A stretch of 64,000 nucleotides of DNA from assembly GCA_035541455.1 (NCBI GenBank), contig DATKNH010000013.1:4780-68779 (forward strand). Reading direction: 5' to 3'. Positions 1 to 64,000 of the stretch are shown here, one piece after another; the stretch's first letter is position 1; every line of letters starts with the position of its first letter. The notes beneath the pieces are model-generated. The model was not told where the DNA came from. It did not search any database and saw only the letters and a program-made list of their open reading frames with translations. Origin of the DNA: Syntrophorhabdales bacterium. Lineage in GTDB: Bacteria > Desulfobacterota > Syntrophorhabdia > Syntrophorhabdales > WCHB1-27. The translations under genes were made by a program, and so were the position numbers.

Positions 1-6
1 TCCTTC

Positions 7-537
7 TTATCCGTACTGCGCTACAAACTGGTCCCACTTGCCCTGTGCCCTTAAAATAAACTCGGCCAGTTCACGGGCTACTCCTCTACCTCCGCCGGCC
101 TTTGTAACGAGGTCAGCGATTGCTCTGGCCTCGGGCGAGCCGTCTGCCGGAGCCACAGAGAAGAAGACCCGCTTCATGATCCCGAGGTCGATCATCTCAT
201 CGCCCACGTAGCATATGTCGTCGTCCTTCAGCCCCGACTGCTTCTCGAACTCGTCGAGCCTTGCCATCTTTGCTGAACTCCCCCAGAGCATATCAGGTGG
301 AACACCGTAAATTGTTGCCATCTGTTCCACGTCTCTCGCGACCTTGCTTGTCAGGAAGGAAACGCCGACGCCGGAATCCATGAGTGCCTTGATACCGATG
401 CGGTCATGGAGGCAGAACGCTTCAGACTTCACGCCGTCCTGTGTGTAAAAGAGCGTGTTGTCTGTGAGTATGCCATGAATATCGAAGATAACGAACTTCA
501 CTTTTTTTGCTTTTTCGGTTGCATCTGCCTGGCTCAT
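7..537 (-). CDS. HAD-superfamily IIIA (KdsC-like) phosphatase-fold protein; candidate PpcD-like (delta) subunit of a phenylphosphate-type carboxylase
   Basis: 176-aa ORF. KdsC-like layout with motif I region KFVIFDIHGILTDN and motif IV-like YVGDEMIDLGIMK. Tandem paralog of 551-1108. Same strand and downstream of a UbiD-family gene. Confidence 0.7.
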   Translation of the reverse strand: MSQADATEKAKKVKFVIFDIHGILTDNTLFYTQDGVKSEAFCLHDRIGIKALMDSGVGVSFLTSKVARDVEQMATIYGVPPDMLWGSSAKMARLDEFEKQSGLKDDDICYVGDEMIDLGIMKRVFFSVAPADGSPEARAIADLVTKAGGGRGVARELAEFILRAQGKWDQFVAQYG

Positions 538-550
538 AGACTCACCCCCC

Positions 551-1108
551 TTATTTGTAACCCATCTTTGTTACCTTCTCCACCCACTCATCCCACTTGC
601 CCATTGACCGCAGGATGAATTCACATACTTCCCTTATCGGGCCTTTGCCCCCTGGCGCTGCGGTCACGTAGTGGGCCAACTCTTTCACTTCTGGAATGGC
701 ATCGGCCACGGCCACCGCAAATCCTGCTTTTTTCATCAGCGGGATATCCGTCAACTCGCAACCGATGTAGCCGATCTGCTCGTCTGTCAGATTCAAATCT
801 TTCTTCAACTCTTCCAGTTTGGCCGCTTTGTCCTTGACTGCAAAATACATCTTGTCCAGCTTCAGCTCCTTCGCCCGATACAATCCTTCCCCATCAATAG
901 AGGTGGAATCGAGGAAAACAGGCTTGATGTCATTTGCCATCATCGACAGATCGCCAAAGCCGTCCATGTGCCAGAAGGCGTAGCGCCTGTTTCCTTCCAC
1001 ATCGCAGAAGACCGTATTAGTCGTCAGTACGCCGTGAATATCATGGGCAAACAGCTTTATCTTCTTTGCTCTCTCTTTCGCAGCGTTCATATCCTTTTCC
1101 GATGCCAT
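551..1108 (-). CDS. HAD-superfamily IIIA (KdsC-like) phosphatase-fold protein, second PpcD-like paralog
   Basis: 185-aa ORF. Motif I region KLFAHDIHGVLTTN, motif IV-like YIGCELTDIPLMK, C-terminal EFILRSMGKWDEW parallel to AEFILRAQGKWDQF in the neighbour. Confidence 0.7.
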   Translation of the reverse strand: MASEKDMNAAKERAKKIKLFAHDIHGVLTTNTVFCDVEGNRRYAFWHMDGFGDLSMMANDIKPVFLDSTSIDGEGLYRAKELKLDKMYFAVKDKAAKLEELKKDLNLTDEQIGYIGCELTDIPLMKKAGFAVAVADAIPEVKELAHYVTAAPGGKGPIREVCEFILRSMGKWDEWVEKVTKMGYK

Positions 1109-1248
1109 CGCTTCTCCCCCTTAGTCTATTAATGGGGCTCGCGTCGCCCCCTCCATCGGCAAAGCCGCCGGAGCCTCCCCTTCTCGCTCGCGGCGCTCGC
1201 TAGATAGATTTCGCGGCCGATCCGCAAGCGGGTCCGGGCTCGCGCTAC

Positions 1249-2667
1249 TCAATCTATTCCATACTCAGCCCATCTGGCCTTCACTTTAGAAAGCATGCCT
1301 TCCGAGAGTTTGATCTCTGAAGGTTTGACCTTCCAATCAAACGGTATGGTGGCGTCCATGATGATGCGTGACGTGATGAACTTGTTTTCGTCGGCGCCGA
1401 TTGCCGGGTCTAGAGGAGTTGACCTTCCCCTGTTGATGATCTGTGTGCCGCGCGAAGGGCTGTAACGCGTCCCCAGCGCCCACCAGACTCTCGGGAGATC
1501 GTCTGCGTCAATATCGTCATCTACGATAATAACGCATTTAATGCCGTAGGTGCCCGTATTACTCGCGATGACCGCAGCCCCTACCTGATCCGCGTGACCG
1601 GGGTACATCTGCTGGACCGAGACCACTACAATGAAACGTCCTGAGCCTTCCGGCAATGTGTAAACCGATTTTATGCCGGGGATCTCCATCTTGGTAAGAT
1701 CGGTCCACAGGGATGCATTACGCGTGAAGGCGTAGAGCATGTGCTGATCACCTACGGGCCTGCCCACGCTTGTCTCCCACAGAATGGGATTGTTTCTGAA
1801 ATAGACGCGCTGTACGTTAAGTGCCGGCTTTGGGATAGGCTTTATCAGCTCCTCCGTGTAGTACCCGGTGTATTCACCGAAGGGCCCTTCGTTACGGAGC
1901 TGCTGCGGGTCGATCTCTCCTTCCAGAACTATCTCCGCAGCAGCGGGAATGGGCAGGCCTGTGAGCTGCCCCTTCACCACTTCAACGGGCTCACCGCGCA
2001 GAGAGCTCACAACATCGTACCCGCTCTTGGCCTTGACGGTCGCAGCGCTCGCAAAGATATGGAGGGGATCCCCGCCTATGATGGCACACGCCGGCATCTT
2101 CTTGCCGGCCTTGCCATACTTCTTCATGATCCGGTCTCCGGTTTTCCCTTTGAGTATCTGGACTCCTATAGTCTTGTTGTCGAGGATGCCCATACGATAG
2201 GTGCCCAGGTTTATGTTCCCCGTCTCCGGGTCCTGCAGAACCATGAATACTGCGGTGCCGAAGTAGCGTCCTCCGTCCAGCTCATAGAATTTCGGAGAAG
2301 GAAAGGCAAACGTGTCCACTTTATCAGCCTCGACGATGTTTTCGAAGATAGGGCCGTCTTTCACTTCCTTCGCCCGAAGCACCTCTTTGACTGCGATATT
2401 CACCCATTCCTTTGTGAGCTGCACCATGGAGAGGTCCGGGTTTTTGCCGAGTATCATCGCCAATCTCTGCGTTGTACCGAACGCACCGGTCAGGACGGGA
2501 CTCTTATATCCCTTCACGTTCTCAAATAGAAGTGCAGGGCCACTTTTCTCTTCAACGATCTTTGCGACATGAGAGATTTCCAGATCCCAATCAACCTCGG
2601 CCTTGACTCTCTTCAGTTGACCTACCTTCTCACACTGTGCCACGAAATCCCGAAGATCCATAGACAC
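1249..2667 (-). CDS. UbiD-family (prFMN-dependent) (de)carboxylase; phenylphosphate carboxylase alpha/beta-like
   Basis: 472-aa ORF. Length and N-terminus (DLRDFVAQCEKVGQLKRVKAEVDWDLEISHV...LFENVKGY) are typical of the UbiD family. Clustered with pps-like and PpcD-like genes. Confidence 0.85.
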   Translation of the reverse strand: MSMDLRDFVAQCEKVGQLKRVKAEVDWDLEISHVAKIVEEKSGPALLFENVKGYKSPVLTGAFGTTQRLAMILGKNPDLSMVQLTKEWVNIAVKEVLRAKEVKDGPIFENIVEADKVDTFAFPSPKFYELDGGRYFGTAVFMVLQDPETGNINLGTYRMGILDNKTIGVQILKGKTGDRIMKKYGKAGKKMPACAIIGGDPLHIFASAATVKAKSGYDVVSSLRGEPVEVVKGQLTGLPIPAAAEIVLEGEIDPQQLRNEGPFGEYTGYYTEELIKPIPKPALNVQRVYFRNNPILWETSVGRPVGDQHMLYAFTRNASLWTDLTKMEIPGIKSVYTLPEGSGRFIVVVSVQQMYPGHADQVGAAVIASNTGTYGIKCVIIVDDDIDADDLPRVWWALGTRYSPSRGTQIINRGRSTPLDPAIGADENKFITSRIIMDATIPFDWKVKPSEIKLSEGMLSKVKARWAEYGID

Positions 2668-2675
2668 CCCCTTTT

Positions 2676-2800
2676 CAGTGAACAGTTAATAGCGAGCAGT
2701 TGAAAGGAACAAACATCCGGTAAACAGTAAATGTATCAGCCGGATCAAGAGAAACGCTGCAGTGTTTACGGCTGCTCACTGCTTACCGCTCACTATTCCA
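2676..2800 (-). repeat. Long imperfect inverted repeat forming a structured 5' leader of the UbiD operon
   Basis: AGTGAACAGTTAATAGCGAGCAG (2677-2699) matches the reverse complement of 2772-2794 at 17/23 positions. An inner pair CCGGTAAACAG (2717-2727) / CAGTGTTTACGG (2760-2771) is also present. Lies between the predicted TSS (about 2802) and the start codon at 2667. Confidence 0.55.
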
Positions 2801-2808
2801 TTTTACCC

Positions 2809-2871
2809 ATTCTATGATATCTGCTTGACATGTCAATTTATTTGTTCTTATATTCTATAAGTAAAACTTAT
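2809..2871 (-). promoter_or_regulatory. Sigma70-type promoter plus LysR-type T-N11-A box for the UbiD/HAD operon; overlaps the divergent LysR promoter and start codon
   Basis: Minus strand reads TTGACA (2836-2831), 16-nt spacer, TAGAAT (2814-2809). The palindrome ATAAG-TAAAA-CTTAT (2857-2871) is centred about -62. The 12-bp perfect palindrome TTGACATGTCAA (2825-2836) also gives a plus-strand -35, followed after 17 nt by TTATAT, for the LysR gene. Confidence 0.6.
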
Positions 2872-3757
2872 GCTTTCCTATTCCCTTGGCTCTCTCATTG
2901 TCTTTTCCAGAGTGGTTCAACACAGAAGTTTCTCCAAGGCGGCGGATGCCCTCCTTATGACGCAGCCGGGAGTTTCGAATCACGTTGCGCAGCTGGAGGC
3001 GCAGACGGGCCTGAAGCTCCTGAAGAGGGACAGGGGAAAATTTGAGCTTACCAAGGAAGGCAGGGTGATCTATCGTTACGCGCAGAAACTGGAAAAGATG
3101 GCAGAGGATCTGGAGAATACTCTGCGCACGTTGCACAAAGAACTGCGCCCTTATCTTCGCATAGGGACTGTGCCTACGTATTCGAGGATCATGATGCCCT
3201 ACGTGCTGGGAGATTTTCAGAAGACGTATCCAAACATAAAGATAAGGCTGGACGTGGGCTCTTCCAATGAAATGAAAAAAAGCCTCGTCGCCGGCCAGAA
3301 CGATATCGTTATCGCAGCCACGCTTCACGTCTCGAAGAAGATGCAAGCCTTCCCGGTCCTGAGGGAGGAACTCGTATTGATAACGGCCAATGGTCACCCT
3401 CTGGCACGCAGGAGGACAGTCTCTCTATCCGACATTAAAGCCTACCCTTTGATTATCAGGGAGGAGGGTTCTGCAACCCGGGATGTGGTGCTTGCAGCCT
3501 TTTCACGAATTGGCATTGCTCCTTCCGTGCTGATCGAAGCAAAAAGTACTGAATTCATCAAGGAGTGGGTAGCGCAAGAAAAGGGTGTTTCCATACTTAT
3601 CAGGCGTGCCGTGAACGAAGAAGAGGATAAGTCCATCACCCGTATCTCTTTACGCGACCCCCTTTTCCTGGAGGTTTCTGTCCTCTTCCTCAAGGCGAGG
3701 CGCTATGATCCTTCAATCCAGAAATTCGTCAGCCACGTGAGAGAACTGCGGTTGTAA
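2870..3757 (+). CDS. LysR-family transcriptional regulator
   Basis: 295-aa ORF with N-terminal wHTH (VVQHRSFSKAADALLMTQPGVSNHVAQLE) and a C-terminal substrate-binding-like domain. Divergent from the UbiD operon. Confidence 0.9.
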   Translation: MLSYSLGSLIVFSRVVQHRSFSKAADALLMTQPGVSNHVAQLEAQTGLKLLKRDRGKFELTKEGRVIYRYAQKLEKMAEDLENTLRTLHKELRPYLRIGTVPTYSRIMMPYVLGDFQKTYPNIKIRLDVGSSNEMKKSLVAGQNDIVIAATLHVSKKMQAFPVLREELVLITANGHPLARRRTVSLSDIKAYPLIIREEGSATRDVVLAAFSRIGIAPSVLIEAKSTEFIKEWVAQEKGVSILIRRAVNEEEDKSITRISLRDPLFLEVSVLFLKARRYDPSIQKFVSHVRELRL

Positions 3758-3771
3758 GCGTCCGATGGAGT

Positions 3772-4191
3772 CTACGTTCTAGTTTTGCATTTCTTGATGA
3801 TTTTTTCTGGAAGCTCGCTGCAGACTTCCTGAACAATCTTTATCTCATCCTCCGTCAGCTTATCCCAGTGAATACCTGCGGTGACTACAGCATTGCGGTT
3901 GAGTCTGCGGGCGAGTTCCTCGGCAAGCGGTTTGACCAGCAGGTCTTCCTTGTGGCCCGCAAATGTGAAGACTGAGCTGGTAGCCGATGTCTCTTCAGGG
4001 TCTTTGAGGCTCTGGCGCGGCTGGGCCATTCCGACGGCGCCTACGTGAGGGTATGTGCCGCCCCATACGGCCACCAGGATGTCCGGACCCATCTCGTAGA
4101 TGATTGCGCTTACCTTGAACTTCCCCTTTCTTACGGATACTGCGCCAGATTTTACAGAAGATGAAAGACCTGTGCCGGGAGCGGCTGCCAC
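3772..4191 (-). CDS. Small conserved soluble protein; possible LpdD-like prenylated-flavin chaperone (tentative)
   Basis: 139-aa ORF (GTG start 1 nt after the upstream stop). Core VAVWGGTYPHVGAVGMAQP. Assignment rests on my recollection of the LpdD family plus UbiD context, so it is weak. Confidence 0.35.
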   Translation of the reverse strand: MAAAPGTGLSSSVKSGAVSVRKGKFKVSAIIYEMGPDILVAVWGGTYPHVGAVGMAQPRQSLKDPEETSATSSVFTFAGHKEDLLVKPLAEELARRLNRNAVVTAGIHWDKLTEDEIKIVQEVCSELPEKIIKKCKTRT

Positions 4192-4192
4192 C

Positions 4193-5425
4193 TTACAGTG
4201 TCCCCGCCCGTGAGGCTCTTATCATGCCGTCAAGAATATCGACCGCCCGCTCTGCGAAAGCAGGTTCGCTTATGTGTACGTCGAGTTCTTCCACGGGTAT
4301 GCGTGGATCAAGGAGCGATTTGAGCTTTTCTGTAAAGATGCGATCAACAGCAGGATCAAAGAGTGCCATACCTTGCTTGTCTGCATCCGACCAGCCTTTC
4401 GTGGGGATGAGCACCCGAGCGGGACCTCTACCTTTATTCAGCTTCTCTGCCACTATGCGAGCAAACTTTTCCATTTCAGGAGCTTCCATGCGCACACAGA
4501 ACCGAGTGTCATGGCCGTGAATTCTTCTTCCCTTCAATTCGTCAGGCATAGGATAATACGGGCTGAATACGGCGTTGTCAAGCCCACCCGGCGCGAAGAT
4601 AAGCGGGATGCCCATTCTGCCCGCGGTCTCAAGCCGCTCCGGTCCTATTCCTTTGCAGTACCCTCCGAACATCTCATCGGCTATCTCATGAGGATTGAAA
4701 TCGAGCGCACCTGCAATGAGGCCTTCTGCGATCATCTCTTCCATCGCCATACCGCCGCAACCATTCGCATGAAAACCGATCATATCGTATCCTCGCGCAT
4801 CCAGAAGCGGCTCTGCGAGCACTGCGCAGCCGGAATTGATCCCGTACGCAGTAACGCCGACCATAGGCCGTTCTGTTCTGATCGTGCTCTCCTTTTCCAT
4901 CATGCCGCAGACGGCATAGGCTGCCTGGGCGAGGATATGGCGCATGAAATCGTTAAACCCCAGAAGGTCTGCTACCGAGTGAAACATCAGGATATCTTTT
5001 GTCCCGACATACTCTCTGACGTCCCGTGACGCGACCGTAGACACGGCCACCTTGGGGAAACCGAAGGGCAGCGACCGCATGATTGAAGTTACTATAGCGG
5101 TTCCCGTACCGCCTCCGAGACCTATGACGCCGTCTATCTGACCTCTTTGTTGAAGGCGCGTTGCGATGATGGCCCCGCCCGTTTGAACGGTCCTGACTGC
5201 ATTTGACCTGGTCTGCTTTGTGATGCTCGCAGCCAGATCTGAGCCGGCTGCAGATGCAAGATCGTCACGCGTAAGGTCGGGAGGCGCCTGGGGTGGGCCG
5301 AGGGTTCCCACGTCCATGAGCATTGTCTTGACGCCCCGCCCCTCGGCGCACTCCTTGATGTAGGCTGCCTCCCGCCCCTTGGTGTCCAGTGTGGCAATAA
5401 CAAGAAGTCTTTTTCGTGAACTCAT
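4193..5425 (-). CDS. UPF0261 / Tm-1-like ATP-binding domain protein
   Basis: 410-aa ORF. N-terminus RLLVIATLDTKGREAAYIKECAEGRGVKTMLMDVGTLGPP matches the characteristic UPF0261 start (xxGTxDTKGxE...vDvg). Confidence 0.7.
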   Translation of the reverse strand: MSSRKRLLVIATLDTKGREAAYIKECAEGRGVKTMLMDVGTLGPPQAPPDLTRDDLASAAGSDLAASITKQTRSNAVRTVQTGGAIIATRLQQRGQIDGVIGLGGGTGTAIVTSIMRSLPFGFPKVAVSTVASRDVREYVGTKDILMFHSVADLLGFNDFMRHILAQAAYAVCGMMEKESTIRTERPMVGVTAYGINSGCAVLAEPLLDARGYDMIGFHANGCGGMAMEEMIAEGLIAGALDFNPHEIADEMFGGYCKGIGPERLETAGRMGIPLIFAPGGLDNAVFSPYYPMPDELKGRRIHGHDTRFCVRMEAPEMEKFARIVAEKLNKGRGPARVLIPTKGWSDADKQGMALFDPAVDRIFTEKLKSLLDPRIPVEELDVHISEPAFAERAVDILDGMIRASRAGTL

Positions 5426-5468
5426 GCAAGCCTGATAGAATTCTCCGCTCGGTTTACTGCCCCTCTTC

Positions 5469-6620
5469 CTAGACGCTTTGGTCTGGCGGTGGGGTTCCGG
5501 GCGGTGTAGGTAGCGTCAATGGCCATCTCAGAAAAAAGGCGTTGTGGGCAATAAAGCCCGGTGCCAAAATACAAAGGTTGAGATAGATGATGAGTATGTT
5601 TATGTCTGCAGGAAGCTTGGCAGCTGCTACACTGTCAGCCACTGGTCCCAATATCACATTGCAGATGGCTATCCAGATGGCGCTGATCACGATCACTATT
5701 ACGAAGGCCGCAACCGCCCTTGCCGCTCCCGTAAGCTTCGTGATCCCCCAGAACTGAAAATGCCAGGAGTAAAAGAGCGACCAGGTGATTATAGAAGAAG
5801 CCACGGCCCCAAAGGAGAACGAGGGGCTGACACCAAGTGCCAGGCTCCCCTGCCAGCAAATCAACGCGAGAATGTGCGAAAGGATGGTCTGGCCTATAGC
5901 TGCTCCGGGATGCCCCCATTTCCTGAACGGCCAGCCCTGCGTTACAAACACCGGGCAGAACACGAAAAACCAGGCGATTGCCCATACAATGTATCCGGTA
6001 AGCCAGTTCACATTGAGAGGACCTTTATGGTCCATCGGGGCATTGGCAACAGGTGTTCCGTCAAGATTGGTCAGGAAATTCCAGACTAGGATGGTAACGA
6101 CCATGACAACAATGAACCCTGCCACCATAGTGCCCCAGGGATGGAGTCGTCCTTTAAAGGGCCAGGTGTTCCAGTTCTTGCCGTAGAGGAGCGTACACCA
6201 GAACCCTATTGCGCCAAACCAGAGATAGAGAGGCCCTATCGGCCACTGCGGATAGACGAACCGCATGAAAAGCAAGATGACAAACGTGAATATGCCCCAC
6301 AGGATGGTCATTTTGACTCCCACTGCGAAGCGAGACATTGCAGGCGTCCAGTTACCTGCAGGAGGCGCGCACGGAAAGCAATCCCCTATAAGTACCAGGT
6401 GCCCTTCCGCGATGAGCATGATAAGAATGGCAGGCAGAAGTTTCAGTACAAGCAATGCCGGCGGCACGGCGTACACAAAAAGAATTGTGCCAAGGATGGT
6501 GAGACCGATGAATTGGATGAGGCCACCCAATCTCCCTTCGGGACCAACACCGATCTTCGATTTCGTATCGTCTCCAAGTACCTCCCCCGCGCCAATTGTT
6601 GCCTCTCTTTCATTCCCCAT
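5469..6620 (-). CDS. Polytopic Trp-rich integral membrane protein, unknown function
   Basis: About 10 hydrophobic segments. Start chosen at MGNEREAT (6620), preceded by GGGGAGAGGAG. The 30-aa basic extension in the ORF track has no RBS. Confidence 0.6.
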   Translation of the reverse strand: MGNEREATIGAGEVLGDDTKSKIGVGPEGRLGGLIQFIGLTILGTILFVYAVPPALLVLKLLPAILIMLIAEGHLVLIGDCFPCAPPAGNWTPAMSRFAVGVKMTILWGIFTFVILLFMRFVYPQWPIGPLYLWFGAIGFWCTLLYGKNWNTWPFKGRLHPWGTMVAGFIVVMVVTILVWNFLTNLDGTPVANAPMDHKGPLNVNWLTGYIVWAIAWFFVFCPVFVTQGWPFRKWGHPGAAIGQTILSHILALICWQGSLALGVSPSFSFGAVASSIITWSLFYSWHFQFWGITKLTGAARAVAAFVIVIVISAIWIAICNVILGPVADSVAAAKLPADINILIIYLNLCILAPGFIAHNAFFLRWPLTLPTPPGTPPPDQSV

Positions 6621-6777
6621 AATCTCCTCTCCCCTTTTTTGTGCACTTGTTCGATGCCTTGCACTATGCGCCGCTTGCCGTTCCCCTCGCGGTCGCTTGC
6701 ATCGCCCCATCTCTACCGATCAGCCGCTTCGAAACCTGCCGCTCTCTTGATCATCCGATGCGATTGAGCATGCGAAC

Positions 6778-7842
6778 CTATTTTATCCTCACCCCCGTCA
6801 GTAACTGGCCTAAGATGCGGTCCATGGCATCTTTCTTCTGTTCAGTTTTTGGCGCAACCTCCTTCTTGCTCCAGACGGATTCAGGTCTCACCTGGAGAAT
6901 GATGATATTTTCGGGGAACTGAAAATCGGCATCGATCCCGAACTCGATGTCGTAAGGTTTTCCATAATAGTTCTCGATCAATTTTCCGACGCGGGCAAGC
7001 TCTTTCAATTCAAAGTGTGTGAGACAGGGAACACACCTCATCTCCTCAGGCACTTCTGTCTGCAGGATGTCGCTCCCATTCTCCCGGTAAACGCATTGGG
7101 TCTCTTTGCTGCCTATGGTTGTCTTTATGGTGTCGAGGGTGATCTTGTCGACAAGGTATGTGTCTGGCGTTACCATGCCGCTGACTACAGCCTCTCCGAG
7201 ACCGCAACTCGCATCAATCGAAATTTTTGAAAGATCGCCGTTCACGGGGTTAATGGTAAAGATTATCCCCGATACTCTGGAGTTGACCATCTTAGGGATA
7301 CCGACGCCTATATTGAAGAGGAACGGCATTCCCTTGTTCATGCGGTACATGATAGCTTCGACATTGTAGGCACTGGCCCAGCATCTCTTGACGTAGTCGA
7401 TAAGGTCCTTTTCTCCGCGTATATTGAGATATGTCTCCATCTGGCCCGGCATGGATACGGCGCCACTCGATCTGACTGCCACAGGACAGACGCCCGTCTT
7501 GCTCCTTTCGCAAAGCTTCTTGTAATTGGCGAGTATATCTTCTTCTATGTCGGATGGTACCTGCGCGTTTTCAATTAAGCGAATGCCTGTTTCGCTTGCC
7601 TGCTTTGCGGTTTCAAATGTCACCTGACCAAGCTCAGTTAGCAGTTTCTCCAGCTCTGATTTTATTCCCGTATCAACAATAAATTTCTCGTTGGCATAAA
7701 TGGTGATGCAAAATCCCGGAGCGACCGGTATGCCCGCTTTGATCATTTCTCCGAGATTGGCATTTTTCTTACCGACGAGTGGAAAGTCGTTACCGTCCAT
7801 TTCGTCGTACCAGATGGTGAGCCTTTTTTCTTTTTCTGTCAT
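6778..7842 (-). CDS. PEP-utilising enzyme, N-terminal ATP-binding (PPDK_N) module; phenylphosphate synthase beta (PpsB)-like
   Basis: FPLVGKKNANLGEMIKAGIPVAPGF resembles the PEP synthase/PPDK nucleotide-binding N-terminus. About 354 aa, with no His-swivel domain. Start at MTEKEK has a GGGGG RBS; the longer start would lie inside a repeat element. Confidence 0.8.
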   Translation of the reverse strand: MTEKEKRLTIWYDEMDGNDFPLVGKKNANLGEMIKAGIPVAPGFCITIYANEKFIVDTGIKSELEKLLTELGQVTFETAKQASETGIRLIENAQVPSDIEEDILANYKKLCERSKTGVCPVAVRSSGAVSMPGQMETYLNIRGEKDLIDYVKRCWASAYNVEAIMYRMNKGMPFLFNIGVGIPKMVNSRVSGIIFTINPVNGDLSKISIDASCGLGEAVVSGMVTPDTYLVDKITLDTIKTTIGSKETQCVYRENGSDILQTEVPEEMRCVPCLTHFELKELARVGKLIENYYGKPYDIEFGIDADFQFPENIIILQVRPESVWSKKEVAPKTEQKKDAMDRILGQLLTGVRIK

Positions 7843-7861
7843 CTTGTTACCCCCGGACTCT

Positions 7862-7953
7862 GAGGCTAAGGCCAAGGTCGAGGTTATGAAATAATTGCAT
7901 GATGCGAAGCGCTGATCTTTTCGTTTTTCTCAACCTCAACCTTAGCCTCAACC
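7862..7953. repeat. Intercistronic hairpin repeat, copy E1 (AAGGNN / NNCCTT word family)
   Basis: Left arm GAGGCTAAGGCCAAGGTCGAGGTT (7862-7885) pairs with right arm AACCTCAACCTTAGCCTCAACC (7932-7953). Shares TTTCGTTTTT (7919-7928) and ACCTCAACCT (7933-7942) with copy E2. Confidence 0.75.
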
Positions 7954-7962
7954 TGTTCTAAC

Positions 7963-9804
7963 CTATTTTGCTCTTTCCAGTATCTGCACTAACCCGGTGT
8001 CGCCGTTGATCCGGAGCAGATCACCCGTTTTTATCAGCTGTGTGCCCTTGCCTGTCCCGACAACGGTCGGCAATCCGTATTCCCTGCAGACAATGGCAGC
8101 GTGGCACATAGGGCCACCCACGTCGGTCACGGCCCCTGCAATCTTGACGAACGCAGGTGCCCAACTGGGCGACGTGGTGGTCGCCACCAGTATCTCTCCC
8201 TCTTGAAGATCAGCAAGCTGGTCCACGGTCTTCAGAACCCGGGCCTTTCCTTCGACCACACCGGATGAGCCTGCAGAGCCCTGGATCTCATTCTGCGCTC
8301 CTCCTTCTGCGGGGCCGGCGAGCCACTTCTGGAGGGCATCGTTGGTGACTCCCCAGAGGACAATGGTGAAGGGCTCTGTCACAACGTCTGGTGGCACGCC
8401 AAGCGCCGGCGGCGGGGTCCACTGTTTGAACTTTTCGTAAACACCCTTTCTCCAGGCAATCTCTTTCGGCCAGTAGGAAGGTCCTCTCGCCCTCACCCCC
8501 GTTGCCCAGGAGGTGACATGATCCCAGAGCGCCTGTTTGATCTCATCACGCCTCAGGAACCAGATGTCCTCGTCGGCATTTTCGATGAATCCCGCATTCT
8601 GAAGGATCTGGCCCACCTGGCGGACCTTCCCCCAGAAAAGGCTGTGAAACCAGTGCTCCACGTAGAAATTATGATCCTCAGCGTAAGGCAACACCAACCG
8701 AGCTATAGCCAGGCCTTGATCGAATGCCTCTCTGTCAGCATCGGTCTTTATCAGCTTCCTGTACTCACCCGCGATCCGATCACGCTCCTTGAGAATCTGG
8801 GCCGTCGGTCTGCCGATCTCCTTGCCTGCTTTAAGGGTTTTAATGTTAGTCCGGATATTATCGAAGGGAACGTTAAGATTATCATTCCAGCTGATATGTG
8901 TGTGATACCAGCCTGTGCCTGTAGACATGTAGAACCACGGGTAGCGCGCTTTTTCCAGTTCCTTGAGCCACTCCTTGCCCACAGGATGCTTCTCCAGTTC
9001 CTTCATGAGCTCATCGGCTTTCAATGGTTTGGCGAATATGTCTTCGATACCGACTTCGATAGCGAGTTTCGCCAGCCTTATCAGTTCAGCATCGGGCTTG
9101 AAAAGGATAGGATCAAAACCGGCCGACATCTTGACCAGCGTTGATATCGGTACATCTGGAAAAATCTGGTTAGCCGTGCCGAAGAAAGTCACCTGCGCAG
9201 CGTAACACAGGTTCAGGAATTCAAAATGATACTGCCAGCACAGCAGGCCAAGGTCGATCAGCTCATCGTATCTTCTGAGGAGCTCGTAGCCGCTCCCCTT
9301 TCCAAGCCCGTCCTTGATGACGCTGATATCCTCCATCACGGGAAGGTCGGTAAAGTTCATTGATTCGAGTTTATCGATCGTGGCGGTCATCTTCTTCTTC
9401 CAGTTTTCATACAACCTGTCCCAGTTCTGGAAATAATACCCTGCGCGCTCCATAAAATGCGGCACCCGCTTTCCCACTTCCTCAGGGTCGGGAACGCCGA
9501 CAGGGCTGATGTACACATACCCGTTAACGATCCTGTGGTCGATGCCGAGGGCGGGCGGGATGATGTAATGGCGGGTGTTATATTGCGAAAGAGCCAGAGA
9601 CCACGCTTCATCCCAGATGAGATCGAAAGGATAATGAGGCTCCGGGTAATGGAGGCCATCATAGAACCATATCTGGCTGCTCTCAAATTTGGCACGTTCA
9701 GGATCTTCTTTGGAGAAGATATACTGATAAGGGTACAGCTTCTCCCAGCCTTCCGTTCCCGGAATCATTGGTACATCGTGTGGGTCCGTAAATGTTTTCG
9801 CCAT
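7963..9804 (-). CDS. PEP-utilising enzyme with C-terminal phospho-histidine swivel domain; phenylphosphate synthase alpha (PpsA)-like
   Basis: 613-aa ORF. C-terminus GEILVATTTSPSWAPAFVKIAGAVTDVGGPMCHAAIVCREYGLPTVVGTG is the PEP-utiliser mobile domain with the catalytic His. Large non-PPDK N-terminal part, as in split phenol-phosphorylating enzymes. Confidence 0.8.
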   Translation of the reverse strand: MAKTFTDPHDVPMIPGTEGWEKLYPYQYIFSKEDPERAKFESSQIWFYDGLHYPEPHYPFDLIWDEAWSLALSQYNTRHYIIPPALGIDHRIVNGYVYISPVGVPDPEEVGKRVPHFMERAGYYFQNWDRLYENWKKKMTATIDKLESMNFTDLPVMEDISVIKDGLGKGSGYELLRRYDELIDLGLLCWQYHFEFLNLCYAAQVTFFGTANQIFPDVPISTLVKMSAGFDPILFKPDAELIRLAKLAIEVGIEDIFAKPLKADELMKELEKHPVGKEWLKELEKARYPWFYMSTGTGWYHTHISWNDNLNVPFDNIRTNIKTLKAGKEIGRPTAQILKERDRIAGEYRKLIKTDADREAFDQGLAIARLVLPYAEDHNFYVEHWFHSLFWGKVRQVGQILQNAGFIENADEDIWFLRRDEIKQALWDHVTSWATGVRARGPSYWPKEIAWRKGVYEKFKQWTPPPALGVPPDVVTEPFTIVLWGVTNDALQKWLAGPAEGGAQNEIQGSAGSSGVVEGKARVLKTVDQLADLQEGEILVATTTSPSWAPAFVKIAGAVTDVGGPMCHAAIVCREYGLPTVVGTGKGTQLIKTGDLLRINGDTGLVQILERAK

Positions 9805-9838
9805 AAATTCCTCCTCCCCTTTTTTTTAGTGGCGCTAA

Positions 9839-10486
9839 CTAGAGTCTGAACCATCGCGGTTCATCGAACCGCTCGGTACAACGCAGCACACGGCTCGCGT
9901 AGTTCAATACATACTTACCCTTCAGCTTTAGGTTGAGTTTTCTAAACTCCTCGTTATTCAGGAGGCGCCCGATGTCCACCGGATCTTTGAAAGTGAACTC
10001 GCTGACGATTTCGCTGACTCCACCAAGAACAACGTTCCATCCGCCTGTCACTTCCATGTAATCTATTTTTTGGATAGTGGGCAGGTATTCCTTGACGATG
10101 AAGTCCGCGTACTCTTTTTTTACTCCCGGCTTCAGGTCGTAGTACTGATTAAATTTCCACACACCTTTCTGAATAGTGTATGTTTCTCGCTTTACCCTGC
10201 CGGTCGGCTCGAGGACGGTGGTCCTGTAGCTGTAGACAAGCGATTTAACATTTAGTGAAAGCTGTTTGAATCGTTCACTCGTAATAACGCGGGAAAGCAG
10301 TTCGAGGTCGGTTGCCAGGTTGACGCCTATCACCCTTGGGCCAAAACCGACCTCAACGTAATAGCCTCCGACCGGCGTGAGCCCTGTAGCTGCTAACTCC
10401 TTCAGGTAGGTACCGGCGATAAAATTCGCGTATTCGTCCTCTTTCCCCGGAATGATGTCATAGGCTGTAGTGAACAGAACAGACAT
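9839..10486 (-). CDS. Internally duplicated protein of unknown function (two alpha+beta-barrel/NIPSNAP-like halves, tentative), first gene of the pps-like operon
   Basis: 215 aa. Half 1 is YDIIPGKEDEYANFIAGTYLKE...ERFKQLSLNVKSLVYSYRTTVLEPTGR. Half 2 is YYDLKPGVKKEYADFIVKEYLPT...EEFRKLNLKLKGKYVLNYASRVLRCTER. AAGGAGG RBS. Confidence 0.5.
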   Translation of the reverse strand: MSVLFTTAYDIIPGKEDEYANFIAGTYLKELAATGLTPVGGYYVEVGFGPRVIGVNLATDLELLSRVITSERFKQLSLNVKSLVYSYRTTVLEPTGRVKRETYTIQKGVWKFNQYYDLKPGVKKEYADFIVKEYLPTIQKIDYMEVTGGWNVVLGGVSEIVSEFTFKDPVDIGRLLNNEEFRKLNLKLKGKYVLNYASRVLRCTERFDEPRWFRL

Positions 10487-10604
10487 AAAAACCTCCTTGG
10501 CTCATCGTGACATTACTTTGCGTGGATCTCATCTCCACACTTGACTAAGGCAGTTCTGACTACGATTGATTTGAATTTTGTGCAAAAACAGAAACATAAC
10601 TGCA

Positions 10605-10667
10605 ATTGTATAATGAGCAGTGAATATGTCAACTAATTTATTTTTATGCTATATAAGAAAAACTTAT
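10605..10667 (-). promoter_or_regulatory. Sigma70-type promoter plus LysR-type T-N11-A box for the pps-like operon
   Basis: Minus strand reads TTGACA (10632-10627), 16-nt spacer, TACAAT (10610-10605). The palindrome ATAAG-AAAAA-CTTAT (10653-10667) lies exactly 20 nt from the -35, the same geometry as at 2809-2871. Confidence 0.6.
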
Positions 10668-10893
10668 ATGAATTTTGACAGACTTGTCCGCAAAAGAGTT
10701 GAGCCGGTAAATCGTAATCTGATAAACTGCGTCATGTCGCCAAAAGATCAGGCTCAAGGTTCAAGGCTAAAGGTTAAAGACAGGGGAGATGCTGGGTTTC
10801 GGCCGCAAACTCGTAGCCCACAACTGGTAAATCGTAACGGTTCTCTAAAGGCTCACCAAGGGATTCTCGGAATAGGCGGATCCGGGTAACCCC

Positions 10894-12132
10894 ATGGCCA
10901 TCCGCCTTCGCCCCTACCTTGAAGTCTACCGCAGCCGGCGTATCGGCCTGATGCTCATCTTCGGTTTCTCGTCGGGTTTGCCCTTCGCTCTCACGGGCGG
11001 AACACTCCAGGCATGGATGACCGTATCAGGAGTGAATCTCCGGACCATGGGCATCTTCTCGGCAATAGGTCTCCCGTATGCGCTCAAATTCCTCTGGTCG
11101 CCTCTTATGGACCGATTCGCAGTGCCGTGGCTGGGAAGACGAAGAGGATGGATCGTTTCCATGCAGGTCCTTCTCTTGCTGGCCATTGTTACCATGGCGT
11201 TTGCATCTCCCGAGCATGGGTTGGGGGTGTTGGCTTTTCTGGCGTTCTCAGTTGCATTCTTTTCTGCTTCACAGGACATTGTGATCGATGCGTACCGGAC
11301 CGATTTGCTGCAAGAGGCCGAACGGGGCGCCGGGACTGCAGTCTACGTGACCGGCTATCGGATTGCCATGCTGGTCTCGGGGGCGGGAGCCCTCATCGTA
11401 TCGGAACGTGCCGGTTGGAGGAATACCTATCTTCTGATGGCCTTTATGATGGTCGTGGGCATGATCGGCACGTTTATGGGGCCTGAACCGGATGGTACGT
11501 GGAGAGCCCCAAGGACGCTGCGGCAAGCCGTATGGGGACCGCTTAAGGATTTTTTCTCCCGCAATCATGCATGTGCCATGCTCGTATTCATTGTGCTGTA
11601 TAAATTGGGAGACGCATACGCCAGCAGCCTGACCACAGCATTCCTCATCGGAGGCATGGGATTTTCCCGGAGCGATGTCGGAGAGGTGAACAAGGCGTTC
11701 GGAATGGTTTCTCTCATTATCGGGGCAGGTATAGGCGGCTCGCTCATGGTACGGCTCGGGCTTTTTCGTGCGCTCCTCTATTTCGGGATTCTTCAGGCGG
11801 TCTCGATCCTTTCGTTCACCGCCCTTGCGCTTGCGGGGAAAAGCTATCCCATGCTTGTATTTGCAGTGGGATTCGAGAATCTCACCGGGGGTATGGGCAC
11901 GTCAGCCTTCGTGGCCTTTCTCATGGGACTCTGTGATCATCGCTACAGCGCGACGCAGTTTGCGCTGCTTTCGTCATTAGCCGTCCTCGGTCGGGTTCTC
12001 ATTTCGCTCTCCTCAGGCCTTGCAGTGGAATTGATAGGGTGGCCGAATTTTTTTCTCCTTGCCACTCTCAGCGCGTTGCCCGGGCTCGCACTTCTCTGGT
12101 GGATGCGTGACGCAGCGATATTCAAGCATTGA
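10894..12132 (+). CDS. ampG: AmpG-family MFS permease (muropeptide / acetyl-CoA transporter family)
   Basis: 412 aa, 12-TM-like. N-terminal signature GFSSGLPFALTGGTLQAWMTVSGVNLRTMGIFSAIGLPYALKFLWSPLMDRF. Confidence 0.8.
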   Translation: MAIRLRPYLEVYRSRRIGLMLIFGFSSGLPFALTGGTLQAWMTVSGVNLRTMGIFSAIGLPYALKFLWSPLMDRFAVPWLGRRRGWIVSMQVLLLLAIVTMAFASPEHGLGVLAFLAFSVAFFSASQDIVIDAYRTDLLQEAERGAGTAVYVTGYRIAMLVSGAGALIVSERAGWRNTYLLMAFMMVVGMIGTFMGPEPDGTWRAPRTLRQAVWGPLKDFFSRNHACAMLVFIVLYKLGDAYASSLTTAFLIGGMGFSRSDVGEVNKAFGMVSLIIGAGIGGSLMVRLGLFRALLYFGILQAVSILSFTALALAGKSYPMLVFAVGFENLTGGMGTSAFVAFLMGLCDHRYSATQFALLSSLAVLGRVLISLSSGLAVELIGWPNFFLLATLSALPGLALLWWMRDAAIFKH

Positions 12133-12161
12133 AATAGTGGCAATAATGGATATGTTTACAC

Positions 12162-13535
12162 ATGCGCCGCATTTCGGCAATACTGTCTTCATTCCTTCTC
12201 CTTGTCGTCCTTTATAACTGCGCCAGCCTCCCCGATGCAAATGACGTTATATACGGCCCGTTAGACCTACGCTCGCCCACAGTGGTCGGCCCTCGGGGTG
12301 AACTCTCGCCCGAGCAAAGCAAGCACATTCTGGACCGACTCGGACGACAGTCCGGGTCGACTGATCTCCTCACGCGGCAGACCATCGTACTCGAGGAAAT
12401 CAGTGGAAGTCCCCTCATTGCCGGGAACAAAGCCACTCTGCTTATAGATGGAGGAGCCACATATGGAGCGATGATGCAGGCGATTGATGGTGCCAGGGAT
12501 CACATCAATTTCGAGACGTTTATCTTCGAAGATGATGATATAGGCCGGCGGTTCGCGGATCTCCTGGTGGAAAAACAGGGACAGGGTGTTCAGGTCAATC
12601 TTATCTATGACAGTGTCGGATCTATGCACACGTCGACCGCTTTTTTTAAGCGCCTGCGGGACTCCGGGGCCAAAGTGCTGGAGTTTAACCCGCTGAATCC
12701 CCTGAAAGCGAAGAAGGTAGATTTCCTGACGCATCGGGATCACCGGAAGATATTGATTGTGGATGGCAAAATAGCGTTTACAGGTGGTGTGAACATAAGC
12801 GGTGTCTATTCCTCCAGTCCCTCCAGTCCTACCTCCAGCGGCAAAGAGCCGTGGCGTGACACCGATGTTCAGATAGAAGGTCCTGCAGTGGCTGAATTAC
12901 AGAAACTCTTTCTGGATACCTGGAAACGGCAGAAGGGCCCGGAGCTTGCGCAGACAAATTTCTTCCCGGAGCTCAAGCGGCAGGGAAGCGACCTGATACA
13001 GGTAATCGGAAGTACGCCGGGTGAGAGTAACCGGGAGACGTACATCATGTATATATCAGCGATCACATTCGCAGAAAAGAGTGTTCACCTGACCGACGCA
13101 TATTTTGTACCGGACAGTCAGACCATGACAGCACTTACCGATGCGGCGAAACGCGGTGTGGACGTGAGATTGATTGTTCCAGGGGTCAGCGACAGCGACC
13201 TTGTCTTTTATGCGGGAAGGTCCCACTATGAGGATCTTCTGGAATCAGGCGTGAAACTGTATGAGCGGAAGGGTGGCATGCTCCATGCCAAGACAGCAGT
13301 GATCGACAGTGTCTGGTCCACGGTTGGTTCAACTAACCTTGACCTCTGGAGCTTCGCGAGAAACGACGAGGTAAATGCAATCATTATCGGCCAGGACTTT
13401 GCCGTTGAGATGGAAAGCATGTTTGCCGCTGACATACAGGCGTCGCAAGGAATCACGCCGGAGGAATGGAGACACCGGGGGGTGATCAATCGCATCAAGG
13501 AGTGGTTCTCGCGTCTCCTTTCGTACTGGCTTTAG
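12162..13535 (+). CDS. Phospholipase D-family cardiolipin synthase-like protein with N-terminal signal/anchor
   Basis: Two HKD motifs: HRKILIVDGKIAFTGGVNIS and LHAKTAVIDSVWSTVGSTNLD. Confidence 0.85.
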   Translation: MRRISAILSSFLLLVVLYNCASLPDANDVIYGPLDLRSPTVVGPRGELSPEQSKHILDRLGRQSGSTDLLTRQTIVLEEISGSPLIAGNKATLLIDGGATYGAMMQAIDGARDHINFETFIFEDDDIGRRFADLLVEKQGQGVQVNLIYDSVGSMHTSTAFFKRLRDSGAKVLEFNPLNPLKAKKVDFLTHRDHRKILIVDGKIAFTGGVNISGVYSSSPSSPTSSGKEPWRDTDVQIEGPAVAELQKLFLDTWKRQKGPELAQTNFFPELKRQGSDLIQVIGSTPGESNRETYIMYISAITFAEKSVHLTDAYFVPDSQTMTALTDAAKRGVDVRLIVPGVSDSDLVFYAGRSHYEDLLESGVKLYERKGGMLHAKTAVIDSVWSTVGSTNLDLWSFARNDEVNAIIIGQDFAVEMESMFAADIQASQGITPEEWRHRGVINRIKEWFSRLLSYWL

Positions 13536-13544
13536 GCGAGGTGT

Positions 13545-14219
13545 ATGATGGAAAAAACAATTGGGTCGTTTGAGTTCAAGCAGTGTGTAATCGTCCCCAA
13601 GTCCACGGGTCAAAGCGCGGCAAACCTCCGCCAGTTAAGAACGCTGTTGACCAGTGTGAGCGATGAGTCGATATTCCACCACACGTATCAATACTTCCTG
13701 TCAGGTCACGTCCTGGAGTATACGAACGCCTTTGCCCATTGGGTTGCGGAGAGCCTTGGCGAAAAGGCGCTTTCGGAGCACTTGTCAAACATTGATCCCT
13801 ATTCCTTTCCTAACATCGAAGCGTTTCGGCACGAGTTGTTGAAAGCGATAGACCTCCGGCTGGAAGCACTCCCTGAGCCTCGCGACGCGATGGTTGGGGA
13901 GGAGTTTTTCTTTAGTGAGGCATTAACCCTCATCTTTCCGTTGCATGTGAGGGCAAGAAATCTCGCAGAGTTTCTCATCGCGATCCGTTACATCGATAAG
14001 AGTTCCATCTACTATCATTTCTATGAGGCGAGGATGCGGCTTGGGGGCGGAACAGATGACTTTTCGAAATGGTTCAGTAACTCCGTTGGCCAGGAGAGCT
14101 TGGGCGAACGACTAAACGCAATAGACCCTTTCATGCACACCCTCGAAGGAATAAGGAATCACATTGTCGAGGCGGTGGAGGATGAAGTGAGAAGGGCTAT
14201 GGAAGAGATAACGTCATGA
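13545..14219 (+). CDS. Conserved hypothetical protein with internal duplication, co-transcribed with treT (DUF5752-like, tentative)
   Basis: 224 aa. Repeat 1 is FHHTYQYF...FAHWVAESLGEKALSEHLSNIDPYSF. Repeat 2 is YYHFYEARM...FSKWFSNSVGQESLGERLNAIDPFMH. Its stop overlaps the treT start (ATGA). Confidence 0.45.
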   Translation: MMEKTIGSFEFKQCVIVPKSTGQSAANLRQLRTLLTSVSDESIFHHTYQYFLSGHVLEYTNAFAHWVAESLGEKALSEHLSNIDPYSFPNIEAFRHELLKAIDLRLEALPEPRDAMVGEEFFFSEALTLIFPLHVRARNLAEFLIAIRYIDKSSIYYHFYEARMRLGGGTDDFSKWFSNSVGQESLGERLNAIDPFMHTLEGIRNHIVEAVEDEVRRAMEEITS

Positions 14220-15436
14220 TTACCGATTATGCAGGTATTTCGCCGAAAGGTGATCTGTTGCTGCTCCAAAAGCTCGGCGAGAGATTGAGCGGTAAATCCT
14301 TCCTTCACATCAACTCGACACGGTTGGGCGGCGGCGTGGCCGAAATTCTGCAAAGAATGGTGCCGATTCTCGCGGAGCTCGGCATCGAGGCGCGCTGGGA
14401 TATCATAGAGGGCGACCAGAGGTTCTTCGACATAACAAAGAAGATTCACAACGCCCTTCAGGGCGACCAGGTGCAGATTTCAGCGGAGATGTGGGACTAC
14501 CACGCCGAGATCAACAAGAAGAACGCTGAAAGGCTGAACCTGGAAGCAGACGCGGTCCTGATCCATGACCCCCAACCGGCACCCTTGATTGAGTTCAGAA
14601 CAGGCGGCAAGTGGATCTGGCGGTGTCATATTGATCTATCCAACCCGGCCAAAGATGTGGCTCATTTTCTTAAGGGGTACTGCGAGAAGTATGACGCAGC
14701 GATTTTTTCAGTGGCAAAGTTTGTCATGCCCATGACCATAAACCAGTTTATCATTTTACCATCCATTGACCCTCTCAGCGAGAAGAACAGAGAGGTGACA
14801 AAGGAGGAAATAGAGGAGACCGCCGAAAGGCTCCATATCCCTGCAGACAGGACCATTCTTCTTCAAGTCTCTAGATTCGACCTTTTCAAAGACCCCGTCG
14901 GCGTTATCCAGGCCTACAGAATGGTCAAGAAATACAACGATTGCATCCTCATACTTGCCGGGAGCCCCGCGACAGACGACCCGGAAGGGGAGGCTGTTCT
15001 GGCAGCTGTCAGGGAATTTGCAGCGGATGACCCGGACATATATATCCTGATGCTGCCAGCGAACAGTGATAGAGAAATCAATGTATTGCAGCGGATGGCC
15101 ACGGTGATTCTCCAGAAATCTCTCAAGGAGGGATTCGGCCTTACCGTGGCAGAAGGCATGTGGAAAGGAAAGCCTGTTATAGGCGGAGCAGCGGGCGGGA
15201 TCCCCATGCAGATCGTAGACGGCCTCAACGGCTTTCTTGTTCATTCGGTGGAGGGGGCGGCTTTCAGGGTAAGACAACTTCTCAATAACCCTGAAATGTC
15301 CCGGGAGATGGGTCAGCGCGCGAAGGATCACGTGAGAACAAACTTTCTCATAACGCGGCAGATACGGGACTATCTCGCTGTCTGGTATTCTCTGGAGCAG
15401 GGAGGAAGAACGGTCCTGGAGCTGTGGCAGCATTAG
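14216..15436 (+). CDS. treT: Trehalose glycosyl-transferring synthase (TreT-type GT4 glycosyltransferase)
   Basis: 406 aa. N-terminus INSTRLGGGVAEILQRMVPILAELGIEARWDIIEGDQRFFDITKKIHNALQG closely parallels archaeal and bacterial TreT. Confidence 0.8.
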   Translation: MITDYAGISPKGDLLLLQKLGERLSGKSFLHINSTRLGGGVAEILQRMVPILAELGIEARWDIIEGDQRFFDITKKIHNALQGDQVQISAEMWDYHAEINKKNAERLNLEADAVLIHDPQPAPLIEFRTGGKWIWRCHIDLSNPAKDVAHFLKGYCEKYDAAIFSVAKFVMPMTINQFIILPSIDPLSEKNREVTKEEIEETAERLHIPADRTILLQVSRFDLFKDPVGVIQAYRMVKKYNDCILILAGSPATDDPEGEAVLAAVREFAADDPDIYILMLPANSDREINVLQRMATVILQKSLKEGFGLTVAEGMWKGKPVIGGAAGGIPMQIVDGLNGFLVHSVEGAAFRVRQLLNNPEMSREMGQRAKDHVRTNFLITRQIRDYLAVWYSLEQGGRTVLELWQH

Positions 15437-15455
15437 AAAGTCGCGAGACTGGATC

Positions 15456-17300
15456 ATGTGGGAGCTGGACATAGGGGCATCGGTTGTTGCGGGAGAGGCG
15501 GTATACTTCAGGGTTTGGGCACCACGCGCAAAAACAGTTTGCGTCAGGCTTTCATCTCGCACTCATGGTGGAGAAGTTCCGCTCCACAGAGATAAGAAAG
15601 GCTACTTTGAAGGAGAGGCCGGAAGCGTATCCGCGGGAGAGCAGTACTTCTATGTCCTGGATGATGAAATCGTGCGGCCCGATCCTGCGTCACGGTATCA
15701 GCCCGAAGGCGTCCACGGCCCGTCCCGGATAGTCGATCCTCGCGGATTCTCTTGGGCTGATGAGGACTGGAAAGGGATACCGTTGAAGGAGTTCATCATG
15801 TATGAGCTCCACGTGGGCACCTTCACGCGGGAGGGCACTTTCGAAGCGATCGTCGAACATCTGAATTATCTCACGGACCTGGGAGTTACTGCCGTGGAAA
15901 TGATGCCGGTCGCACAGTTCCCTGGCAGCAGGAATTGGGGTTACGACGGAGTCTATCCTTTTGCACCGCAGAATACGTATGGGGGTCCCGAAGGCCTGAA
16001 AAGGCTGATTAATGCCTGTCACAGAAAGGGGCTGGCGGTAGTGCTCGATGTCGTCTACAACCATCTGGGGCCTGAAGGCAACTACCTTAGCAGTTTCGGC
16101 CCGTATTTCACAGACAGGTATAAGACGCCGTGGGGTGAAGCGATCAACTTCGACGGACCATGCAGCGACCAGGTGCGGCATTACTTCATCAGCAATGCGC
16201 TTTACTGGATAACGGAATACCATGTCGACGCTCTCAGGATCGATGCCATACACGGTATATTCGATTTCGGAGCACGCCATTTCCTGGAGGAGCTTGCACA
16301 TGCCGTACACTCACTGGCTGTAGCCTTGCGACACCCTATTTACGTGATTGCCGAAAGCGATCTTAACGATGTGAGAGTTATAAATCCGACGGCCATCGGT
16401 GGCTACGGACTCGACGGCCAGTGGAACGACGATTTTCAGCATGCCCTTCACGCTCTGATCACGGGCGAGACTAACGGCTACTATCAGGACTTTGGCGGGC
16501 TGGCCCACGTGGCTAAAGCGATGTCGGAAGGTTTTGTCTATTCAGGCCAGTACTCGTCATACAGAAAGCGGAGACATGGCAATTCTTCAAAAGAGAGGCC
16601 CGCCCATCAATTCGTCATTTTTTTTCAGAACCACGATCAGGCAGGCAATAGACCGGACAGGGTGAGCCGGATTCTGTCGCTCGAGCAGATGAAGCTCGCC
16701 GCAAGCGTGGTGCTGCTCTCTCCGTGCATTCCTCTTCTGTTTATGGGAGAGGAATACGCCGAGAAAGCACCATTTTACTATTTCGTAAGCCACTCGGATC
16801 AAACCCTCGTCGAAGCAGTGCGCAACGGCAGGAGGGAAGACTTCGGGAGATTTGGCTGGGCATCGGAAGTTCCTGATCCGCAGGCAGAGTCGACGTTTCT
16901 CACGTCAAAGATCGACCTCTGCGGTTATCGGTCGGACGAGCAGGTGCACCTGTCCGACTTCTATCGGGCGCTGCTGCACATGAGAAAGGAAACTCCTGTA
17001 CTTGCAGATCCTGTCGGAGAACAGATGGAAATAAGAGATTATGAAGACAAAAGGGTACTTTTTGTAAGAAGGTGGTTTTCGGGAGAGAATCTTTCCTGTC
17101 TCTATAATTTCAATGTCGAAACTATACGTGTTACCGTGACGCTTCCCGAAGGGAAGTGGGTCAAGGCAGTAGACTCTTCCTCGGGAAAGTGGGGTGGCCC
17201 CGGGGAATTGGCGCCGCTCCGCATCGTCTCTGGTGGAATAGAAGACCAGATAAACCTCAATCCATACAGCGTTGTTCTTTACCGGACAAGTGAGTGCTAA
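15456..17300 (+). CDS. treZ: Malto-oligosyltrehalose trehalohydrolase (GH13)
   Basis: 614 aa. YFRVWAP...DPASRYQPEGVHGPSRIVDP...YELHVGTFT...NWGYDGVYPFAP...VLDVVYNHLGPEGNYL is the TreZ pattern. Confidence 0.9.
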   Translation: MWELDIGASVVAGEAVYFRVWAPRAKTVCVRLSSRTHGGEVPLHRDKKGYFEGEAGSVSAGEQYFYVLDDEIVRPDPASRYQPEGVHGPSRIVDPRGFSWADEDWKGIPLKEFIMYELHVGTFTREGTFEAIVEHLNYLTDLGVTAVEMMPVAQFPGSRNWGYDGVYPFAPQNTYGGPEGLKRLINACHRKGLAVVLDVVYNHLGPEGNYLSSFGPYFTDRYKTPWGEAINFDGPCSDQVRHYFISNALYWITEYHVDALRIDAIHGIFDFGARHFLEELAHAVHSLAVALRHPIYVIAESDLNDVRVINPTAIGGYGLDGQWNDDFQHALHALITGETNGYYQDFGGLAHVAKAMSEGFVYSGQYSSYRKRRHGNSSKERPAHQFVIFFQNHDQAGNRPDRVSRILSLEQMKLAASVVLLSPCIPLLFMGEEYAEKAPFYYFVSHSDQTLVEAVRNGRREDFGRFGWASEVPDPQAESTFLTSKIDLCGYRSDEQVHLSDFYRALLHMRKETPVLADPVGEQMEIRDYEDKRVLFVRRWFSGENLSCLYNFNVETIRVTVTLPEGKWVKAVDSSSGKWGGPGELAPLRIVSGGIEDQINLNPYSVVLYRTSEC

Positions 17301-17339
17301 GAGCGACCATGTCTAGGCGTGTGTACGATAGGTCAGAAA

Positions 17340-20300
17340 ATGGATACCGATAACGTGACTCTCCCCAGAATTCCCGTGTCCACGTACAGGCTGAACTTCA
17401 ATAACGGGTTTACTTTCTCGGATGCGACAAAGATCCTCCCCTATATGGACGAACTGGGGATCAGCGACGTCTACGCATCTCCCTGCTTTGCAGCTCGTAA
17501 AGGAACTGTTGTCGGTTATGATGTTGTCGATCCTACGAGGCTCAACCTGGAGATCGGCACGGAGAAGGATTACAACCGATTTACAAACGAGCTGCAGAAA
17601 CGCAAGATGGGGCAGATTCTGGACATCGTACCGAACCATATGTACATAGAGCATGAAGACAATGGCTGGTGGATGGATATCCTTGAGAATGGCCCTGCCT
17701 CTCCGTATGCAGCCTTTTTTGATATAGACTGGCACCCCGTCAAGAGAGAGCTCGAGAATAAAGTGTTGATCCCGATTCTGGGCGATCAGTACGGGACGGT
17801 GCTGGAGCGCCGGGAACTGAAACTGATATTTGAGAAGGGTACTTTTTCTCTAACCTACTACGACCACAGGCTTCCGATATTGCCTGAAACGTACATGTAC
17901 GTACTGAGACACGGCATAGAGAAGCTGGAATCGCTCTTGCCCGTCGATGACGCGTCACTGGTGGAGCTTCTAAGCATTTTGACAGCCCTCAGCTGTCTGC
18001 CTTCATACACGGAAAGAGAGCAGGTAAAGCTCACCGAGCGAAGCCGTGAGAAAGAGATCATAAAGAAACGGTTATACAAGCTTTATAGAGAAAACCGGAT
18101 AATGCGGGACCTCGTCGACGAGAACCTTCGCACCTTCAACGGAAACGAGAAAGAGCCCCACAGTCTTGATCTTCTCGATGACCTGCTGAGCAGGCAGATC
18201 TGGCGGCTCTCCTATTGGCGCGTCGCCACGGAAGAGATCAACTACCGGAGGTTCTTTGATATCAACAGCCTTGCCGCCATTAAGATGGAAAACCCGGTGG
18301 TTTTCCAGAAGACCCATGAACTGCTCCTCAAGCTCATTGGTGAAGGCAAGATAACCGGACTGAGAGTTGACCACCCTGACGGTCTCTACAATCCTTCCGA
18401 ATACATGAAAAGATTGCAGCGCGAGTCGTTTCTCCGTGTGCGCCTTTCGGATGCGGAAAGAGAAAAAAGGAAGAAGCCCGGAGTCACGGACGAAACCGAT
18501 CTGGAATCGCAACTGCTGAAGGATTATGCGGAGATGATCGTCCTGGATCCGCAGTTCAAGCCTTTTTATATCGTAGGAGAAAAGATTCTCATAAAAGGTG
18601 AGAAGCTGCCCGAAGACTGGCCTGTCTTCAGCAGCATCGGCTACCAGTTCCTGAATCCGGTGAACGGAATATTTGTGGATACGGCAAACAGCAAAATCTT
18701 TGAGCGGCTGTATGAGAGATTTACCGTATTGAAGATGAGCTATCAGGATCTGGTCTACGAAAAGAAACGGCTGATTATGCTCGTCAGCTTGTCTGGTGAA
18801 ATCAATACACTCGCCCATTATCTCAACCGCCTCTCGGAAAAAAACAGGCACACGAGGGATTTCACACTCAACAGCCTGAGGGGCGCGATCATGGAGACCA
18901 TTGCCTGTTTTCCAGTCTACAGGACCTACATAACACAGGAGGGCGTGAGCGAAAGAGACCGGCGCTATGTTGAGCAGGCGATAGCAAAAGCAAAACGGAA
19001 GAACCCAACCTTGAGCCAGAGCGTCTTTGATTATCTCAAACGTGTCTTATTGATCGATTGTCCAGACGATTTTCAGGAATCGGACAAGATGGAATGGGTC
19101 GAATTTACAATGCGACTTCAGCAGATCACAGGGCCGGTGATGGCCAAGGGCGTAGAAGATACTGTCTTCTATATCTATAACCGGCTCATTTCCCTTAATG
19201 AGGTGGGCGGGAACCCTGAGGCGTTCGGCACTTCACTGGAGGCCTTTCACGGACAGAATTTGGAAAGGGCGAGATCGAGACCCCATTCTTTTCTCACTAC
19301 GTCAACCCACGACACGAAACGAAGTGAAGATGTCAGAGCACGAATCAATGTGCTTTCTGAAATTCCAGGCGAGTGGCAAAGATGTCTTGGAAGGTGGGCC
19401 AGGCTAAACGTGAAGAAGAAACCGATCATCGATGGGCAACAGGTACCCGACCGTAACGAGGAATACCTGCTGTATCAGACGTTAGTGGGCTCTTGGCCCG
19501 GTCCCGGTCACCGCATGGATGATGTGAAATACGAAGATTTCAAGAGAAGGATCAGGGAGTACATGGTAAAAGCGATCAGAGAGGCCAAGATTAACAGCAG
19601 CTGGATTAACCCCGACACGCCTTATGAAGAGGCGCTCACCAATTTTATAGATTCGATCCTGCAACGGTCAGAGCGCGATCCATTCATCGAAGACTTTACT
19701 CTTTTCCAAAACAAGATCTCTTATTTCGGCATGTTTAACTCTCTGTCACAGACCCTCCTTAAGATCACCTCGCCGGGCGTACCCGATTTTTATCAAGGCT
19801 GCGAGTTGTGGGATTTCAGTCTGGTAGACCCTGACAATCGAAGGCCGGTTGACTTTACCGCAAGGCAGGAAATGCTCAACAGGTTGAAGAAAGGGATGAA
19901 GCGTGCGGGCGGGATGTTCACGGACTTCGCTGGCCGCCTCTTTGCCTCCTGGGCAGACGGCGCAATTAAACTCTACGTCATCTATTCAGCCCTTACCTAT
20001 CGAAAGGAACATTATCCACTTTTCAGGCATGGAGCCTATGCGTCGCTCGCTCCAGAAGGGGTTCTTAAGGAACTCGTGTGCGCCTTTGCCAGGGTCGGAG
20101 ATGATAATGTCGCAATCACGGCGGTTCCGAGGTTTTTGACACGCATACTAAGGAGCGTGGACGAGAAGCCTTTCGGCAATGAGCTATGGCAAGACACAAC
20201 AATTCCGATCCCTGACGAGATCCAACCGAAGGCGTATTACAACATCTTCACGGGCGAGACCATCACCGCAGTTGAACGGGATGGCGCGATGCATCTGCGC

Positions 20301-20369
20301 CTAGGCGAGGTGTTTGCAAACTTCCCCGTAGCGCTCTTGAGTTCTTCCCTCTTCACTAGTCAAGGATAG
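17340..20369 (+). CDS. treY: Malto-oligosyltrehalose synthase (GH13)
   Basis: About 1009 aa from MDTDNV. STYRLNFN...LPYMDELGISDVYASP...GYDVVDP...ILDIVPNHM. Follows treZ. Confidence 0.85.
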   Translation: MDTDNVTLPRIPVSTYRLNFNNGFTFSDATKILPYMDELGISDVYASPCFAARKGTVVGYDVVDPTRLNLEIGTEKDYNRFTNELQKRKMGQILDIVPNHMYIEHEDNGWWMDILENGPASPYAAFFDIDWHPVKRELENKVLIPILGDQYGTVLERRELKLIFEKGTFSLTYYDHRLPILPETYMYVLRHGIEKLESLLPVDDASLVELLSILTALSCLPSYTEREQVKLTERSREKEIIKKRLYKLYRENRIMRDLVDENLRTFNGNEKEPHSLDLLDDLLSRQIWRLSYWRVATEEINYRRFFDINSLAAIKMENPVVFQKTHELLLKLIGEGKITGLRVDHPDGLYNPSEYMKRLQRESFLRVRLSDAEREKRKKPGVTDETDLESQLLKDYAEMIVLDPQFKPFYIVGEKILIKGEKLPEDWPVFSSIGYQFLNPVNGIFVDTANSKIFERLYERFTVLKMSYQDLVYEKKRLIMLVSLSGEINTLAHYLNRLSEKNRHTRDFTLNSLRGAIMETIACFPVYRTYITQEGVSERDRRYVEQAIAKAKRKNPTLSQSVFDYLKRVLLIDCPDDFQESDKMEWVEFTMRLQQITGPVMAKGVEDTVFYIYNRLISLNEVGGNPEAFGTSLEAFHGQNLERARSRPHSFLTTSTHDTKRSEDVRARINVLSEIPGEWQRCLGRWARLNVKKKPIIDGQQVPDRNEEYLLYQTLVGSWPGPGHRMDDVKYEDFKRRIREYMVKAIREAKINSSWINPDTPYEEALTNFIDSILQRSERDPFIEDFTLFQNKISYFGMFNSLSQTLLKITSPGVPDFYQGCELWDFSLVDPDNRRPVDFTARQEMLNRLKKGMKRAGGMFTDFAGRLFASWADGAIKLYVIYSALTYRKEHYPLFRHGAYASLAPEGVLKELVCAFARVGDDNVAITAVPRFLTRILRSVDEKPFGNELWQDTTIPIPDEIQPKAYYNIFTGETITAVERDGAMHLRLGEVFANFPVALLSSSLFTSQG

Positions 20370-20499
20370 GACAGAGAGTGACGGTCGTAAACACGTATCA
20401 GTCCCCGTCCGCTTCGACGAGGGCTTGAGGATGGGCTGCGCCGTCGTCGATAACAATGGTTGTCCTATAGATGATTGTCTGTGTCACCTGGCGCTCGCT

Positions 20500-22413
20500 T
20501 CAGCCCTTGATCACCGACCGGAGTTTCGGCAGGCCGGAGACTGCGGCTTTCAGGTCCGGTTCACGCTCTATTGCCTCTACCAGTTTCTTTGTTATCTGAT
20601 CATCAATCTCTGAGGCACGGCGGATCTCCACCGGATAGCGGGCAACGAATTCCAACCCGGCATCGGTGAACCGCAATTGCCCGTGTGGTGCGGGCGTGGG
20701 CACTTCGGCATCGATGATCCGTTCGAGTGCGCCGTGCTGGCGTTCAAGATTATGGTGGTACTGGCTACAGACACCGTTCACTGCCTCGAGGATATTTTTT
20801 TCTGCGAGAGAGTGGTCGGCTCCCGGGTTAAGCATGACTGCGGCTTCGTGCCAGGTGTAGGCCGTGCCGGGGATTTGCTTGAAAAGCGGAGAGGCCTGGA
20901 AGAGCACCGAGTTCGAAAAGACAACCACCCGTCCCGTAGGGTAGAGATCGATCCCCGTCCCTGAGAGTTCCAGGAGGTGCAGGCGCAGCAGTCCTATATC
21001 AATCACGTCCCCGGTGACACCCGACACTGTCACGCGGTCGCCGACACGCACGCCGTATCGACCGATCAGGAAGAAATAGGCGGCGATCGAGAGGATTACC
21101 GCCTGAAGGGCAACGGCGATGCCGGCGGTAAGGAAGCCGGCGAACGTCGCGAGCGAACTGAACTCACTGACGAAACCGAGAATAATGACGACTGCCATGC
21201 AAGAGCCTGTGACGAACCGGCGCAAAAGCAGCAGTTGCCGGCGCCTCCGGACTTCCCTCACGTACCGGTACGTGGTGCGGCGCCAGACCTCGGAGAAGAG
21301 CACCACCAGGGCGAGGGCGACGAGAATGGCAAGCACGTGCACGAGTAGCGAGCGCAGAACGGCGCCGTATTCTCTCTCGACGGACGTGTGCCACTCCAGA
21401 AGGTTGGCCCGGACCTGGTCGAGTAGCAGGATCTCCTGACGGAGGGGAAGTGCAGCTTCGGCAACCTTCTTGAACCGCGCTGTCATCGCCTCGAACGCTT
21501 GCCGTGTGCCACCGCCCTGGGACGCTGCGGCCGGCTGGTTGACGGCGTCGCGTCCTTCCTGTAGCAGGCCCCTCAGGGAGTCGCGCATGGGCTTCTGAAG
21601 TCGCTCGGCGGTATCGCGCAGCTTCAGTGTCTCTTTCAAGAGCTCATCGATGGCCCGCACGTCACCGATCTGACTCAGGAGAATGGATACTTGGCCGATC
21701 AGTCCCGAGGCATACGCCCTGCTCGATTTCGAGGCTTGCGCCCCGGACTGCTTTCCACCCGCTGCCGTTGTCGAGGCAAGTTCCGGGACGGATGCTTTCA
21801 AGGCGTTGATTTGTCCTGCAAGGCCTATGTATTCGGTGCTTATGAAACTGGAGATTTTTGCGATCCCCCCCTGGAGTGCCTTCTCCAAGTCGAGTTCGCC
21901 CTGCAGCGCATTGCGCTGATCAAGGAGATCTTGGCGCCTCTTTCCCACCGCGGCCCTGATATTGTTGTTGAGTGCATCGATGCGCGCCTGGGTTTGTTCG
22001 ATCCGGTTAGCGACGTCAGCCGCTGCTTTAGCGATCTTCTCCTGATCCGTGCTCTGCTCGGATGAAGCTTTCGCGGGAGCGGCTTGTTCTATCAGTGCCG
22101 CTTCTTCCCGGGCCGACTGAAAAGCCAACTGCAGCGCCTGCAACGCTTGAGTTCGCGCATTCTGCAGATACAGCGCGTCGCTCGGACTGCCTGCGGTAGC
22201 ATCCACGCTTGCCAGGTGACGATACCAGCTGATTGCCGCGTTCAGGTGGTCGAGAACGGCTGCGGATTCCGTGTTGATCGATGGTGTCTGTGCGGGTAGG
22301 GCAACTCTCGGCAGGGCTGGTGCACTGAGGGCAACGGCACAGACTACGAGGATCAATCTGGCGTAAGTTTTCGTAAATGACCCGCCACTAATGGATGCGC
22401 AAAGGGAAGACAA
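20500..22413 (-). CDS. MscS/MscK-type mechanosensitive channel with long N-terminal periplasmic coiled-coil domain
   Basis: 637 aa with a signal peptide and Ala/Gln-rich coiled coil. C-terminal MscS core is FLTAGIAVALQAVILSIAAYFFLIGRYGVRVGDRVTVSGVTGDVIDIGLL. Confidence 0.85.
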   Translation of the reverse strand: MSSLCASISGGSFTKTYARLILVVCAVALSAPALPRVALPAQTPSINTESAAVLDHLNAAISWYRHLASVDATAGSPSDALYLQNARTQALQALQLAFQSAREEAALIEQAAPAKASSEQSTDQEKIAKAAADVANRIEQTQARIDALNNNIRAAVGKRRQDLLDQRNALQGELDLEKALQGGIAKISSFISTEYIGLAGQINALKASVPELASTTAAGGKQSGAQASKSSRAYASGLIGQVSILLSQIGDVRAIDELLKETLKLRDTAERLQKPMRDSLRGLLQEGRDAVNQPAAASQGGGTRQAFEAMTARFKKVAEAALPLRQEILLLDQVRANLLEWHTSVEREYGAVLRSLLVHVLAILVALALVVLFSEVWRRTTYRYVREVRRRRQLLLLRRFVTGSCMAVVIILGFVSEFSSLATFAGFLTAGIAVALQAVILSIAAYFFLIGRYGVRVGDRVTVSGVTGDVIDIGLLRLHLLELSGTGIDLYPTGRVVVFSNSVLFQASPLFKQIPGTAYTWHEAAVMLNPGADHSLAEKNILEAVNGVCSQYHHNLERQHGALERIIDAEVPTPAPHGQLRFTDAGLEFVARYPVEIRRASEIDDQITKKLVEAIEREPDLKAAVSGLPKLRSVIKG

Positions 22414-22744
22414 AGGTGATTCCCGGTGGAGGGTATACTACTCGAGGAGGCGGATAGACAGGTGCCGGGTAGTAGTAACCGTAAGGGTAGTAGTAACCGT
22501 AAGGAGGGTAGTAGACGTAGGGGCCATACCAGTGATACCGCCCATGTCCGTAGTATGGCCTATACCCGTAGTAGCGGCCATGCCCGTGGTACCCGTCCTT
22601 CGCAAGAGCTGGTACTATAGAGATTCCGAGGATGGTGAAGACAAGGGCGAGAACGGTCACGATCCCCGTAGCCTTCCTGGCAACGCTGACTCTCGTATGT
22701 GAACTCTTCACGGCTTCCTCCCTTATTGTGTACCTTGGTTTCAT
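22388..22744 (-). CDS. Small exported Tyr/Gly/Pro/His-rich low-complexity protein
   Basis: 118 aa with a TM/signal segment. The rest reads KDGYHGHGRYYGYRPYYGHGRYHWYGPYVYYPPYGYYYPYGYYYPAPVYPPP. Its start overlaps the upstream stop (ATGA at 22741-22744). Confidence 0.55.
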   Translation of the reverse strand: MKPRYTIREEAVKSSHTRVSVARKATGIVTVLALVFTILGISIVPALAKDGYHGHGRYYGYRPYYGHGRYHWYGPYVYYPPYGYYYPYGYYYPAPVYPPPRVVYPPPGITFVFPLRIH

Positions 22745-23220
22745 TTTTTCTTTGATCTCCGCTGGTCATGTTTCGTGAAAATCGTATCGGCGATCTTCTT
22801 CTGCTCATCAGACATACTGGCATAGAGGGGCTCAAAGGCCGCAATGAAATTCTTCAGCCCTGTAGCATGTGCGTCCGTGATCGTGCTATAGGACCTGAGA
22901 TCTTCGACGGCGTTCAACTTGTTTCCCTTCTCTCTCCTGGCCTGTATGAGTGTCTCCATCGTAGTGGCATTCTCACGCATAACCTGGGCAACCTTGCTCC
23001 ATTGTTCTTCCTGTGCCGGTGTGATTTTGAGCTTGGCATGAAGTTCATTGATGCGCGCCTCGGTCCGGTCAATTTGGGACGCCTTCGGCTTACTTTCAGG
23101 GGAAGTGGTCTCTGCTGCCCTTGATGGCAGCGGACGTGCGAGAACGATGCTCATGCAAAAACAGACAGCCGCAATAAAAACTGCTGTGGAGCAGGTGAAT
23201 CGACAATTGATGCGTTTCAT
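22741..23220 (-). CDS. Spy/CpxP-family (LTxxQ-motif) periplasmic chaperone-like protein
   Basis: 159 aa with a signal peptide. Two LTxxQ-like motifs (ITPAQEEQW, MSDEQKKIA) in a helical charged protein. Confidence 0.65.
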   Translation of the reverse strand: MKRINCRFTCSTAVFIAAVCFCMSIVLARPLPSRAAETTSPESKPKASQIDRTEARINELHAKLKITPAQEEQWSKVAQVMRENATTMETLIQARREKGNKLNAVEDLRSYSTITDAHATGLKNFIAAFEPLYASMSDEQKKIADTIFTKHDQRRSKKK

Positions 23221-23254
23221 GGTCTACCTCCTTCGGGAATGACGCTAAGTTCGG

Positions 23255-23458
23255 CTACCTGGACGATCCCGTCTTCTCTCCCTCGAATGTTACAGAGCCA
23301 GCAGGATCAATCACCATGTGAATCCGGTCGCCTGATTTTTTGAGCGTGCTGAGCTGAGCAATCTCCTCCTCGGTACCGGTGAAGAAGGCTGCAAGTACGG
23401 TCACAAAGCCTTTCCCAAATACAACTTCCTCCATTTTGCTCATCTTCATGAGTTCCAT
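23255..23458 (-). CDS. Small hypothetical protein
   Basis: 67-aa ORF with a strong AGGAGG 5 nt upstream of ATG. No family recognised. Confidence 0.45.
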   Translation of the reverse strand: MELMKMSKMEEVVFGKGFVTVLAAFFTGTEEEIAQLSTLKKSGDRIHMVIDPAGSVTFEGEKTGSSR

Positions 23459-23575
23459 AACTACCTCCTGAGCTTAGCTGGGAATTAAGGCAACACCTAT
23501 CGAACCCAGCAGGTACACGGCCGATCAGAACGCGTAACATTCCTCTTCCACCGTCTCGCATTTTCCCGAGAGGGA

Positions 23576-24193
23576 TTACAGTGCTTGGAACGATTTCATG
23601 ATCTCGTCGAACTCAGTCTTCATCTTGGTAAAGTCCTGCCGTTTGGTTGAGGCAGCAGCGAAGAGCAGGAGATGATCCGGCGCCTTCTGCACCAAGTACT
23701 CGACATAACGCTCTCCCGGTTCATACGCATCGGCCACCATGTAAAGGGCCGGAGCATTTCCAAGAGTAGTGAGGCGGCACTCGTAGACCTTGACCGGCGC
23801 CTTGGAAAGCTTCGAAAGCTCTCCGGGAAGGGTACGGCACGTTTCCTCGGCGGCCTGGCCGGACTGCGGAATGGTCCCCGGCTGCTGGAAGACGGATATA
23901 CTGAAGCTTGGGCCGTCAGTTTTGTGGTAGTACTCCACCTCACCACCTGCGATCTTCTCCTTCAGCTTGGCATAGAGCTCCTCAGGCATGTCCAGGAGTG
24001 TCCGGTTCTTCTCGGCGGCCTCGAAGACCGCCTCCACAAACTCCGGCTTTTCCTTCACGCCTGTTTTATTCACGACCGTCCAGCCCGAGGGTAGTTCGAT
24101 GCGAAACCCGAAATCGCTCTGGTAGACGGCTGCGAATGCGGTCAATGCCCACAAGAGAGCCGCGAGCAACCCTCCGGATAGGATCTTCTTCAT
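23576..24193 (-). CDS. Secreted protein of unknown function
   Basis: Start at MKKILSGGLLAALLWALTAFAA (signal peptide), preceded by GAGGAGGAGG. The upstream 56 aa in the track lack support. Confidence 0.55.
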   Translation of the reverse strand: MKKILSGGLLAALLWALTAFAAVYQSDFGFRIELPSGWTVVNKTGVKEKPEFVEAVFEAAEKNRTLLDMPEELYAKLKEKIAGGEVEYYHKTDGPSFSISVFQQPGTIPQSGQAAEETCRTLPGELSKLSKAPVKVYECRLTTLGNAPALYMVADAYEPGERYVEYLVQKAPDHLLLFAAASTKRQDFTKMKTEFDEIMKSFQAL

Positions 24194-24221
24194 GGTGGAC
24201 CTCCTCCTCATGTACTTTCTG

Positions 24222-24455
24222 CTAGTGCCTCCGTTTCGATTGATCGTAAATATAGCCACCCACGGCTCCTGCAGCGGCGCCAATCGCTGCTCCTCCGGCA
24301 ATGCTGTGGCCGGTGATGGCACCGAGTGCGGCACCGGCACCCGCGCCGATCGCCCCGCCACTCAGGGTTCGCTGTTGCTGGGGGGTCATGTTTGCACACC
24401 CCGCAAGTAACCCCAGCACCACCATGATGGCCGTGAGTGTCCTGATTACTTTCAT
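24222..24455 (-). CDS. Glycine-zipper (YMGG/17-kDa-antigen-like) lipoprotein
   Basis: MKVIRTLTAIMVVLGLLAGC lipobox, then GGAIGAGAGAALGAITGHSIAGGAAIGAAAGAVGGYIY. AGGAGG RBS. Confidence 0.75.
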   Translation of the reverse strand: MKVIRTLTAIMVVLGLLAGCANMTPQQQRTLSGGAIGAGAGAALGAITGHSIAGGAAIGAAAGAVGGYIYDQSKRRH

Positions 24456-24577
24456 GTCGCGCCCTCCTTTGCCCCGCAAACGTATCGCAAGCCCTAACCC
24501 GATTGCAACGCGTTACGCAGTGCTGATGTGCTGGAGTGCTCTCTTTGCGCACCCTGCTTTTCGTCTTACTCCTTGTC

Positions 24578-24606
24578 GTATTATGTACTTATCAGCTCCT
24601 TGTCAA
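24578..24606 (-). promoter_or_regulatory. Candidate sigma70 promoter for the glycine-zipper lipoprotein gene
   Basis: Minus strand reads TTGACA (24606-24601), 17-nt spacer, TAATAC (24583-24578). Confidence 0.4.
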
Positions 24607-24705
24607 GAGCGGTGATCTGACATCAATCGACAGGCTCTTGCGCCTGAGACCAGATCGTCTGGAGTATGAACAGAAATTCGTTTCCTTGTTCTTACCTCTC
24701 TCCCC

Positions 24706-25674
24706 TCAAAAACGATACCCGATTCCCGCCAGAAATATGTCACTATCCCGGTTGTTGGTCGTGGTCACCCGGTGCCATGTGGCGCGGAGTATCCAGTGCT
24801 CGGTGAACCGGATATTGCTCGACAAGGACACCAACCAGTCGAGTTTCGTGACGTTGTTCGGTCCGCTGGAGTCGTAGGCGAGATAGGGGCCAACCCCTAT
24901 CTCCAGCCCGAACCGGTCGTTAAGAAAGGTGCGGCCTGCCCAGATCTCCGTGGCGGGACCCGTGCGCGAAATGGGATTATGCTCGTTGAGCCAGCCGACT
25001 GTCCAGTCAACATGGGCTGCGAGGTTGCGCCGGTACTGGAGGTACTCGGCGGGAGCGGATGAATCGTTATTCGAGTTGGCGACCGTGCGTCCGGCGAAGA
25101 AGGTCACTTCGTTCTTCAGGTCCTGCACCGGAGCCGGGCTCGGTCCGGTGGCCGGGCCCGGTGTCGCCTGTTTATCGAGCTGGTAGCCGAGCCCGATGGT
25201 CGCGCTGAGGGTGTTGATGCTGTTGGCTGTGACGACGTAATTCACTTTCCCCTGGATAATAAAGCGGCTGTCGGTGTACCAGTTGGCTGCGGCGCTGAAG
25301 ATCGCACCCACCCCGTGTTGATCCGAATAGGTGGGCCCGGTGGTTGCCAATACGGTATCCCAGTAGAGATAGGGGCCGACCCCCACACCCAAGGAGAGGC
25401 GCCGGTTGAGCACGTTGATGCGTGCCCAGCCCTGAAAATCGAGGCCATCCCGTTTGTGGTTCGGAAAGTGACCCTCGTTGAGATAGCCGATGCTCCATGC
25501 CAGGTTCTCCCCGAACCCCTGAAAGTAGGAGACCCCGTAGGAGTAAGTCTGGGAGCTTTTCGTGGCGCCGGTCTCGCGCGTTTCTCCCCCGCGTATGTAC
25601 ACTTCCTGGGCTCCCACGAGATATGGTACTGCAACAACGCCGAGCAAAAGAAGAGCAAACAGAACGGTGCGCAT
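24706..25674 (-). CDS. Outer-membrane beta-barrel protein with tandem internal duplication
   Basis: 322 aa with a signal peptide, alternating beta-strand pattern and C-terminal GIGYRF. Two homologous halves are joined by the linker KQATPGPATGPSPAPV. Confidence 0.65.
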   Translation of the reverse strand: MRTVLFALLLLGVVAVPYLVGAQEVYIRGGETRETGATKSSQTYSYGVSYFQGFGENLAWSIGYLNEGHFPNHKRDGLDFQGWARINVLNRRLSLGVGVGPYLYWDTVLATTGPTYSDQHGVGAIFSAAANWYTDSRFIIQGKVNYVVTANSINTLSATIGLGYQLDKQATPGPATGPSPAPVQDLKNEVTFFAGRTVANSNNDSSAPAEYLQYRRNLAAHVDWTVGWLNEHNPISRTGPATEIWAGRTFLNDRFGLEIGVGPYLAYDSSGPNNVTKLDWLVSLSSNIRFTEHWILRATWHRVTTTNNRDSDIFLAGIGYRF

Positions 25675-25784
25675 GGGTTGCCTCCAGGTCAGATAGCATT
25701 GTGCGTCGCTTTCGTCTTCGTGCGTACGCTGAGCACGCTACGGAATCGAGCACTTCATGGAGCTTATGCAAAGTGCTTCTCTGC

Positions 25785-26096
25785 TCACTTCGTCTGGATC
25801 ATCAGTTTGCTGGTGACGGACTTGACACCCTTGACGCTGTTCGCGAGCGCTATGAGGCGGTCTTCAGACTCCTTGTTGGGCACCACGCCGAGGAGGGTGA
25901 CGTTGCCGTTGAACACGTCGGTGTTGATCTTGAGGATGCTCAGGTCCTTGTCCTCGACAATCTTCGTCCTGATCGTGTTCGCGATGGTCGTATCGTCAAC
26001 CATCTCGCCGGCGGTCCTTCCCGTAGTTGATTGGCAAGCGTAACAAAGGGACAATGCGAAACCGATAAGGAATGTAGCGTAGATAATCTTTTTCAT
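25785..26096 (-). CDS. BON-domain lipoprotein (OsmY-like)
   Basis: 103 aa with signal and Cys (LSLCYAC). DDTTIANTIRTKIVEDKDL...VFNGNVTLLGVVPNKESEDRLIALANSVKGVKSV is a BON domain. Confidence 0.75.
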   Translation of the reverse strand: MKKIIYATFLIGFALSLCYACQSTTGRTAGEMVDDTTIANTIRTKIVEDKDLSILKINTDVFNGNVTLLGVVPNKESEDRLIALANSVKGVKSVTSKLMIQTK

Positions 26097-26247
26097 GGCG
26101 TACCTCCTAGCCAGAGAGAATTCCTTAGCCTTTCTTTAAGGTCTGCAGTGAAGCCTGTCAAGGCAGGAGAGGGATCTTGTTTGGGATGAGCAAGATAAGA
26201 TATTGGATGATTCCTCGGCATCAGCAGTGCGCACGCGCGAACCAGCC

Positions 26248-26382
26248 TTATCGGACCAGACCAAGCAGGCCGATGATGATCAGGTATATCGCCACAATGT
26301 AGTTGAGTAACCTTGGAATGATAAGGATCAGGATACCGGCCATCAACGAAATGATTGCGTGATGCATGGGCGCTACTGTCAT
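26248..26382 (-). CDS. DUF3096-like small membrane protein
   Basis: 44 aa from MTVAPMHHAIISLMAGILILIIPRLLNYIVAIYLIIIGLLGLVR. AAGGAG RBS. The N-extension in the track is unsupported. Confidence 0.6.
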   Translation of the reverse strand: MTVAPMHHAIISLMAGILILIIPRLLNYIVAIYLIIIGLLGLVR

Positions 26383-26643
26383 ACGTAGACTCCTTTTCTT
26401 TGCTCGCTCGAGACCCGGGAACAGGGCCAGCAGCCTATGTATCGCTCTTCGCCGCACCCAGGTCTGCCTCTCGGGTCGCCGAGAGTCATCTCATTAATCT
26501 TGTTGTCCAAGAGTCTGTTTGTCAACCTCCGGCGGTCTTGCAATCTATGAGGCTCCGACAATCGAATAAGGTAGAATCTTGGGTGCGAATGACAGGGCCG
26601 TTTCCTGCCTTGCTCAATTGAGTTTCAAGAATTATGATTCAAG

Positions 26644-27342
26644 ATGAGCGAGAACCTTGGGTCGTGTGCCAGGAGAGAATGGCCGCTGATTACGCCGCTG
26701 GTACTCGACAGATGCAGGCAGTATGGGCCCATAGCACAGATATCAGGTATAGTTTGTCTTGCGGCATTCCTTGTTGCCTGCCATGGGAGCGGCAGCGCGC
26801 AGGCCGATAAAGAGGAGCGCGCCAAGAACAAAGCCGCGGTCGAGGAGAAAGCGGCAGGCAAGGGCAGTAACGCACCAGCGGCCGATGCGATCACGAAGAG
26901 CGAAGCTCAGGCAGTTGATCCCGCCGGCAAAGAGCACCTGGATGATGCCATCACGTGTCTTGCGCGCACTATATATTGGGAAGCCAGGAGCGCAGGCGTT
27001 GCTGACATGGAAGCCATCGCCAATGTCGTCATGAACCGGCTCGGCCACGAAGGTTTCCCGAGCACTATCTGTGAAATCGTCAAAAAAGGGCAAAAGCAGC
27101 GCACCTGCCAATTTTCCTGGTGGTGCGATGGACTTCCGGACACGGCGCAGGACGAGAAGTCCTATGCGGTTGCCAAAGAAATTGCACGTAAGGCGCTCAA
27201 CCGGGAACTGGTCGATGTGACCAGGGGGGCTCTCTACTTCCGCGGTAAAGGATCATCTCCCGCCTGGGCGAAGAAATATATGAGGACCGCCACCGTCGGC
27301 AGCCACGTATTCTACAAGCCGCGTGGTGGCAAGGCGAAATGA
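26644..27342 (+). CDS. SleB-type cell-wall hydrolase (Hydrolase_2) family protein, probable lipoprotein
   Basis: C-terminal LARTIYWEARSAGVADMEAIANVVMNRL...CQFSWWCDG...ALYF. LVAC lipobox-like segment. Start uncertain. Confidence 0.7.
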   Translation: MSENLGSCARREWPLITPLVLDRCRQYGPIAQISGIVCLAAFLVACHGSGSAQADKEERAKNKAAVEEKAAGKGSNAPAADAITKSEAQAVDPAGKEHLDDAITCLARTIYWEARSAGVADMEAIANVVMNRLGHEGFPSTICEIVKKGQKQRTCQFSWWCDGLPDTAQDEKSYAVAKEIARKALNRELVDVTRGALYFRGKGSSPAWAKKYMRTATVGSHVFYKPRGGKAK

Positions 27343-27469
27343 GAGAGGCGACAGCGCATCATTGTACTGGCTCGCTAGATACCGCAGGGTGCTGCAGAGC
27401 TCGCAAAGGAACCGTTGGGCGAGTGCGTGACGGGTCATATCAAGAAATGCAAGATATAGGGAGGTTGTC

Positions 27470-27640
27470 ATGCTGTACTGGGCTCTTGTTTTCTTTATTG
27501 TTGCGATCGTCGCGGCAGTCTTTGGTTTTACTGGCATTGCTTTGGCCGCAGCAGGAATTGCCAAAGTCTTTTTCGCTATCTTTCTTGTGCTCTTCCTCAT
27601 CAGCTTGCTGACGCACCTATGGAAACGCCCCAGAGCTTAA
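27470..27640 (+). CDS. UPF0391 (DUF1328, YtjA-like) small membrane protein; absent from the supplied ORF track
   Basis: 56 aa: [65 protein letters not shown] 5-6 nt upstream. Below the track length cutoff. Confidence 0.8.
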
Positions 27641-27666
27641 GCTAGCTGGACGGAACGGAGAATCAC

Positions 27667-28140
27667 GTGGCCATGAGGCCGCTCAGGTCGCACCTCTTCT
27701 ATGTTCTGCCCGCTGTGGGCTTGGGCGCTCTGACCCTGCTGTTTCTGATTTTTGTTCTTCGGTATGTTGACCTGAAGCCGCGGGTGGATCAAAACTTTTT
27801 CTTTTCCAGCCATGATCCTCAACTTCAAGCTGACCGGCAGATTTCCAGGATCTTCATGCAGGAACCGCAGCTCATCCTGAGCGCGGGGGAGAGATTCATT
27901 CTCCACGTTATCTGGGCAAGGTCAGAGCGCTAACGAATGAACTCGGAACGTTCCCGGAGATAGACACGGTCGAGTCCTTGACGCAAGGTCCGCACGATGT
28001 CGAGGAGGCCCTGAGAAGCCCTTCGTGTGCCCATAGACATCATTTCGGCGCCGGGCGCCAACATTGCAATCGGCATTGGTGTGGACGCAACGATCCACGT
28101 GCTTATCTGGGTGCGGCGCCACCCATCCGGCACGCGCTAG
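27667..28140 (+). pseudogene. Remnant of an MMPL/RND-type exporter (N-terminal part fused to extreme C-terminus, frameshifted)
   Basis: Frame 1 gives an N-terminal TM plus LKPRVDQNFFFSSHDPQLQADRQI. A second frame gives RYLGKVRALTNELGTFPEIDTVESLTQGP. A third frame ends IAIGIGVDATIHVLIWVRR. The roughly 700 aa normally between these parts are missing. Confidence 0.6.
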
Positions 28141-28240
28141 CGGACGGCGCGGAAAACCTCAACTTGAGCACTGAAAGAATTTGAGCCTGGGACATTGACT
28201 GTCGCGCGGGAGACATTAAGATTATGATGTTGAGAATGCG

Positions 28241-28849
28241 ATGAGCAGGCAGCAGAAGTTGCTATTGTTGAAGAAGTGCGCATTTTCGTTAATACTCCTC
28301 GCTTTGCTCATTGTAACACGCTGTGCTCCGGTGGAGAAACGCGTTGACCTCACCTATGGAAGCTCTGTCAAAGCCACGGGAGGCTCAGGCGAGGTACTCG
28401 TTGCGCAGCCGGTGATGAAGCAGAATCTGGCGGTACTTCCCTCGGGCAGGCAGATCATAGGAAAGTCAGGGGACATAGACATAGTCATAGGAGAGAATCC
28501 TGCCAACTGGCTTCTATCGGCCCTCAAGCTGGAGCTGTCTGCTGCTGGATACGACGTGAAGACTGTCCCGACGCTTCCAGCAGGCGTTTCAAAAGGAATA
28601 AACACGATTTTTCTGACCCTCTCCGCAAATCAGTCCTCCAAGGTGCTGACCATTGTTACAACCACTGACGTTAAACTGGAGGTACAACTCTGGACCCATG
28701 GGCAGCTCGCGAAGACGCTAACCGTGTCGGCCCAAGACTACGAAGAGGGGGCGGACCGTTCTTCAGAACCAATCCGGCTGGCCCTTGAAAAAACGCTGAA
28801 TCGCGTCATGCAGGAGCTTCTTCCTGACATCATCAAAGGACTGCAGTAG
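28241..28849 (+). CDS. Putative lipoprotein (YajG-like, tentative)
   Basis: 202 aa with an N-terminal hydrophobic segment ending in Cys. Overall layout recalls YajG. Confidence 0.4.
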   Translation: MSRQQKLLLLKKCAFSLILLALLIVTRCAPVEKRVDLTYGSSVKATGGSGEVLVAQPVMKQNLAVLPSGRQIIGKSGDIDIVIGENPANWLLSALKLELSAAGYDVKTVPTLPAGVSKGINTIFLTLSANQSSKVLTIVTTTDVKLEVQLWTHGQLAKTLTVSAQDYEEGADRSSEPIRLALEKTLNRVMQELLPDIIKGLQ

Positions 28850-28910
28850 TTCTTATCAGGTTACGAGAGGACCAGGACCGTAGACACCCTGATGCCGCTT
28901 CCGGTTCTGC

Positions 28911-29363
28911 TCACTTGAAGTACGACGCAGCCTTGTCGTACGCTTTGTGAAGATCATCCCGGGCAGTATCGGCCTCAGCCTTGGTCTTCTCCCACGCTTT
29001 TGATGAAAGAGCCTTCGCTTTGGCTTTTGCTGTCTTCTGCTTTGCTTTCAGGTCATTCCAGCTTTCCTTTGTTTCAGCCTCCAGCTTTGACCCTTGCTTC
29101 TTGACCTTCTTGCTGAGCGCCGCGATCTTCTTATCCATTGCCCGGAGGTCCTTTTCCAAATCCTTCTTGTAGGCTTCCATCGTTCCTTTCGACTCCTCAG
29201 CCCCCGCGGTGCTCCCCTTCATCCCGGGTTTGCCCTCTTGTCCTGTCGCCATGGACTTCTGGGCTGACTCCCCGCTTTGCTGCGAGTACGTTGGAAGCGC
29301 CCAGGCCGTCGCGAGCAGGCATACCGTCAACAAGAACAATCCAAAGACTTTGCAACGTTTCAT
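28911..29363 (-). CDS. Secreted Lys/Ala/Glu-rich helical protein (LEA/apolipoprotein-like stress protein)
   Basis: 150 aa with a signal peptide, then amphipathic low-complexity helices (KKDLEKDLRAMDKKIAALSKKVKK...KAKQKTAKAKAKALSSKAWEKTKAEAD). Confidence 0.5.
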   Translation of the reverse strand: MKRCKVFGLFLLTVCLLATAWALPTYSQQSGESAQKSMATGQEGKPGMKGSTAGAEESKGTMEAYKKDLEKDLRAMDKKIAALSKKVKKQGSKLEAETKESWNDLKAKQKTAKAKAKALSSKAWEKTKAEADTARDDLHKAYDKAASYFK

Positions 29364-29559
29364 TCACATACCTCCCCATCCGTATTTGCGACCCGCGTAA
29401 TCAGCCAGTCAATGAGAGAGAATCTCCACTCGCGGATGGCTGGACTGGGCGTGCACTACGAGACGGTCGCATAGTGACAGGTTGTGTTCGGACCGGGACA
29501 AAGTCAATAGCAGCGGTGATCCATCTCTCCATCAAGCTGAGGCATGAAAATGCGTTGGA

Positions 29560-29871
29560 TTACCCTTCCGCTGGTTCCTGTTTCTTTTTTTCGTATGCTT
29601 CTATACCGGCCTGGACTGCGCTGGTAATACGCCGTTTTTTGTCCTCAATGAGGCCTTTTCCGTTCTCCAGCGTGGAAATGACCGCATCTTTGATCTGCCC
29701 GTAGTAATCGTCGGCCTTCCTCCTCGCATCCCCCGCGAAGCCCCTGATCTGCTCGCGTGTTTCCTTGCCGGTCATCGGAGTAACCAGTAGCGCGACACCT
29801 GCGCCGATCAGTCCGCCCAGAAGGAACGAAGATACCACCGAACATACCCCGCTTGATCCTTCGTGTTCCAT
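29560..29871 (-). CDS. YtxH-domain general-stress protein
   Basis: Start at MEHEGSS with an AGGAGG RBS. LLGGLIGAGVALLVTPMTGKETREQIRGFAGDARRKADDY is the YtxH pattern. Confidence 0.7.
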   Translation of the reverse strand: MEHEGSSGVCSVVSSFLLGGLIGAGVALLVTPMTGKETREQIRGFAGDARRKADDYYGQIKDAVISTLENGKGLIEDKKRRITSAVQAGIEAYEKKKQEPAEG

Positions 29872-30043
29872 AGCAACCCTCCTTTTGTTCTGCTGTTGTG
29901 TCCTGGAAGCGTTATACAAACTACCTTTCTTTCATTGCGCCTTCACTGGAAGTAAAGGCAGGGAGTGCATCTTCCCGCTGCTAGCCTTCGGAGAACGCGC
30001 TGTCAGGGCGTTCTTGAAAGTGCCGGGTTTCGGCCGCACGGCG

Positions 30044-30613
30044 TCAGTGATGCCCTTGTCCTTCATGCTGGTGGTGTCCTCCTCCATGTTCTTCCCCGCC
30101 TCTTCCTTCACCACCCCCGTGCCTCTCTTCTCCGTGTCCCATGCCCCGCTCTTCGGGTTTTCCATGCCAGCCCTCTCGCCATTGCCTATCGCGGGCCCAG
30201 TATTGCTGGCGTTCCCATCCTGCCCAGTTTTTTTTCATCTGTCCGTACGGTATCCGGCGGTATCCCGGGGGCACTCTACGATAGTCCGGAGGAAGCCGCA
30301 GGAGCGGTGGGGGCACCCTTTCCGGTGGAAGATTGAGCCATGGGCCATTATAGGAGTGAGCCCTGAACCAGTGGCCTTCATATGGACGATACCAAAAACC
30401 CCCGTAAAAGAAAATCTCCGCGGTAATGTCAGGTATCATGTAAACGTAGGTTCCCGGTATGACCACGACCGGAGGGGACGCAGGTATGCTGTACGGGGGC
30501 GGAGGACCTATATGGATATCCACGCTGACCTGGGCATCACTTGCTGCAGGTATCCAGACGGCGAACAGAAGTAAAGCTCCGGTCAGAAAGACGCGCGACT
30601 CATTTCCTCTCAT
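30044..30613 (-). CDS. Secreted Pro/aromatic-rich protein with His/Gly/Glu-rich C-terminal tail
   Basis: Start at MRGNESRVFL (signal peptide, AAGGAGAGGA RBS). Centre is FFYGGFWYRPYEGHWFRAHSYNGPW...PPDYRRVPPGYRRIPYG. Tail is GMGHGEERHGGGEGRGGEEHGGGHHQHEGQGHH. Confidence 0.55.
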   Translation of the reverse strand: MRGNESRVFLTGALLLFAVWIPAASDAQVSVDIHIGPPPPYSIPASPPVVVIPGTYVYMIPDITAEIFFYGGFWYRPYEGHWFRAHSYNGPWLNLPPERVPPPLLRLPPDYRRVPPGYRRIPYGQMKKNWAGWERQQYWARDRQWREGWHGKPEERGMGHGEERHGGGEGRGGEEHGGGHHQHEGQGHH

Positions 30614-30826
30614 ACGACGTCCTCTCCTTTTGCATGAATGTCGCATTCGTACATAGATTAATCACTCATCAGCCTCGCTGCAAGGCCAGCCGAAAGCATC
30701 AGAATATGTATCGACCAGCCGTTGAGCCTACTTGATGCCCCCAATGAACATACATGAAGAGGTCATTACATGGACGTCGAATTGCGAACGCGGCAAAATG
30801 AAAAGGTGGGAATGTGCGGCGTTGAC

Positions 30827-31582
30827 CTAGTGCTCTCCTGCCTGCGGCCTCAGTACGATAATACCGGGTTTGCCCGTTATGTATGCTCTGAAATCCTGGT
30901 CGATCACCTTTCTCTGGGATGGCAAAGAGCAAGCGTGGCGGAAACAGACAGTCCTCCTTCTTTTGATCAGAATGCCCACGTGTGACACGTCGAGGCCTCG
31001 CGTCTTCGCATATATGCCAATGTAATCGCCTGTTCTTAAGCGGCGAATGATTTCGATATCAATTTCTTTGCGTGGAATGTATGCGATGTCGCGCTCCTCC
31101 GGGCTTATTCCGGGGAGAAAGTAGGTTCCATCCCCCCGATCATTGAGTCTCTTGCGAACGTGCCTGACATGTTGCCTGCCGATATCGGCGGTTACGTCAC
31201 AGACCCGGGAGTTTCTCTGGGTCCAGTCAGTGAAAAAATGGTTCCTGGTCTCGTATCCAGCGTTGCCTCCACGGTATCTGATCACCCGCAGCCTCTGTTT
31301 GAAAGATTTGAAACTGTCAGACTGGCGCATGGCTTCGACGTAATCGAGGTACGTGAAGCAATCAACAGCCTCCAGGTTGACGGTAAAAACTTCTGGCGTG
31401 CTTACGCCACCCGTCAGAGTGGATTCCCTGTAGGGAATACCCAGGAACTGCGCAGAGAGAAACGCTACCCGTCTGCCTGCAGGTGAGATCTTTTCAGCAG
31501 CAGCAAGCATGTCATCAAGATCATGCCGGCTCCACTTGCCGAGCAAGACCCTTACCCTCTGCCTTTGCGCTTGTGTAGTCAT
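30827..31582 (-). CDS. DUF1460-family protein (amidase/peptidase-like, cell-wall related)
   Basis: 251 aa. FLGIPYRESTLTGG...EVFTVNLEAVDCFTYLDYVEAM matches the DUF1460 N-terminal pattern. Confidence 0.6.
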   Translation of the reverse strand: MTTQAQRQRVRVLLGKWSRHDLDDMLAAAEKISPAGRRVAFLSAQFLGIPYRESTLTGGVSTPEVFTVNLEAVDCFTYLDYVEAMRQSDSFKSFKQRLRVIRYRGGNAGYETRNHFFTDWTQRNSRVCDVTADIGRQHVRHVRKRLNDRGDGTYFLPGISPEERDIAYIPRKEIDIEIIRRLRTGDYIGIYAKTRGLDVSHVGILIKRRRTVCFRHACSLPSQRKVIDQDFRAYITGKPGIIVLRPQAGEH

Positions 31583-31689
31583 GGTGGACCAGTCCGATAG
31601 TATACCACGCTGTGACCGCTTCCGACGGATTGACTATTCTGTTGCATAGATGGAGTGATTGTGAGAGAAATAAGAACAGCGCACCTGCC

Positions 31690-32568
31690 ATGAAAGTCGT
31701 CGACGTTCACACCCACGGCATAGACGGATTCGACACGAGAAGCAGCACTGTTGATGGTATGTTACGAATAGCAGAAATCCACGGTGCAGCAGGTGTTTCG
31801 AAAATCGTGCTGTCAATCTACCCCGCACCGATACGGGAAATGCGGCGGCAGATAGAACTGGTGCGAGAGGCAATGGAAAGGCAGGTTCACGGGTCAGGAG
31901 TCGCTGTTCACGGAGGCGGAGCCCGTATTCTGGGTGTTCATCTCGAAGGGCCATTCTTGAACCCGACACGGTCTGGCGCGCTTAATCCCTCTTTCTTTAT
32001 TGATCCGGAAGAGCGTGTATTTCGTGAACTCATAGAAGGGTTCGAAGATAGCATCGTAGTTATCACGGTCGCCCCGGAGCGAAAGGGGGCTGGTGCACTC
32101 ATACGAAAAGTTTCCGACCTGGGTATCGTGGTCAGCATGGGTCACTCTGACGCTACGTACTCTGAAGCAGAGGCTGGTTTTAATGCAGGGGCTCGCGGGA
32201 TCACGCATCTCTTTAACGGGATGAGAGGATTTCATCACAGGGAACCGGGGCTGGCAGGCTTTGGGCTATTGAACAGGCATATCTACGTGGAAGTCATAGC
32301 CGATCCTTTTCATCTGCATGACGCAACACTTAAACTGATCTTTGAAATGAAGGAGCCCAATAAAATAGTCCTGGTTTCCGATTCAGTGAAGGAGACGCGC
32401 ACGGCTGGGGGATATGGAAGAATAGATGATCCTTCGGGCAGACTCCAGGGCGGCAGCATGACCATAACCGAGTCGGCTCGAAGACTTGTGGCGCTGGGTT
32501 TGCGCGAAAATACGGTCATGAATGCTGTTACGAATAACCCGAGGCAATACCTGATGCTCAAAGCCTAG
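31690..32568 (+). CDS. NagA-like amidohydrolase (N-acetylglucosamine-6-phosphate deacetylase family), catalytic barrel only
   Basis: VVDVHTHG, GVHLEGPFLNP, SMGHSDATYSEA, ITHLFNGMRGFHHREPGLAG. Lacks the N- and C-terminal beta-sandwich segments of E. coli NagA. Start at the ATG (MKVVD) is preferred over the GTG at 31612. Confidence 0.7.
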   Translation: MKVVDVHTHGIDGFDTRSSTVDGMLRIAEIHGAAGVSKIVLSIYPAPIREMRRQIELVREAMERQVHGSGVAVHGGGARILGVHLEGPFLNPTRSGALNPSFFIDPEERVFRELIEGFEDSIVVITVAPERKGAGALIRKVSDLGIVVSMGHSDATYSEAEAGFNAGARGITHLFNGMRGFHHREPGLAGFGLLNRHIYVEVIADPFHLHDATLKLIFEMKEPNKIVLVSDSVKETRTAGGYGRIDDPSGRLQGGSMTITESARRLVALGLRENTVMNAVTNNPRQYLMLKA

Positions 32569-32592
32569 TGCGAAACCCCAAATTCCAAGCGT

Positions 32593-32683
32593 GAAATTCC
32601 AAACAAATATGCGAATATCAAATGTCCCAAGACTTAAACGCCGTCTGAGAGAATTTTGAATATTAGGACTTGTTTAGAATTTC
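32593..32683. repeat. AT-rich imperfect palindrome in a convergent intergenic region
   Basis: GAAATTCCAAACAA (32593-32606) matches the reverse complement of 32670-32683 at 13/14 positions. Inner arms are AATATCAAAT / AATATTCAAAAT. AAATTCCAA is also directly repeated. Confidence 0.6.
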
Positions 32684-32703
32684 GATATTGCGATTTAAAA
32701 TTT

Positions 32704-32728
32704 AACGTGGATGAATTTCATTCACGTT
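32704..32728 (-). terminator. Rho-independent terminator-like hairpin after the HAD phosphatase gene
   Basis: 10-bp stem (AACGTGGATG / CATTCACGTT, including one G-T pair) with loop AATTT, followed on the minus strand by AAAUUUUAAAU. Confidence 0.5.
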
Positions 32729-33374
32729 ACCAGAGCGTGGTGACAATATCGATCAACTCAGGAAACGTGTCCAGGGTAAAATCTGCGCCGTCGGTGAAAC
32801 CTGACGAACCGTACCCGTAGGTGACAGCCGCAGTCTTTACGCCCGCGCCGCGGCCGGCCTCAATATCATAAGAGGTATCGCCTACCATTAAGGTTTCTTC
32901 TGCCGGAACGCTGAATTTTGAAAGTACAGAGAGTATGGCCTGAGGACTCGGTTTCCGTTCAGGGCCTGAATCTCCTCCCACAACCAGATCGAAATATTGC
33001 AGAAGCCGGAGTTGTCTGAGTGTCTTCATGGTGAATACTTCCAGCTTGTTCGAGACAACAGCCTTCTTGAAATCCTTCAGTCGCTGGAGGGTATCCTCCA
33101 CCCCCGGGTAGGGCGCGGAATAGACCGCTATGTGTTCCAGGTAATATTCTCTGAAATGCTTGCGGATAGTGGCGGGGTCAACCCCCAGGCTTTTCCACTC
33201 GTCAAATTTCTTCATAATGAGGGTCATGCCTTCACCCAGTATAGTTTCTATCTCGGTGCGCGAGATAGGCGGGATCCCGTGCAGACCTATCGAGTAGTTA
33301 AACGCGTTGGCGATATCGGTTGCCGAGTCCACGAGGGTACCGTCGAGGTCAAAGAGTATTAGCTGGAGGGCCAC
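32727..33374 (-). CDS. HAD-superfamily hydrolase, phosphoglycolate phosphatase (Gph)-like
   Basis: LILFDLDGTLVDSATDIANAF (motif I), VVSNK (motif II), MVGDTSYDIEAGRGAG (motif IV). A GTG start at 33374 is proposed; the track N-extension is unsupported. Confidence 0.75.
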   Translation of the reverse strand: MALQLILFDLDGTLVDSATDIANAFNYSIGLHGIPPISRTEIETILGEGMTLIMKKFDEWKSLGVDPATIRKHFREYYLEHIAVYSAPYPGVEDTLQRLKDFKKAVVSNKLEVFTMKTLRQLRLLQYFDLVVGGDSGPERKPSPQAILSVLSKFSVPAEETLMVGDTSYDIEAGRGAGVKTAAVTYGYGSSGFTDGADFTLDTFPELIDIVTTLW

Positions 33375-33502
33375 GCAATAATGTAATGGAATTGTTTCGA
33401 ATGCGCAAGCAGGCAAGATGGTAAAGGGGGAAGAGCGGTCAGCCCGCCACAAATGCTTCCACTTTCTTTGTTTCTGCCATTTGCCTCACCGTATATGAAT
33501 AG

Positions 33503-33811
33503 TTATTTCTTGCGTTCATCAGTCCTATCCTTAAGGTATTTCTTGTACTCCTTCAACAGGATATAGGCATACTCTCTACGGACGCGGCCTGAGGAAGGGA
33601 TATAGTTCCTCATCGCTTCCAGCCTTGTGATGATCTCCTCTGCAGTGGCATCGTTGGCTTTGCGGTCCTCTGCGTGGAGTTCGGCCAGTATTTCGTCCAG
33701 GCCAAACACGCCGGCCTGCGTATCATCAGCAAATTTCAATATGCGCCAACTAACTGGTGGCGGGGTGTAGTCGTCCCCTCAGTCTGCTCAACCGGCATCA
33801 AAGTGTGCCAC
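33503..33811 (-). CDS. Candidate small selenoprotein with N-terminal U-x-x-U motif (two in-frame TGA codons)
   Basis: GAAGGAGG lies 8 nt upstream of GTG 33811. The frame reads VAHFDAG-TGA-AD-TGA-GDDYTPPPVSWRI and runs in frame into the 78-aa track ORF. That ORF has only a TTG start and no RBS. TGA codons are at 33790-33788 and 33781-33779. Confidence 0.45.
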
Positions 33812-33847
33812 AGGTACCACCTCCTTCAGGGTTGCCCTTTTTGCTGC

Positions 33848-34189
33848 TCATCTCGGGTAAGCCGCAACGACAGCGATGAAGGCATTATCTTTGCCTGTAT
33901 TGGTGAACGCATGGGGTACGCCTGCGGGGAGCCATATCGCATCCCACGTCTTCACCGCTCTTTCTTCGTCGCCCACTTTCATCGACCCTTCGCCTGAAAG
34001 CATGAAATAGACTTCCTCTACAGCATCCACATGCTCTTCGAGGGTATTGCCGGGTGGCACCACTGCCCACGCAAAAAATTCCATGGATTTCATAAAATGA
34101 GAAGTAAGCAGCATGCGGGCAATGCCTCCGCGATGAGCTACGTAAGTTGTTCTTTCGGCTTCCGGGCTTTCTACATTCACGACGATCAT
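33848..34189 (-). CDS. Cupin-domain protein
   Basis: 113 aa from MIVVNVESPE (AAGGAG RBS). GNTLEEHVDAVEEVYFMLSGEGSMKVGDEE...IWLPAGVPHAFTNTG is a cupin motif pair. Confidence 0.75.
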   Translation of the reverse strand: MIVVNVESPEAERTTYVAHRGGIARMLLTSHFMKSMEFFAWAVVPPGNTLEEHVDAVEEVYFMLSGEGSMKVGDEERAVKTWDAIWLPAGVPHAFTNTGKDNAFIAVVAAYPR

Positions 34190-34341
34190 TTCTTGTGCTC
34201 CTTTGGATCGGGGTTGCTGAATTATAGCATCCGCTGAGACGGTGTCAAGCGTGCTGCGAGCCCTATGCAATCCATATTCAATCATTGACAACAGGGGCGG
34301 GAGGCGCAATACTAACATAGAAAAAATGAATCGACACGGAC

Positions 34342-34367
34342 GCAGACAACAGAAGCAGACAACAGAA
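34342..34367 (+). repeat. Perfect 13-bp tandem duplication in the 5' UTR of the Sec-glutaredoxin gene
   Basis: GCAGACAACAGAA occurs at 34342-34354 and again at 34355-34367, immediately before the GGAGGTG RBS. Confidence 0.9.
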
Positions 34368-34380
34368 TAGGAGGTGAAGT

Positions 34381-34623
34381 ATGGAAAGCGACAAGAAGGT
34401 TCTGATCTACTCGACGCCGACCTGACCGCACTGCAAGAGGGCGAAAAAGTTCCTCGAGGAGAATGGTATCTCCTTTCAAGACGTGGATGTTGCAGCAGAT
34501 AAAACAGCACGCGAAGAGATGTCCCGGAAAGCAGGACAGATGGTAGTACCTGTTTTCGATATCAACGGAACAATTGTGGTCGGATTTTCTGAGAGCAAAT
34601 TGAAGGAAGCTCTCGGGCTCTAA
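34381..34623 (+). CDS. Glutaredoxin-like (NrdH/YruB-type) selenoprotein, redox motif U-P-H-C
   Basis: MESDKKVLIYSTPT-TGA-PHCKRAKKFLEENGISFQDVDVAADKTAREEMSRKAGQMVVPVFDINGTIVVGFSESKLKEALGL. TGA (34423-34425) sits at the first Cys position of CPxC. GGAGGTG RBS. The frame stays open to TAA at 34621. Confidence 0.8.
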
Positions 34624-34647
34624 TCTCTCTTTTCTGTGGGGTCTTAC

Positions 34648-35559
34648 ATGTACGATGTGGCCATCGTCGGCGCCGGACCTGCGGGCCTGACAGCAGCAGT
34701 CTATAGCGCAAGGAAGAAGCTGAGCGTACTCTTGATCAGTAAGGATGTGGGCGGCCAGACACTCTGGACGAACGAGATAGAAAACTATATGGGTTATCAG
34801 TTTATAGAGGGAGCGGAGCTCATTGAGAAATTCGAGAGGCAGGTACGCCAGTTTCCCATAGATGTGAAAATAGAAGAAGAGGTTGTCGGTTTAGAAAGAG
34901 TGGAGGGCGGCTTCGGGTTACAAACGGCAGGAGCAGGAAGCTACCAGGCAAAGACAGTGATTATTGCCAGCGGTAAACGGCCTCGGTCGCTTGGCGTTCC
35001 AGGAGAAGAGCGCTTGCGGGGTCGGGGAGTCACCTACTGTTCCACGTGTGATGGCCCGCTGTTCGAGGGAATGAAAGTGGCTGTGATCGGCGGCGGCAAC
35101 TCGGCCGTAGAAGCGGTCATCGATATGCTGAAGATTGCAGAACATGTGTATATGATTTCGCTTACGCCCCTGACGTGCGACCAGATCCTTCATGAACGGG
35201 TCAAAGAAGGCACGAATGTTACAGTCTTCACTGAACACGAAACCCAGGAGGTGCTGGGTGATTCTTCTGTGTCAGGCATCCGCATCAAGGATCTCAAAAC
35301 GGGTGAGGAGCGGACACTGGAAGTACAAGGAGTCTTTGTTGAAATCGGATTAATTCCCAACTCTGATCTGGCGAGGGACCTGCTCGGGCTCAATAAGGTT
35401 CGTGAGATCGAGGTGAACTGTTCCGGAGAGACCGGGGTTCCGGGTTTGTTTGCAGCCGGAGACGTCACTGATGTTCCTGAAAAGCAGATTGTTGTTGCAG
35501 CAGGCGAGGGAGCCAAGGCTGCCCTGCAGGCCTACCGTTATCTTCAAAAGTTCGGATAG
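34648..35559 (+). CDS. Thioredoxin reductase / AhpF-C-terminal-like FAD pyridine-nucleotide-disulfide oxidoreductase
   Basis: MYDVAIVGAGPAGLTAAVY (FAD), redox motif GVTYCSTCDG, VAVIGGGNSAVEA (NAD(P)), GLFAAGDVT. Starts 25 nt after the Grx-like gene. Confidence 0.8.
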   Translation: MYDVAIVGAGPAGLTAAVYSARKKLSVLLISKDVGGQTLWTNEIENYMGYQFIEGAELIEKFERQVRQFPIDVKIEEEVVGLERVEGGFGLQTAGAGSYQAKTVIIASGKRPRSLGVPGEERLRGRGVTYCSTCDGPLFEGMKVAVIGGGNSAVEAVIDMLKIAEHVYMISLTPLTCDQILHERVKEGTNVTVFTEHETQEVLGDSSVSGIRIKDLKTGEERTLEVQGVFVEIGLIPNSDLARDLLGLNKVREIEVNCSGETGVPGLFAAGDVTDVPEKQIVVAAGEGAKAALQAYRYLQKFG

Positions 35560-35577
35560 ATTCACGCTTACTCTACC

Positions 35578-35605
35578 GGGCCTCTCAGGAAGTCACAAGA
35601 GGCCC
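35578..35605 (+). terminator. Hairpin after the TrxR-like gene
   Basis: GGGCCTCT (35578-35585) / AGAGGCCC (35598-35605) with a 12-nt loop. The downstream T-tract is weak. Confidence 0.4.
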
Positions 35606-36088
35606 TCCTTCCGCAAGGCCATTTTTCGCCCGAATGGGCGGGTCAAAACCGGGTATCGCCAAGTTGCCATAATCAAAGGTGATTTTTTCTGAGCATTTTC
35701 CTGGCAGGTAATCATATCAGAATATTCAGTTTACCGGATATTAGTTGAAACCATTGGGCTTTTGCGATTGCCACACCATGGGGCAAATTGAAAAAACGTT
35801 AGTAAAAATGGGCGCTTGCGCATCTATCTCGACAAATTTTTTACAAGTTTTCAACAGGATTTGTGGAAAACTTCTCTAACTCAGCGAGTTTTCAGATGTA
35901 TCCCTTAGATCTGCCTGCGGGATATGGAGTACGTGTGAAAGGTCAAAGTTTGTGGTGTAGTGTGACCCGAACGACGCAGCACATTTGCTTAGCTAAAATA
36001 TGCTGCTAGCCGATAATTCTTGTGAGATGGGCGAAGCGTTCGGACTGAACCGGTCAGCCAGCGCACTGTTTTGAAATAAGGATTGGTC

Positions 36089-37081
36089 ATGGAGAAAATC
36101 TCCCTTGTCCGAAGGAGAAAACAGGCCGCGGAGCGGCCCGCGCCTGATCCTGTCGTTGAGAAAGAGGCCCAGAAAGAACCCACGCAGTCCAAGAAGACGG
36201 CACGGCAGTGGTTTGAGGAAGGTATGGCCTGCGATGGTGCCAGGGCAACATCGGACAAAGCGATTGAAGCCTACAAACAGAGTCTGCAACTGGACGAGAA
36301 TCTAACCGATGCGCACGTTAACCTCGGGTTTGCATATCTTGAAAAAGAACTCTACGAAGAAGCCTTGAAATGTTTCACCAAGGTAGCCGAACTCGAAGGC
36401 GATAATCCCGAATCATACAACAACCTCGGCTACGTCTATGAGAAGATGGACCGGCTGGGTGCCGCAAAGCAGATGTACGAGAAAGCGCTGCAGGTGCGGC
36501 CTGATGATGTCGAAGCATTGATCAACCTCGCCCACATCGCGGACCTGCAGGGGGACTATCAAGGCTCCCTCGGCTACTATCAGATGGCAATCAAAGCCCG
36601 TCCTGATGCAGTGTCAGCGCATTTCTGTCTTGCCACATTGTACGATCGCCACGATATGTTCGATGAAGCCGTCGAAGAATATCAGAGGGTTGTCAAGTTG
36701 GATCCCGCACATGTAAAGGCTCTGCTCAACCTGGGAAGCCTGCTGACCAAACAGGGCCAGTACCGAAAAGCTATAGAGTGCCTCCAGCGCGTGCTGGGGG
36801 TATCAGGGGACAATGCGGACGCACACAATAACCTGGGTGCGATTTACGAAGAACTGGGAAGATACCATGATGCGGTGACAGCGTACGAAAAGTCTATCTC
36901 TATAGACTCTTTCCACGAAGATGCTCATTTTAACCTCGCCAGGCTCGAGTATTACCAGTATGCCGCAAACCCCGGGGCTTACAAGAAGGAACCGATCGCA
37001 CGGCGACTCCAGTTCGTGCTTTCCATGAACCCGAAGAATGCGAAAGTGGAACAGCTCCTCCAGAAACTTCAGCAGACGTAA
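36089..37081 (+). CDS. TPR-repeat protein
   Basis: About 330 aa with 7-8 consecutive 34-aa TPR units (e.g. AHVNLGFAYLEKELYEEALKCFTKVAELEGDNPE). Confidence 0.85.
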   Translation: MEKISLVRRRKQAAERPAPDPVVEKEAQKEPTQSKKTARQWFEEGMACDGARATSDKAIEAYKQSLQLDENLTDAHVNLGFAYLEKELYEEALKCFTKVAELEGDNPESYNNLGYVYEKMDRLGAAKQMYEKALQVRPDDVEALINLAHIADLQGDYQGSLGYYQMAIKARPDAVSAHFCLATLYDRHDMFDEAVEEYQRVVKLDPAHVKALLNLGSLLTKQGQYRKAIECLQRVLGVSGDNADAHNNLGAIYEELGRYHDAVTAYEKSISIDSFHEDAHFNLARLEYYQYAANPGAYKKEPIARRLQFVLSMNPKNAKVEQLLQKLQQT

Positions 37082-37111
37082 TAGTGGACAGGAAATGAGG
37101 AATTGATAACG

Positions 37112-37171
37112 CGAAGAAGCGGACCGGTCTGTTAAGTGTTGTGCAGCCTATTGAACCCGCCCGCTTCTTCG
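37112..37171. terminator. Bidirectional terminator-like inverted repeat between convergent genes
   Basis: CGAAGAAGCGG (37112-37122) is perfectly complementary to CCGCTTCTTCG (37161-37171), with a 38-nt loop. Confidence 0.5.
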
Positions 37172-37198
37172 GTTCTTCTCAGATGTTCGCGCTCACCG

Positions 37199-38221
37199 CT
37201 AGTGCGACTTTAGATACTCGAGGCAAAACTTAAGGACTTCATCGCCGGGAAGTCCTTTTGCCTTCATGTTATTCGCGTACTCATCCAGCAGGGGCCTTAC
37301 CTGGGCAGCCCATCGCGCGTCTTCCTCTTTTGAGAGGGCTATGATTTTGCTACCCCGCGCCTGTACCAGATCCATGGCTTCTTTGTCTATCTCATCCCAT
37401 GCCTTGCCCTCTTTCTCGATCCACTCCTCGTTGATCTTCTCGATTATTTTCTGATCCACAGGAGAGATGGAATTCCACTTCGCCTTGTTCATGACGACAA
37501 AATGTGCAGAGGTGTAAGCCGCCCCGTAATCCAGCGTATGGCTGCTGACGACTTCTGCCAGCTTCCATCCTTTCATCGCCTCAAAAGGACAAAGAATGGC
37601 ATCTGCGACGCCTTTGGAGAGGGCGTCGTATGACTCACCCATTGGCATGCCGACAGGCGCGCCCCCAAGAGCCAGAGCAATGTTCGCTGCTACACCTTGA
37701 GATCTGATCTTGAGACCTTTGACATCTTCGAGCTTCATGACCGGTTTCTTGCTGTGAAGGAGACCCGGGCCGTGGCTGTAAAAATAGAGGACCTTCGTCT
37801 CATCCCATTCCTTAGGCTTAAACTTGTTGTAGAATGCATTGGTCATGTGCGTTGCCTGCGTGGCGCTCTTGTAACCGAGAGGGAGACCGACAACCTCGGT
37901 GAGCGGAAACTTTCCTCTGGTATAGGCCGCATCAGCGAGACCGATGTCGGCGATGCCCTTAACCAAGCTGTCGTATGTCTGCACGGCAGGCGTAAGCGTG
38001 TTGTTGGGGTACACCGTTACCTTCACCCGTCCATTGGTCCTCTTTTCAACCTCCTTACACCAGTCATTGACTACCTGACTCTGCCGGTGCGGAGCCGGAA
38101 ACATGGTCGAATAGCGGAGCGTAATGGTTTTTTCTTCGGCTGCGCCTCCCTGACTAGGGATGAGGCAGATAAGAAAAGCCAGCATGATAAGACCGATGCC
38201 AACAACAGAAAACTTTTTCAT
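37199..38221 (-). CDS. dctP: TRAP transporter substrate-binding protein, DctP family (divergent member)
   Basis: 340 aa with a signal peptide. TLRYSTMFPAPHRQSQVVNDWCKEVEKRTNGRVKVTVYPNNTL is DctP-like. AAGGAGG RBS. Confidence 0.8.
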   Translation of the reverse strand: MKKFSVVGIGLIMLAFLICLIPSQGGAAEEKTITLRYSTMFPAPHRQSQVVNDWCKEVEKRTNGRVKVTVYPNNTLTPAVQTYDSLVKGIADIGLADAAYTRGKFPLTEVVGLPLGYKSATQATHMTNAFYNKFKPKEWDETKVLYFYSHGPGLLHSKKPVMKLEDVKGLKIRSQGVAANIALALGGAPVGMPMGESYDALSKGVADAILCPFEAMKGWKLAEVVSSHTLDYGAAYTSAHFVVMNKAKWNSISPVDQKIIEKINEEWIEKEGKAWDEIDKEAMDLVQARGSKIIALSKEEDARWAAQVRPLLDEYANNMKAKGLPGDEVLKFCLEYLKSH

Positions 38222-38247
38222 AACAATTCCTCCTTCGTAGTGAATAC

Positions 38248-38373
38248 AGGTTAAGGATAGAACAAGGTGAAGGCAGAAGCAGGCAGAGGAAAAAACGAAA
38301 TAAAGGTTGAGACAAAGCGTACACCACTTTCGTTTTTATCTTAACCTTCGCTTCAGCCTTTACCTCAACCTGC
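38248..38373. repeat. Intercistronic hairpin repeat, copy E2
   Basis: Left arm AGGTTAAGGATAGAACAAGGTGAAGGCAGAAGC pairs with right arm CGCTTCAGCCTTTACCTCAACCT. An inner AAAAACGAAA / TTTCGTTTTT pair is present. Shares 10-mers with E1 (ACCTCAACCT, TTTCGTTTTT) and words with E3 (AGGTTAAGG, AGGTGAAGGC). Confidence 0.75.
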
Positions 38374-38397
38374 TTTATCTTTTTCCTGTTTTCTGTC

Positions 38398-39792
38398 TTA
38401 GACCAGGTCCTCCGGATTTGGAATAAACTTCTTCAGATCTATCCGTTTCATTACATCCTCAGGTATAGCTGCCACAGGGGGCAGATCCTTGCGGAACGGC
38501 TTTGCGGTCGCGTCTATGCCCACTTTTGTCACGACAGCCTCTTGCGCTGACGACAGATCAAGGTCCGTACCGAGCACGCCCGGCAGGATCATTACGTCCC
38601 TGTCTGCCTGCACCCTTGTGGCGAGCGCCCAGGTCATTTGGGCACCATTGTCCAGGTCGATGTCGGTATCAACGCAGACAACGTACTTGAGGTACAGGTC
38701 ATTGGCAAATGCCGCAAGGATAGCCTGTTTTGGCTGCCCCGCATGTTTCTTATCGATTTGAATAAACCCGTACCACCAACCTGCTGCCGCGATGAATTTG
38801 AATTTCTTTACGTCGGGTACGGCCTCTTTAATTTTGCGGTTCATAAAGGAATGTTGCGGGATACGGCCCATCAGCATACCCTTGCTCGGCCAGGCTCCCA
38901 TGTCGTGCACGATCGGGTTCTTCCTATGGGTTATCGCTGTGATCTTTACAGGGTGGCGCATGGCCACCTGGTGGTACTTGGTGAAATCACCCCACGGGCC
39001 TTCCTGCTCCCGGACACCCGGGGGGATGACGCCTTCTATGATGATCTCGGCACGTGCGGGCACAAGTACGTCGCTTGTCTCGCATCTCACCACCTCAAGG
39101 GGCTCTCCCATCAGGCTTCCCGCAATGTCAAATTCTGAAGGTGGATGGCTCACACGGCTCTGAAAAGCGGTAGCCCACGCAGGATGAAGCCCTATGGCAA
39201 ATGCGATAGGCATCGGCTCGTTGCGTTCCATGTAATCATTATAGATGTGCCAGAAATGACGACCGGGCGTGATGTGAGTTACACCGAGGTGCGGCTTTTT
39301 TACCATGAAGCGGTAGTGAGAGCAATGGGGAGCATTTATCTTTCTATCCATCACTATGCCCACCGCCCTTGTGAGATAAGGCGCTTCGCCCTTGTGATGA
39401 GTGATAAAAGGGAAACGCGTCATATCCGCCTTTTTGCCCGTGAGTACAACATCCCTGCAAGGAGCATCTTCTTTCTTGATCTCCTTTGCGGGATACTTAT
39501 TCAGCCGGATTGCCTCCTCTTCCTTCTCGCCGTAAAAGTCTTCAACTCTTTGCGGAGGGATACCAAGGGCGAGGCTGTACTTGGTGGCGCTGGTCTCGGT
39601 ATTACATACGACAGGCGTGCTGTACCCTTTCACCTTCTCGAAGAGAACCATGGGGTATTTGCCCATAAGGTCCAGTTTCTTTACTATTGCGGTGATCTCA
39701 TACTTGGGATCAACCTCCCGCGTGACCCTCACGAACTCCTGCGGCAGCTCTCTTTCGCAATCCGCCATGAACGTCCTTAAATCTCTCGCCAT
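38398..39792 (-). CDS. UbiD-family (prFMN-dependent) decarboxylase, second distant paralog
   Basis: About 464 aa from MARDLRTFMADCE (AGGAGG RBS). UbiD-like N-terminus ...YPMVLFEKVKGY and family-typical length. Confidence 0.85.
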   Translation of the reverse strand: MARDLRTFMADCERELPQEFVRVTREVDPKYEITAIVKKLDLMGKYPMVLFEKVKGYSTPVVCNTETSATKYSLALGIPPQRVEDFYGEKEEEAIRLNKYPAKEIKKEDAPCRDVVLTGKKADMTRFPFITHHKGEAPYLTRAVGIVMDRKINAPHCSHYRFMVKKPHLGVTHITPGRHFWHIYNDYMERNEPMPIAFAIGLHPAWATAFQSRVSHPPSEFDIAGSLMGEPLEVVRCETSDVLVPARAEIIIEGVIPPGVREQEGPWGDFTKYHQVAMRHPVKITAITHRKNPIVHDMGAWPSKGMLMGRIPQHSFMNRKIKEAVPDVKKFKFIAAAGWWYGFIQIDKKHAGQPKQAILAAFANDLYLKYVVCVDTDIDLDNGAQMTWALATRVQADRDVMILPGVLGTDLDLSSAQEAVVTKVGIDATAKPFRKDLPPVAAIPEDVMKRIDLKKFIPNPEDLV

Positions 39793-39833
39793 TAATAAGC
39801 CCTCCTTAAGGAACACATTTCACGCTAGAGTAA

Positions 39834-40811
39834 CTACTTCTTCCAAGCGCCGATTTCTTTCAGATATTTTTCCGCTCCCGGGTGAAAAGGAACAGGTGTG
39901 GCCTTCGTCATATTCTCAATTGTAAAATCACCTGTTGTCGAAGCGTGGATCGCATAGTAGTCCTGCCGGTGTTCCCAGAGATTTTTCAGGAATCGATATA
40001 CAAGATCTTCACTCACGTCAGCATGCGTGAAGATGCTGGTGGCAAATCCGTAGACCGGCGTATCCTGGTCCATTCCTTTGTATGATTTTGCTTTGATGAT
40101 CCTCTTGTAATAGTAAGGGTGTTCCGGAAGTATCTTGTTAAATGCCTGTTCATCCACCGGTACCACGCGTGCGGGCGTAAGCTGTGAAAGCTCCATGTAG
40201 GAGGGCATCGGATAAGCTCCTCCAAGAAAGCCACCGTCCAGGCTCCCGTTCTGTATGCCCTCGACTACTTCTTTGAAGACATAGTAGTACGGTTTGAAAT
40301 CGTTTTTTGTCACACCATGCGCTTCAAAAAAAAGAAGAGCGCTTGTGGAGACAGTGCTGCCCGGCCCTCCGATGCCTATGCGCTTGCCTTTGGCATCTGC
40401 AAAGGATTTGATGGGGCCCCTGGCAGGTACAGCAAAGTACTGGTCCGATCCGTTGATAAAACATATCGCCCGCAATGTTGAGAAGGGCTTACCCGCGTAT
40501 TCGCCAAGCCCCTTATACGCACGATAGCCGTCAGGCGTGCCGAAAAGAGCGAATGCCGGTTTTTTGCCTGCCTCCCTCTGCATCATGCGGCGGACCATCT
40601 CCATGGTTCCTGTGGCTGCCTCATGAACGAAGTTGACATCGGTCATGTATTTATTGGTAACTGCCGCCACCCCGGCGCCGAGCACGTAGACTGTTCCCCC
40701 TGAGGGCGGCGTATATAAAGGAGCAAGTTCCGCAGCTCGGGATGTGCTCGTTGCCAGTACCGTGACTGCGAATATTAAGCTCACTAAGGTGATCAGGATG
40801 ATATCTTTCAT
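39834..40811 (-). CDS. TAXI-family TRAP solute receptor
   Basis: Start at MKDIILI (GGGAGGA RBS) with a signal peptide. GGTVYVLGAGVAAVTNKY...RIGIGGPGSTVSTSALLFFEAHGV is the TAXI/NMT1-like pattern. Confidence 0.75.
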   Translation of the reverse strand: MKDIILITLVSLIFAVTVLATSTSRAAELAPLYTPPSGGTVYVLGAGVAAVTNKYMTDVNFVHEAATGTMEMVRRMMQREAGKKPAFALFGTPDGYRAYKGLGEYAGKPFSTLRAICFINGSDQYFAVPARGPIKSFADAKGKRIGIGGPGSTVSTSALLFFEAHGVTKNDFKPYYYVFKEVVEGIQNGSLDGGFLGGAYPMPSYMELSQLTPARVVPVDEQAFNKILPEHPYYYKRIIKAKSYKGMDQDTPVYGFATSIFTHADVSEDLVYRFLKNLWEHRQDYYAIHASTTGDFTIENMTKATPVPFHPGAEKYLKEIGAWKK

Positions 40812-40905
40812 TTTGATCCTCCCACGCTCTTGCTGGTCGCTTGTCTCCTGCAAGATGCTCAAGGCTGTTCACCGCTTACCCCTGACTGCTCACTTGCTGC
40901 TGCTC

Positions 40906-42201
40906 TTAGGCCACTCCCGGTATGATATTGCCCCCTGAGGGGAAGATCGCAACATCAGCCTGCGGCATCTTGTTCGCAGCCATATCCACTGCCTCGGGGA
41001 GCGTGCGAGCGTGAGTGAACTTCATCATCCGTACGGTCTCTGTCGGCAGCCCTTCGGTGACGTGTATCACGTCAAACTTCTCTGCGAGTTCCTTGAAGAA
41101 GACCACCTGCATAATATACGAGATGCCAAACGAGGTTAGCTGGTCGGGAATCTTCCCGGCGATCAACCTGCGGTGAAAATCAGTGGCGGTTTCAGAACTC
41201 GCCATCTCCTGGACGAGAGGCAGTATCGGACCGGCCTCCTTTTGAGGGGCGACCCAGATGATGATGCCTCCCGAACGGGTGCAGTAGCCGGCCATGGTCA
41301 GGGCCTTGGTAGCCTGCACGGCGATTTCCAGGGGATACGCCGACGTGATCGTCACATCAGCGACCTTGGCAAGAGGAACGAAGTAAAGGGACGCCGCGAA
41401 CTTGGCAGCCTCTCTGTGCTCAGCCACCGTTTCTCCTGCGAACGCGCGAATGATTTCTTTCCTGTCGTTGATGACGAGATCGAGCTTGAACGCGAGCCGT
41501 GCCAGTCGTCCTGCGTCGGTGATCTCTTCGTAAAAAGGATTGCCGTCCATCACGTTTACTTTGGCATATCGATGACGAATCCAGGCGAAATGATGATCTG
41601 CTACTGCCCGATAGGAACAGACGCCGGGCATTATAATCTTGTTTCCGCCACCGAAGCCTGCAGTGGGATGCGGCATACACTCACCAACGCCCACGATCAG
41701 GTCAGCAAAGGCCACGTGAGGGTTGATCTCGATCAGAGCGCCCCTGTGGGTTCGACCGATGACAACGTTTTGTGTGGAGTAGGGATCGTGGGAGACGAGC
41801 CGTTCACCCAACCGTTTTGCGACTTCCTCGCCCGCCTTTTTCTTCAGCTGTTCATATGATAGGACCGGGTGTGTTCCCAGGGCACATACCGCAGTCATGC
41901 GCGAATCAGGAATCCCCGCGCGGTTAAGGCGGTTCATCAATTCAGGCAGCGCCAGGTGTGCGGGTGTCGGCCGCTGAAGATCGTCGAACAGCAGCACGAC
42001 ATCCATCCCGGGCTTAGCAAGCTCCTCCAGCCTTGGCCCTCCTACGGGATTGTCGAGCGCCCTCTTGATTTCGGCTACAGGATCGGCTACGCCTGGAACT
42101 GTCGGCTTGTCCTGATCAGAGAGTACTTTCCACCCCGGGGGTAAAGAGAAGCACATCTGCTTTCCCTCGCAGATGACGTAACGTTCACGTGCCTCGGCCA
42201 T
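40906..42201 (-). CDS. LarA-family (nickel-pincer nucleotide-dependent) 2-hydroxyacid racemase/epimerase homolog
   Basis: 431 aa. ALGTHP plus CMPHPTAGFGGGNKIIMPG correspond to the LarA catalytic His and the H..GF.GG.K cofactor-tethering Lys motif (DUF2088 domain). Confidence 0.75.
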   Translation of the reverse strand: MAEARERYVICEGKQMCFSLPPGWKVLSDQDKPTVPGVADPVAEIKRALDNPVGGPRLEELAKPGMDVVLLFDDLQRPTPAHLALPELMNRLNRAGIPDSRMTAVCALGTHPVLSYEQLKKKAGEEVAKRLGERLVSHDPYSTQNVVIGRTHRGALIEINPHVAFADLIVGVGECMPHPTAGFGGGNKIIMPGVCSYRAVADHHFAWIRHRYAKVNVMDGNPFYEEITDAGRLARLAFKLDLVINDRKEIIRAFAGETVAEHREAAKFAASLYFVPLAKVADVTITSAYPLEIAVQATKALTMAGYCTRSGGIIIWVAPQKEAGPILPLVQEMASSETATDFHRRLIAGKIPDQLTSFGISYIMQVVFFKELAEKFDVIHVTEGLPTETVRMMKFTHARTLPEAVDMAANKMPQADVAIFPSGGNIIPGVA

Positions 42202-42204
42202 CTA

Positions 42205-43209
42205 TCACCTCGTCTTGGTAAGTAATTTCTTCAACTCGGGAGTTGTCTTGGGAGCTTTTTCCATCAACTCTGCCCATCCCGCATCATACGCTGTTTTCAG
42301 GAATTTTTCGCTTTCAGCAGGGGAGAGTTGGATGACCTCGATGCCTTCCTTCTGCAGTATAGGGCGTTCCTTCTTCTTCAGATCGTCGAAGAGTGCGACT
42401 GCTTTTTTCTCGCCTTCCACTGCAGCCTCATTCAGGATATCCTGAAGCTTCTTCGGCAAACCATTGAATGTCTTCTGGTTGATGAGGACGGGATTGGGCA
42501 CGTTGTAGAACCCCGGCTCGACGACGTATTTCGTTACCTTGTCCCAGCCCCAGTCGCGGATCCCGACAGAGGGCCAGCAATAACCGTCCACAACATGGCG
42601 TTCCAGTGCCGCGTATACTTCTGTCGGTGGTATCACCACCGGGTTCCCGCCCAGGGTCTTTATTGCCTGCAGCTGGTTTGCAGATACCCTGATGTTCAAC
42701 CCTTTTAAATCGGCGCTCTTGATCGGCTTAACCAGATAAAGGTGAAATTTGAGATCGAGTCCGAGCCTCGCCTGGTAACGAAGCCCTAGCCTCTGTTCAT
42801 GGAGCGTGTTAAAGTACGCCCAGGCTCCGCTCGCCCTTTCCTCCATGGGTGTCATCGTGGAAAGCTTCATTGCATCCGCTTCGGGGAGCACCGAGAGATA
42901 GTAGGCGTTTGTAGTGAAGACCATATCCACCATGCCGCGCTGCGCAGCTGCCACCTGCTCGTTTGTCTTCACAGCTTCCGGGCCGCCGATGTACTGAATT
43001 TTCAACTCACCCGGCGCCTTCTTCGCTACAAGCTGTTCGACCAGGTCGGTGAAAATGAAGAAAGCCTGGTTATCTGTGGCTGTTTTTGGCCAGGCGGTCA
43101 CTGCCTTGAGGGTGACAGATTCAGCAGCCCGAGCAACAGGGGTGTGGACGGTAAATACAGAAGCCATGAAAATAACTGTGCAGAAAAGAATGAATGATCC
43201 CTTTTTCAT
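42205..43209 (-). CDS. dctP: TRAP substrate-binding protein, DctP family (paralog group member 1)
   Basis: 334 aa with a signal peptide. Close paralog of 43290-44294 and 57166-58158 (shared blocks GGPEAVK, LGGNPVV, VVDGY). Confidence 0.85.
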   Translation of the reverse strand: MKKGSFILFCTVIFMASVFTVHTPVARAAESVTLKAVTAWPKTATDNQAFFIFTDLVEQLVAKKAPGELKIQYIGGPEAVKTNEQVAAAQRGMVDMVFTTNAYYLSVLPEADAMKLSTMTPMEERASGAWAYFNTLHEQRLGLRYQARLGLDLKFHLYLVKPIKSADLKGLNIRVSANQLQAIKTLGGNPVVIPPTEVYAALERHVVDGYCWPSVGIRDWGWDKVTKYVVEPGFYNVPNPVLINQKTFNGLPKKLQDILNEAAVEGEKKAVALFDDLKKKERPILQKEGIEVIQLSPAESEKFLKTAYDAGWAELMEKAPKTTPELKKLLTKTR

Positions 43210-43289
43210 CGGTGGCCTCCCTTCAAGTTTCTGTGCAGCCCGTATTTGTCTGAGCCGGACCGCCTTTACTCTACCGTGATATACCTGAC

Positions 43290-44294
43290 TTACTTTCCGG
43301 TCTTCTTTGTCAGTAACTTTTGCAGTTCAGGGCCTGTTTTCGGGTTGTTCTTTATCACGTCTTTCCAGCCCTCGTCGTAGGCTATTTTGAGGAATTTCTC
43401 CTTCTCGGCCGGAGGAAGCTCGATCACCTGGATACCGGCCTTTTTCAGAAGAGGGATCTCTTTCTTGCCTTCCTCCTCATAATAGGCGACAGTCTTTCTT
43501 TCCGACTCCATGGCGGCCTCTGTGAGCACATCCTTGAATTTCTTAGGCAGCGCATTCCATGCTTTCAGATTCATGATGAGAGGATGCGGTCCTGAATAAA
43601 ATCCCGTATCGACGATGTACTTGGTCTGCTTCTCCCATCCCCACTCCCGGATCGTCACGAGGACAAAGCAATATCCATCTACCACTTTGCGCTCGAGCGC
43701 CTGGTACACGTCGCTCGGTGGAATGACCACTGGATTACCGCCAAGGCCCTTGATGACCTGAAGATACATGGGAGAGACTCGAATGTTGAACCCTTTAAGG
43801 TCGGCCGTCTTTATCGGTCGTGTCAGGTAAAGGTAAAACGGCGCATCTATACCGAGTCTACCCAGAAGGTAAAGGCCTTTCTTTTCGTGCAAGTCATTGA
43901 AGTACGCCCAGGCTCCGTTTGCCCTCTCCTCCCATGGTTTGAAGTCCGAGAGCTTCATAGCATCGACCTCGGGAACTTCAGAGACATAGTACGCGTTGGT
44001 CGTATGGACGATATCAACCATGCCGGTCTGAGCAGCGTGCGCCTGGTCCTGGATCTTGACCGCTTCGGGACCACCGACGAGGTTCAGTTTCAGCTCGCCG
44101 GGATATTTCTTCGCCACCTGTTGCTCGACGCTGTCCATGAAATAAAAAAGTGATTTGTTGTCGGTGGTGTTTTTTGGCCAGGCAGTGACGACCTTCAGCG
44201 TGATTGTCTGTGCGTTGGCGATACCGTGTATCGTACAAGCAAAAAAGAATAAGGCAACGACTGCAGCAAAAAGAAAGCCTGCTTTCTGCTTCAT
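43290..44294 (-). CDS. dctP: TRAP substrate-binding protein, DctP family (paralog group member 2)
   Basis: 334 aa. Collinear similarity with the two other members along the full length. Confidence 0.85.
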   Translation of the reverse strand: MKQKAGFLFAAVVALFFFACTIHGIANAQTITLKVVTAWPKNTTDNKSLFYFMDSVEQQVAKKYPGELKLNLVGGPEAVKIQDQAHAAQTGMVDIVHTTNAYYVSEVPEVDAMKLSDFKPWEERANGAWAYFNDLHEKKGLYLLGRLGIDAPFYLYLTRPIKTADLKGFNIRVSPMYLQVIKGLGGNPVVIPPSDVYQALERKVVDGYCFVLVTIREWGWEKQTKYIVDTGFYSGPHPLIMNLKAWNALPKKFKDVLTEAAMESERKTVAYYEEEGKKEIPLLKKAGIQVIELPPAEKEKFLKIAYDEGWKDVIKNNPKTGPELQKLLTKKTGK

Positions 44295-44364
44295 AATTCC
44301 TCCTCATTTATTGTTTTCTGCCTCACTAGACCCGTGTCCCTTGACCCCTGATCCTATTTTTCAG

Positions 44365-45687
44365 TTACTTCACCATACCCATAAGTGCCGGAACCACAGT
44401 TGCTATTGATGGTACGGCGAGCACGATCCCAATGCAGAGCAAATCTATTATGACGTAAGGGGTTACCGCCCTCCATATATCTCCCATCGTTACGTCGGGA
44501 GGCGCCACGCCTTTCATCACGAAGAGCGTAACACCAAAGGGTGGGGTAATCAAGCCTGTCTCAAGGGCGATCAGCATCATCACGCCGAACCAAACCGTGT
44601 TGAACCCGAGCGCAGTGACCACGGGCATGTAGATAGGAATGGTGATCATCATGATCGCCACCGTTTCCATGAAACAGCCCATGATGAGCACGACCACGAG
44701 CATACCGACGAGTATTATCAACGGGTGAATGCTGAGGCCGGTGATATAGCCGGTCATACCGGCAGCGGCACCGGTGAAGGCCAGTATCTCGCCATACGTG
44801 CTCGACACGATGATGATCATGAATATCATGGACGTCACTTTCACCGTGCCCATGACCGACTTCTTCATTATGTCCCACGTGAGGCGTCTGTAACATATGG
44901 CAAGGATGAAGGAGCCCAATGTTCCTGTTGCCGCAGCTTCGGTCGGCGTTGCCACACCTAGGAAGATAAGGCCTATGACCATGAAGATGATGAAGCCAAG
45001 AGGCAGCAGATAGACGAAAGTGACCCGTATTTTTTCCTTCAACGGCACGTGTGCGACTTCATACATAGGCGCTTCATTGGGGAAGAGATGGCACCATCCC
45101 AGGACATATACAAAATAGAGGGATGACATGATAATGCCCGGCAATATGCCGGCGATCAGGAGCTGCCCCACATCGATATTCGCGAGGCTCGCAAGCACCA
45201 CCGTGAGGGCGTTAGGAGGGATAAGGGCGTCTACCGTTCCAACTCCCATGAGTGGGCCGAGGCTCATGTTCTTGCTGTACCCCCTTTTCAGCATATCGGG
45301 AAGCAGGATTGTACCGAGGAGTGCGCATGTGGCAATCGTGGAACCGGAGAGTGCTCCTATGATCACTCCCATGATGACTGCAAGGATCGAGAGCCTGCCT
45401 TTGAGCTTGCCGAGCCATTTGTCAAGGACATTGACTGCATCGAGTCCCATGCCCGAGTGAAAGATAAGCTCTCCCATGAGAATGAAGAAGGGCACGGGGA
45501 GCAGGGTAAATGTGGTGATGGAGGTGAAAACACCCGTGACCACGCCTATCAGGCCCGGTATCCCGCCGAGGAAGAAGTAGGCGGCCACCATGTTGACAAT
45601 GAGAAAGGCAAAGGCTATGGGCACGCCTGTGAGGAGCAGGAATACCATGCCTCCGAAGAGTATACATATGGTCGTATACCATTCCAT
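44365..45687 (-). CDS. dctM: TRAP transporter large permease
   Basis: 440 aa, highly hydrophobic. Typical DctM length and N-terminus (MEWYTTICILFGGMVFLLLTGVPIAFAF). Confidence 0.9.
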   Translation of the reverse strand: MEWYTTICILFGGMVFLLLTGVPIAFAFLIVNMVAAYFFLGGIPGLIGVVTGVFTSITTFTLLPVPFFILMGELIFHSGMGLDAVNVLDKWLGKLKGRLSILAVIMGVIIGALSGSTIATCALLGTILLPDMLKRGYSKNMSLGPLMGVGTVDALIPPNALTVVLASLANIDVGQLLIAGILPGIIMSSLYFVYVLGWCHLFPNEAPMYEVAHVPLKEKIRVTFVYLLPLGFIIFMVIGLIFLGVATPTEAAATGTLGSFILAICYRRLTWDIMKKSVMGTVKVTSMIFMIIIVSSTYGEILAFTGAAAGMTGYITGLSIHPLIILVGMLVVVLIMGCFMETVAIMMITIPIYMPVVTALGFNTVWFGVMMLIALETGLITPPFGVTLFVMKGVAPPDVTMGDIWRAVTPYVIIDLLCIGIVLAVPSIATVVPALMGMVK

Positions 45688-45690
45688 GGG

Positions 45691-46185
45691 CTACCTCCCC
45701 GCCTTGATTTCGGCAACCCTGCTCCAGGCCATTCGGAAGAACTGGATGGTAAGGAGGATGCTCCCCACAGGGATAATGACAAAGACGGTCCATTTCGGGA
45801 TGGTAACGGCGCGTACGTCAGTGATGCCGCGCTGGATGCACTCTATCATGTAGGTGATGCTGAAATAGACCATGACGATACAGGCAACTCCGGAGATTAT
45901 GAACATGGTGCAGTCAAGGTAACCTCTTGTCTTGTCATTGAGGTGGCTGTATATGATGTCCGTGGTGATGTGACCGCCCTCTCTGAGAAGCCACGTGGTT
46001 CCGAGGAAGACGATCCATAGTAATGCATATTCGGTCGTCTGCATGATCCATATTGTCGTGCGCGTGAATAAGAACCGCATGCCTATCGTGTAGCAGACGG
46101 CAGCACAAATGAAGACCAGTATCACACCCGCAAGCGCAGCCATTATATCCAGCAATCTGTCGAACCCTTTCCAGAAACCCGCCAT
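45691..46185 (-). CDS. dctQ: TRAP transporter small permease
   Basis: 164 aa with 4 TM segments, immediately upstream of dctM. Confidence 0.85.
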   Translation of the reverse strand: MAGFWKGFDRLLDIMAALAGVILVFICAAVCYTIGMRFLFTRTTIWIMQTTEYALLWIVFLGTTWLLREGGHITTDIIYSHLNDKTRGYLDCTMFIISGVACIVMVYFSITYMIECIQRGITDVRAVTIPKWTVFVIIPVGSILLTIQFFRMAWSRVAEIKAGR

Positions 46186-46239
46186 AGTCAGTTCCCCCTG
46201 CGTCGTCTTAAAATAACCGGACCTTCATCCGGTGCCTCA

Positions 46240-46935
46240 TCACGTCTGTCTTCGTTTGATCTTTTCCTCCCCATGCTCGCGGAACGCGTAAAACAGTATG
46301 TCTTTCTTTGATTGCTCGAGGTGATTCCTGATGGCCTTTGCAGCTGTCTCCACATCGCCTGTCACGATCGCTGCCAGTATCTCCTTGTGGCCGTTTATTC
46401 CCCGGATAACATTGTCCGGCGCATAGATGCTCTGGATCCTGTAACGCACCATGTGGCGCCTCAGGGTCTGTGCCAGTTCCAGGAGTCTCCTGCTTCCGCT
46501 CAGTCCAGCGATAATTTCATGGAACTGGGCATCGAGGTCCACGTATGCTTTCACCTCGCCCTGCATCACCCGCTGCTCGGCTGTCGCAATGTTTTTCTTG
46601 AGCTCCTTGACTAATCTCGCGTGGGCCTTTTCCATAGCCCATCGAACAGCCAGGGTTTCGATGACTGTTCTGATCTCGCATATTTCCTCGACTTCCTGGT
46701 CGCTCACCGTATTTACTTTATAGCCGACACGGGGTATCGATTCCAGAAGGCCTTCCATTTCGAGGGTGTGAAGAGCCTCTCTGACGGGTGTCCTCGATGT
46801 GCCTATATCTTTTGCGATCTTCGCTTCAATGAGGCGCTCTTGCGGACCTATCTCACCGCTGAGGATCTGCTCCCTCAAATACGCATGGACCTTCTTGCGG
46901 ATGGTGGTGCTATCGGTGATGATGAGTTTTTTCAT
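46240..46935 (-). CDS. GntR-family (FadR/FCD subfamily) transcriptional regulator
   Basis: wHTH region RLIEAKIAKDIGTSRTPVREALHTLEMEGLLESIPRVGYKV plus a helical FCD-like C-terminus. Start is either the ATG at 46935 or the TTG at 46944. Confidence 0.85.
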   Translation of the reverse strand: MKKLIITDSTTIRKKVHAYLREQILSGEIGPQERLIEAKIAKDIGTSRTPVREALHTLEMEGLLESIPRVGYKVNTVSDQEVEEICEIRTVIETLAVRWAMEKAHARLVKELKKNIATAEQRVMQGEVKAYVDLDAQFHEIIAGLSGSRRLLELAQTLRRHMVRYRIQSIYAPDNVIRGINGHKEILAAIVTGDVETAAKAIRNHLEQSKKDILFYAFREHGEEKIKRRQT

Positions 46936-46964
46936 AAGAACCAAGCTTGAAGCTTACGGCTCGA

Positions 46965-47075
46965 GGCAAAAGGTTAAGGGCCAAAGGTGAAGGCCAAAGG
47001 CCAAAAGTTAAACGCTAACAGTTACAAGTTCTGTATGTTTCTCCCGTTAGCCGTGGGCCGTCAGCCGTTAACCGT
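46965..47075. repeat. Intergenic word-repeat element, copy E3 (weaker hairpin)
   Basis: Left arm AGGTTAAGGGCCAAAGGTGAAGGCCAAAGGCC shares AGGTTAAGG and AGGTGAAGGC, in the same order, with E2. Right arm CCGTTAGCCGTGGGCCGTCAGCCGTTAACCG is only partly complementary (about 12/18 over the best stretch). Confidence 0.55.
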
Positions 47076-47079
47076 CTTT

Positions 47080-47985
47080 TCAACAGATTCCTCTTTCCTG
47101 CGCTACCAGGTGTTCCCAGTCTTCATCCACCTGCTTCTGTAGCCTTGCCACATCCTCATTGGTAAAGTGGCGGTATCTGCCCTGAATCTTCGTGTATTCG
47201 CTCACCGGCAGACCTTGAGGCTGGTGCGTAATCCGGTATTCCCTTCCATCTATGATCTCGTAGAGCGGGAAGATCTTTGTCTCGACAGCAAGCATTGCTG
47301 ATTTCGCGGAGAGTTCTTCAGGCATTCTCCAGCCCGTGGGGCAGGGTGTCAGCGTATGAATGAAGCGTGTGCCCTTGATTCTTTTCGCCTTTTCCACCTT
47401 GGCCATGAGATCGTGAGGATGACCGAAAGACGCGGTGGCTGCGTAAGGCATGCGATGCGCGGCAATGATCTGCATGAACTTCTTTTTCTTGCCGTGCCTG
47501 CCGCCGGGTGTGGTCATGGTCCAGACGTTCTGGGGGGTCGACGAGCTGGACTGGATACCTGTGTTCATGTACGCCTCGTTATCGAGGCAGATATAGATGA
47601 AGTTGTCATCCCGGTCTGCTGCGCCCGACAGAGATTGGAGCCCTATGTCGAACGTGCCGCCATCGCCTGCAAATGCAACAGGAATAATATCATCTCGTCC
47701 CTGGACTTTGAGCGCGTTGGCTATGCCGGCTGCTGTGGGTGCGGCGATCTCGAACGCCGAATGAAAGCAGGGCACCTCAAAGACACTGTTGGGGTAATTT
47801 GCACTGATGGGACCCACGCATGAAGGGATCATGACCACGATTGTATTCTTCCCCAACACCTTCATGACGAGCCGAATAGTGCTGGCGAGGCCGCACCCCG
47901 GGCAGGCCATGTGGCCTGACCGCATATATTCCATCTCCGTGCCCATGTCTAGTGTTTCTGTAGCCATGTTTCTCTCCTTACCCAT
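47080..47985 (-). CDS. 2-oxoacid:ferredoxin oxidoreductase beta (TPP-binding) subunit
   Basis: CPGCG near the N-terminus, then AFAGDGGTFDIGLQSLSGAADRDDNFIYICLDNEAYMNTGIQSSSSTP (TPP motif). The exact start is uncertain because it overlaps the alpha-subunit stop. Confidence 0.85.
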   Translation of the reverse strand: MGKERNMATETLDMGTEMEYMRSGHMACPGCGLASTIRLVMKVLGKNTIVVMIPSCVGPISANYPNSVFEVPCFHSAFEIAAPTAAGIANALKVQGRDDIIPVAFAGDGGTFDIGLQSLSGAADRDDNFIYICLDNEAYMNTGIQSSSSTPQNVWTMTTPGGRHGKKKKFMQIIAAHRMPYAATASFGHPHDLMAKVEKAKRIKGTRFIHTLTPCPTGWRMPEELSAKSAMLAVETKIFPLYEIIDGREYRITHQPQGLPVSEYTKIQGRYRHFTNEDVARLQKQVDEDWEHLVAQERGIC

Positions 47986-49118
47986 ACTGGTAAATCGGTC
48001 GGTTTGTCATGCTGTAGAGCTTCGAGCACCATGTCTTCAATCATCTCCGGTGAGACGTCTGCGCCGCAGATGCCCGCAATGTAGCCAGTCACGGTAGGTC
48101 TTTTTACGAGCGGATAGAGTGCCGACTTTAATTCGTGGCAGAATATGCCTTCCTTGCCAAGGGATATATTCCGGTCGAGCACAGCTACCTTCGGTACATT
48201 CTTCAAAGCCCCCTGCACTTCTTCTGTAGGGAAGGGCCTGAAGGCTTTTATCTTGAGGAGTCCCGCTTTGCAGCCTTTGCTTCGCAAGGACTCTATCGCT
48301 ACACGTGCAGTGCTCGTCATGGCGCCGCTCGTCACCAGGACGATTTCGGCATCGTCAGTATTCACAGCCTCCACCACACCGTACCCCCTCCCCACGATCT
48401 GGCGGTATTCCCTGTTTGCCTCCTCAATGACAGGCCGCGTCTTCTCCATATCCCTGAAGCTTGTCTCCCGATAGACCATGTACTGCTCCGGGCTCACCAC
48501 GTTTGAAATGAACGCGGGGTCTTCAATGTTAAATCTGGTGGGAATGCTGAAGGGCGGCAGAAAGGAATCCACTGCCTCCTGGCTCGGTAACTCAATTGGT
48601 TCCATGAAGTGAGATGTGAAAAAGCCGTCGATTGCCACCATGACGGGGAAGAGCGTCTGTTCTGCTATCTTATATGCTTGGATGACCGTGTCGAGCGCTT
48701 CCTGGGCGTCCTCGCAGTAGAACTGCAGCCACCCGGTATCGCGCTGGGAGAGGCTGTCCGATTGATCGCTGCCGAACGCCCAGGGAACAGCGACTACACG
48801 ATTCACATTGCACATGACAATAGGCACTCTGTTTCCAGAAGCAAAGTGGAGCATCTCATGCATGAGGGCGAGCCCCTGAGAAGCTGTGGCGGTAAAGGTG
48901 CGCACGCCCGTGAGGGAGGCGGCAATGCAGGCTGCCATAGCAGAATGTTCCGATTCTGTCCGCATCATCACGCCGGTCAACTTTCCTTCAAGCTCCATAT
49001 CAGAAAGCTTTTCGTAAATAGGCGTTTGCGGGGTGATGGGGTATGCGGCTACCAACTGAACTCGTGCAAGGCGAACGGCTTCAGCCACTGCGTAATTTCC
49101 CTGAAGAAGTTGTTTCAT
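47949..49118 (-). CDS. 2-oxoacid:ferredoxin oxidoreductase alpha subunit
   Basis: Start at MKQLLQGNYAVAEAVRLARVQLVAAYPITPQT. The ATG overlaps the stop of the upstream gene (ATGA at 49115-49118). Confidence 0.85.
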   Translation of the reverse strand: MKQLLQGNYAVAEAVRLARVQLVAAYPITPQTPIYEKLSDMELEGKLTGVMMRTESEHSAMAACIAASLTGVRTFTATASQGLALMHEMLHFASGNRVPIVMCNVNRVVAVPWAFGSDQSDSLSQRDTGWLQFYCEDAQEALDTVIQAYKIAEQTLFPVMVAIDGFFTSHFMEPIELPSQEAVDSFLPPFSIPTRFNIEDPAFISNVVSPEQYMVYRETSFRDMEKTRPVIEEANREYRQIVGRGYGVVEAVNTDDAEIVLVTSGAMTSTARVAIESLRSKGCKAGLLKIKAFRPFPTEEVQGALKNVPKVAVLDRNISLGKEGIFCHELKSALYPLVKRPTVTGYIAGICGADVSPEMIEDMVLEALQHDKPTDLPVWVRRETWLQKH

Positions 49119-50884
49119 GTGCCAGCTCCTGTGGTTGCTCCTATCTCTATCACATTGCGTGGGCAGCTCGTGGCGCAAATGCTGCAACCCTTGCAGTAGT
49201 CCATCTTAACGGTGTAACCTTTTTTGCCTTCCTTCACCAGAGAGATGTCAGGACAGAGCAGGAAGCAAAGATCGCACTCTGTGCATGTCCCACACTTGAA
49301 GCATCGCTCGATTTCGTTCGTCATCTGCGACGGATCAATGCCGCCCGCGACCTCTTTAAAGCTCTTTACCGCTCGCTTCGGCGAGAGCCGGTCAGGCGCC
49401 ATTGCACGTTCTCCGCGAGAGAAACAAAGGGTGTTTATCTTCTCATACGGAACGACTTTCTTGAGATCAATCTGGTAATCTCCCTGATGCATAATACTTT
49501 GGAATGAGAAGGCGGGTTTCTCACCAATTTGATGGCTTTGAAACTCTTGTCCGAAATCGATGCCTTCGATGTAGCAATGTATGGCCAAAGCGCCTGTCTT
49601 TCCGCTCGCAATGGCATCTGCAACGAATGCCTTCGTTCCTGCGCTATCTCCGCCAGCGAATATCCCTTCGATATTCGTTTCCGCGCGTTCAGGAGAAATA
49701 GCGATAACGCCGTTTCTGCCCAAACGAATTCCAACTCCATTTGTGAACTGGAGATCCGGCACCTGTCCTATGGCTCCGATGACGGTATCTGCCGGCAGAT
49801 CGAATTCAGATCCCGGAAGAGGAAGGGGCTGTGCTCTTCCGCTTTCGTCTAGTGCTCCCAATGTCATGCGCATGCACTCGATTTTCGAAAGCCGGGTACC
49901 ATCACCGATCAGCCGTTTCGGCGCAGCAAGGACATCGATCTTTATCCCTTCGCGCTCCACGGCTGCCACGTCTTCGGGGAGAGCCGGCATCTCTTTTTGT
50001 GAGCGGCGGTATATGATGGTCACTTCTTCTGCGCCAAGACGCCGTGCGACCCGCGCACAATCAATGGCCGTGTTGCCGCCTCCTATCACAGCTACTCTCT
50101 TGCCCACAGCTATTTGTTCCCCGAGATTAACACTCCTGAGAAAACCCATGCCTTCCATCACGCCGGGGAGTTCCTCTCCCTCGATGCTCAGGCGCATTCC
50201 CTTATGGGCGCCTGCGGCAATAAAGATGGCCTGGTGCTTGTCTCTAATCTGTTCGAGAGAAATGTCGTTGCCGACGCGAACTCCCGTTGTTATCTGCACG
50301 CCCAATTGCTCTATGTAACCTATCTCCTTGCGCAGGATAGCTTTCGGTAGTCGGTATTCTGGGATGCCATAACGGAGCATGCCCCCTGCTTCAGGCAGAG
50401 CCTCGAAGATTGTGACAGGATAACCAAGTCGCGCCAGATGGTAGGCAGCGCTCAACCCCGCCGGTCCGGAGCCGATTACAGCGACTTTCGCCTTTCTTTT
50501 TTGGACCTGAATTTCCCTCTTTGTGTCGACTTTGCCGTGGTCGGCCAGAAAGCGCTCGAAGCCACGAATGTTGATCGCTTCATCAAATTCTTTCCGGTTG
50601 CAGTCAGATTCGCACGGGTGATAGCAGACCCTCCCGCAGACACCGGGTAGAGGATTATCCTGACGAAAGATGCGTAATGCAGCGTCGTGGTTACCCAGAG
50701 ATGCCTGACTGAATGCACGGGCAATATCATTGCCTATAGGGCATCCTCGCCGGCAGGGCGATGTCTTCTCCGCGTAAAACGGTTTCTTGCTGCTCCAGTG
50801 ACCTGTAAAAAAAACCTCGGTGGTTCCTCTGGAGAAGGGAATTATAGGCTCTATGTCTTTTATCCCTATGGTGCGATGGCTCAT
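49115..50884 (-). CDS. Fusion protein: GltD/NfnB-like NAD(P)H flavoprotein plus C-terminal 2x[4Fe-4S] OFOR delta-subunit-like domain
   Basis: 589 aa. The N-terminus has Cys clusters and VAVIGSGPAGLSAAYHLARLGYPVTIFEALPEAGGMLRYGIPEYRLP (GltD pattern). A second dinucleotide fold is VAVIGGGNTAIDCA. The C-terminus is CFKCGTCTECDLCFLLCP...CKGCSICATSCP. Confidence 0.8.
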   Translation of the reverse strand: MSHRTIGIKDIEPIIPFSRGTTEVFFTGHWSSKKPFYAEKTSPCRRGCPIGNDIARAFSQASLGNHDAALRIFRQDNPLPGVCGRVCYHPCESDCNRKEFDEAINIRGFERFLADHGKVDTKREIQVQKRKAKVAVIGSGPAGLSAAYHLARLGYPVTIFEALPEAGGMLRYGIPEYRLPKAILRKEIGYIEQLGVQITTGVRVGNDISLEQIRDKHQAIFIAAGAHKGMRLSIEGEELPGVMEGMGFLRSVNLGEQIAVGKRVAVIGGGNTAIDCARVARRLGAEEVTIIYRRSQKEMPALPEDVAAVEREGIKIDVLAAPKRLIGDGTRLSKIECMRMTLGALDESGRAQPLPLPGSEFDLPADTVIGAIGQVPDLQFTNGVGIRLGRNGVIAISPERAETNIEGIFAGGDSAGTKAFVADAIASGKTGALAIHCYIEGIDFGQEFQSHQIGEKPAFSFQSIMHQGDYQIDLKKVVPYEKINTLCFSRGERAMAPDRLSPKRAVKSFKEVAGGIDPSQMTNEIERCFKCGTCTECDLCFLLCPDISLVKEGKKGYTVKMDYCKGCSICATSCPRNVIEIGATTGAGT

Positions 50885-50918
50885 CTATCCACTCCTTATG
50901 GGCCCTTGTGAAGGCAAA

Positions 50919-51461
50919 TCAGTAAAAGAGTTGCGTCAACTCGTAAGCCTTTTTTGCCGCAGCTACGTTGGCCGAAACTTTTGCCGGGACCGACTCCTTA
51001 ATTACTTCTTCCAAAAGATCCATGGGCACCGCGTTGCTGGCTTTTGCATAAGCGCCCAGCATAGCTGTATTGATCGTAGCCCCCAATCCCAGAGACTCAG
51101 AGACGGAGAGTGCGTCGATAAGAGCCAAACGAAACTTCTTCAACGCTTGAAAATCTCTGTCGGTCAGAGCATTGTTTATGAGCAGGAGCCCTCCGGGCTT
51201 AAGCATTGACTCAATCTCTCTTTCGTCCACAAGATCAGGCGCCATGTAAATCATCTGGTCCGGTGCGGTGATCTCGCATTTCAGAAGGATCTTCTTGTCG
51301 TCCACCCTGAGAAAGCTGGCAACCGGGGCGCCTCTGCGTTCGCCGCCGAAAACGGAGAAGCACTGAGGGTACTTCCCCATGGTGAAAAAAACCCTTGCAA
51401 GGATCTGAGACGCGATGACCGCGCCCTGTCCTCCTCTGCCGAAGAACTTTATCTCAATCAT
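50919..51461 (-). CDS. 2-oxoacid:ferredoxin oxidoreductase gamma subunit
   Basis: MIEIKFFGRGGQGAVIASQILARVFFTMGKYPQCFSVFGGERRGAPV is the canonical gamma-subunit N-terminus. Confidence 0.9.
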   Translation of the reverse strand: MIEIKFFGRGGQGAVIASQILARVFFTMGKYPQCFSVFGGERRGAPVASFLRVDDKKILLKCEITAPDQMIYMAPDLVDEREIESMLKPGGLLLINNALTDRDFQALKKFRLALIDALSVSESLGLGATINTAMLGAYAKASNAVPMDLLEEVIKESVPAKVSANVAAAKKAYELTQLFY

Positions 51462-51505
51462 CTGGGCCTCTGCTTTATTTCAAAGAATGGGGGATGTTTA
51501 TTGGG

Positions 51506-51604
51506 ATACTGTACCCCAATAACCGGGGTGTGTCAAGGAAGGCGGAAAGAAACGTCTTTCGCCCTGGCAAAACCTTTTGACACCCGAGCAAAAATACTGT
51601 ACCC
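51506..51604. promoter_or_regulatory. Divergent promoter region with two copies of an 11-mer candidate GntR operator
   Basis: ATACTGTACCC occurs at 51506-51516 and 51594-51604. The first copy is embedded in TTATTGGG-N9-CCCAATAA and overlaps a minus-strand TTGACA-N17-TACAGT. The second follows a plus-strand TTGACA (51577-51582). Confidence 0.5.
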
Positions 51605-51626
51605 TAGATGCGCTACAAGAAAGACA

Positions 51627-52313
51627 ATGAAGCAGCATATCATCAACTTCAAAATAGAAAAGCAACCCCACCTGCGGAAAATCGTTTATGAACGGTTGAA
51701 AGATGCAATTCTTACCGGTTCGATTCCGAAAGGTACGAAACTCTACGAATCAAAAATTGCAGAGGAGACGGGCATAAGCCGGACTCCGGTGAGGGAGGCG
51801 CTTCATGCCCTCGAGCGGGAACTGCTCATCACTGCAATCGACAAGGTGGGTTATCAAATAGTCGATGCAGATGTCCAGGACCTTGAAGAGATCTCGGTAC
51901 TAAGAAAAACCGTCGAGACCCTTGCCCTAAAAAAGGCGATTGACAGTATAGGGGAGACTGAGATACGCAGGCTGGAGACGAATCTCAAGCAGGCGGAAAG
52001 AGCTTTGAAAGAGTACAAAGGTGATCTCTTTATCCAGCTGGATGCGGAGTTCCATCAGGTATTATGCTCCCTGAGTCATAGCGAGCGCCTGATAAGGATG
52101 GCAGATGCGCTGCGGAAGGAAATGCACAGATTCAGAAGGCGTACAAAACTGGACCACGAACTGGCTGAGGAATCCCTCAGGTACCACCAGAAAATAGTCA
52201 ATTTCCTGAAACTGAAGGATTATAGAAACGCGAAGAAAGCGCTGAACGACCATATCGATCACGCAAGAAGAAAGACCGAGAAGGAGTTCCTGGGAGGGTT
52301 GAGAGTGCAATGA
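51627..52313 (+). CDS. GntR-family (FCD) transcriptional regulator
   Basis: Start at MKQHIINF. wHTH region KLYESKIAEETGISRTPVREALHALERELLITAIDKVGYQI. Its stop overlaps the next gene start (ATGA). Confidence 0.85.
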   Translation: MKQHIINFKIEKQPHLRKIVYERLKDAILTGSIPKGTKLYESKIAEETGISRTPVREALHALERELLITAIDKVGYQIVDADVQDLEEISVLRKTVETLALKKAIDSIGETEIRRLETNLKQAERALKEYKGDLFIQLDAEFHQVLCSLSHSERLIRMADALRKEMHRFRRRTKLDHELAEESLRYHQKIVNFLKLKDYRNAKKALNDHIDHARRKTEKEFLGGLRVQ

Positions 52314-52867
52314 AAGAGATACGGTTACACGGCAGGGGAGGGCAAGGGGTAGTGATGGGCGCTGAAATGCTGGCATACGCGTTTGTCCTCGAGGGCAAGT
52401 ACGCTTCTTCGTTCCCGACCTTCGGGGCAGAACGCAGAGGAGCGCCTGTGGCGGCTTTTCTTCGCTGCGATGAAAAACCGATAAGGGAGACTCACCAGAT
52501 TTATGATCCCGATTGTATTATGTGCCTGGATCCTTTTATAGGAAGATCGCAAGAGATCTTCAACGGATTGAAAGGGGACGGCATTGCAATTATTAATACC
52601 CCGAAGCTGAAGCTGGAGAAATGGCCTGACGCGCTCAAAATGCTGGGCCTGATTGATGCAACCGCCCTGGCTCTTGATGAGATAGGCAGGGCGATCGTCA
52701 ACACGTGCATGCTCGGCGTGATAGCAAAGGTTACGGGATGGGTAAAGCTGGAATCTGTGATAGCAAGCCTCGACATGAACTTCGAAGGAAAGTTGTTGCA
52801 GAAAAACATAGACCTGGTGAGACGCGGCTACGACAGTGTCGCAATTTCAGTAAGGAGCACCACATGA
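52310..52867 (+). CDS. OFOR gamma subunit; PadE-like (phenylglyoxylate:NAD+ oxidoreductase-type operon)
   Basis: [47 protein letters not shown]. 185 aa. Confidence 0.85.
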   Translation: [185 protein letters not shown]

Positions 52868-53130
52868 AATTCATCAGCAAATTTGAAGGACCCTGGTCGA
52901 CACCAAGTGAGCCGCTCGATGTCAAAACAGGGGAATGGAGGTCGCAGAGGCCGGTTACAAGGAGTGAGAAGTGCCGTCAGTGCGGCTGGTGCTTCATCTT
53001 CTGTCCGTGCGGCTGCAGGAAAGAAACAGGACATTTCTTTTCTGCTGATCTCGATTATTGTAAAGGCTGCGGAGTCTGTGCCAGAGTCTGCCCGGCCAGA
53101 GCAATTGCACTGGTGAGGGAGGAAGTCTGA
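52864..53130 (+). CDS. OFOR delta subunit (2x[4Fe-4S] ferredoxin); PadF-like
   Basis: 88 aa from MKFISKF (ATGA overlap with gamma). CRQCGWCFIFCP and CKGCGVCARVCP. Confidence 0.8.
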   Translation: MKFISKFEGPWSTPSEPLDVKTGEWRSQRPVTRSEKCRQCGWCFIFCPCGCRKETGHFFSADLDYCKGCGVCARVCPARAIALVREEV

Positions 53131-54335
53131 TGGCGACAATGGATCTGAGAGGCCAAACGAGAGTGCTGGACGGGAATCGCGCAGGCGCGTACGGCGTGCT
53201 CCTCTCGCGACCCGATGTGATTGCCTCCTACCCGATCACCCCGCAGACACCGCTGCTCGAAACGATTTACAAGTTCGAGGCCGAGGGATTACTCAACGCG
53301 GAGATGGTAGAGCCCGAAGGTGAGAATTCGGCGATGGGCGTCCTGCTTGGTGCATGCGCGGCTGGCGGACGCACGTTCACCGCCAGTTCTTCCCAGGGCT
53401 TGTCGTTCATGAATGATGCCTATCTTCTTGCTGCGGGAAACAGGTTCCCTATCGTAATGGCGATCGGTATGAGGGAGCAGGTAAGCCCGCACGGTGTAGT
53501 GGCAGGACAGCAGGATGCTGTGATGGTGAAGGATCACGGCTGGGTCCAGATCTACATGGAATCCTGCCAGGAGATACTTGACACTATAATGATGGCCTAT
53601 AGGCTGGCGGAAGATTCAGACGTGCTCCTTCCTGTTAACGTGTGCTACGAGGGATTTTTTCTCTCGCACCATTCACAGAGAGTTGAGATACCGACGCAAG
53701 AGCAAGCGGATCTCTTTCTAGCTCCGCTCAAGAACATGGAACGCCCCAAGTGGAGCCTCGATGATCCCATGGTTTTTTCAAGCTACACGGTTCCTGCGGA
53801 GCTTTTCACCGAATACCGGTATAAGGCGTGTGCAGCCCACCAGAGGGCAAAAGGAAAGTTCGATGAGATCGACAGGGAGTTCGGAAAGCAGTTCGGCCGC
53901 AGCTATGGCGGTCAGATAGAGGAGTACAGGACCGAGGACGCCGAGGTGGTCATTGTCACCATGGGTTGCTCCACGGGAACGGCAAAGGTTGTTGTCGACA
54001 AGAAACGCGAGGAGGGGCTGAAGGTTGGGCTGATCAAGATACGGATGTTCCGGCCCAGCCCTAAGGAGCGGTTGATCAAGGCCCTCAACGGGAAGAAAGC
54101 CATAGGAGTGGTCGACCGAAACGTATGCTACGCGTGGAACTGCGGCCATAACTTCATCGAGTTGAAAACCCTGTTGAGCGATCTGGAGACACCGGCCCCG
54201 AAGCTGGTTGACTTTATAGGGGGACTGGGCGGAGCAGACATTACCGCGCTTCATGTGGAACGCGTCATCGAAAGAACGTATGCTGCGGTCAGGGGTGAAG
54301 AGCAGCCAGTTGTTACGTGGCTGTCGTTAGAATAG
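53130..54335 (+). CDS. OFOR alpha subunit; PadG-like
   Basis: 401 aa. LDGNRAGAYGVLLSRPDVIASYPITPQTPLLE. 1-nt overlap with the delta-subunit stop (TGATG). Confidence 0.85.
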   Translation: MATMDLRGQTRVLDGNRAGAYGVLLSRPDVIASYPITPQTPLLETIYKFEAEGLLNAEMVEPEGENSAMGVLLGACAAGGRTFTASSSQGLSFMNDAYLLAAGNRFPIVMAIGMREQVSPHGVVAGQQDAVMVKDHGWVQIYMESCQEILDTIMMAYRLAEDSDVLLPVNVCYEGFFLSHHSQRVEIPTQEQADLFLAPLKNMERPKWSLDDPMVFSSYTVPAELFTEYRYKACAAHQRAKGKFDEIDREFGKQFGRSYGGQIEEYRTEDAEVVIVTMGCSTGTAKVVVDKKREEGLKVGLIKIRMFRPSPKERLIKALNGKKAIGVVDRNVCYAWNCGHNFIELKTLLSDLETPAPKLVDFIGGLGGADITALHVERVIERTYAAVRGEEQPVVTWLSLE

Positions 54336-54341
54336 AGTGAG

Positions 54342-54423
54342 GGGCTAGCGCTAGCGGCAAAGGGCTAATGGCTCATGGCTTCAAACCTTTTGTCCTTGGG
54401 CCCTTTGCCTTTAGCCGGTTTTT
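54342..54423 (+). terminator. Intra-operon hairpin followed by a T-run (attenuator/terminator-like), word-repeat style
   Basis: GGCAAAGGGC (54356-54365) is perfectly complementary to GCCCTTTGCC (54400-54409). An outer pair GGCTAG / TTAGCC is present. It is followed by GGTTTTT and then the GAGGAGAG RBS of the next gene. Confidence 0.55.
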
Positions 54424-54437
54424 AGAGGAGAGATGCT

Positions 54438-55715
54438 TTGGAAAAGAAAAAACATGTCATAGTAGGATGCGGCACTGCAGCCCTCTCGGCATTAAAGCGG
54501 ATGAGGCAGAACAACGCCGCAGACGATATTGAAGTGGTGTCGATGGAGCCTCACCTTCCATATTCTCCCACGTCTCTTCCCTACCTCATCTCAGGGAAGA
54601 TACAGGAATCTGAAATTTCCATGGTGACGGAGAGTTTCTTTGACCGGATGCGAGCAGTGTGGGCCAGGGGCAGGGGCAAACGGGTGGAGCGTCTCGATAC
54701 AGGCAAGAGCCAGGTCATTTACGAGTCTGGTGAGCGGGAGGCGTATGATTCCCTCCTGATCGCAACGGGCAGTGAGCCTGTTGTCCCGTCAATCCCGGGC
54801 CTGAAGCAGGAAGAGGCGTTGCAGTTGAGGACCCTGGATCACGCCAGGGCTCTGATAGACAAAATAAAGGGAACCAGGACCGCAATCATTCTCGGCGCCG
54901 GGTTGATCGGTATGCATGTGGCTCAATGCCTGGCTGAAAAGGGAATGAAGGTGAAGGTTGTGGAGATGCAGCCGCGCATTCTGCCCTCCTATTTCGACGC
55001 AGACGCCTCCCCAATGATCCAGCGGGTGCTGGAGCAGCATGGCATAACTTTTTTTGTCAACAAGCAAGTTGCTGAAGTGTACAGCAAGAAAGGCTTCGTC
55101 GGGGTAGCATTGAAAGGGGGAGATGCCCTGGAAGCGGACCTGCTGCTGGTTGCTACGGGCGTAAGGCCGCGGACCTCTCTCGTAAACGGAAGCGGTATAG
55201 AAGTGGACAACGGCATACTGGTCGACCGCCAGATGAGAACAAATGTCAGCAACGTGTTTGCAGCGGGCGACGTCGCAGCAGCCAAAAGCTTTTTTACAGG
55301 GAAGCATGGTCTGAATCCTATTTTGCCCAGCGCGGCCGAGCAGGGCAACGTTGCGGGCAGCAACATGGTGGGTGAGGTCAAGGAGTACGAAGGCTGGCTG
55401 CCGATGAATACCTTCAATTTCTTCGGTCATCGTGCTGTGTCCGTCGGAGAGACGACTCCTGTCGAAGGCGATGAGGTGCTCGCGGAAGCAAATGGAAAAA
55501 AGGAAACATACAGGAAGCTGATCTACAGGCAGGGTAAACTTGTGGGAGCGACCTTCCTCAGTACAGACGTGGATGCCGGTGTGTTTCAGTACCTGGTACG
55601 CAAGCGGGTGGAGATTAGCCAGTACAAAAATTCTCTTCTCGCGTTGCCGAGAGAAACGAGTCTGTGGCTCATGCGTGAAGCGGAACGAAAAGAAACCGTT
55701 TCAATAGAGGACTAG
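54438..55715 (+). CDS. FAD-dependent pyridine-nucleotide oxidoreductase (NADH oxidase / rubredoxin-reductase-like); PadH-like
   Basis: 425 aa with a TTG start after GAGGAGAG. HVIVGCGTAALSAL (FAD), TAIILGAGLIGMHVAQCL (NAD), FAAGDVA. Inserted between the OFOR alpha and beta genes. Confidence 0.75.
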   Translation: MEKKKHVIVGCGTAALSALKRMRQNNAADDIEVVSMEPHLPYSPTSLPYLISGKIQESEISMVTESFFDRMRAVWARGRGKRVERLDTGKSQVIYESGEREAYDSLLIATGSEPVVPSIPGLKQEEALQLRTLDHARALIDKIKGTRTAIILGAGLIGMHVAQCLAEKGMKVKVVEMQPRILPSYFDADASPMIQRVLEQHGITFFVNKQVAEVYSKKGFVGVALKGGDALEADLLLVATGVRPRTSLVNGSGIEVDNGILVDRQMRTNVSNVFAAGDVAAAKSFFTGKHGLNPILPSAAEQGNVAGSNMVGEVKEYEGWLPMNTFNFFGHRAVSVGETTPVEGDEVLAEANGKKETYRKLIYRQGKLVGATFLSTDVDAGVFQYLVRKRVEISQYKNSLLALPRETSLWLMREAERKETVSIED

Positions 55716-55728
55716 AAGAGGGCTGAAC

Positions 55729-57087
55729 ATGAAGAGTTTCTATGACACCTTGAGGATTGAAGAGAATATATGCCCGCCCGATTGCAAGGCGTGCCACACA
55801 CGGTGCACCGAGGTCAAGAAAGAGAAGGGCCAGCAAGGAACCGGCATCCTGGAAGTTCATTTGCCCGAATTGGGTGTCCATACTGCCAATACGTGTAACC
55901 AGTGCTCGGAACCGGCCTGTCTCGATGTCTGTCCCACAGGCGCGATCATAAAGAATCAAGACGATGGAATTGTCCGGATAACGCAAACCAAGTGTCTCGG
56001 GTGCGGCCTGTGCGATCTTGCGTGTCCTTATGGCGGGATCGATTTCGATGCAACCTCGAAACAGGCGTCAAAGTGCGATCTCTGCGAAGGGGAACCGCAG
56101 TGCGTGGAAGCGTGCCCGGTCAAAGCCATTTCTGTTATGAAAGCCCGCTCGGTTGTTAAACATTTTCATGAGGACCCTTTGCTGATGGGGTCATCCTTGT
56201 GTGTAGGTTGCCCGGCAGAAACCACGCTTCGTTTCGTGCTCAGGGTGCTCGGGAAAGATACCTATCTGTTCGGAGCCCCGGGGTGTGCGACCAACGTGAT
56301 TAACGGCATGGGAATACGGACCATGGTTCGTATTCCGAGCCACATGTCGAACATGACAACAGTACCCTCCACCATGACCGGTGTGAAGAGATACCACAGG
56401 AAAATGGGCAGAGATGTGAGGTGTGTTGCGTTCGTCGGAGACGGTTGCGCAACGGACGTGGGATTCCAGCCGCTCTCAGGTGCGGCCGAAAGGAACGAGA
56501 ACATCATCTTCATAACGTACGACAACGAAGGCTACATGAATACCGGTATTCAGAGAAGCAGCACCACGCCCTACGGTGGGTGGACAACGACCACTCCGGC
56601 TATGGGGAAGAGGAAAGGGAAGCGAATGAGTTCCAAGAATGTGCCGCTCATCATGGCGGCGCATGACATCCCTTACGTGGCCACTGCGGTCATTGCCTAC
56701 CCGGAGGACCTTCTCATGAAATTGCAGAAGGCCATGGCCGTCAAAGACGGCATGTCCTACATCCACATATTGAGCCCGTGCATTCTCGGCTGGGGGTACA
56801 GCATATCGCAGTCTCTGGATATACTCAGGGCAGCTGTCGAAACAAACTACTTCCCCTTGTGGGAGTACGAACGGGGAGAGTACCGGATGACTCATGTTGT
56901 TGAGAAGCCGAAACCTATAACCGAATATACCGCACTCTTGAAGAAATTCGCTCATCTGGATAAGGAGGAGCTGGATGAGCTGCAGAAGATTGTCAACAAG
57001 CGCTTTGACCGCATCAGGGCTCTTACGATGATGGAAGGGGCAAAAGACGGAAAAACTAGAGAGGTAAAAACAGCCGGTGGCTTATGA
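55729..57087 (+). CDS. Fusion: N-terminal multi-[4Fe-4S] ferredoxin domain plus OFOR beta (TPP) subunit; PadI-like
   Basis: 452 aa. The N-terminal 150 aa carry CNQCSEPACLDVCP, CLGCGLCDLACP and CDLCEGEPQCVEACP. These are followed by CVGCP...VAFVGDGCATDVGFQPLSGAAERNENIIFITYDNEGYMNTGIQRSSTTP. Confidence 0.8.
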   Translation: MKSFYDTLRIEENICPPDCKACHTRCTEVKKEKGQQGTGILEVHLPELGVHTANTCNQCSEPACLDVCPTGAIIKNQDDGIVRITQTKCLGCGLCDLACPYGGIDFDATSKQASKCDLCEGEPQCVEACPVKAISVMKARSVVKHFHEDPLLMGSSLCVGCPAETTLRFVLRVLGKDTYLFGAPGCATNVINGMGIRTMVRIPSHMSNMTTVPSTMTGVKRYHRKMGRDVRCVAFVGDGCATDVGFQPLSGAAERNENIIFITYDNEGYMNTGIQRSSTTPYGGWTTTTPAMGKRKGKRMSSKNVPLIMAAHDIPYVATAVIAYPEDLLMKLQKAMAVKDGMSYIHILSPCILGWGYSISQSLDILRAAVETNYFPLWEYERGEYRMTHVVEKPKPITEYTALLKKFAHLDKEELDELQKIVNKRFDRIRALTMMEGAKDGKTREVKTAGGL

Positions 57088-57165
57088 GCGATGGAACATG
57101 AAGGGGCTGAATTGAAAGCGTCGCTGAAAGCTCACGACTGAAACGCTCAAAATAGGGAGGTAGCA

Positions 57166-58158
57166 ATGAAAAAGATAGTAGCTCTTGTCTGGTTCGCAGT
57201 TGCAGTTCTGGTTTGTGGATCGGTACCCTTGTCGGCGGCTGAGCCCTATACTTTGAAGGCTATTTCTGCGTGGCCTCAATCAGCAGTCGAGTACAAAGCC
57301 TGGACGACGTGGATAGACCTGGTGGACCAGATGGTTGCGAAGAAGGCCCCCGGGGAACTGAAGATACGGTACCTGGGCGGGCCGGAGGCTGTGAAGACGC
57401 CCGACCAGGCGTCCGCCCTGCAGCGTGGTCAAGTCGACATACTCTACACCTCGGGTGCTTACTACACGAACGTGCTCCCTGAAATCGATGCTCTGAAACT
57501 GTCGGTCTACACTCCGGCCGAAGAGAGATCGAACGGAGCACAGGCGTTCCTTAACGATCTGCACCAGAAGAAGCTGGGGGTCTATTATCTGGGAAGACTG
57601 GGTCTCAACGTTAAGTTCTTTGTCTATTTGAAAAAACCGGTAAAGAGCGCGGATTTTACAGGTCTTAATATTCGGGTTTCGCCTCTCTATCTGCAGGCGA
57701 TCAAGGGTCTTGGCGGAAATCCTGTCGTCATGCCCCTTGGCGATACGTACCTTGCGCTGGAAAGAAATGTGGTGGATGGCGCCTGTTCGCCAGGGGTCGG
57801 ATTGCGTGAATGGGGCTGGCAGAAACAGTTGAAATATGTTGTGGAGCCGGGATTCTACACGGTGCCCAACCCGCTACTTATAAACCTGAATGCATGGAAT
57901 CACCTCCCGCAGAAGCTCAAGGACATCCTCAGGGATGCCACCATAGAAGGGGAGAAGAAAGTGGTTGCCGACTTTGAAGAGATGGCAAAGAAGGAGCGCC
58001 CGGCACTCGTGGCAGAGGGCATCCAGGTCATCGATTTGCCCCCTGCGGAAAAAGAGAAGTTCCTGAGAATAGCCTATGATGAAGGCTGGAAAGATATAAT
58101 CCAGAAGAATCCGCAGACAGGACCGGAGTTGAAAAAGCTGCTTTCAAAGAGCAAGTAG
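57166..58158 (+). CDS. dctP: TRAP substrate-binding protein, DctP family (paralog group member 3)
   Basis: 330 aa with a signal peptide. Collinear with 42205-43209 and 43290-44294. GGGAGG RBS. Confidence 0.85.
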   Translation: MKKIVALVWFAVAVLVCGSVPLSAAEPYTLKAISAWPQSAVEYKAWTTWIDLVDQMVAKKAPGELKIRYLGGPEAVKTPDQASALQRGQVDILYTSGAYYTNVLPEIDALKLSVYTPAEERSNGAQAFLNDLHQKKLGVYYLGRLGLNVKFFVYLKKPVKSADFTGLNIRVSPLYLQAIKGLGGNPVVMPLGDTYLALERNVVDGACSPGVGLREWGWQKQLKYVVEPGFYTVPNPLLINLNAWNHLPQKLKDILRDATIEGEKKVVADFEEMAKKERPALVAEGIQVIDLPPAEKEKFLRIAYDEGWKDIIQKNPQTGPELKKLLSKSK

Positions 58159-58166
58159 TCATACCA

Positions 58167-58185
58167 GGGGGGTGAATAGCCCCCC
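58167..58185 (+). terminator. GC hairpin after dctP
   Basis: GGGGGG (58167-58172) / CCCCCC (58180-58185) with a 7-nt loop. A T-rich tract follows only after about 15 nt. Confidence 0.45.
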
Positions 58186-58247
58186 TCTCTCAATCCCTTT
58201 ATTTTCAAGGCTGTCCCGCTTTTCGACATGGACCTATCCCTGCTTCC

Positions 58248-58790
58248 TTAGTGGGATTGTGCCCGTAATTGTGCCTGTTCAACTTCTGCCTTCATCTGTT
58301 CATGAGCGGTTGAGAGGCGTTCACAGGCCGCTCTTAAATCTTCTTCGTTGACGATGTTGTAACGATCAAATACCGATCTTGTCTTGTGGCCGCTGATCTT
58401 CATGGCTACCCGTTCGGGTGTGCCGGTGCTTACCATGTTCCTTACTGCCGTTCTTCTGCAATCGTGAAACAGTTTTCCGGCCATCCCGGCTCTTCCACAT
58501 CACGGGTCTTCGCGTGGAACTAACCGGCATGGCGAACCCGGTCCCGATTCCGGCCACTCTACCGCCCTTGGGTTCCGGCCTCTTAGGGTTTATGGTGGTG
58601 AGGAGAAGGTTCAAGAAGTAGCAGTCTAACTGTGAAGAACACCGGAGTGAGAAGACCTGCTTTCCAGGCTCCGTTAGGACGATTTCACCTACGAAGTTGT
58701 GAATTGACGGCTTTCGTTTCTGGCCGGCATTACCATCGGGAAGCGCGCAAAACGTGTATGGTGAGAAAGAAACGCACCACAGACTCATTG
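58248..58790 (-). pseudogene. Decayed tyrosine recombinase (phage-type integrase) remnant
   Basis: The intact-looking C-terminal 78 aa read [16 protein letters not shown]...[18 protein letters not shown] (H-x-x-R, H and Y catalytic positions). The upstream integrase-like sequence (..[14 protein letters not shown]..) is in another frame and separated by a TGA. The extent beyond 58484 is uncertain. Confidence 0.6.
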
Positions 58791-58872
58791 GCCGGATCGC
58801 CGCAGGCTCCGCGGTGCAGTCTGAGAATGTCTTTCTCCGGACGCGTCAGCCGCGTTCGACGAGAACTCTGAT

Positions 58873-61782
58873 TTACTCCTTCGCCTCTTCCTCCAGGCCC
58901 ATCAGAATGAAGGGGAGCCTCAAGCTCTCGGAAGTCATTACCGTGCGCGCATTCAACAAGATCCTCTTTTGCTGTCCGCCCGGAAGATGGTACATCGTCG
59001 CGTAGTTCTCGATGAACGAGTCTTTGGGAAGGACCTGCTCCAGGAGGCGCCGCAACTCGGGGATATCGAGCTGGCTGCCCGCGATCTCGTAGATGAGCTT
59101 GCCTTCGGCCCCGCGCTCATCCAAGCCTAACATCCTGTAGAAGGAGCGGTTAGCCGTGACAACACTGAGGTCTTCCGAAAGAGTAACGAGCGGCTGTTTC
59201 ACGGTATCGACCGTGGCTTGAGCAAAATCCCGGGCCACGCGCACTTTTTCAACCATGGCCGTCTCTTCTGCCGCCTTTTTGATTGCAGTGATGCTGTTGA
59301 AGGTTATGACGGCCCCGCCGATCTGGTTCTCGCCCGTCCTGTAGGGCCGGACCCGCATGAGGTACCACTCGCCGTTTTTAGTCTGGACGTCCTTTTCCCT
59401 GGCCTGCAGTGTTGCAAGCACATTCCGTGCTTCTTCGGTAAGATCGATGTCCGAAAGAGTCGTTGCAATGTCACGGATTGGGCGGCCGACATCCGAAGGA
59501 AGGAGATTGGCGACTTCCTTGATGTCTGTGGTGAAGCTCCTGATCTTCAGTTCGGTATCCACGAAAATGGTGCCCACATTCACGCTGTCAAGAAGATTTT
59601 TTATATCGGATTCCGCGCGGGCCAGTTGCCGGACTTTCTCCTCGAGCTCCGAGTTGACCGTTACCAGCTCTTCATTGATCGACTGGAGCTCTTCCTTGGA
59701 TGTTTCCAGCTCTTCGTTTGTCGACTGGAGCTCTTCGTTGGACGACTGGAGCTCTTCGCTCGTCGACTTCTGCTCCTCCACCGCCGTCTGCAGCTCCTCT
59801 ATCGCAATCTGGAAGTCTTCCCTGGTGCGCCGCAGTTCCTCCTCCAGCTCGCTCACCCGTTTGTCGTCCTGCCCTTTCTTGCCGACCGCGCCCCGCCGTG
59901 CGCCCTCTTGCGGCTTCGGCAGGCTCACCTCTTCGAAGACCACAATATACAGGCCTTCAACGTTGGAGAGCGATTTTGCCTTCAATCGTACCCCGATCTG
60001 CCCGCCGTTCTGGTCAATCCTGAGTTCCGGTGATACGGCTTCCGTCTTCTGCGCGATGGCCTTATGCAGCGCCGCATGCAGCCCGGTCCGCAGGCCCTTC
60101 TTGGCCATGTCGTAAATATTGAAGCGGGGCCCGCCGGGGGCAGGTTCGAGAAAACGCGCGGTCTGGCCCTGGATGTGCACAATGCCTCCGACTTCATCCA
60201 CTACAACGCACGGAGGGGAGAAATGCTCGAGGATCTCCTGTTTCGCCGCCTCTTTCGCCGTAACTTCCTTGGGCTGGCCGTCGGCAAGGGACGCGGGCTG
60301 GCGCCGGTAGACGCCTGCCGCGGTGTCCGTCTGAAAGACCGGAAAGCCCTGCCTCGGTTTCGCCTCGCAGAACTTCCACTTCCGTCCGATCACCTCGAAG
60401 AGATCGTTGCGGCTCCCTACGGTCTCCGATGCGCCGAGGAAGAGGATCCCCCCGGGATTGAGGCTGTAGTGAAACGTTTCGAGCAGCCGCTTCTGGGCGT
60501 CGGTCCGTAGATAGATCATGAGGTTCCGGCAGGAGACGAGGTCGAGCTTGGTGAAGGGCGGGTCCTTGAGCACGTTCTGCACGGCGAAGACGATCTTGTC
60601 CCGCTGCTCTTTCTTGATCCTGTAGCCGTGATCCTCCGCCGTGAAGTAGCGATGCAGCCGCTCCTCGCTCACGTCCGCGGCGATATCCAGCGGGTAGAAA
60701 CCGATGCGGGCCTGTTCCACCGAGGATTCATCAACATCCGTCGCGAAGAGGTGGATCTCGAAACGCTTGCCGACCAATCGGCCGAATTCGTCGAGCAGCA
60801 TCGCGAGGGAATAGGCTTCCTCTCCGGTCGAGCAGCCGGCCACCCAGCCCCGGATGACATCGCCCTCCTGACGCTTCGCCAGAAGCTTCGGCAGGATCTC
60901 CTCCGCGAACGCCCCGTAAGCGCCCGGGTCCCTGAAAAAACTGGTGACCCTGATCAGGAGATCCCGAAGCAGCAGCGGCGCCTCTTCACGGTGTTCGTCC
61001 AGGTAGGTCAGATACTGTTCGGGCTCGCGGATATCGAGCACGTTCATCCGGCGGCGCACGCGTCTGAGGACCGTGTTCATCTTGTAGAGGGAAAAATCGT
61101 GTCCCGTGGATTGCCTGAGGCTGGCGAAAATCCGGGACATCACGGGTTCGACCTGCTCTGCCGTCACCGGGGACTGGACCACCGGGAGCTGCTGCACGTA
61201 GCGTTCGAGCAGTTGTCCGATTTGTTCCGGTGTCACAATGTGGTCGGTAATGCCGGTGCTGATCGCGCTTTCAGGCATCTGCGCGTACTGCGCGGAGGCC
61301 GGCTCCTGTACGATGGTGATGCCTCCGGCGCCGTGTATCTCGCGCAGGCCTATGGTGCCATCGGAACCGGTGCCCGACAGCACGATGCCGATGGCCGCTT
61401 CGCCTTTTTCTCTCGCCAGAGCGCGGAAGAGGAAGTCGATCGGCATGCGCACCCCGTCGGCCGGGGGGGAGCTCAGACTCAGGACCCCTTTGTCGAGGGA
61501 GAGGAACTTGCCCGGCGGGATCATGTAGGCGTGGCCGGATTCGATCTTCATTCCCTCTCTCGCTTCCAGAACGGGCATCTTGGTCATCCTGGAGAGAATA
61601 TCGACAAGCATGCTCGGCCGGTCGGGCTGGAGGTGCTGGACAAGGATAAATGCCGCCTCAAGTTTCGGAGAAAGCGTGGAAAAGAGTGCCTGGAGGACCT
61701 CGACGCCGCCGGCGGACGAGCCGATGCCGACAACCGGAAAGACGCTCCCCTCAGGTTTCTCGTGCTGATCCTTTTCTTTCAT
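58873..61782 (-). CDS. CheB methylesterase - CheR methyltransferase - PAS - coiled coil - PAS fusion protein
   Basis: 969 aa. FPVVGIGSSAGGVEVLQALF (CheB-type), a CheR SAM-dependent domain (VAGCSTGEEAYSLAMLL), the heptad run EELQTAVEEQKSTSEELQSSNEELQSTNEELETSKEELQSINEEL, and PAS-like modules. Confidence 0.85.
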   Translation of the reverse strand: MKEKDQHEKPEGSVFPVVGIGSSAGGVEVLQALFSTLSPKLEAAFILVQHLQPDRPSMLVDILSRMTKMPVLEAREGMKIESGHAYMIPPGKFLSLDKGVLSLSSPPADGVRMPIDFLFRALAREKGEAAIGIVLSGTGSDGTIGLREIHGAGGITIVQEPASAQYAQMPESAISTGITDHIVTPEQIGQLLERYVQQLPVVQSPVTAEQVEPVMSRIFASLRQSTGHDFSLYKMNTVLRRVRRRMNVLDIREPEQYLTYLDEHREEAPLLLRDLLIRVTSFFRDPGAYGAFAEEILPKLLAKRQEGDVIRGWVAGCSTGEEAYSLAMLLDEFGRLVGKRFEIHLFATDVDESSVEQARIGFYPLDIAADVSEERLHRYFTAEDHGYRIKKEQRDKIVFAVQNVLKDPPFTKLDLVSCRNLMIYLRTDAQKRLLETFHYSLNPGGILFLGASETVGSRNDLFEVIGRKWKFCEAKPRQGFPVFQTDTAAGVYRRQPASLADGQPKEVTAKEAAKQEILEHFSPPCVVVDEVGGIVHIQGQTARFLEPAPGGPRFNIYDMAKKGLRTGLHAALHKAIAQKTEAVSPELRIDQNGGQIGVRLKAKSLSNVEGLYIVVFEEVSLPKPQEGARRGAVGKKGQDDKRVSELEEELRRTREDFQIAIEELQTAVEEQKSTSEELQSSNEELQSTNEELETSKEELQSINEELVTVNSELEEKVRQLARAESDIKNLLDSVNVGTIFVDTELKIRSFTTDIKEVANLLPSDVGRPIRDIATTLSDIDLTEEARNVLATLQAREKDVQTKNGEWYLMRVRPYRTGENQIGGAVITFNSITAIKKAAEETAMVEKVRVARDFAQATVDTVKQPLVTLSEDLSVVTANRSFYRMLGLDERGAEGKLIYEIAGSQLDIPELRRLLEQVLPKDSFIENYATMYHLPGGQQKRILLNARTVMTSESLRLPFILMGLEEEAKE

Positions 61783-61820
61783 CGCACCCTCCTTTCTTCC
61801 GATGGGCGATCGCTCACTGC

Positions 61821-61950
61821 GTTCGCTAGGACGACCGCTTACGCTAGGACGACCGCACTACGTTGCCTAGGACGCAAAAAGCTTTTTCGTCCATCGTCCT
61901 AGGGAGCGAAAGCGACCGGTCGTCCCTCGTCCATCGGTAATTATCGTCCC
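61821..61950. repeat. Composite direct and inverted repeat structure in the kinase / CheB-CheR intergenic region
   Basis: GCTAGGACGACCGC occurs twice (61825-61838, 61843-61856). CCTAGGACG (61866-61874) faces CGTCCTAGG (61895-61903) around the perfect palindrome AAAAAGCTTTTT (61876-61887). Further CGTCC copies start at 61888, 61921, 61928 and 61945, and CGGTCGTCC lies at 61917-61925. Confidence 0.8.
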
Positions 61951-61965
61951 TCTTCCATCTGTCTT

Positions 61966-64000
61966 TTACTTCCCACCCCCTTCGAGCGTCTGTTTCACCA
62001 CGACAGCCAGCTGTTCGCGGGTAAGAGGCTTCATGAGAAATCCCTTGATACCCGCATCTTTGGCGGTCTTCTCATCGACCGTCGCGCTGTAGCCGGTGCA
62101 CAAGAGTATCGGGATGTCCGGCCGCACCTGCAATAACCGCTTGGCAAGCGTGAGGCCCGTCATGCGGGGCATGGCCTGGTCCGTGATCACAAGGTCGAAG
62201 CGGCCGGGCTCTCGCGAGAAAAGCTCCACTGCCTTCTGGGGGTCTGTCTCGGCGTGGACTCTATAGCCGAGCCCCGAGAGCGACTGCTCCACCATGGAGG
62301 CTATCAGCTCTTCATCATCGACAACGAGTATGCTGCCGCTGCCCGTGGGAAGAAGCGCCGGTTTTGCCGCAGCATCTCCAGGGGCACGCTCCTCTCCCTT
62401 GGGAAGAAAGACCCTAAATGTGGAACCCTTCCCCTTTCTGCTGGATACCGTGATAGCTCCTCCATGCGACTTGACGATACCATAGACTACGGAAAGGCCG
62501 AGGCCTGAGCCCTTGCCCTGACCCTTGGTGGTAAAGAAGGGCTCGAAGATCCTCTGCCTGACTGAATCGTCCATGCCTTCGCCGGTGTCGGCAACGGAGA
62601 GCACGAGATAGTCGCCGGTATTGAGATCGGGGTCTGGAAGCAGATTCTGCGTATCAAGGGTGATCTCGCGCAGCGCAATCGTCATCACCCCTCCCTCGGC
62701 CATTGCCTGGGCTGCGTTCGTCGTGAGGTTCAGGAGCACCTGCTGCATCTGCGTGGGGTCTGCGATGACGGTGTCGTGCTCGGCTTCCAAATCGAGCCGT
62801 ATGTCTATTGTGGTGCTGATGGTGCTGCGCAGCAGCTTTGCCGTCTCTGTTATCAGAGGCATGAGACTGAGCGGCTGCGCGTGCTGAGCCGATTTGCGGC
62901 TGAAGGCAAGTATTTGCTTGACGAGATCGCGGCCCCGGAGTGCCGCAGTGAAAACCCGTTTGAGTTGGTGGGAACCGGGGGAGCCTTCCGGCATGCCGTC
63001 GAGCGCAAGCTCCGTATTGCCGATGATGATCGCAAGGAGGTTGTTGAAATCGTGGGCTATGCCGCCGGACAGCGTGCCTACGGCTTCCAGCCGCTGCGAC
63101 TCGCGAAGCTGCTGCTCAAGCTCCGCCTCACGGGTAATGTCGCGTGCCAGGACAACATATGTTATGACGCCTGATGCGTCTTTGACCGGCGAGACCCGCA
63201 CGTCGCATTGCGACCCGGCGCCGTCCTTCCTCGGCAAGCTCATGCGGCCCGACCAGGGCTCACCCGTGGCGATGGCGTCGACGATGGAGCGCATCACCGG
63301 AGAAGCGCCGTCCTGCTCTGCAAGGGCTTCGATTGTGTTGCCTTCCAGCTCGGTTTTCTCATGTCCCGCTATAGCACCAAAAGCGGTGTTAACGTAGCGC
63401 AGCGCGCCGTCCCGCTCCACTACGGCGATCCCCTCCTCTGCAGCCTGGATTGCCGCCGCAAGCTTCCGACGGGTCTCTTCCTCCTCCCTTTGCCGCGTCA
63501 CGTCTGTGGCGATGACGAGTACGGACGCAATGCGCCCGTTGACGTCGATCTCGGGCGCCGCTCTCCAGGAGAAATACTTTCTCCCTTTCTTTGTGGCGAT
63601 CTCCAGATCGGTCGATACTACATCCCTTGTCCTGAATGCTTCCCTGATGGCCGTATCTAACCGGTCGGCGGTCTCCGGGGGAAGGCCGAGCCGTTGGTGC
63701 GTCTTTCCGATCGGCTTACTCGGATCGATGCCGATAAAGCGCTGGAACGCTCTGTTCGCGAACGTACAATGAAGGTTCCCGTCGAACCGCAGGATCAAAT
63801 CCGGGGCGTTGTCGGCGAGCGATCGATAGTCCTGCCAGAGCCTCGCCGTTATCTCCTCATTCTTCTTCTCTTTCGTGATATCACGAAGATAGACAAGGAG
63901 CCCGCGGCTGTCCGACGGATAGGCGCGCACATCAAGCCACCTTCGGGCGACCAGGGAGAAGTCTTGAAACGCGACAGGCCTCCGCTCTGTCAGCGCCTGG
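61966..64000 (-). CDS. Hybrid sensor histidine kinase (PAS-PAS-HisKA-HATPase-REC), 5' end beyond the window
   Basis: HisKA is GGIAHDFNNLL. HATPase is DTGEGMD...GSGLGLS. The C-terminal receiver is ILVVDDEE...DLVITDQAMP. The reading frame stays open upstream of the track start (GTG 63930) to position 64000. Confidence 0.85.
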   Translation of the reverse strand, partial: QALTERRPVAFQDFSLVARRWLDVRAYPSDSRGLLVYLRDITKEKKNEEITARLWQDYRSLADNAPDLILRFDGNLHCTFANRAFQRFIGIDPSKPIGKTHQRLGLPPETADRLDTAIREAFRTRDVVSTDLEIATKKGRKYFSWRAAPEIDVNGRIASVLVIATDVTRQREEEETRRKLAAAIQAAEEGIAVVERDGALRYVNTAFGAIAGHEKTELEGNTIEALAEQDGASPVMRSIVDAIATGEPWSGRMSLPRKDGAGSQCDVRVSPVKDASGVITYVVLARDITREAELEQQLRESQRLEAVGTLSGGIAHDFNNLLAIIIGNTELALDGMPEGSPGSHQLKRVFTAALRGRDLVKQILAFSRKSAQHAQPLSLMPLITETAKLLRSTISTTIDIRLDLEAEHDTVIADPTQMQQVLLNLTTNAAQAMAEGGVMTIALREITLDTQNLLPDPDLNTGDYLVLSVADTGEGMDDSVRQRIFEPFFTTKGQGKGSGLGLSVVYGIVKSHGGAITVSSRKGKGSTFRVFLPKGEERAPGDAAAKPALLPTGSGSILVVDDEELIASMVEQSLSGLGYRVHAETDPQKAVELFSREPGRFDLVITDQAMPRMTGLTLAKRLLQVRPDIPILLCTGYSATVDEKTAKDAGIKGFLMKPLTREQLAVVVKQTLEGGGK

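What the first reader, a model, noticed from the sequence alone, without database searches (positions are those of the whole stretch)
47080..51461. OFOR operon whose ferredoxin-like delta subunit is fused to a GltD/NfnB-like NAD(P)H flavoprotein
The gene order is gamma (180 aa), a 589-aa fusion, alpha and beta, with ATGA coupling between the fusion and alpha. The fusion has a GltD-type N-terminus with Cys clusters and two dinucleotide-binding folds. It ends with CFKCGTCTECDLCFLLCP...CKGCSICATSCP, the 2x[4Fe-4S] module that is normally the free-standing delta subunit. Inference: electrons from 2-oxoacid oxidation would be wired directly to NAD(P)+, or in reverse drive NAD(P)H-dependent reductive carboxylation, without a diffusible ferredoxin. 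Because GltD/NfnB-type modules occur in bifurcating enzymes, a confurcating or bifurcating role cannot be excluded.
Basis: partly seen in the sequence, partly recalled or inferred. Interest (0 to 1): 0.55.

Follow-up and report, generated by a model that had tools for sequence, protein, structure and literature searches.

The report
OFOR with built-in NADPH flavoprotein module
This four-gene operon encodes a 2-oxoacid oxidoreductase whose small iron-sulfur (delta) subunit carries an inserted, rearranged NADPH-flavoprotein module, so the enzyme most likely passes electrons to NADP+ itself instead of to free ferredoxin; the family is widespread in databases, but I found no biochemical study of it.

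Summary
On the minus strand lie gamma (51461-50919), a 589-aa Fe-S flavoprotein (50884-49115), alpha (49118-47949, ATGA overlap) and beta (47967-47080). It is not an assembly artefact: the same single ORF and gene order occur in 13 of 13 independent loci (40-80% identity). The protein also matches NCBIfam NF009410 end to end.

The architecture is not a simple GltD-then-delta fusion. A complete PorD-type delta subunit is split by a ~490-aa NfnL/GltD-like cassette that is circularly permuted. Residues 1-41 are the delta N-arm. Residues 505-531 are the first 27 positions of the Fer4_20 domain, carrying the two otherwise missing cluster ligands (C528, C531). C531 lies three residues before C534, the first cysteine of the delta ferredoxin core. 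All 16 motif cysteines, Glu110 and a YRR (NADP) motif are conserved.

Most likely function: a ferredoxin-independent, CoA-acylating 2-oxoacid:NADP+ oxidoreductase for a TRAP-imported 2-hydroxy or 2-oxo acid, possibly aromatic. No second electron path (NfnS or Bfu partner) is present, so bifurcation is unsupported though not excluded. NADPH-driven carboxylation is thermodynamically unlikely. The fusion has been noticed in databases and once in passing in the literature. I rate it a new variant of a known kind, of moderate interest.

The parts
51508..51536 (-). promoter-like site (TTGACA-17-TACAGT) about 47 nt upstream of the gamma start codon
   Evidence: It is the best of 9 consensus matches, but the region has no more matches than shuffled sequence, so this is weak evidence.
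50919..51461 (-). OFOR gamma subunit (180 aa)
   Evidence: PF01558 at 6e-35. TIGR02175 PorC_KorC scores 158.7 bits, above its cutoff of 81.1.
49115..50884 (-). 589-aa delta subunit carrying the inserted NfnL/GltD-like NADPH flavoprotein cassette (whole gene including the stop codon)
   Evidence: NF009410 scores 551.9 bits, above its cutoff of 516, over the full length. For the domains.
50762..50884 (-). residues 1-41: N-terminal arm of the PorD-type delta subunit (PFSRGTTEVFFTGHWSSKKP; family consensus NKTGSWRxxRP)
   Evidence: Splice test. Residues 1-41 joined to 534-589 score 72.3 bits on TIGR02179 (cutoff 60.05, model positions 7-74). Linker, reversed or shuffled arms score 52.4-52.9 bits. 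The motif is present in 33 of 42 distant full-length representatives.
50534..50761 (-). residues 42-117: Fer4_20 positions 28-108, with C44, C48, C83, C87, C91, C95 and E110
   Evidence: The alignment to T. maritima NfnB (4ylf_B) gives C44=C47, C48=C51, C87=C90, C91=C96, C95=C100 and E110=E117. All are invariant in 118 relatives.
49565..50497 (-). residues 130-440: FAD and NADP(H) binding domains (GSGPAG at 138, GGGNTA at 268, Y292-R293-R294)
   Evidence: Pyr_redox_2 at 1e-35. The AF2 core has pLDDT above 85 and matches P. furiosus NfnL at rmsd 2.4 A over 432 columns. YRR is conserved in 113-114 of 118 relatives.
49373..49564 (-). residues 441-504: linker
   Evidence: The region aligns with the linker of Thermococcus sibiricus Nfn-Bfu NfnA, 9n5u_A. 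Model confidence here is low.
49286..49372 (-). residues 505-533: relocated first segment of Fer4_20 (F509-K-E-V...E524..R527-C528-x-x-C531). It is equivalent to the NfnB 'RC39xxC42' segment that supplies two ligands of the distal cluster.
   Evidence: The chimera of residues 495-531 plus 40-125 scores 92.5 bits on Fer4_20 (model positions 2-108). The native N-terminus scores 63.8 bits and a control join 64.4 bits (model positions 28-108 for both). F509, E524, R527 and C531 are invariant and C528 is conserved in 117 of 118 relatives.
49118..49285 (-). residues 534-589: delta ferredoxin core, with two CxxCxxCxxxCP motifs (C534/537/540/544 and C564/567/570/574)
   Evidence: Matches to PorD_Arch, TIGR02179 and the PFOR delta chain 9bt4_G.
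47949..49118 (-). OFOR alpha subunit (389 aa). Its start codon overlaps the stop codon of the flavoprotein gene (ATGA).
   Evidence: POR_N and PFOR_II. The best solved relative is M. acetivorans PFOR alpha, 9bt4_B, at 1e-84. Scores are below the PorA/VorA equivalog cutoffs.
47080..47967 (-). OFOR beta subunit (295 aa from the ATG behind AAGGAG; the ORF is open from 47985). It has a TPP motif (GDG...NEAYMNTG) and Cys22/25/50/209 for the proximal [4Fe-4S] cluster.
46240..46944 (-). GntR/FCD-family regulator, co-oriented and syntenic with the operon
   Evidence: It is conserved downstream of beta in most of the close loci.
42205..46185 (-). TRAP transporter: DctQ 45691-46185, DctM 44365-45687, DctP 43290-44294 and DctP 42205-43209
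   Evidence: TRAP genes are syntenic in the 10 loci compared by tblastn, down to 40% identity of the flavoprotein. The best solved relative of both DctP proteins is 4mnc_A, at 2e-51 and 1e-49.
40906..42201 (-). LarA-like nickel-pincer 2-hydroxyacid racemase homologue, 3 nt downstream of the second DctP gene
   Evidence: Lar_N and LarA_C. The best NCBIfam hit is malate racemase LarAH6 at 275 bits, below its cutoff of 500. It sits at the same position in L009.

Best explanation
The operon encodes a four-subunit POR/VOR-type 2-oxoacid oxidoreductase with an altered electron-exit (delta) subunit.

A complete PorD-type delta subunit (N-arm residues 1-41, ferredoxin core residues 534-589) is interrupted by a ~490-residue NfnL/GltD-type module. 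That module holds two [4Fe-4S] clusters, FAD and an NADP(H) site. It is circularly permuted, so its chain enters and leaves at its distal [4Fe-4S] cluster.

Inferred electron path: TPP (alpha/beta), then the beta [4Fe-4S], the two delta [4Fe-4S] clusters, the module's distal [4Fe-4S] (C528, C531, C44, C95), its proximal [4Fe-4S] (C48, C87, C91, E110), then FAD and finally NADP+.

Inferred net reaction: 2-oxoacid + CoA + NADP+ gives acyl-CoA + CO2 + NADPH, without diffusible ferredoxin and without bifurcation. The step is strongly exergonic and could pull the preceding 2-hydroxyacid oxidation.

The substrate is unknown. The conserved TRAP transporter, the GntR/FCD regulator and the LarA-like racemase point to an imported 2-hydroxy or 2-oxo acid. 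The aromatic-catabolic neighbourhood makes an aryl 2-oxoacid a reasonable guess.

Shown here: gene order, domain order, the permutation, ligand conservation and synteny. Inferred: the acceptor, the direction, the cluster connectivity and the substrate.
For: Architecture
- Fer4_20 matches the N-terminus only from model position 28.
- Grafting residues 495-531 in front restores model positions 2-108 and raises the score from 63.8 to 92.5 bits. A control join scores 64.4.
- Deleting residues 42-533 leaves a 97-aa protein that passes the PorD_KorD cutoff (72.3 against 60.05). Three control arms score 52.4-52.9. Four other family members gain about 29-36 bits.

Ligands
- The alignment to NfnB 4ylf_B assigns six ligands. 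NfnB C39/C42 have no N-terminal counterpart (ligand list from PMC7596348).
- All 16 motif Cys, plus E110 and R527, are conserved in 118 close relatives. The motif Cys and the Glu ligand are also invariant in 31 diverse relatives.
- 33 of 42 distant representatives carry KTGSWRxxRP. None has the canonical upstream CxxC. Nearly all have RCxxC seven residues before the C-terminal ferredoxin motif.

Integral OFOR part
- There is no other delta gene in the operon.
- Gamma/flavoprotein/alpha/beta is conserved in 13 of 13 loci.
- Rosetta-stone proteins: gamma + cassette (P0169) and IorA-like + cassette (P0230).

NADP(H)
- YRR is conserved in 113-114 of 118 relatives. PMC7596348 links this motif to NADP preference.
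- The fold core matches NADPH-binding NfnL 5jca_L.

Non-bifurcating precedent
- The closest solved relatives are the NfnL-like domains of Bfu NfnA (9n5u, 9bov). There the FAD only feeds NADPH electrons into an Fe-S chain (PMC12018979; PMC11829005).

Direction
- E0' is about -500 mV for the 2-oxoacid couple and -320 mV for NADP (PMC9304861).
- The synteny is catabolic.
Against: - There is no biochemical, expression or structural data for any member. I found none in the literature held.
- The AF2 model is unreliable exactly where it matters: pLDDT is below 50 for residues 1-44 and 484-589. Cluster-to-cluster geometry therefore rests on sequence logic and on homology.
- Discarding about 35 kJ/mol by sending -500 mV electrons to NADP+ is odd for an energy-limited syntroph. 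That keeps coupled schemes alive.
- The Glu ligand of the proximal cluster (E110) is the NfnL (bifurcating) type, not the Lys of Bfu NfnA.
- The distal cluster of NfnL is the ferredoxin site in NfnSL, so free ferredoxin could still exchange electrons there.
- YRR is missing from roughly 40% of the distant representatives.
Confidence: 0.6

Rival explanations
1. Confurcating or bifurcating enzyme. The NfnL-type FAD would merge low-potential electrons from 2-oxoacid oxidation with electrons from a higher-potential donor to make two NADPH. The donor could be NADH via an unlinked NfnS-like partner, or the upstream 2-hydroxyacid oxidation. In reverse, the FAD would split NADPH electrons.
For: - The module belongs to the NfnL lineage and keeps the Glu ligand (E110) typical of bifurcating NfnL.
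- The energy otherwise lost is large.
- 2-hydroxyacid-handling genes (LarA-like, GlcD/GlcF-like) recur next to the operon.
Against: - No NfnS/PyrK-like, Etf-like or BfuBC-like gene lies in the operon, in the 64-kb window or in the 13 loci examined.
- In the closest solved relatives (Bfu NfnA), the homologous FAD is not the bifurcation site.
Confidence: 0.13
2. Dual-outlet enzyme. It would still be an OFOR reducing free ferredoxin, now at the cassette's distal cluster. The FAD/NADPH site would act as a built-in ferredoxin:NADP+ oxidoreductase valve, so electrons partition between ferredoxin and NADP+ according to redox state.
For: - In NfnSL, ferredoxin is thought to dock near the distal cluster of NfnL (PMC5861303).
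- That cluster sits at the junction with the delta core here.
- DsrL, which has the same domain order, is described as an NAD(P)H:acceptor oxidoreductase working in either direction (PMC7596348).
Against: - The junction geometry may bury the distal cluster.
- There is no ferredoxin gene in the operon.
- Nothing distinguishes this idea from the main explanation without assays.
Confidence: 0.17
3. An anabolic 2-oxoacid synthase driven by NAD(P)H (reductive carboxylation of an acyl-CoA).
For: OFORs are reversible in principle.
Against: - The reaction is about 180 mV uphill from NADPH without a coupling partner.
- The operon is conserved with an uptake transporter, a carboxylate-sensing GntR/FCD regulator and a racemase, which is a catabolic context.
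Confidence: 0.04
4. Assembly or gene-calling artefact that joins a gltD-like gene to porD.
For: None was found.
Against: - The same single ORF appears in independent assemblies from NCBI, ENA, JGI and Logan.
- There are 599 clusters at 50% identity for the C-terminal module alone.
- The protein passes a full-length NCBIfam model.
- The delta N-arm lies at the far N-terminus. No simple join of two genes could produce that.
Confidence: 0.01

Closest known systems
DsrL (Fe-S flavoprotein, NAD(P)H:acceptor oxidoreductase partner of DsrAB; Loffler et al. 2020, PMC7596348)
   Same: - Same domain order as described there: N-terminal two-cluster domain, FAD with an embedded NAD(P) domain, a ~100-aa linker and a C-terminal 2x[4Fe-4S] ferredoxin domain.
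- Glu ligand on the proximal cluster.
- YRR marks the NADP-preferring forms.
- Same logic: a ferredoxin-like domain couples a low-potential enzyme to pyridine nucleotides.
   Different: - The partner here is an OFOR, not DsrAB.
- That paper explicitly excluded DsrL-like genes adjacent to pyruvate/ketoisovalerate:ferredoxin oxidoreductase genes. This family was therefore seen and set aside.
- Here the N-terminus is a PorD arm and the C-terminal domain is a PorD core.
- I could not test whether DsrL is also permuted, because no DsrL sequence was available.
NfnL/NfnB of NfnSL, and the NfnL-like domain of Bfu-type NfnA/StnC (4ylf, 5jca, 9n5u, 9bov, 8oh5)
   Same: - Closest solved structures.
- The same FAD/NADPH core and the same two [4Fe-4S] clusters.
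- Bfu NfnA and E. coli YgfK share the permuted order, with RCxxC after the flavoprotein body. In Bfu NfnA the module is an internal (middle) domain of a larger Fe-S protein.
   Different: - No NfnS partner and no BfuB/BfuC core.
- The host protein is the OFOR delta subunit.
- The proximal-cluster ligand is Glu (as in NfnL), not Lys (as in Bfu NfnA).
Phenylglyoxylate:NAD+ oxidoreductase PadEFGHI (Hirsch et al. 1998, cited in PMC5109826; NCBIfam NF045762-NF045766)
   Same: - An OFOR of the POR/VOR type wired to a pyridine nucleotide by an added flavoprotein.
- A Pad-like operon lies right next door in this window.
   Different: - PadH is a separate NirB/rubredoxin-reductase-type flavoprotein, and PadI carries an extra N-terminal ferredoxin domain.
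- Here a GltD/NfnL-type module sits inside delta, and beta is plain.
Other pyridine-nucleotide-linked OFORs: pyruvate:NADP+ oxidoreductase of Euglena/Cryptosporidium, 2-oxoglutarate:NADP+ oxidoreductase of Azoarcus evansii (both from my own knowledge, not checked here), and the predicted Por-Bfu (PMC9304861)
   Same: The same overall reaction type: 2-oxoacid oxidation coupled to NAD(P)+.
   Different: The flavoprotein modules are unrelated (CPR-type, other types, or BfuABC), and they are attached at different points.
NCBIfam NF009410 (PRK12771) 'NAD(P)-binding protein'
   Same: The window protein is a member: 551.9 bits, above the cutoff of 516, over the full length.
   Different: The model carries only a generic name. 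JGI product names vary between 'GltD-like oxidoreductase' and '2-oxoacid:acceptor oxidoreductase delta subunit'.

Membership tests
Four-subunit POR/VOR-type 2-oxoacid:ferredoxin oxidoreductase | alpha subunit with POR_N and PFOR_II domains | tested here: met
   PF01855 at 2e-66 and PF17147 at 2e-27. The best solved relative is PFOR alpha 9bt4_B at 1e-84.
Four-subunit POR/VOR-type 2-oxoacid:ferredoxin oxidoreductase | beta subunit with a TPP-binding motif and four Cys for the proximal [4Fe-4S] cluster | tested here: met
   PF02775. The GDG...NEAYMNTG motif and Cys22/25/50/209 are in the translation. That these four Cys are the cluster ligands is by analogy with PorB and PFOR.
Four-subunit POR/VOR-type 2-oxoacid:ferredoxin oxidoreductase | gamma subunit (POR domain) | tested here: met
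   TIGR02175 scores 158.7 bits, above its cutoff of 81.1.
Four-subunit POR/VOR-type 2-oxoacid:ferredoxin oxidoreductase | delta subunit: PorD-type N-arm plus a 2x[4Fe-4S] core | tested here: met
   It is met only after removing the insertion in silico. The spliced protein (residues 1-41 plus 534-589) scores 72.3 bits on TIGR02179, above the cutoff of 60.05. Control arms score 52.4-52.9 bits.
Four-subunit POR/VOR-type 2-oxoacid:ferredoxin oxidoreductase | free ferredoxin as the electron acceptor | not testable with these tools
   This needs an enzyme assay. The architecture suggests that NADP+ takes the place of ferredoxin.
Pyruvate-, 2-oxoisovalerate- or phenylglyoxylate-specific equivalogs (PorA/PorB, VorA/VorB, PadG/PadI) | score above the equivalog cutoff | tested here: not met
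   PorA_Arch 426 against 550; VorB-type beta 355 against 405; PadG 280 against 700; PadI 221 against 700. Substrate specificity therefore cannot be assigned.
NfnL/GltD/DPD Fe-S flavoprotein module | Fer4_20 two-cluster domain plus FAD and NAD(P)H Rossmann folds | tested here: met
   The Fer4_20 domain is complete only when residues 505-531 are counted.
NfnL/GltD/DPD Fe-S flavoprotein module | canonical linear order (RCxxC segment at the N-terminus) | tested here: not met
   The module is circularly permuted.
Bifurcating NfnSL (NfnAB) | NfnS/NfnA partner ([2Fe-2S] plus FAD, PyrK-like) providing the second electron path | tested here: not met
   No such gene lies in the operon, in the window or in the 13 loci examined. 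A partner encoded elsewhere in the genome cannot be excluded.
Bfu-type NfnABC/Stn | BfuB (NuoF-like, FMN) and BfuC core subunits | tested here: not met
   Absent from the operon and from the window.
DsrL | domain order: N-terminal two-cluster domain, FAD/NAD(P), linker, C-terminal 2x[4Fe-4S] domain | tested here: met
   judged against the definition in PMC7596348.
DsrL | encoded in a dsrAB organism or locus and not adjacent to POR/VOR genes (criteria 1 and 3 of Loffler et al.) | tested here: not met
   The gene lies between OFOR gamma and alpha genes. No dsr genes are in the window.
PadEFGHI phenylglyoxylate:NAD+ oxidoreductase | separate PadH flavoprotein and PadI beta with an N-terminal ferredoxin domain | tested here: not met
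   This operon has neither. The neighbouring plus-strand operon has both, at sub-cutoff scores.
NCBIfam NF009410 (PRK12771) | full-length score above the cutoff | tested here: met
   551.9 bits against a cutoff of 516; residues 7-583 on model positions 13-564 of 566.

The most novel reading that the evidence does not exclude
The complex is an energy-conserving confurcating enzyme. The NfnL-type FAD would combine the -500 mV electrons of 2-oxoacid decarboxylation with electrons from a weaker donor, producing two NADPH per substrate. The weaker donor could be the preceding 2-hydroxyacid oxidation, or NADH through a partner encoded elsewhere. That would make it a new class of flavin-based electron confurcation built directly into an OFOR.
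Probability: 0.1. Interest if true: 0.85.

Novelty: new variant of a known kind. Interest (0 to 1): 0.5.

Why it matters
OFORs are normally treated as ferredoxin enzymes in metabolic reconstructions of anaerobes. This family is large: at least about 600 clusters at 50% identity, and thousands at 90%. It occurs in Syntrophorhabdales and other Desulfobacterota (deltaproteobacterial) lineages and in Acidobacteriota. If it sends 2-oxoacid electrons straight to NADP+, ferredoxin and NADPH budgets in many MAG-based models of syntrophs are wrong for these steps.

The insertion-plus-permutation design also shows how a portable NADPH-to-Fe-S module can be plugged into an Fe-S subunit exactly at its exit cluster. 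The same permuted module occurs in Bfu NfnA and in E. coli YgfK. That may explain the 'missing' cysteine ligands reported for relatives such as DsrL.

The enzyme is a compact candidate for engineering ferredoxin-free 2-oxoacid/acyl-CoA chemistry.

Tried and rejected
1. Structure. The AF2 model from a 54-sequence alignment gave a confident flavoprotein core. Residues 1-44 and 484-589 had pLDDT below 50, so it says nothing about how the delta parts and the relocated segment pack. Foldseek only confirmed the NfnL/NfnA relatives.

2. Substrate via the binding proteins. Both DctP proteins have 4mnc/4mni as by far their best solved relative. I recall that this entry (Polaromonas Bpro_4736) was solved with bound benzoylformate, but I could not verify it:
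   - The papers held do not say.
   - A single-sequence AF2 model of DctP was too poor (pLDDT 38) for a fold search to return the entry title.
   I treat it as an unverified lead.

3. Substrate via alpha and beta. All equivalog scores are below their cutoffs. Pocket residues aligned to D. africanus PFOR (R107 = Arg114 is kept; W113/F115 replace Leu121/Ile123) are too weak a basis for a call.

4. A PaaK-like ligase and a Mo-oxidoreductase lie upstream in L012. They looked like a Pad pathway but score far below any specific model.

5. The genome-contig scan with the single protein returned only close MAG relatives and no cultured organism.

6. Literature. Seven full-text searches aimed at the fusion, its relatives or a characterisation found no biochemical study. 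The only direct mention is the exclusion criterion in the DsrL paper. Three papers that might bear on this are not held: Pereira et al. 2011, Andersson and Roger 2002, and Ebenau-Jehle et al. 2003.

7. I rejected the assembly-artefact reading and the simple tandem-fusion reading.

Full report
**1. The observation**

The minus strand between 51461 and 47080 carries four tightly packed genes.
- Gamma (180 aa) is a POR-family domain and passes TIGR02175.
- A 589-aa ORF follows 34 nt later.
- Its TGA overlaps the ATG of alpha (ATGA). Alpha has POR_N and PFOR_II.
- Beta (TPP_enzyme_C) overlaps the end of alpha. Its most likely start is the ATG at 47967, behind AAGGAG.
- No other ferredoxin-like ORF lies in the cluster.

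The 589-aa protein has Fer4_20 (41-117) and Pyr_redox_2 (133-428) with GSGPAG and GGGNTA folds. It ends in a dicluster ferredoxin motif. The best named matches of that end are PorD models and the delta chain of a solved four-subunit PFOR, 9bt4_G.

**2. Not an artefact, and not rare**

- An identical protein is on record from a Syntrophorhabdales MAG.
- More than 100 clusters with 59-80% identity have the same length.
- The protein passes the full-length NCBIfam model NF009410/PRK12771, 'NAD(P)-binding protein'.
- A search of 1.84 billion representatives with only the last 149 residues gave 599 clusters at E<=1e-10. The full-length ones are mostly 540-610 aa, with the module at the C-terminus.
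JGI calls many of them either 'GltD-like oxidoreductase' or '2-oxoacid:acceptor oxidoreductase delta subunit'.
- In all 13 independent loci examined, the order gamma/flavoprotein/alpha/beta is kept. Flavoprotein identity in these loci is 40-80%, and they come from Syntrophorhabdales, Syntrophobacterales, Desulfobacterales, Acidobacteriota and unbinned contigs.

**3. What the protein really is**

Aligned to T. maritima NfnB (4ylf_B), six ligands of the two N-terminal clusters are present: C44=C47, C48=C51, C87=C90, C91=C96, C95=C100 and E110=E117. NfnB's C39 and C42 have no counterpart upstream of C44 (ligand list from PMC7596348). Pfam Fer4_20 accordingly matches only from model position 28.

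The missing segment lies behind the flavoprotein body. It reads F509-K-E-V...E524-x-x-R527-C528-x-x-C531.
- Placing residues 495-531 in front of residue 40 restores Fer4_20 positions 2-108 and raises the score from 63.8 to 92.5 bits.
- An equally long piece of linker gives 64.4 bits.

The NfnL/GltD-like module is therefore circularly permuted.

The first 41 residues are the N-terminal arm of PorD. Here they read PFSRGTTEVFFTGHWSSKKP; the wider family consensus is NKTGSWRxxRP.
- Deleting residues 42-533 in silico leaves a 97-aa protein that scores 72.3 bits on TIGR02179 PorD_KorD (cutoff 60.05; model positions 7-74 of 78). It scores 74.8 bits on PorD_Arch.
- Linker, reversed or shuffled arms score 52.4-52.9 bits on TIGR02179 and 55-60 bits on PorD_Arch.
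- Four other family members gain about 29-36 bits from their own arms.

The gene thus encodes a whole delta subunit with a ~490-residue permuted NADPH-flavoprotein cassette inserted between its arm and its ferredoxin core.

Conservation fits this reading.
- All 16 motif cysteines (six N-terminal, ten C-terminal; enough for four [4Fe-4S] clusters together with E110) are conserved in 118 close relatives, as are E110 and R527. The motif cysteines and the Glu ligand are invariant in the 31-member diverse alignment.
- The same permuted order is visible in the NfnL-like middle domain of Bfu-type NfnA (9n5u_A aligns with residues 36-541) and in E. coli YgfK.
- The same cassette, again starting at Fer4_20 position 28, occurs fused behind a gamma domain (P0169) and inside an IorA-like protein just before its ferredoxin domain (P0230).

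**4. How it most likely works**

C531 is the last ligand of the cassette's distal cluster. C534 is the first ligand of the delta core. They are three residues apart, so the two clusters must be neighbours. This is inference from sequence; the AF2 model is unreliable in these parts.

From my recollection of the D. africanus PFOR structure, the first CxxCxxC of the ferredoxin domain binds the outermost, ferredoxin-facing cluster. If that holds here, the cassette is plugged in exactly at the OFOR's electron exit.

The resulting chain runs from TPP to the beta cluster, the two delta clusters, the distal cluster, the proximal cluster, FAD and then the nicotinamide site. YRR (292-294), which PMC7596348 associates with NADP preference, is conserved in 113-114 of 118 relatives. 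The core superposes on NADPH-binding NfnL.

With E0' near -500 mV for the 2-oxoacid couple and -320 mV for NADP (PMC9304861), the oxidative direction is strongly favoured. NADPH-driven carboxylation is not.

Bifurcation needs a second path from the FAD. No NfnS-, Etf- or BfuBC-like gene is in the operon, the window or the related loci. In the closest solved relatives, the homologous FAD merely injects NADPH electrons into an Fe-S chain (PMC12018979).

I therefore favour a non-bifurcating, CoA-acylating 2-oxoacid:NADP+ oxidoreductase (confidence 0.6). Two live alternatives remain: a ferredoxin/NADP+ dual outlet (0.17) and a confurcating scheme (0.13).

**5. Substrate and context**

The cluster continues on the same strand with these genes:
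- a GntR/FCD regulator
- DctQ and DctM
- two DctP proteins
- a LarA-like 2-hydroxyacid racemase homologue (best NCBIfam hit malate racemase, below cutoff)

TRAP genes follow the operon in the 10 loci compared by tblastn, even at 40% flavoprotein identity. In other loci the position of LarA is taken by a GlcD-like FAD oxidase. More distant operons sit next to GlcD/GlcF-like, IlvD/Edd-like or acyl-CoA dehydrogenase genes.

This fits a route from 2-hydroxyacid to 2-oxoacid to acyl-CoA, with family members differing in substrate. Alpha and beta fall below every equivalog cutoff, so specificity is open.

Hints of an aromatic substrate:
- The organism belongs to the Syntrophorhabdales.
- UbiD-family decarboxylases and phenylphosphate-synthase-like genes are in the window.
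- A Pad-like operon lies next door.
- Both DctP proteins are most similar to 4mnc. I recall that this structure holds benzoylformate, but I could not verify it.

**6. Comparison with what is known**

- Working principle: like PadEFGHI, Euglena PNO and Azoarcus KGOR, which are OFORs coupled to NAD(P)+. The last two are from my own knowledge.
- Domain logic: like DsrL.
- Membership: it is a POR/VOR-type OFOR and a member of NF009410.
- It is not DsrL, because it fails the locus criteria. Loffler et al. explicitly excluded such POR/VOR-linked genes.
- It is not PadEFGHI, NfnSL or Bfu, because their defining partner subunits are absent.
- I found no functional study of this family in the literature held. 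Several relevant older papers are not in the library, so an existing description cannot be excluded.

**7. Verdict**

- The finding is real.
- The wiring idea is well supported by architecture and synteny but untested biochemically.
- The reverse and bifurcating options are weakly supported.
- The new element from this analysis is that the 'fusion' is an insertion of a circularly permuted NfnL-type cassette into the delta subunit.
- The family is common and already catalogued under generic names.
- I rate it a new variant of a known kind, interest 0.5.

Noticed in passing
window 51501-58158 (+): A divergently transcribed second OFOR operon. It has a GntR/FCD regulator, gamma, a free delta (52867-53130), alpha, a NirB/rubredoxin-reductase-type flavoprotein (54438-55715), a beta with an N-terminal Fer4_11 domain (55729-57087) and a DctP. 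The best NCBIfam hits for delta, alpha, the flavoprotein and beta are PadF, PadG, PadH and PadI, all below the equivalog cutoffs. Two differently built pyridine-nucleotide-linked OFORs therefore sit back to back. The pairing is kept in L001 and L002.
   Followed up: partly
P0169 (732 aa) and P0230 (1131 aa): Natural fusions of the same permuted cassette. P0169 has a POR gamma domain, then the cassette, then a ferredoxin core. P0230 has an IorA-like POR_N + TPP_enzyme_C, then the cassette, then a ferredoxin domain. In both, Fer4_20 again starts at model position 28.
   Followed up: partly
L015 8061-11159 (E. coli K-12 ygfK): YgfK shows the same permuted order: ...APCVTAC..., then the flavoprotein body, then ...EAARCLEC, followed by a C..C...CP ferredoxin-type motif. 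The relocated RCxxC segment is therefore a general feature of 'internal' GltD-like modules. It may account for ligands reported as missing in relatives such as DsrL.
   Followed up: partly
window 1249-9804 (-): A UbiD-family protein (1249-2667), a UPF0261 protein (4193-5425), a PPDK_N protein (6778-7875) and a PEP-utilizers-domain protein (7963-9804). The set resembles phenol-activation genes (phenylphosphate synthase/carboxylase type), with a LysR regulator at 2870-3757 (+).
   Followed up: no
window 37199-40862 (-): Directly downstream of the LarA-like gene lie a TAXI-family TRAP binding protein (39834-40862), a UbiD-family decarboxylase (38398-39816; best NCBIfam hit the generic UbiD subfamily TIGR00148 at 292.8 bits, then VdcC-type hydroxyarylic acid decarboxylase at 235 bits, below its cutoff of 650) and another DctP (37199-38221). 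They may belong to the same catabolic unit.
   Followed up: no
window 40906-42201 (-): The LarA homologue falls below every characterised LarAH family cutoff: malate racemase LarAH6 275 against 500, and LarA 231 against 460. Its substrate is unknown. In related loci its position is taken by a GlcD-like FAD oxidase.
   Followed up: partly
window 13545-20369 (+): A cluster of DUF5752, a TreT-type trehalose synthase/glycosyltransferase and two alpha-amylase-family proteins (614 and 1016 aa). It looks like compatible-solute or glucan metabolism.
   Followed up: no
window 58873-63930 (-): A 969-aa CheB-methylesterase/CheR-methyltransferase/PAS fusion, followed by a PAS-rich hybrid histidine kinase with a receiver domain.
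   Followed up: no
window 46216-46233 (-): A terminator-like hairpin lies between the GntR gene and dctQ. The OFOR genes plus the regulator may therefore be one transcript, with the TRAP and LarA genes read through or separately controlled. This is a consensus match only.
   Followed up: no
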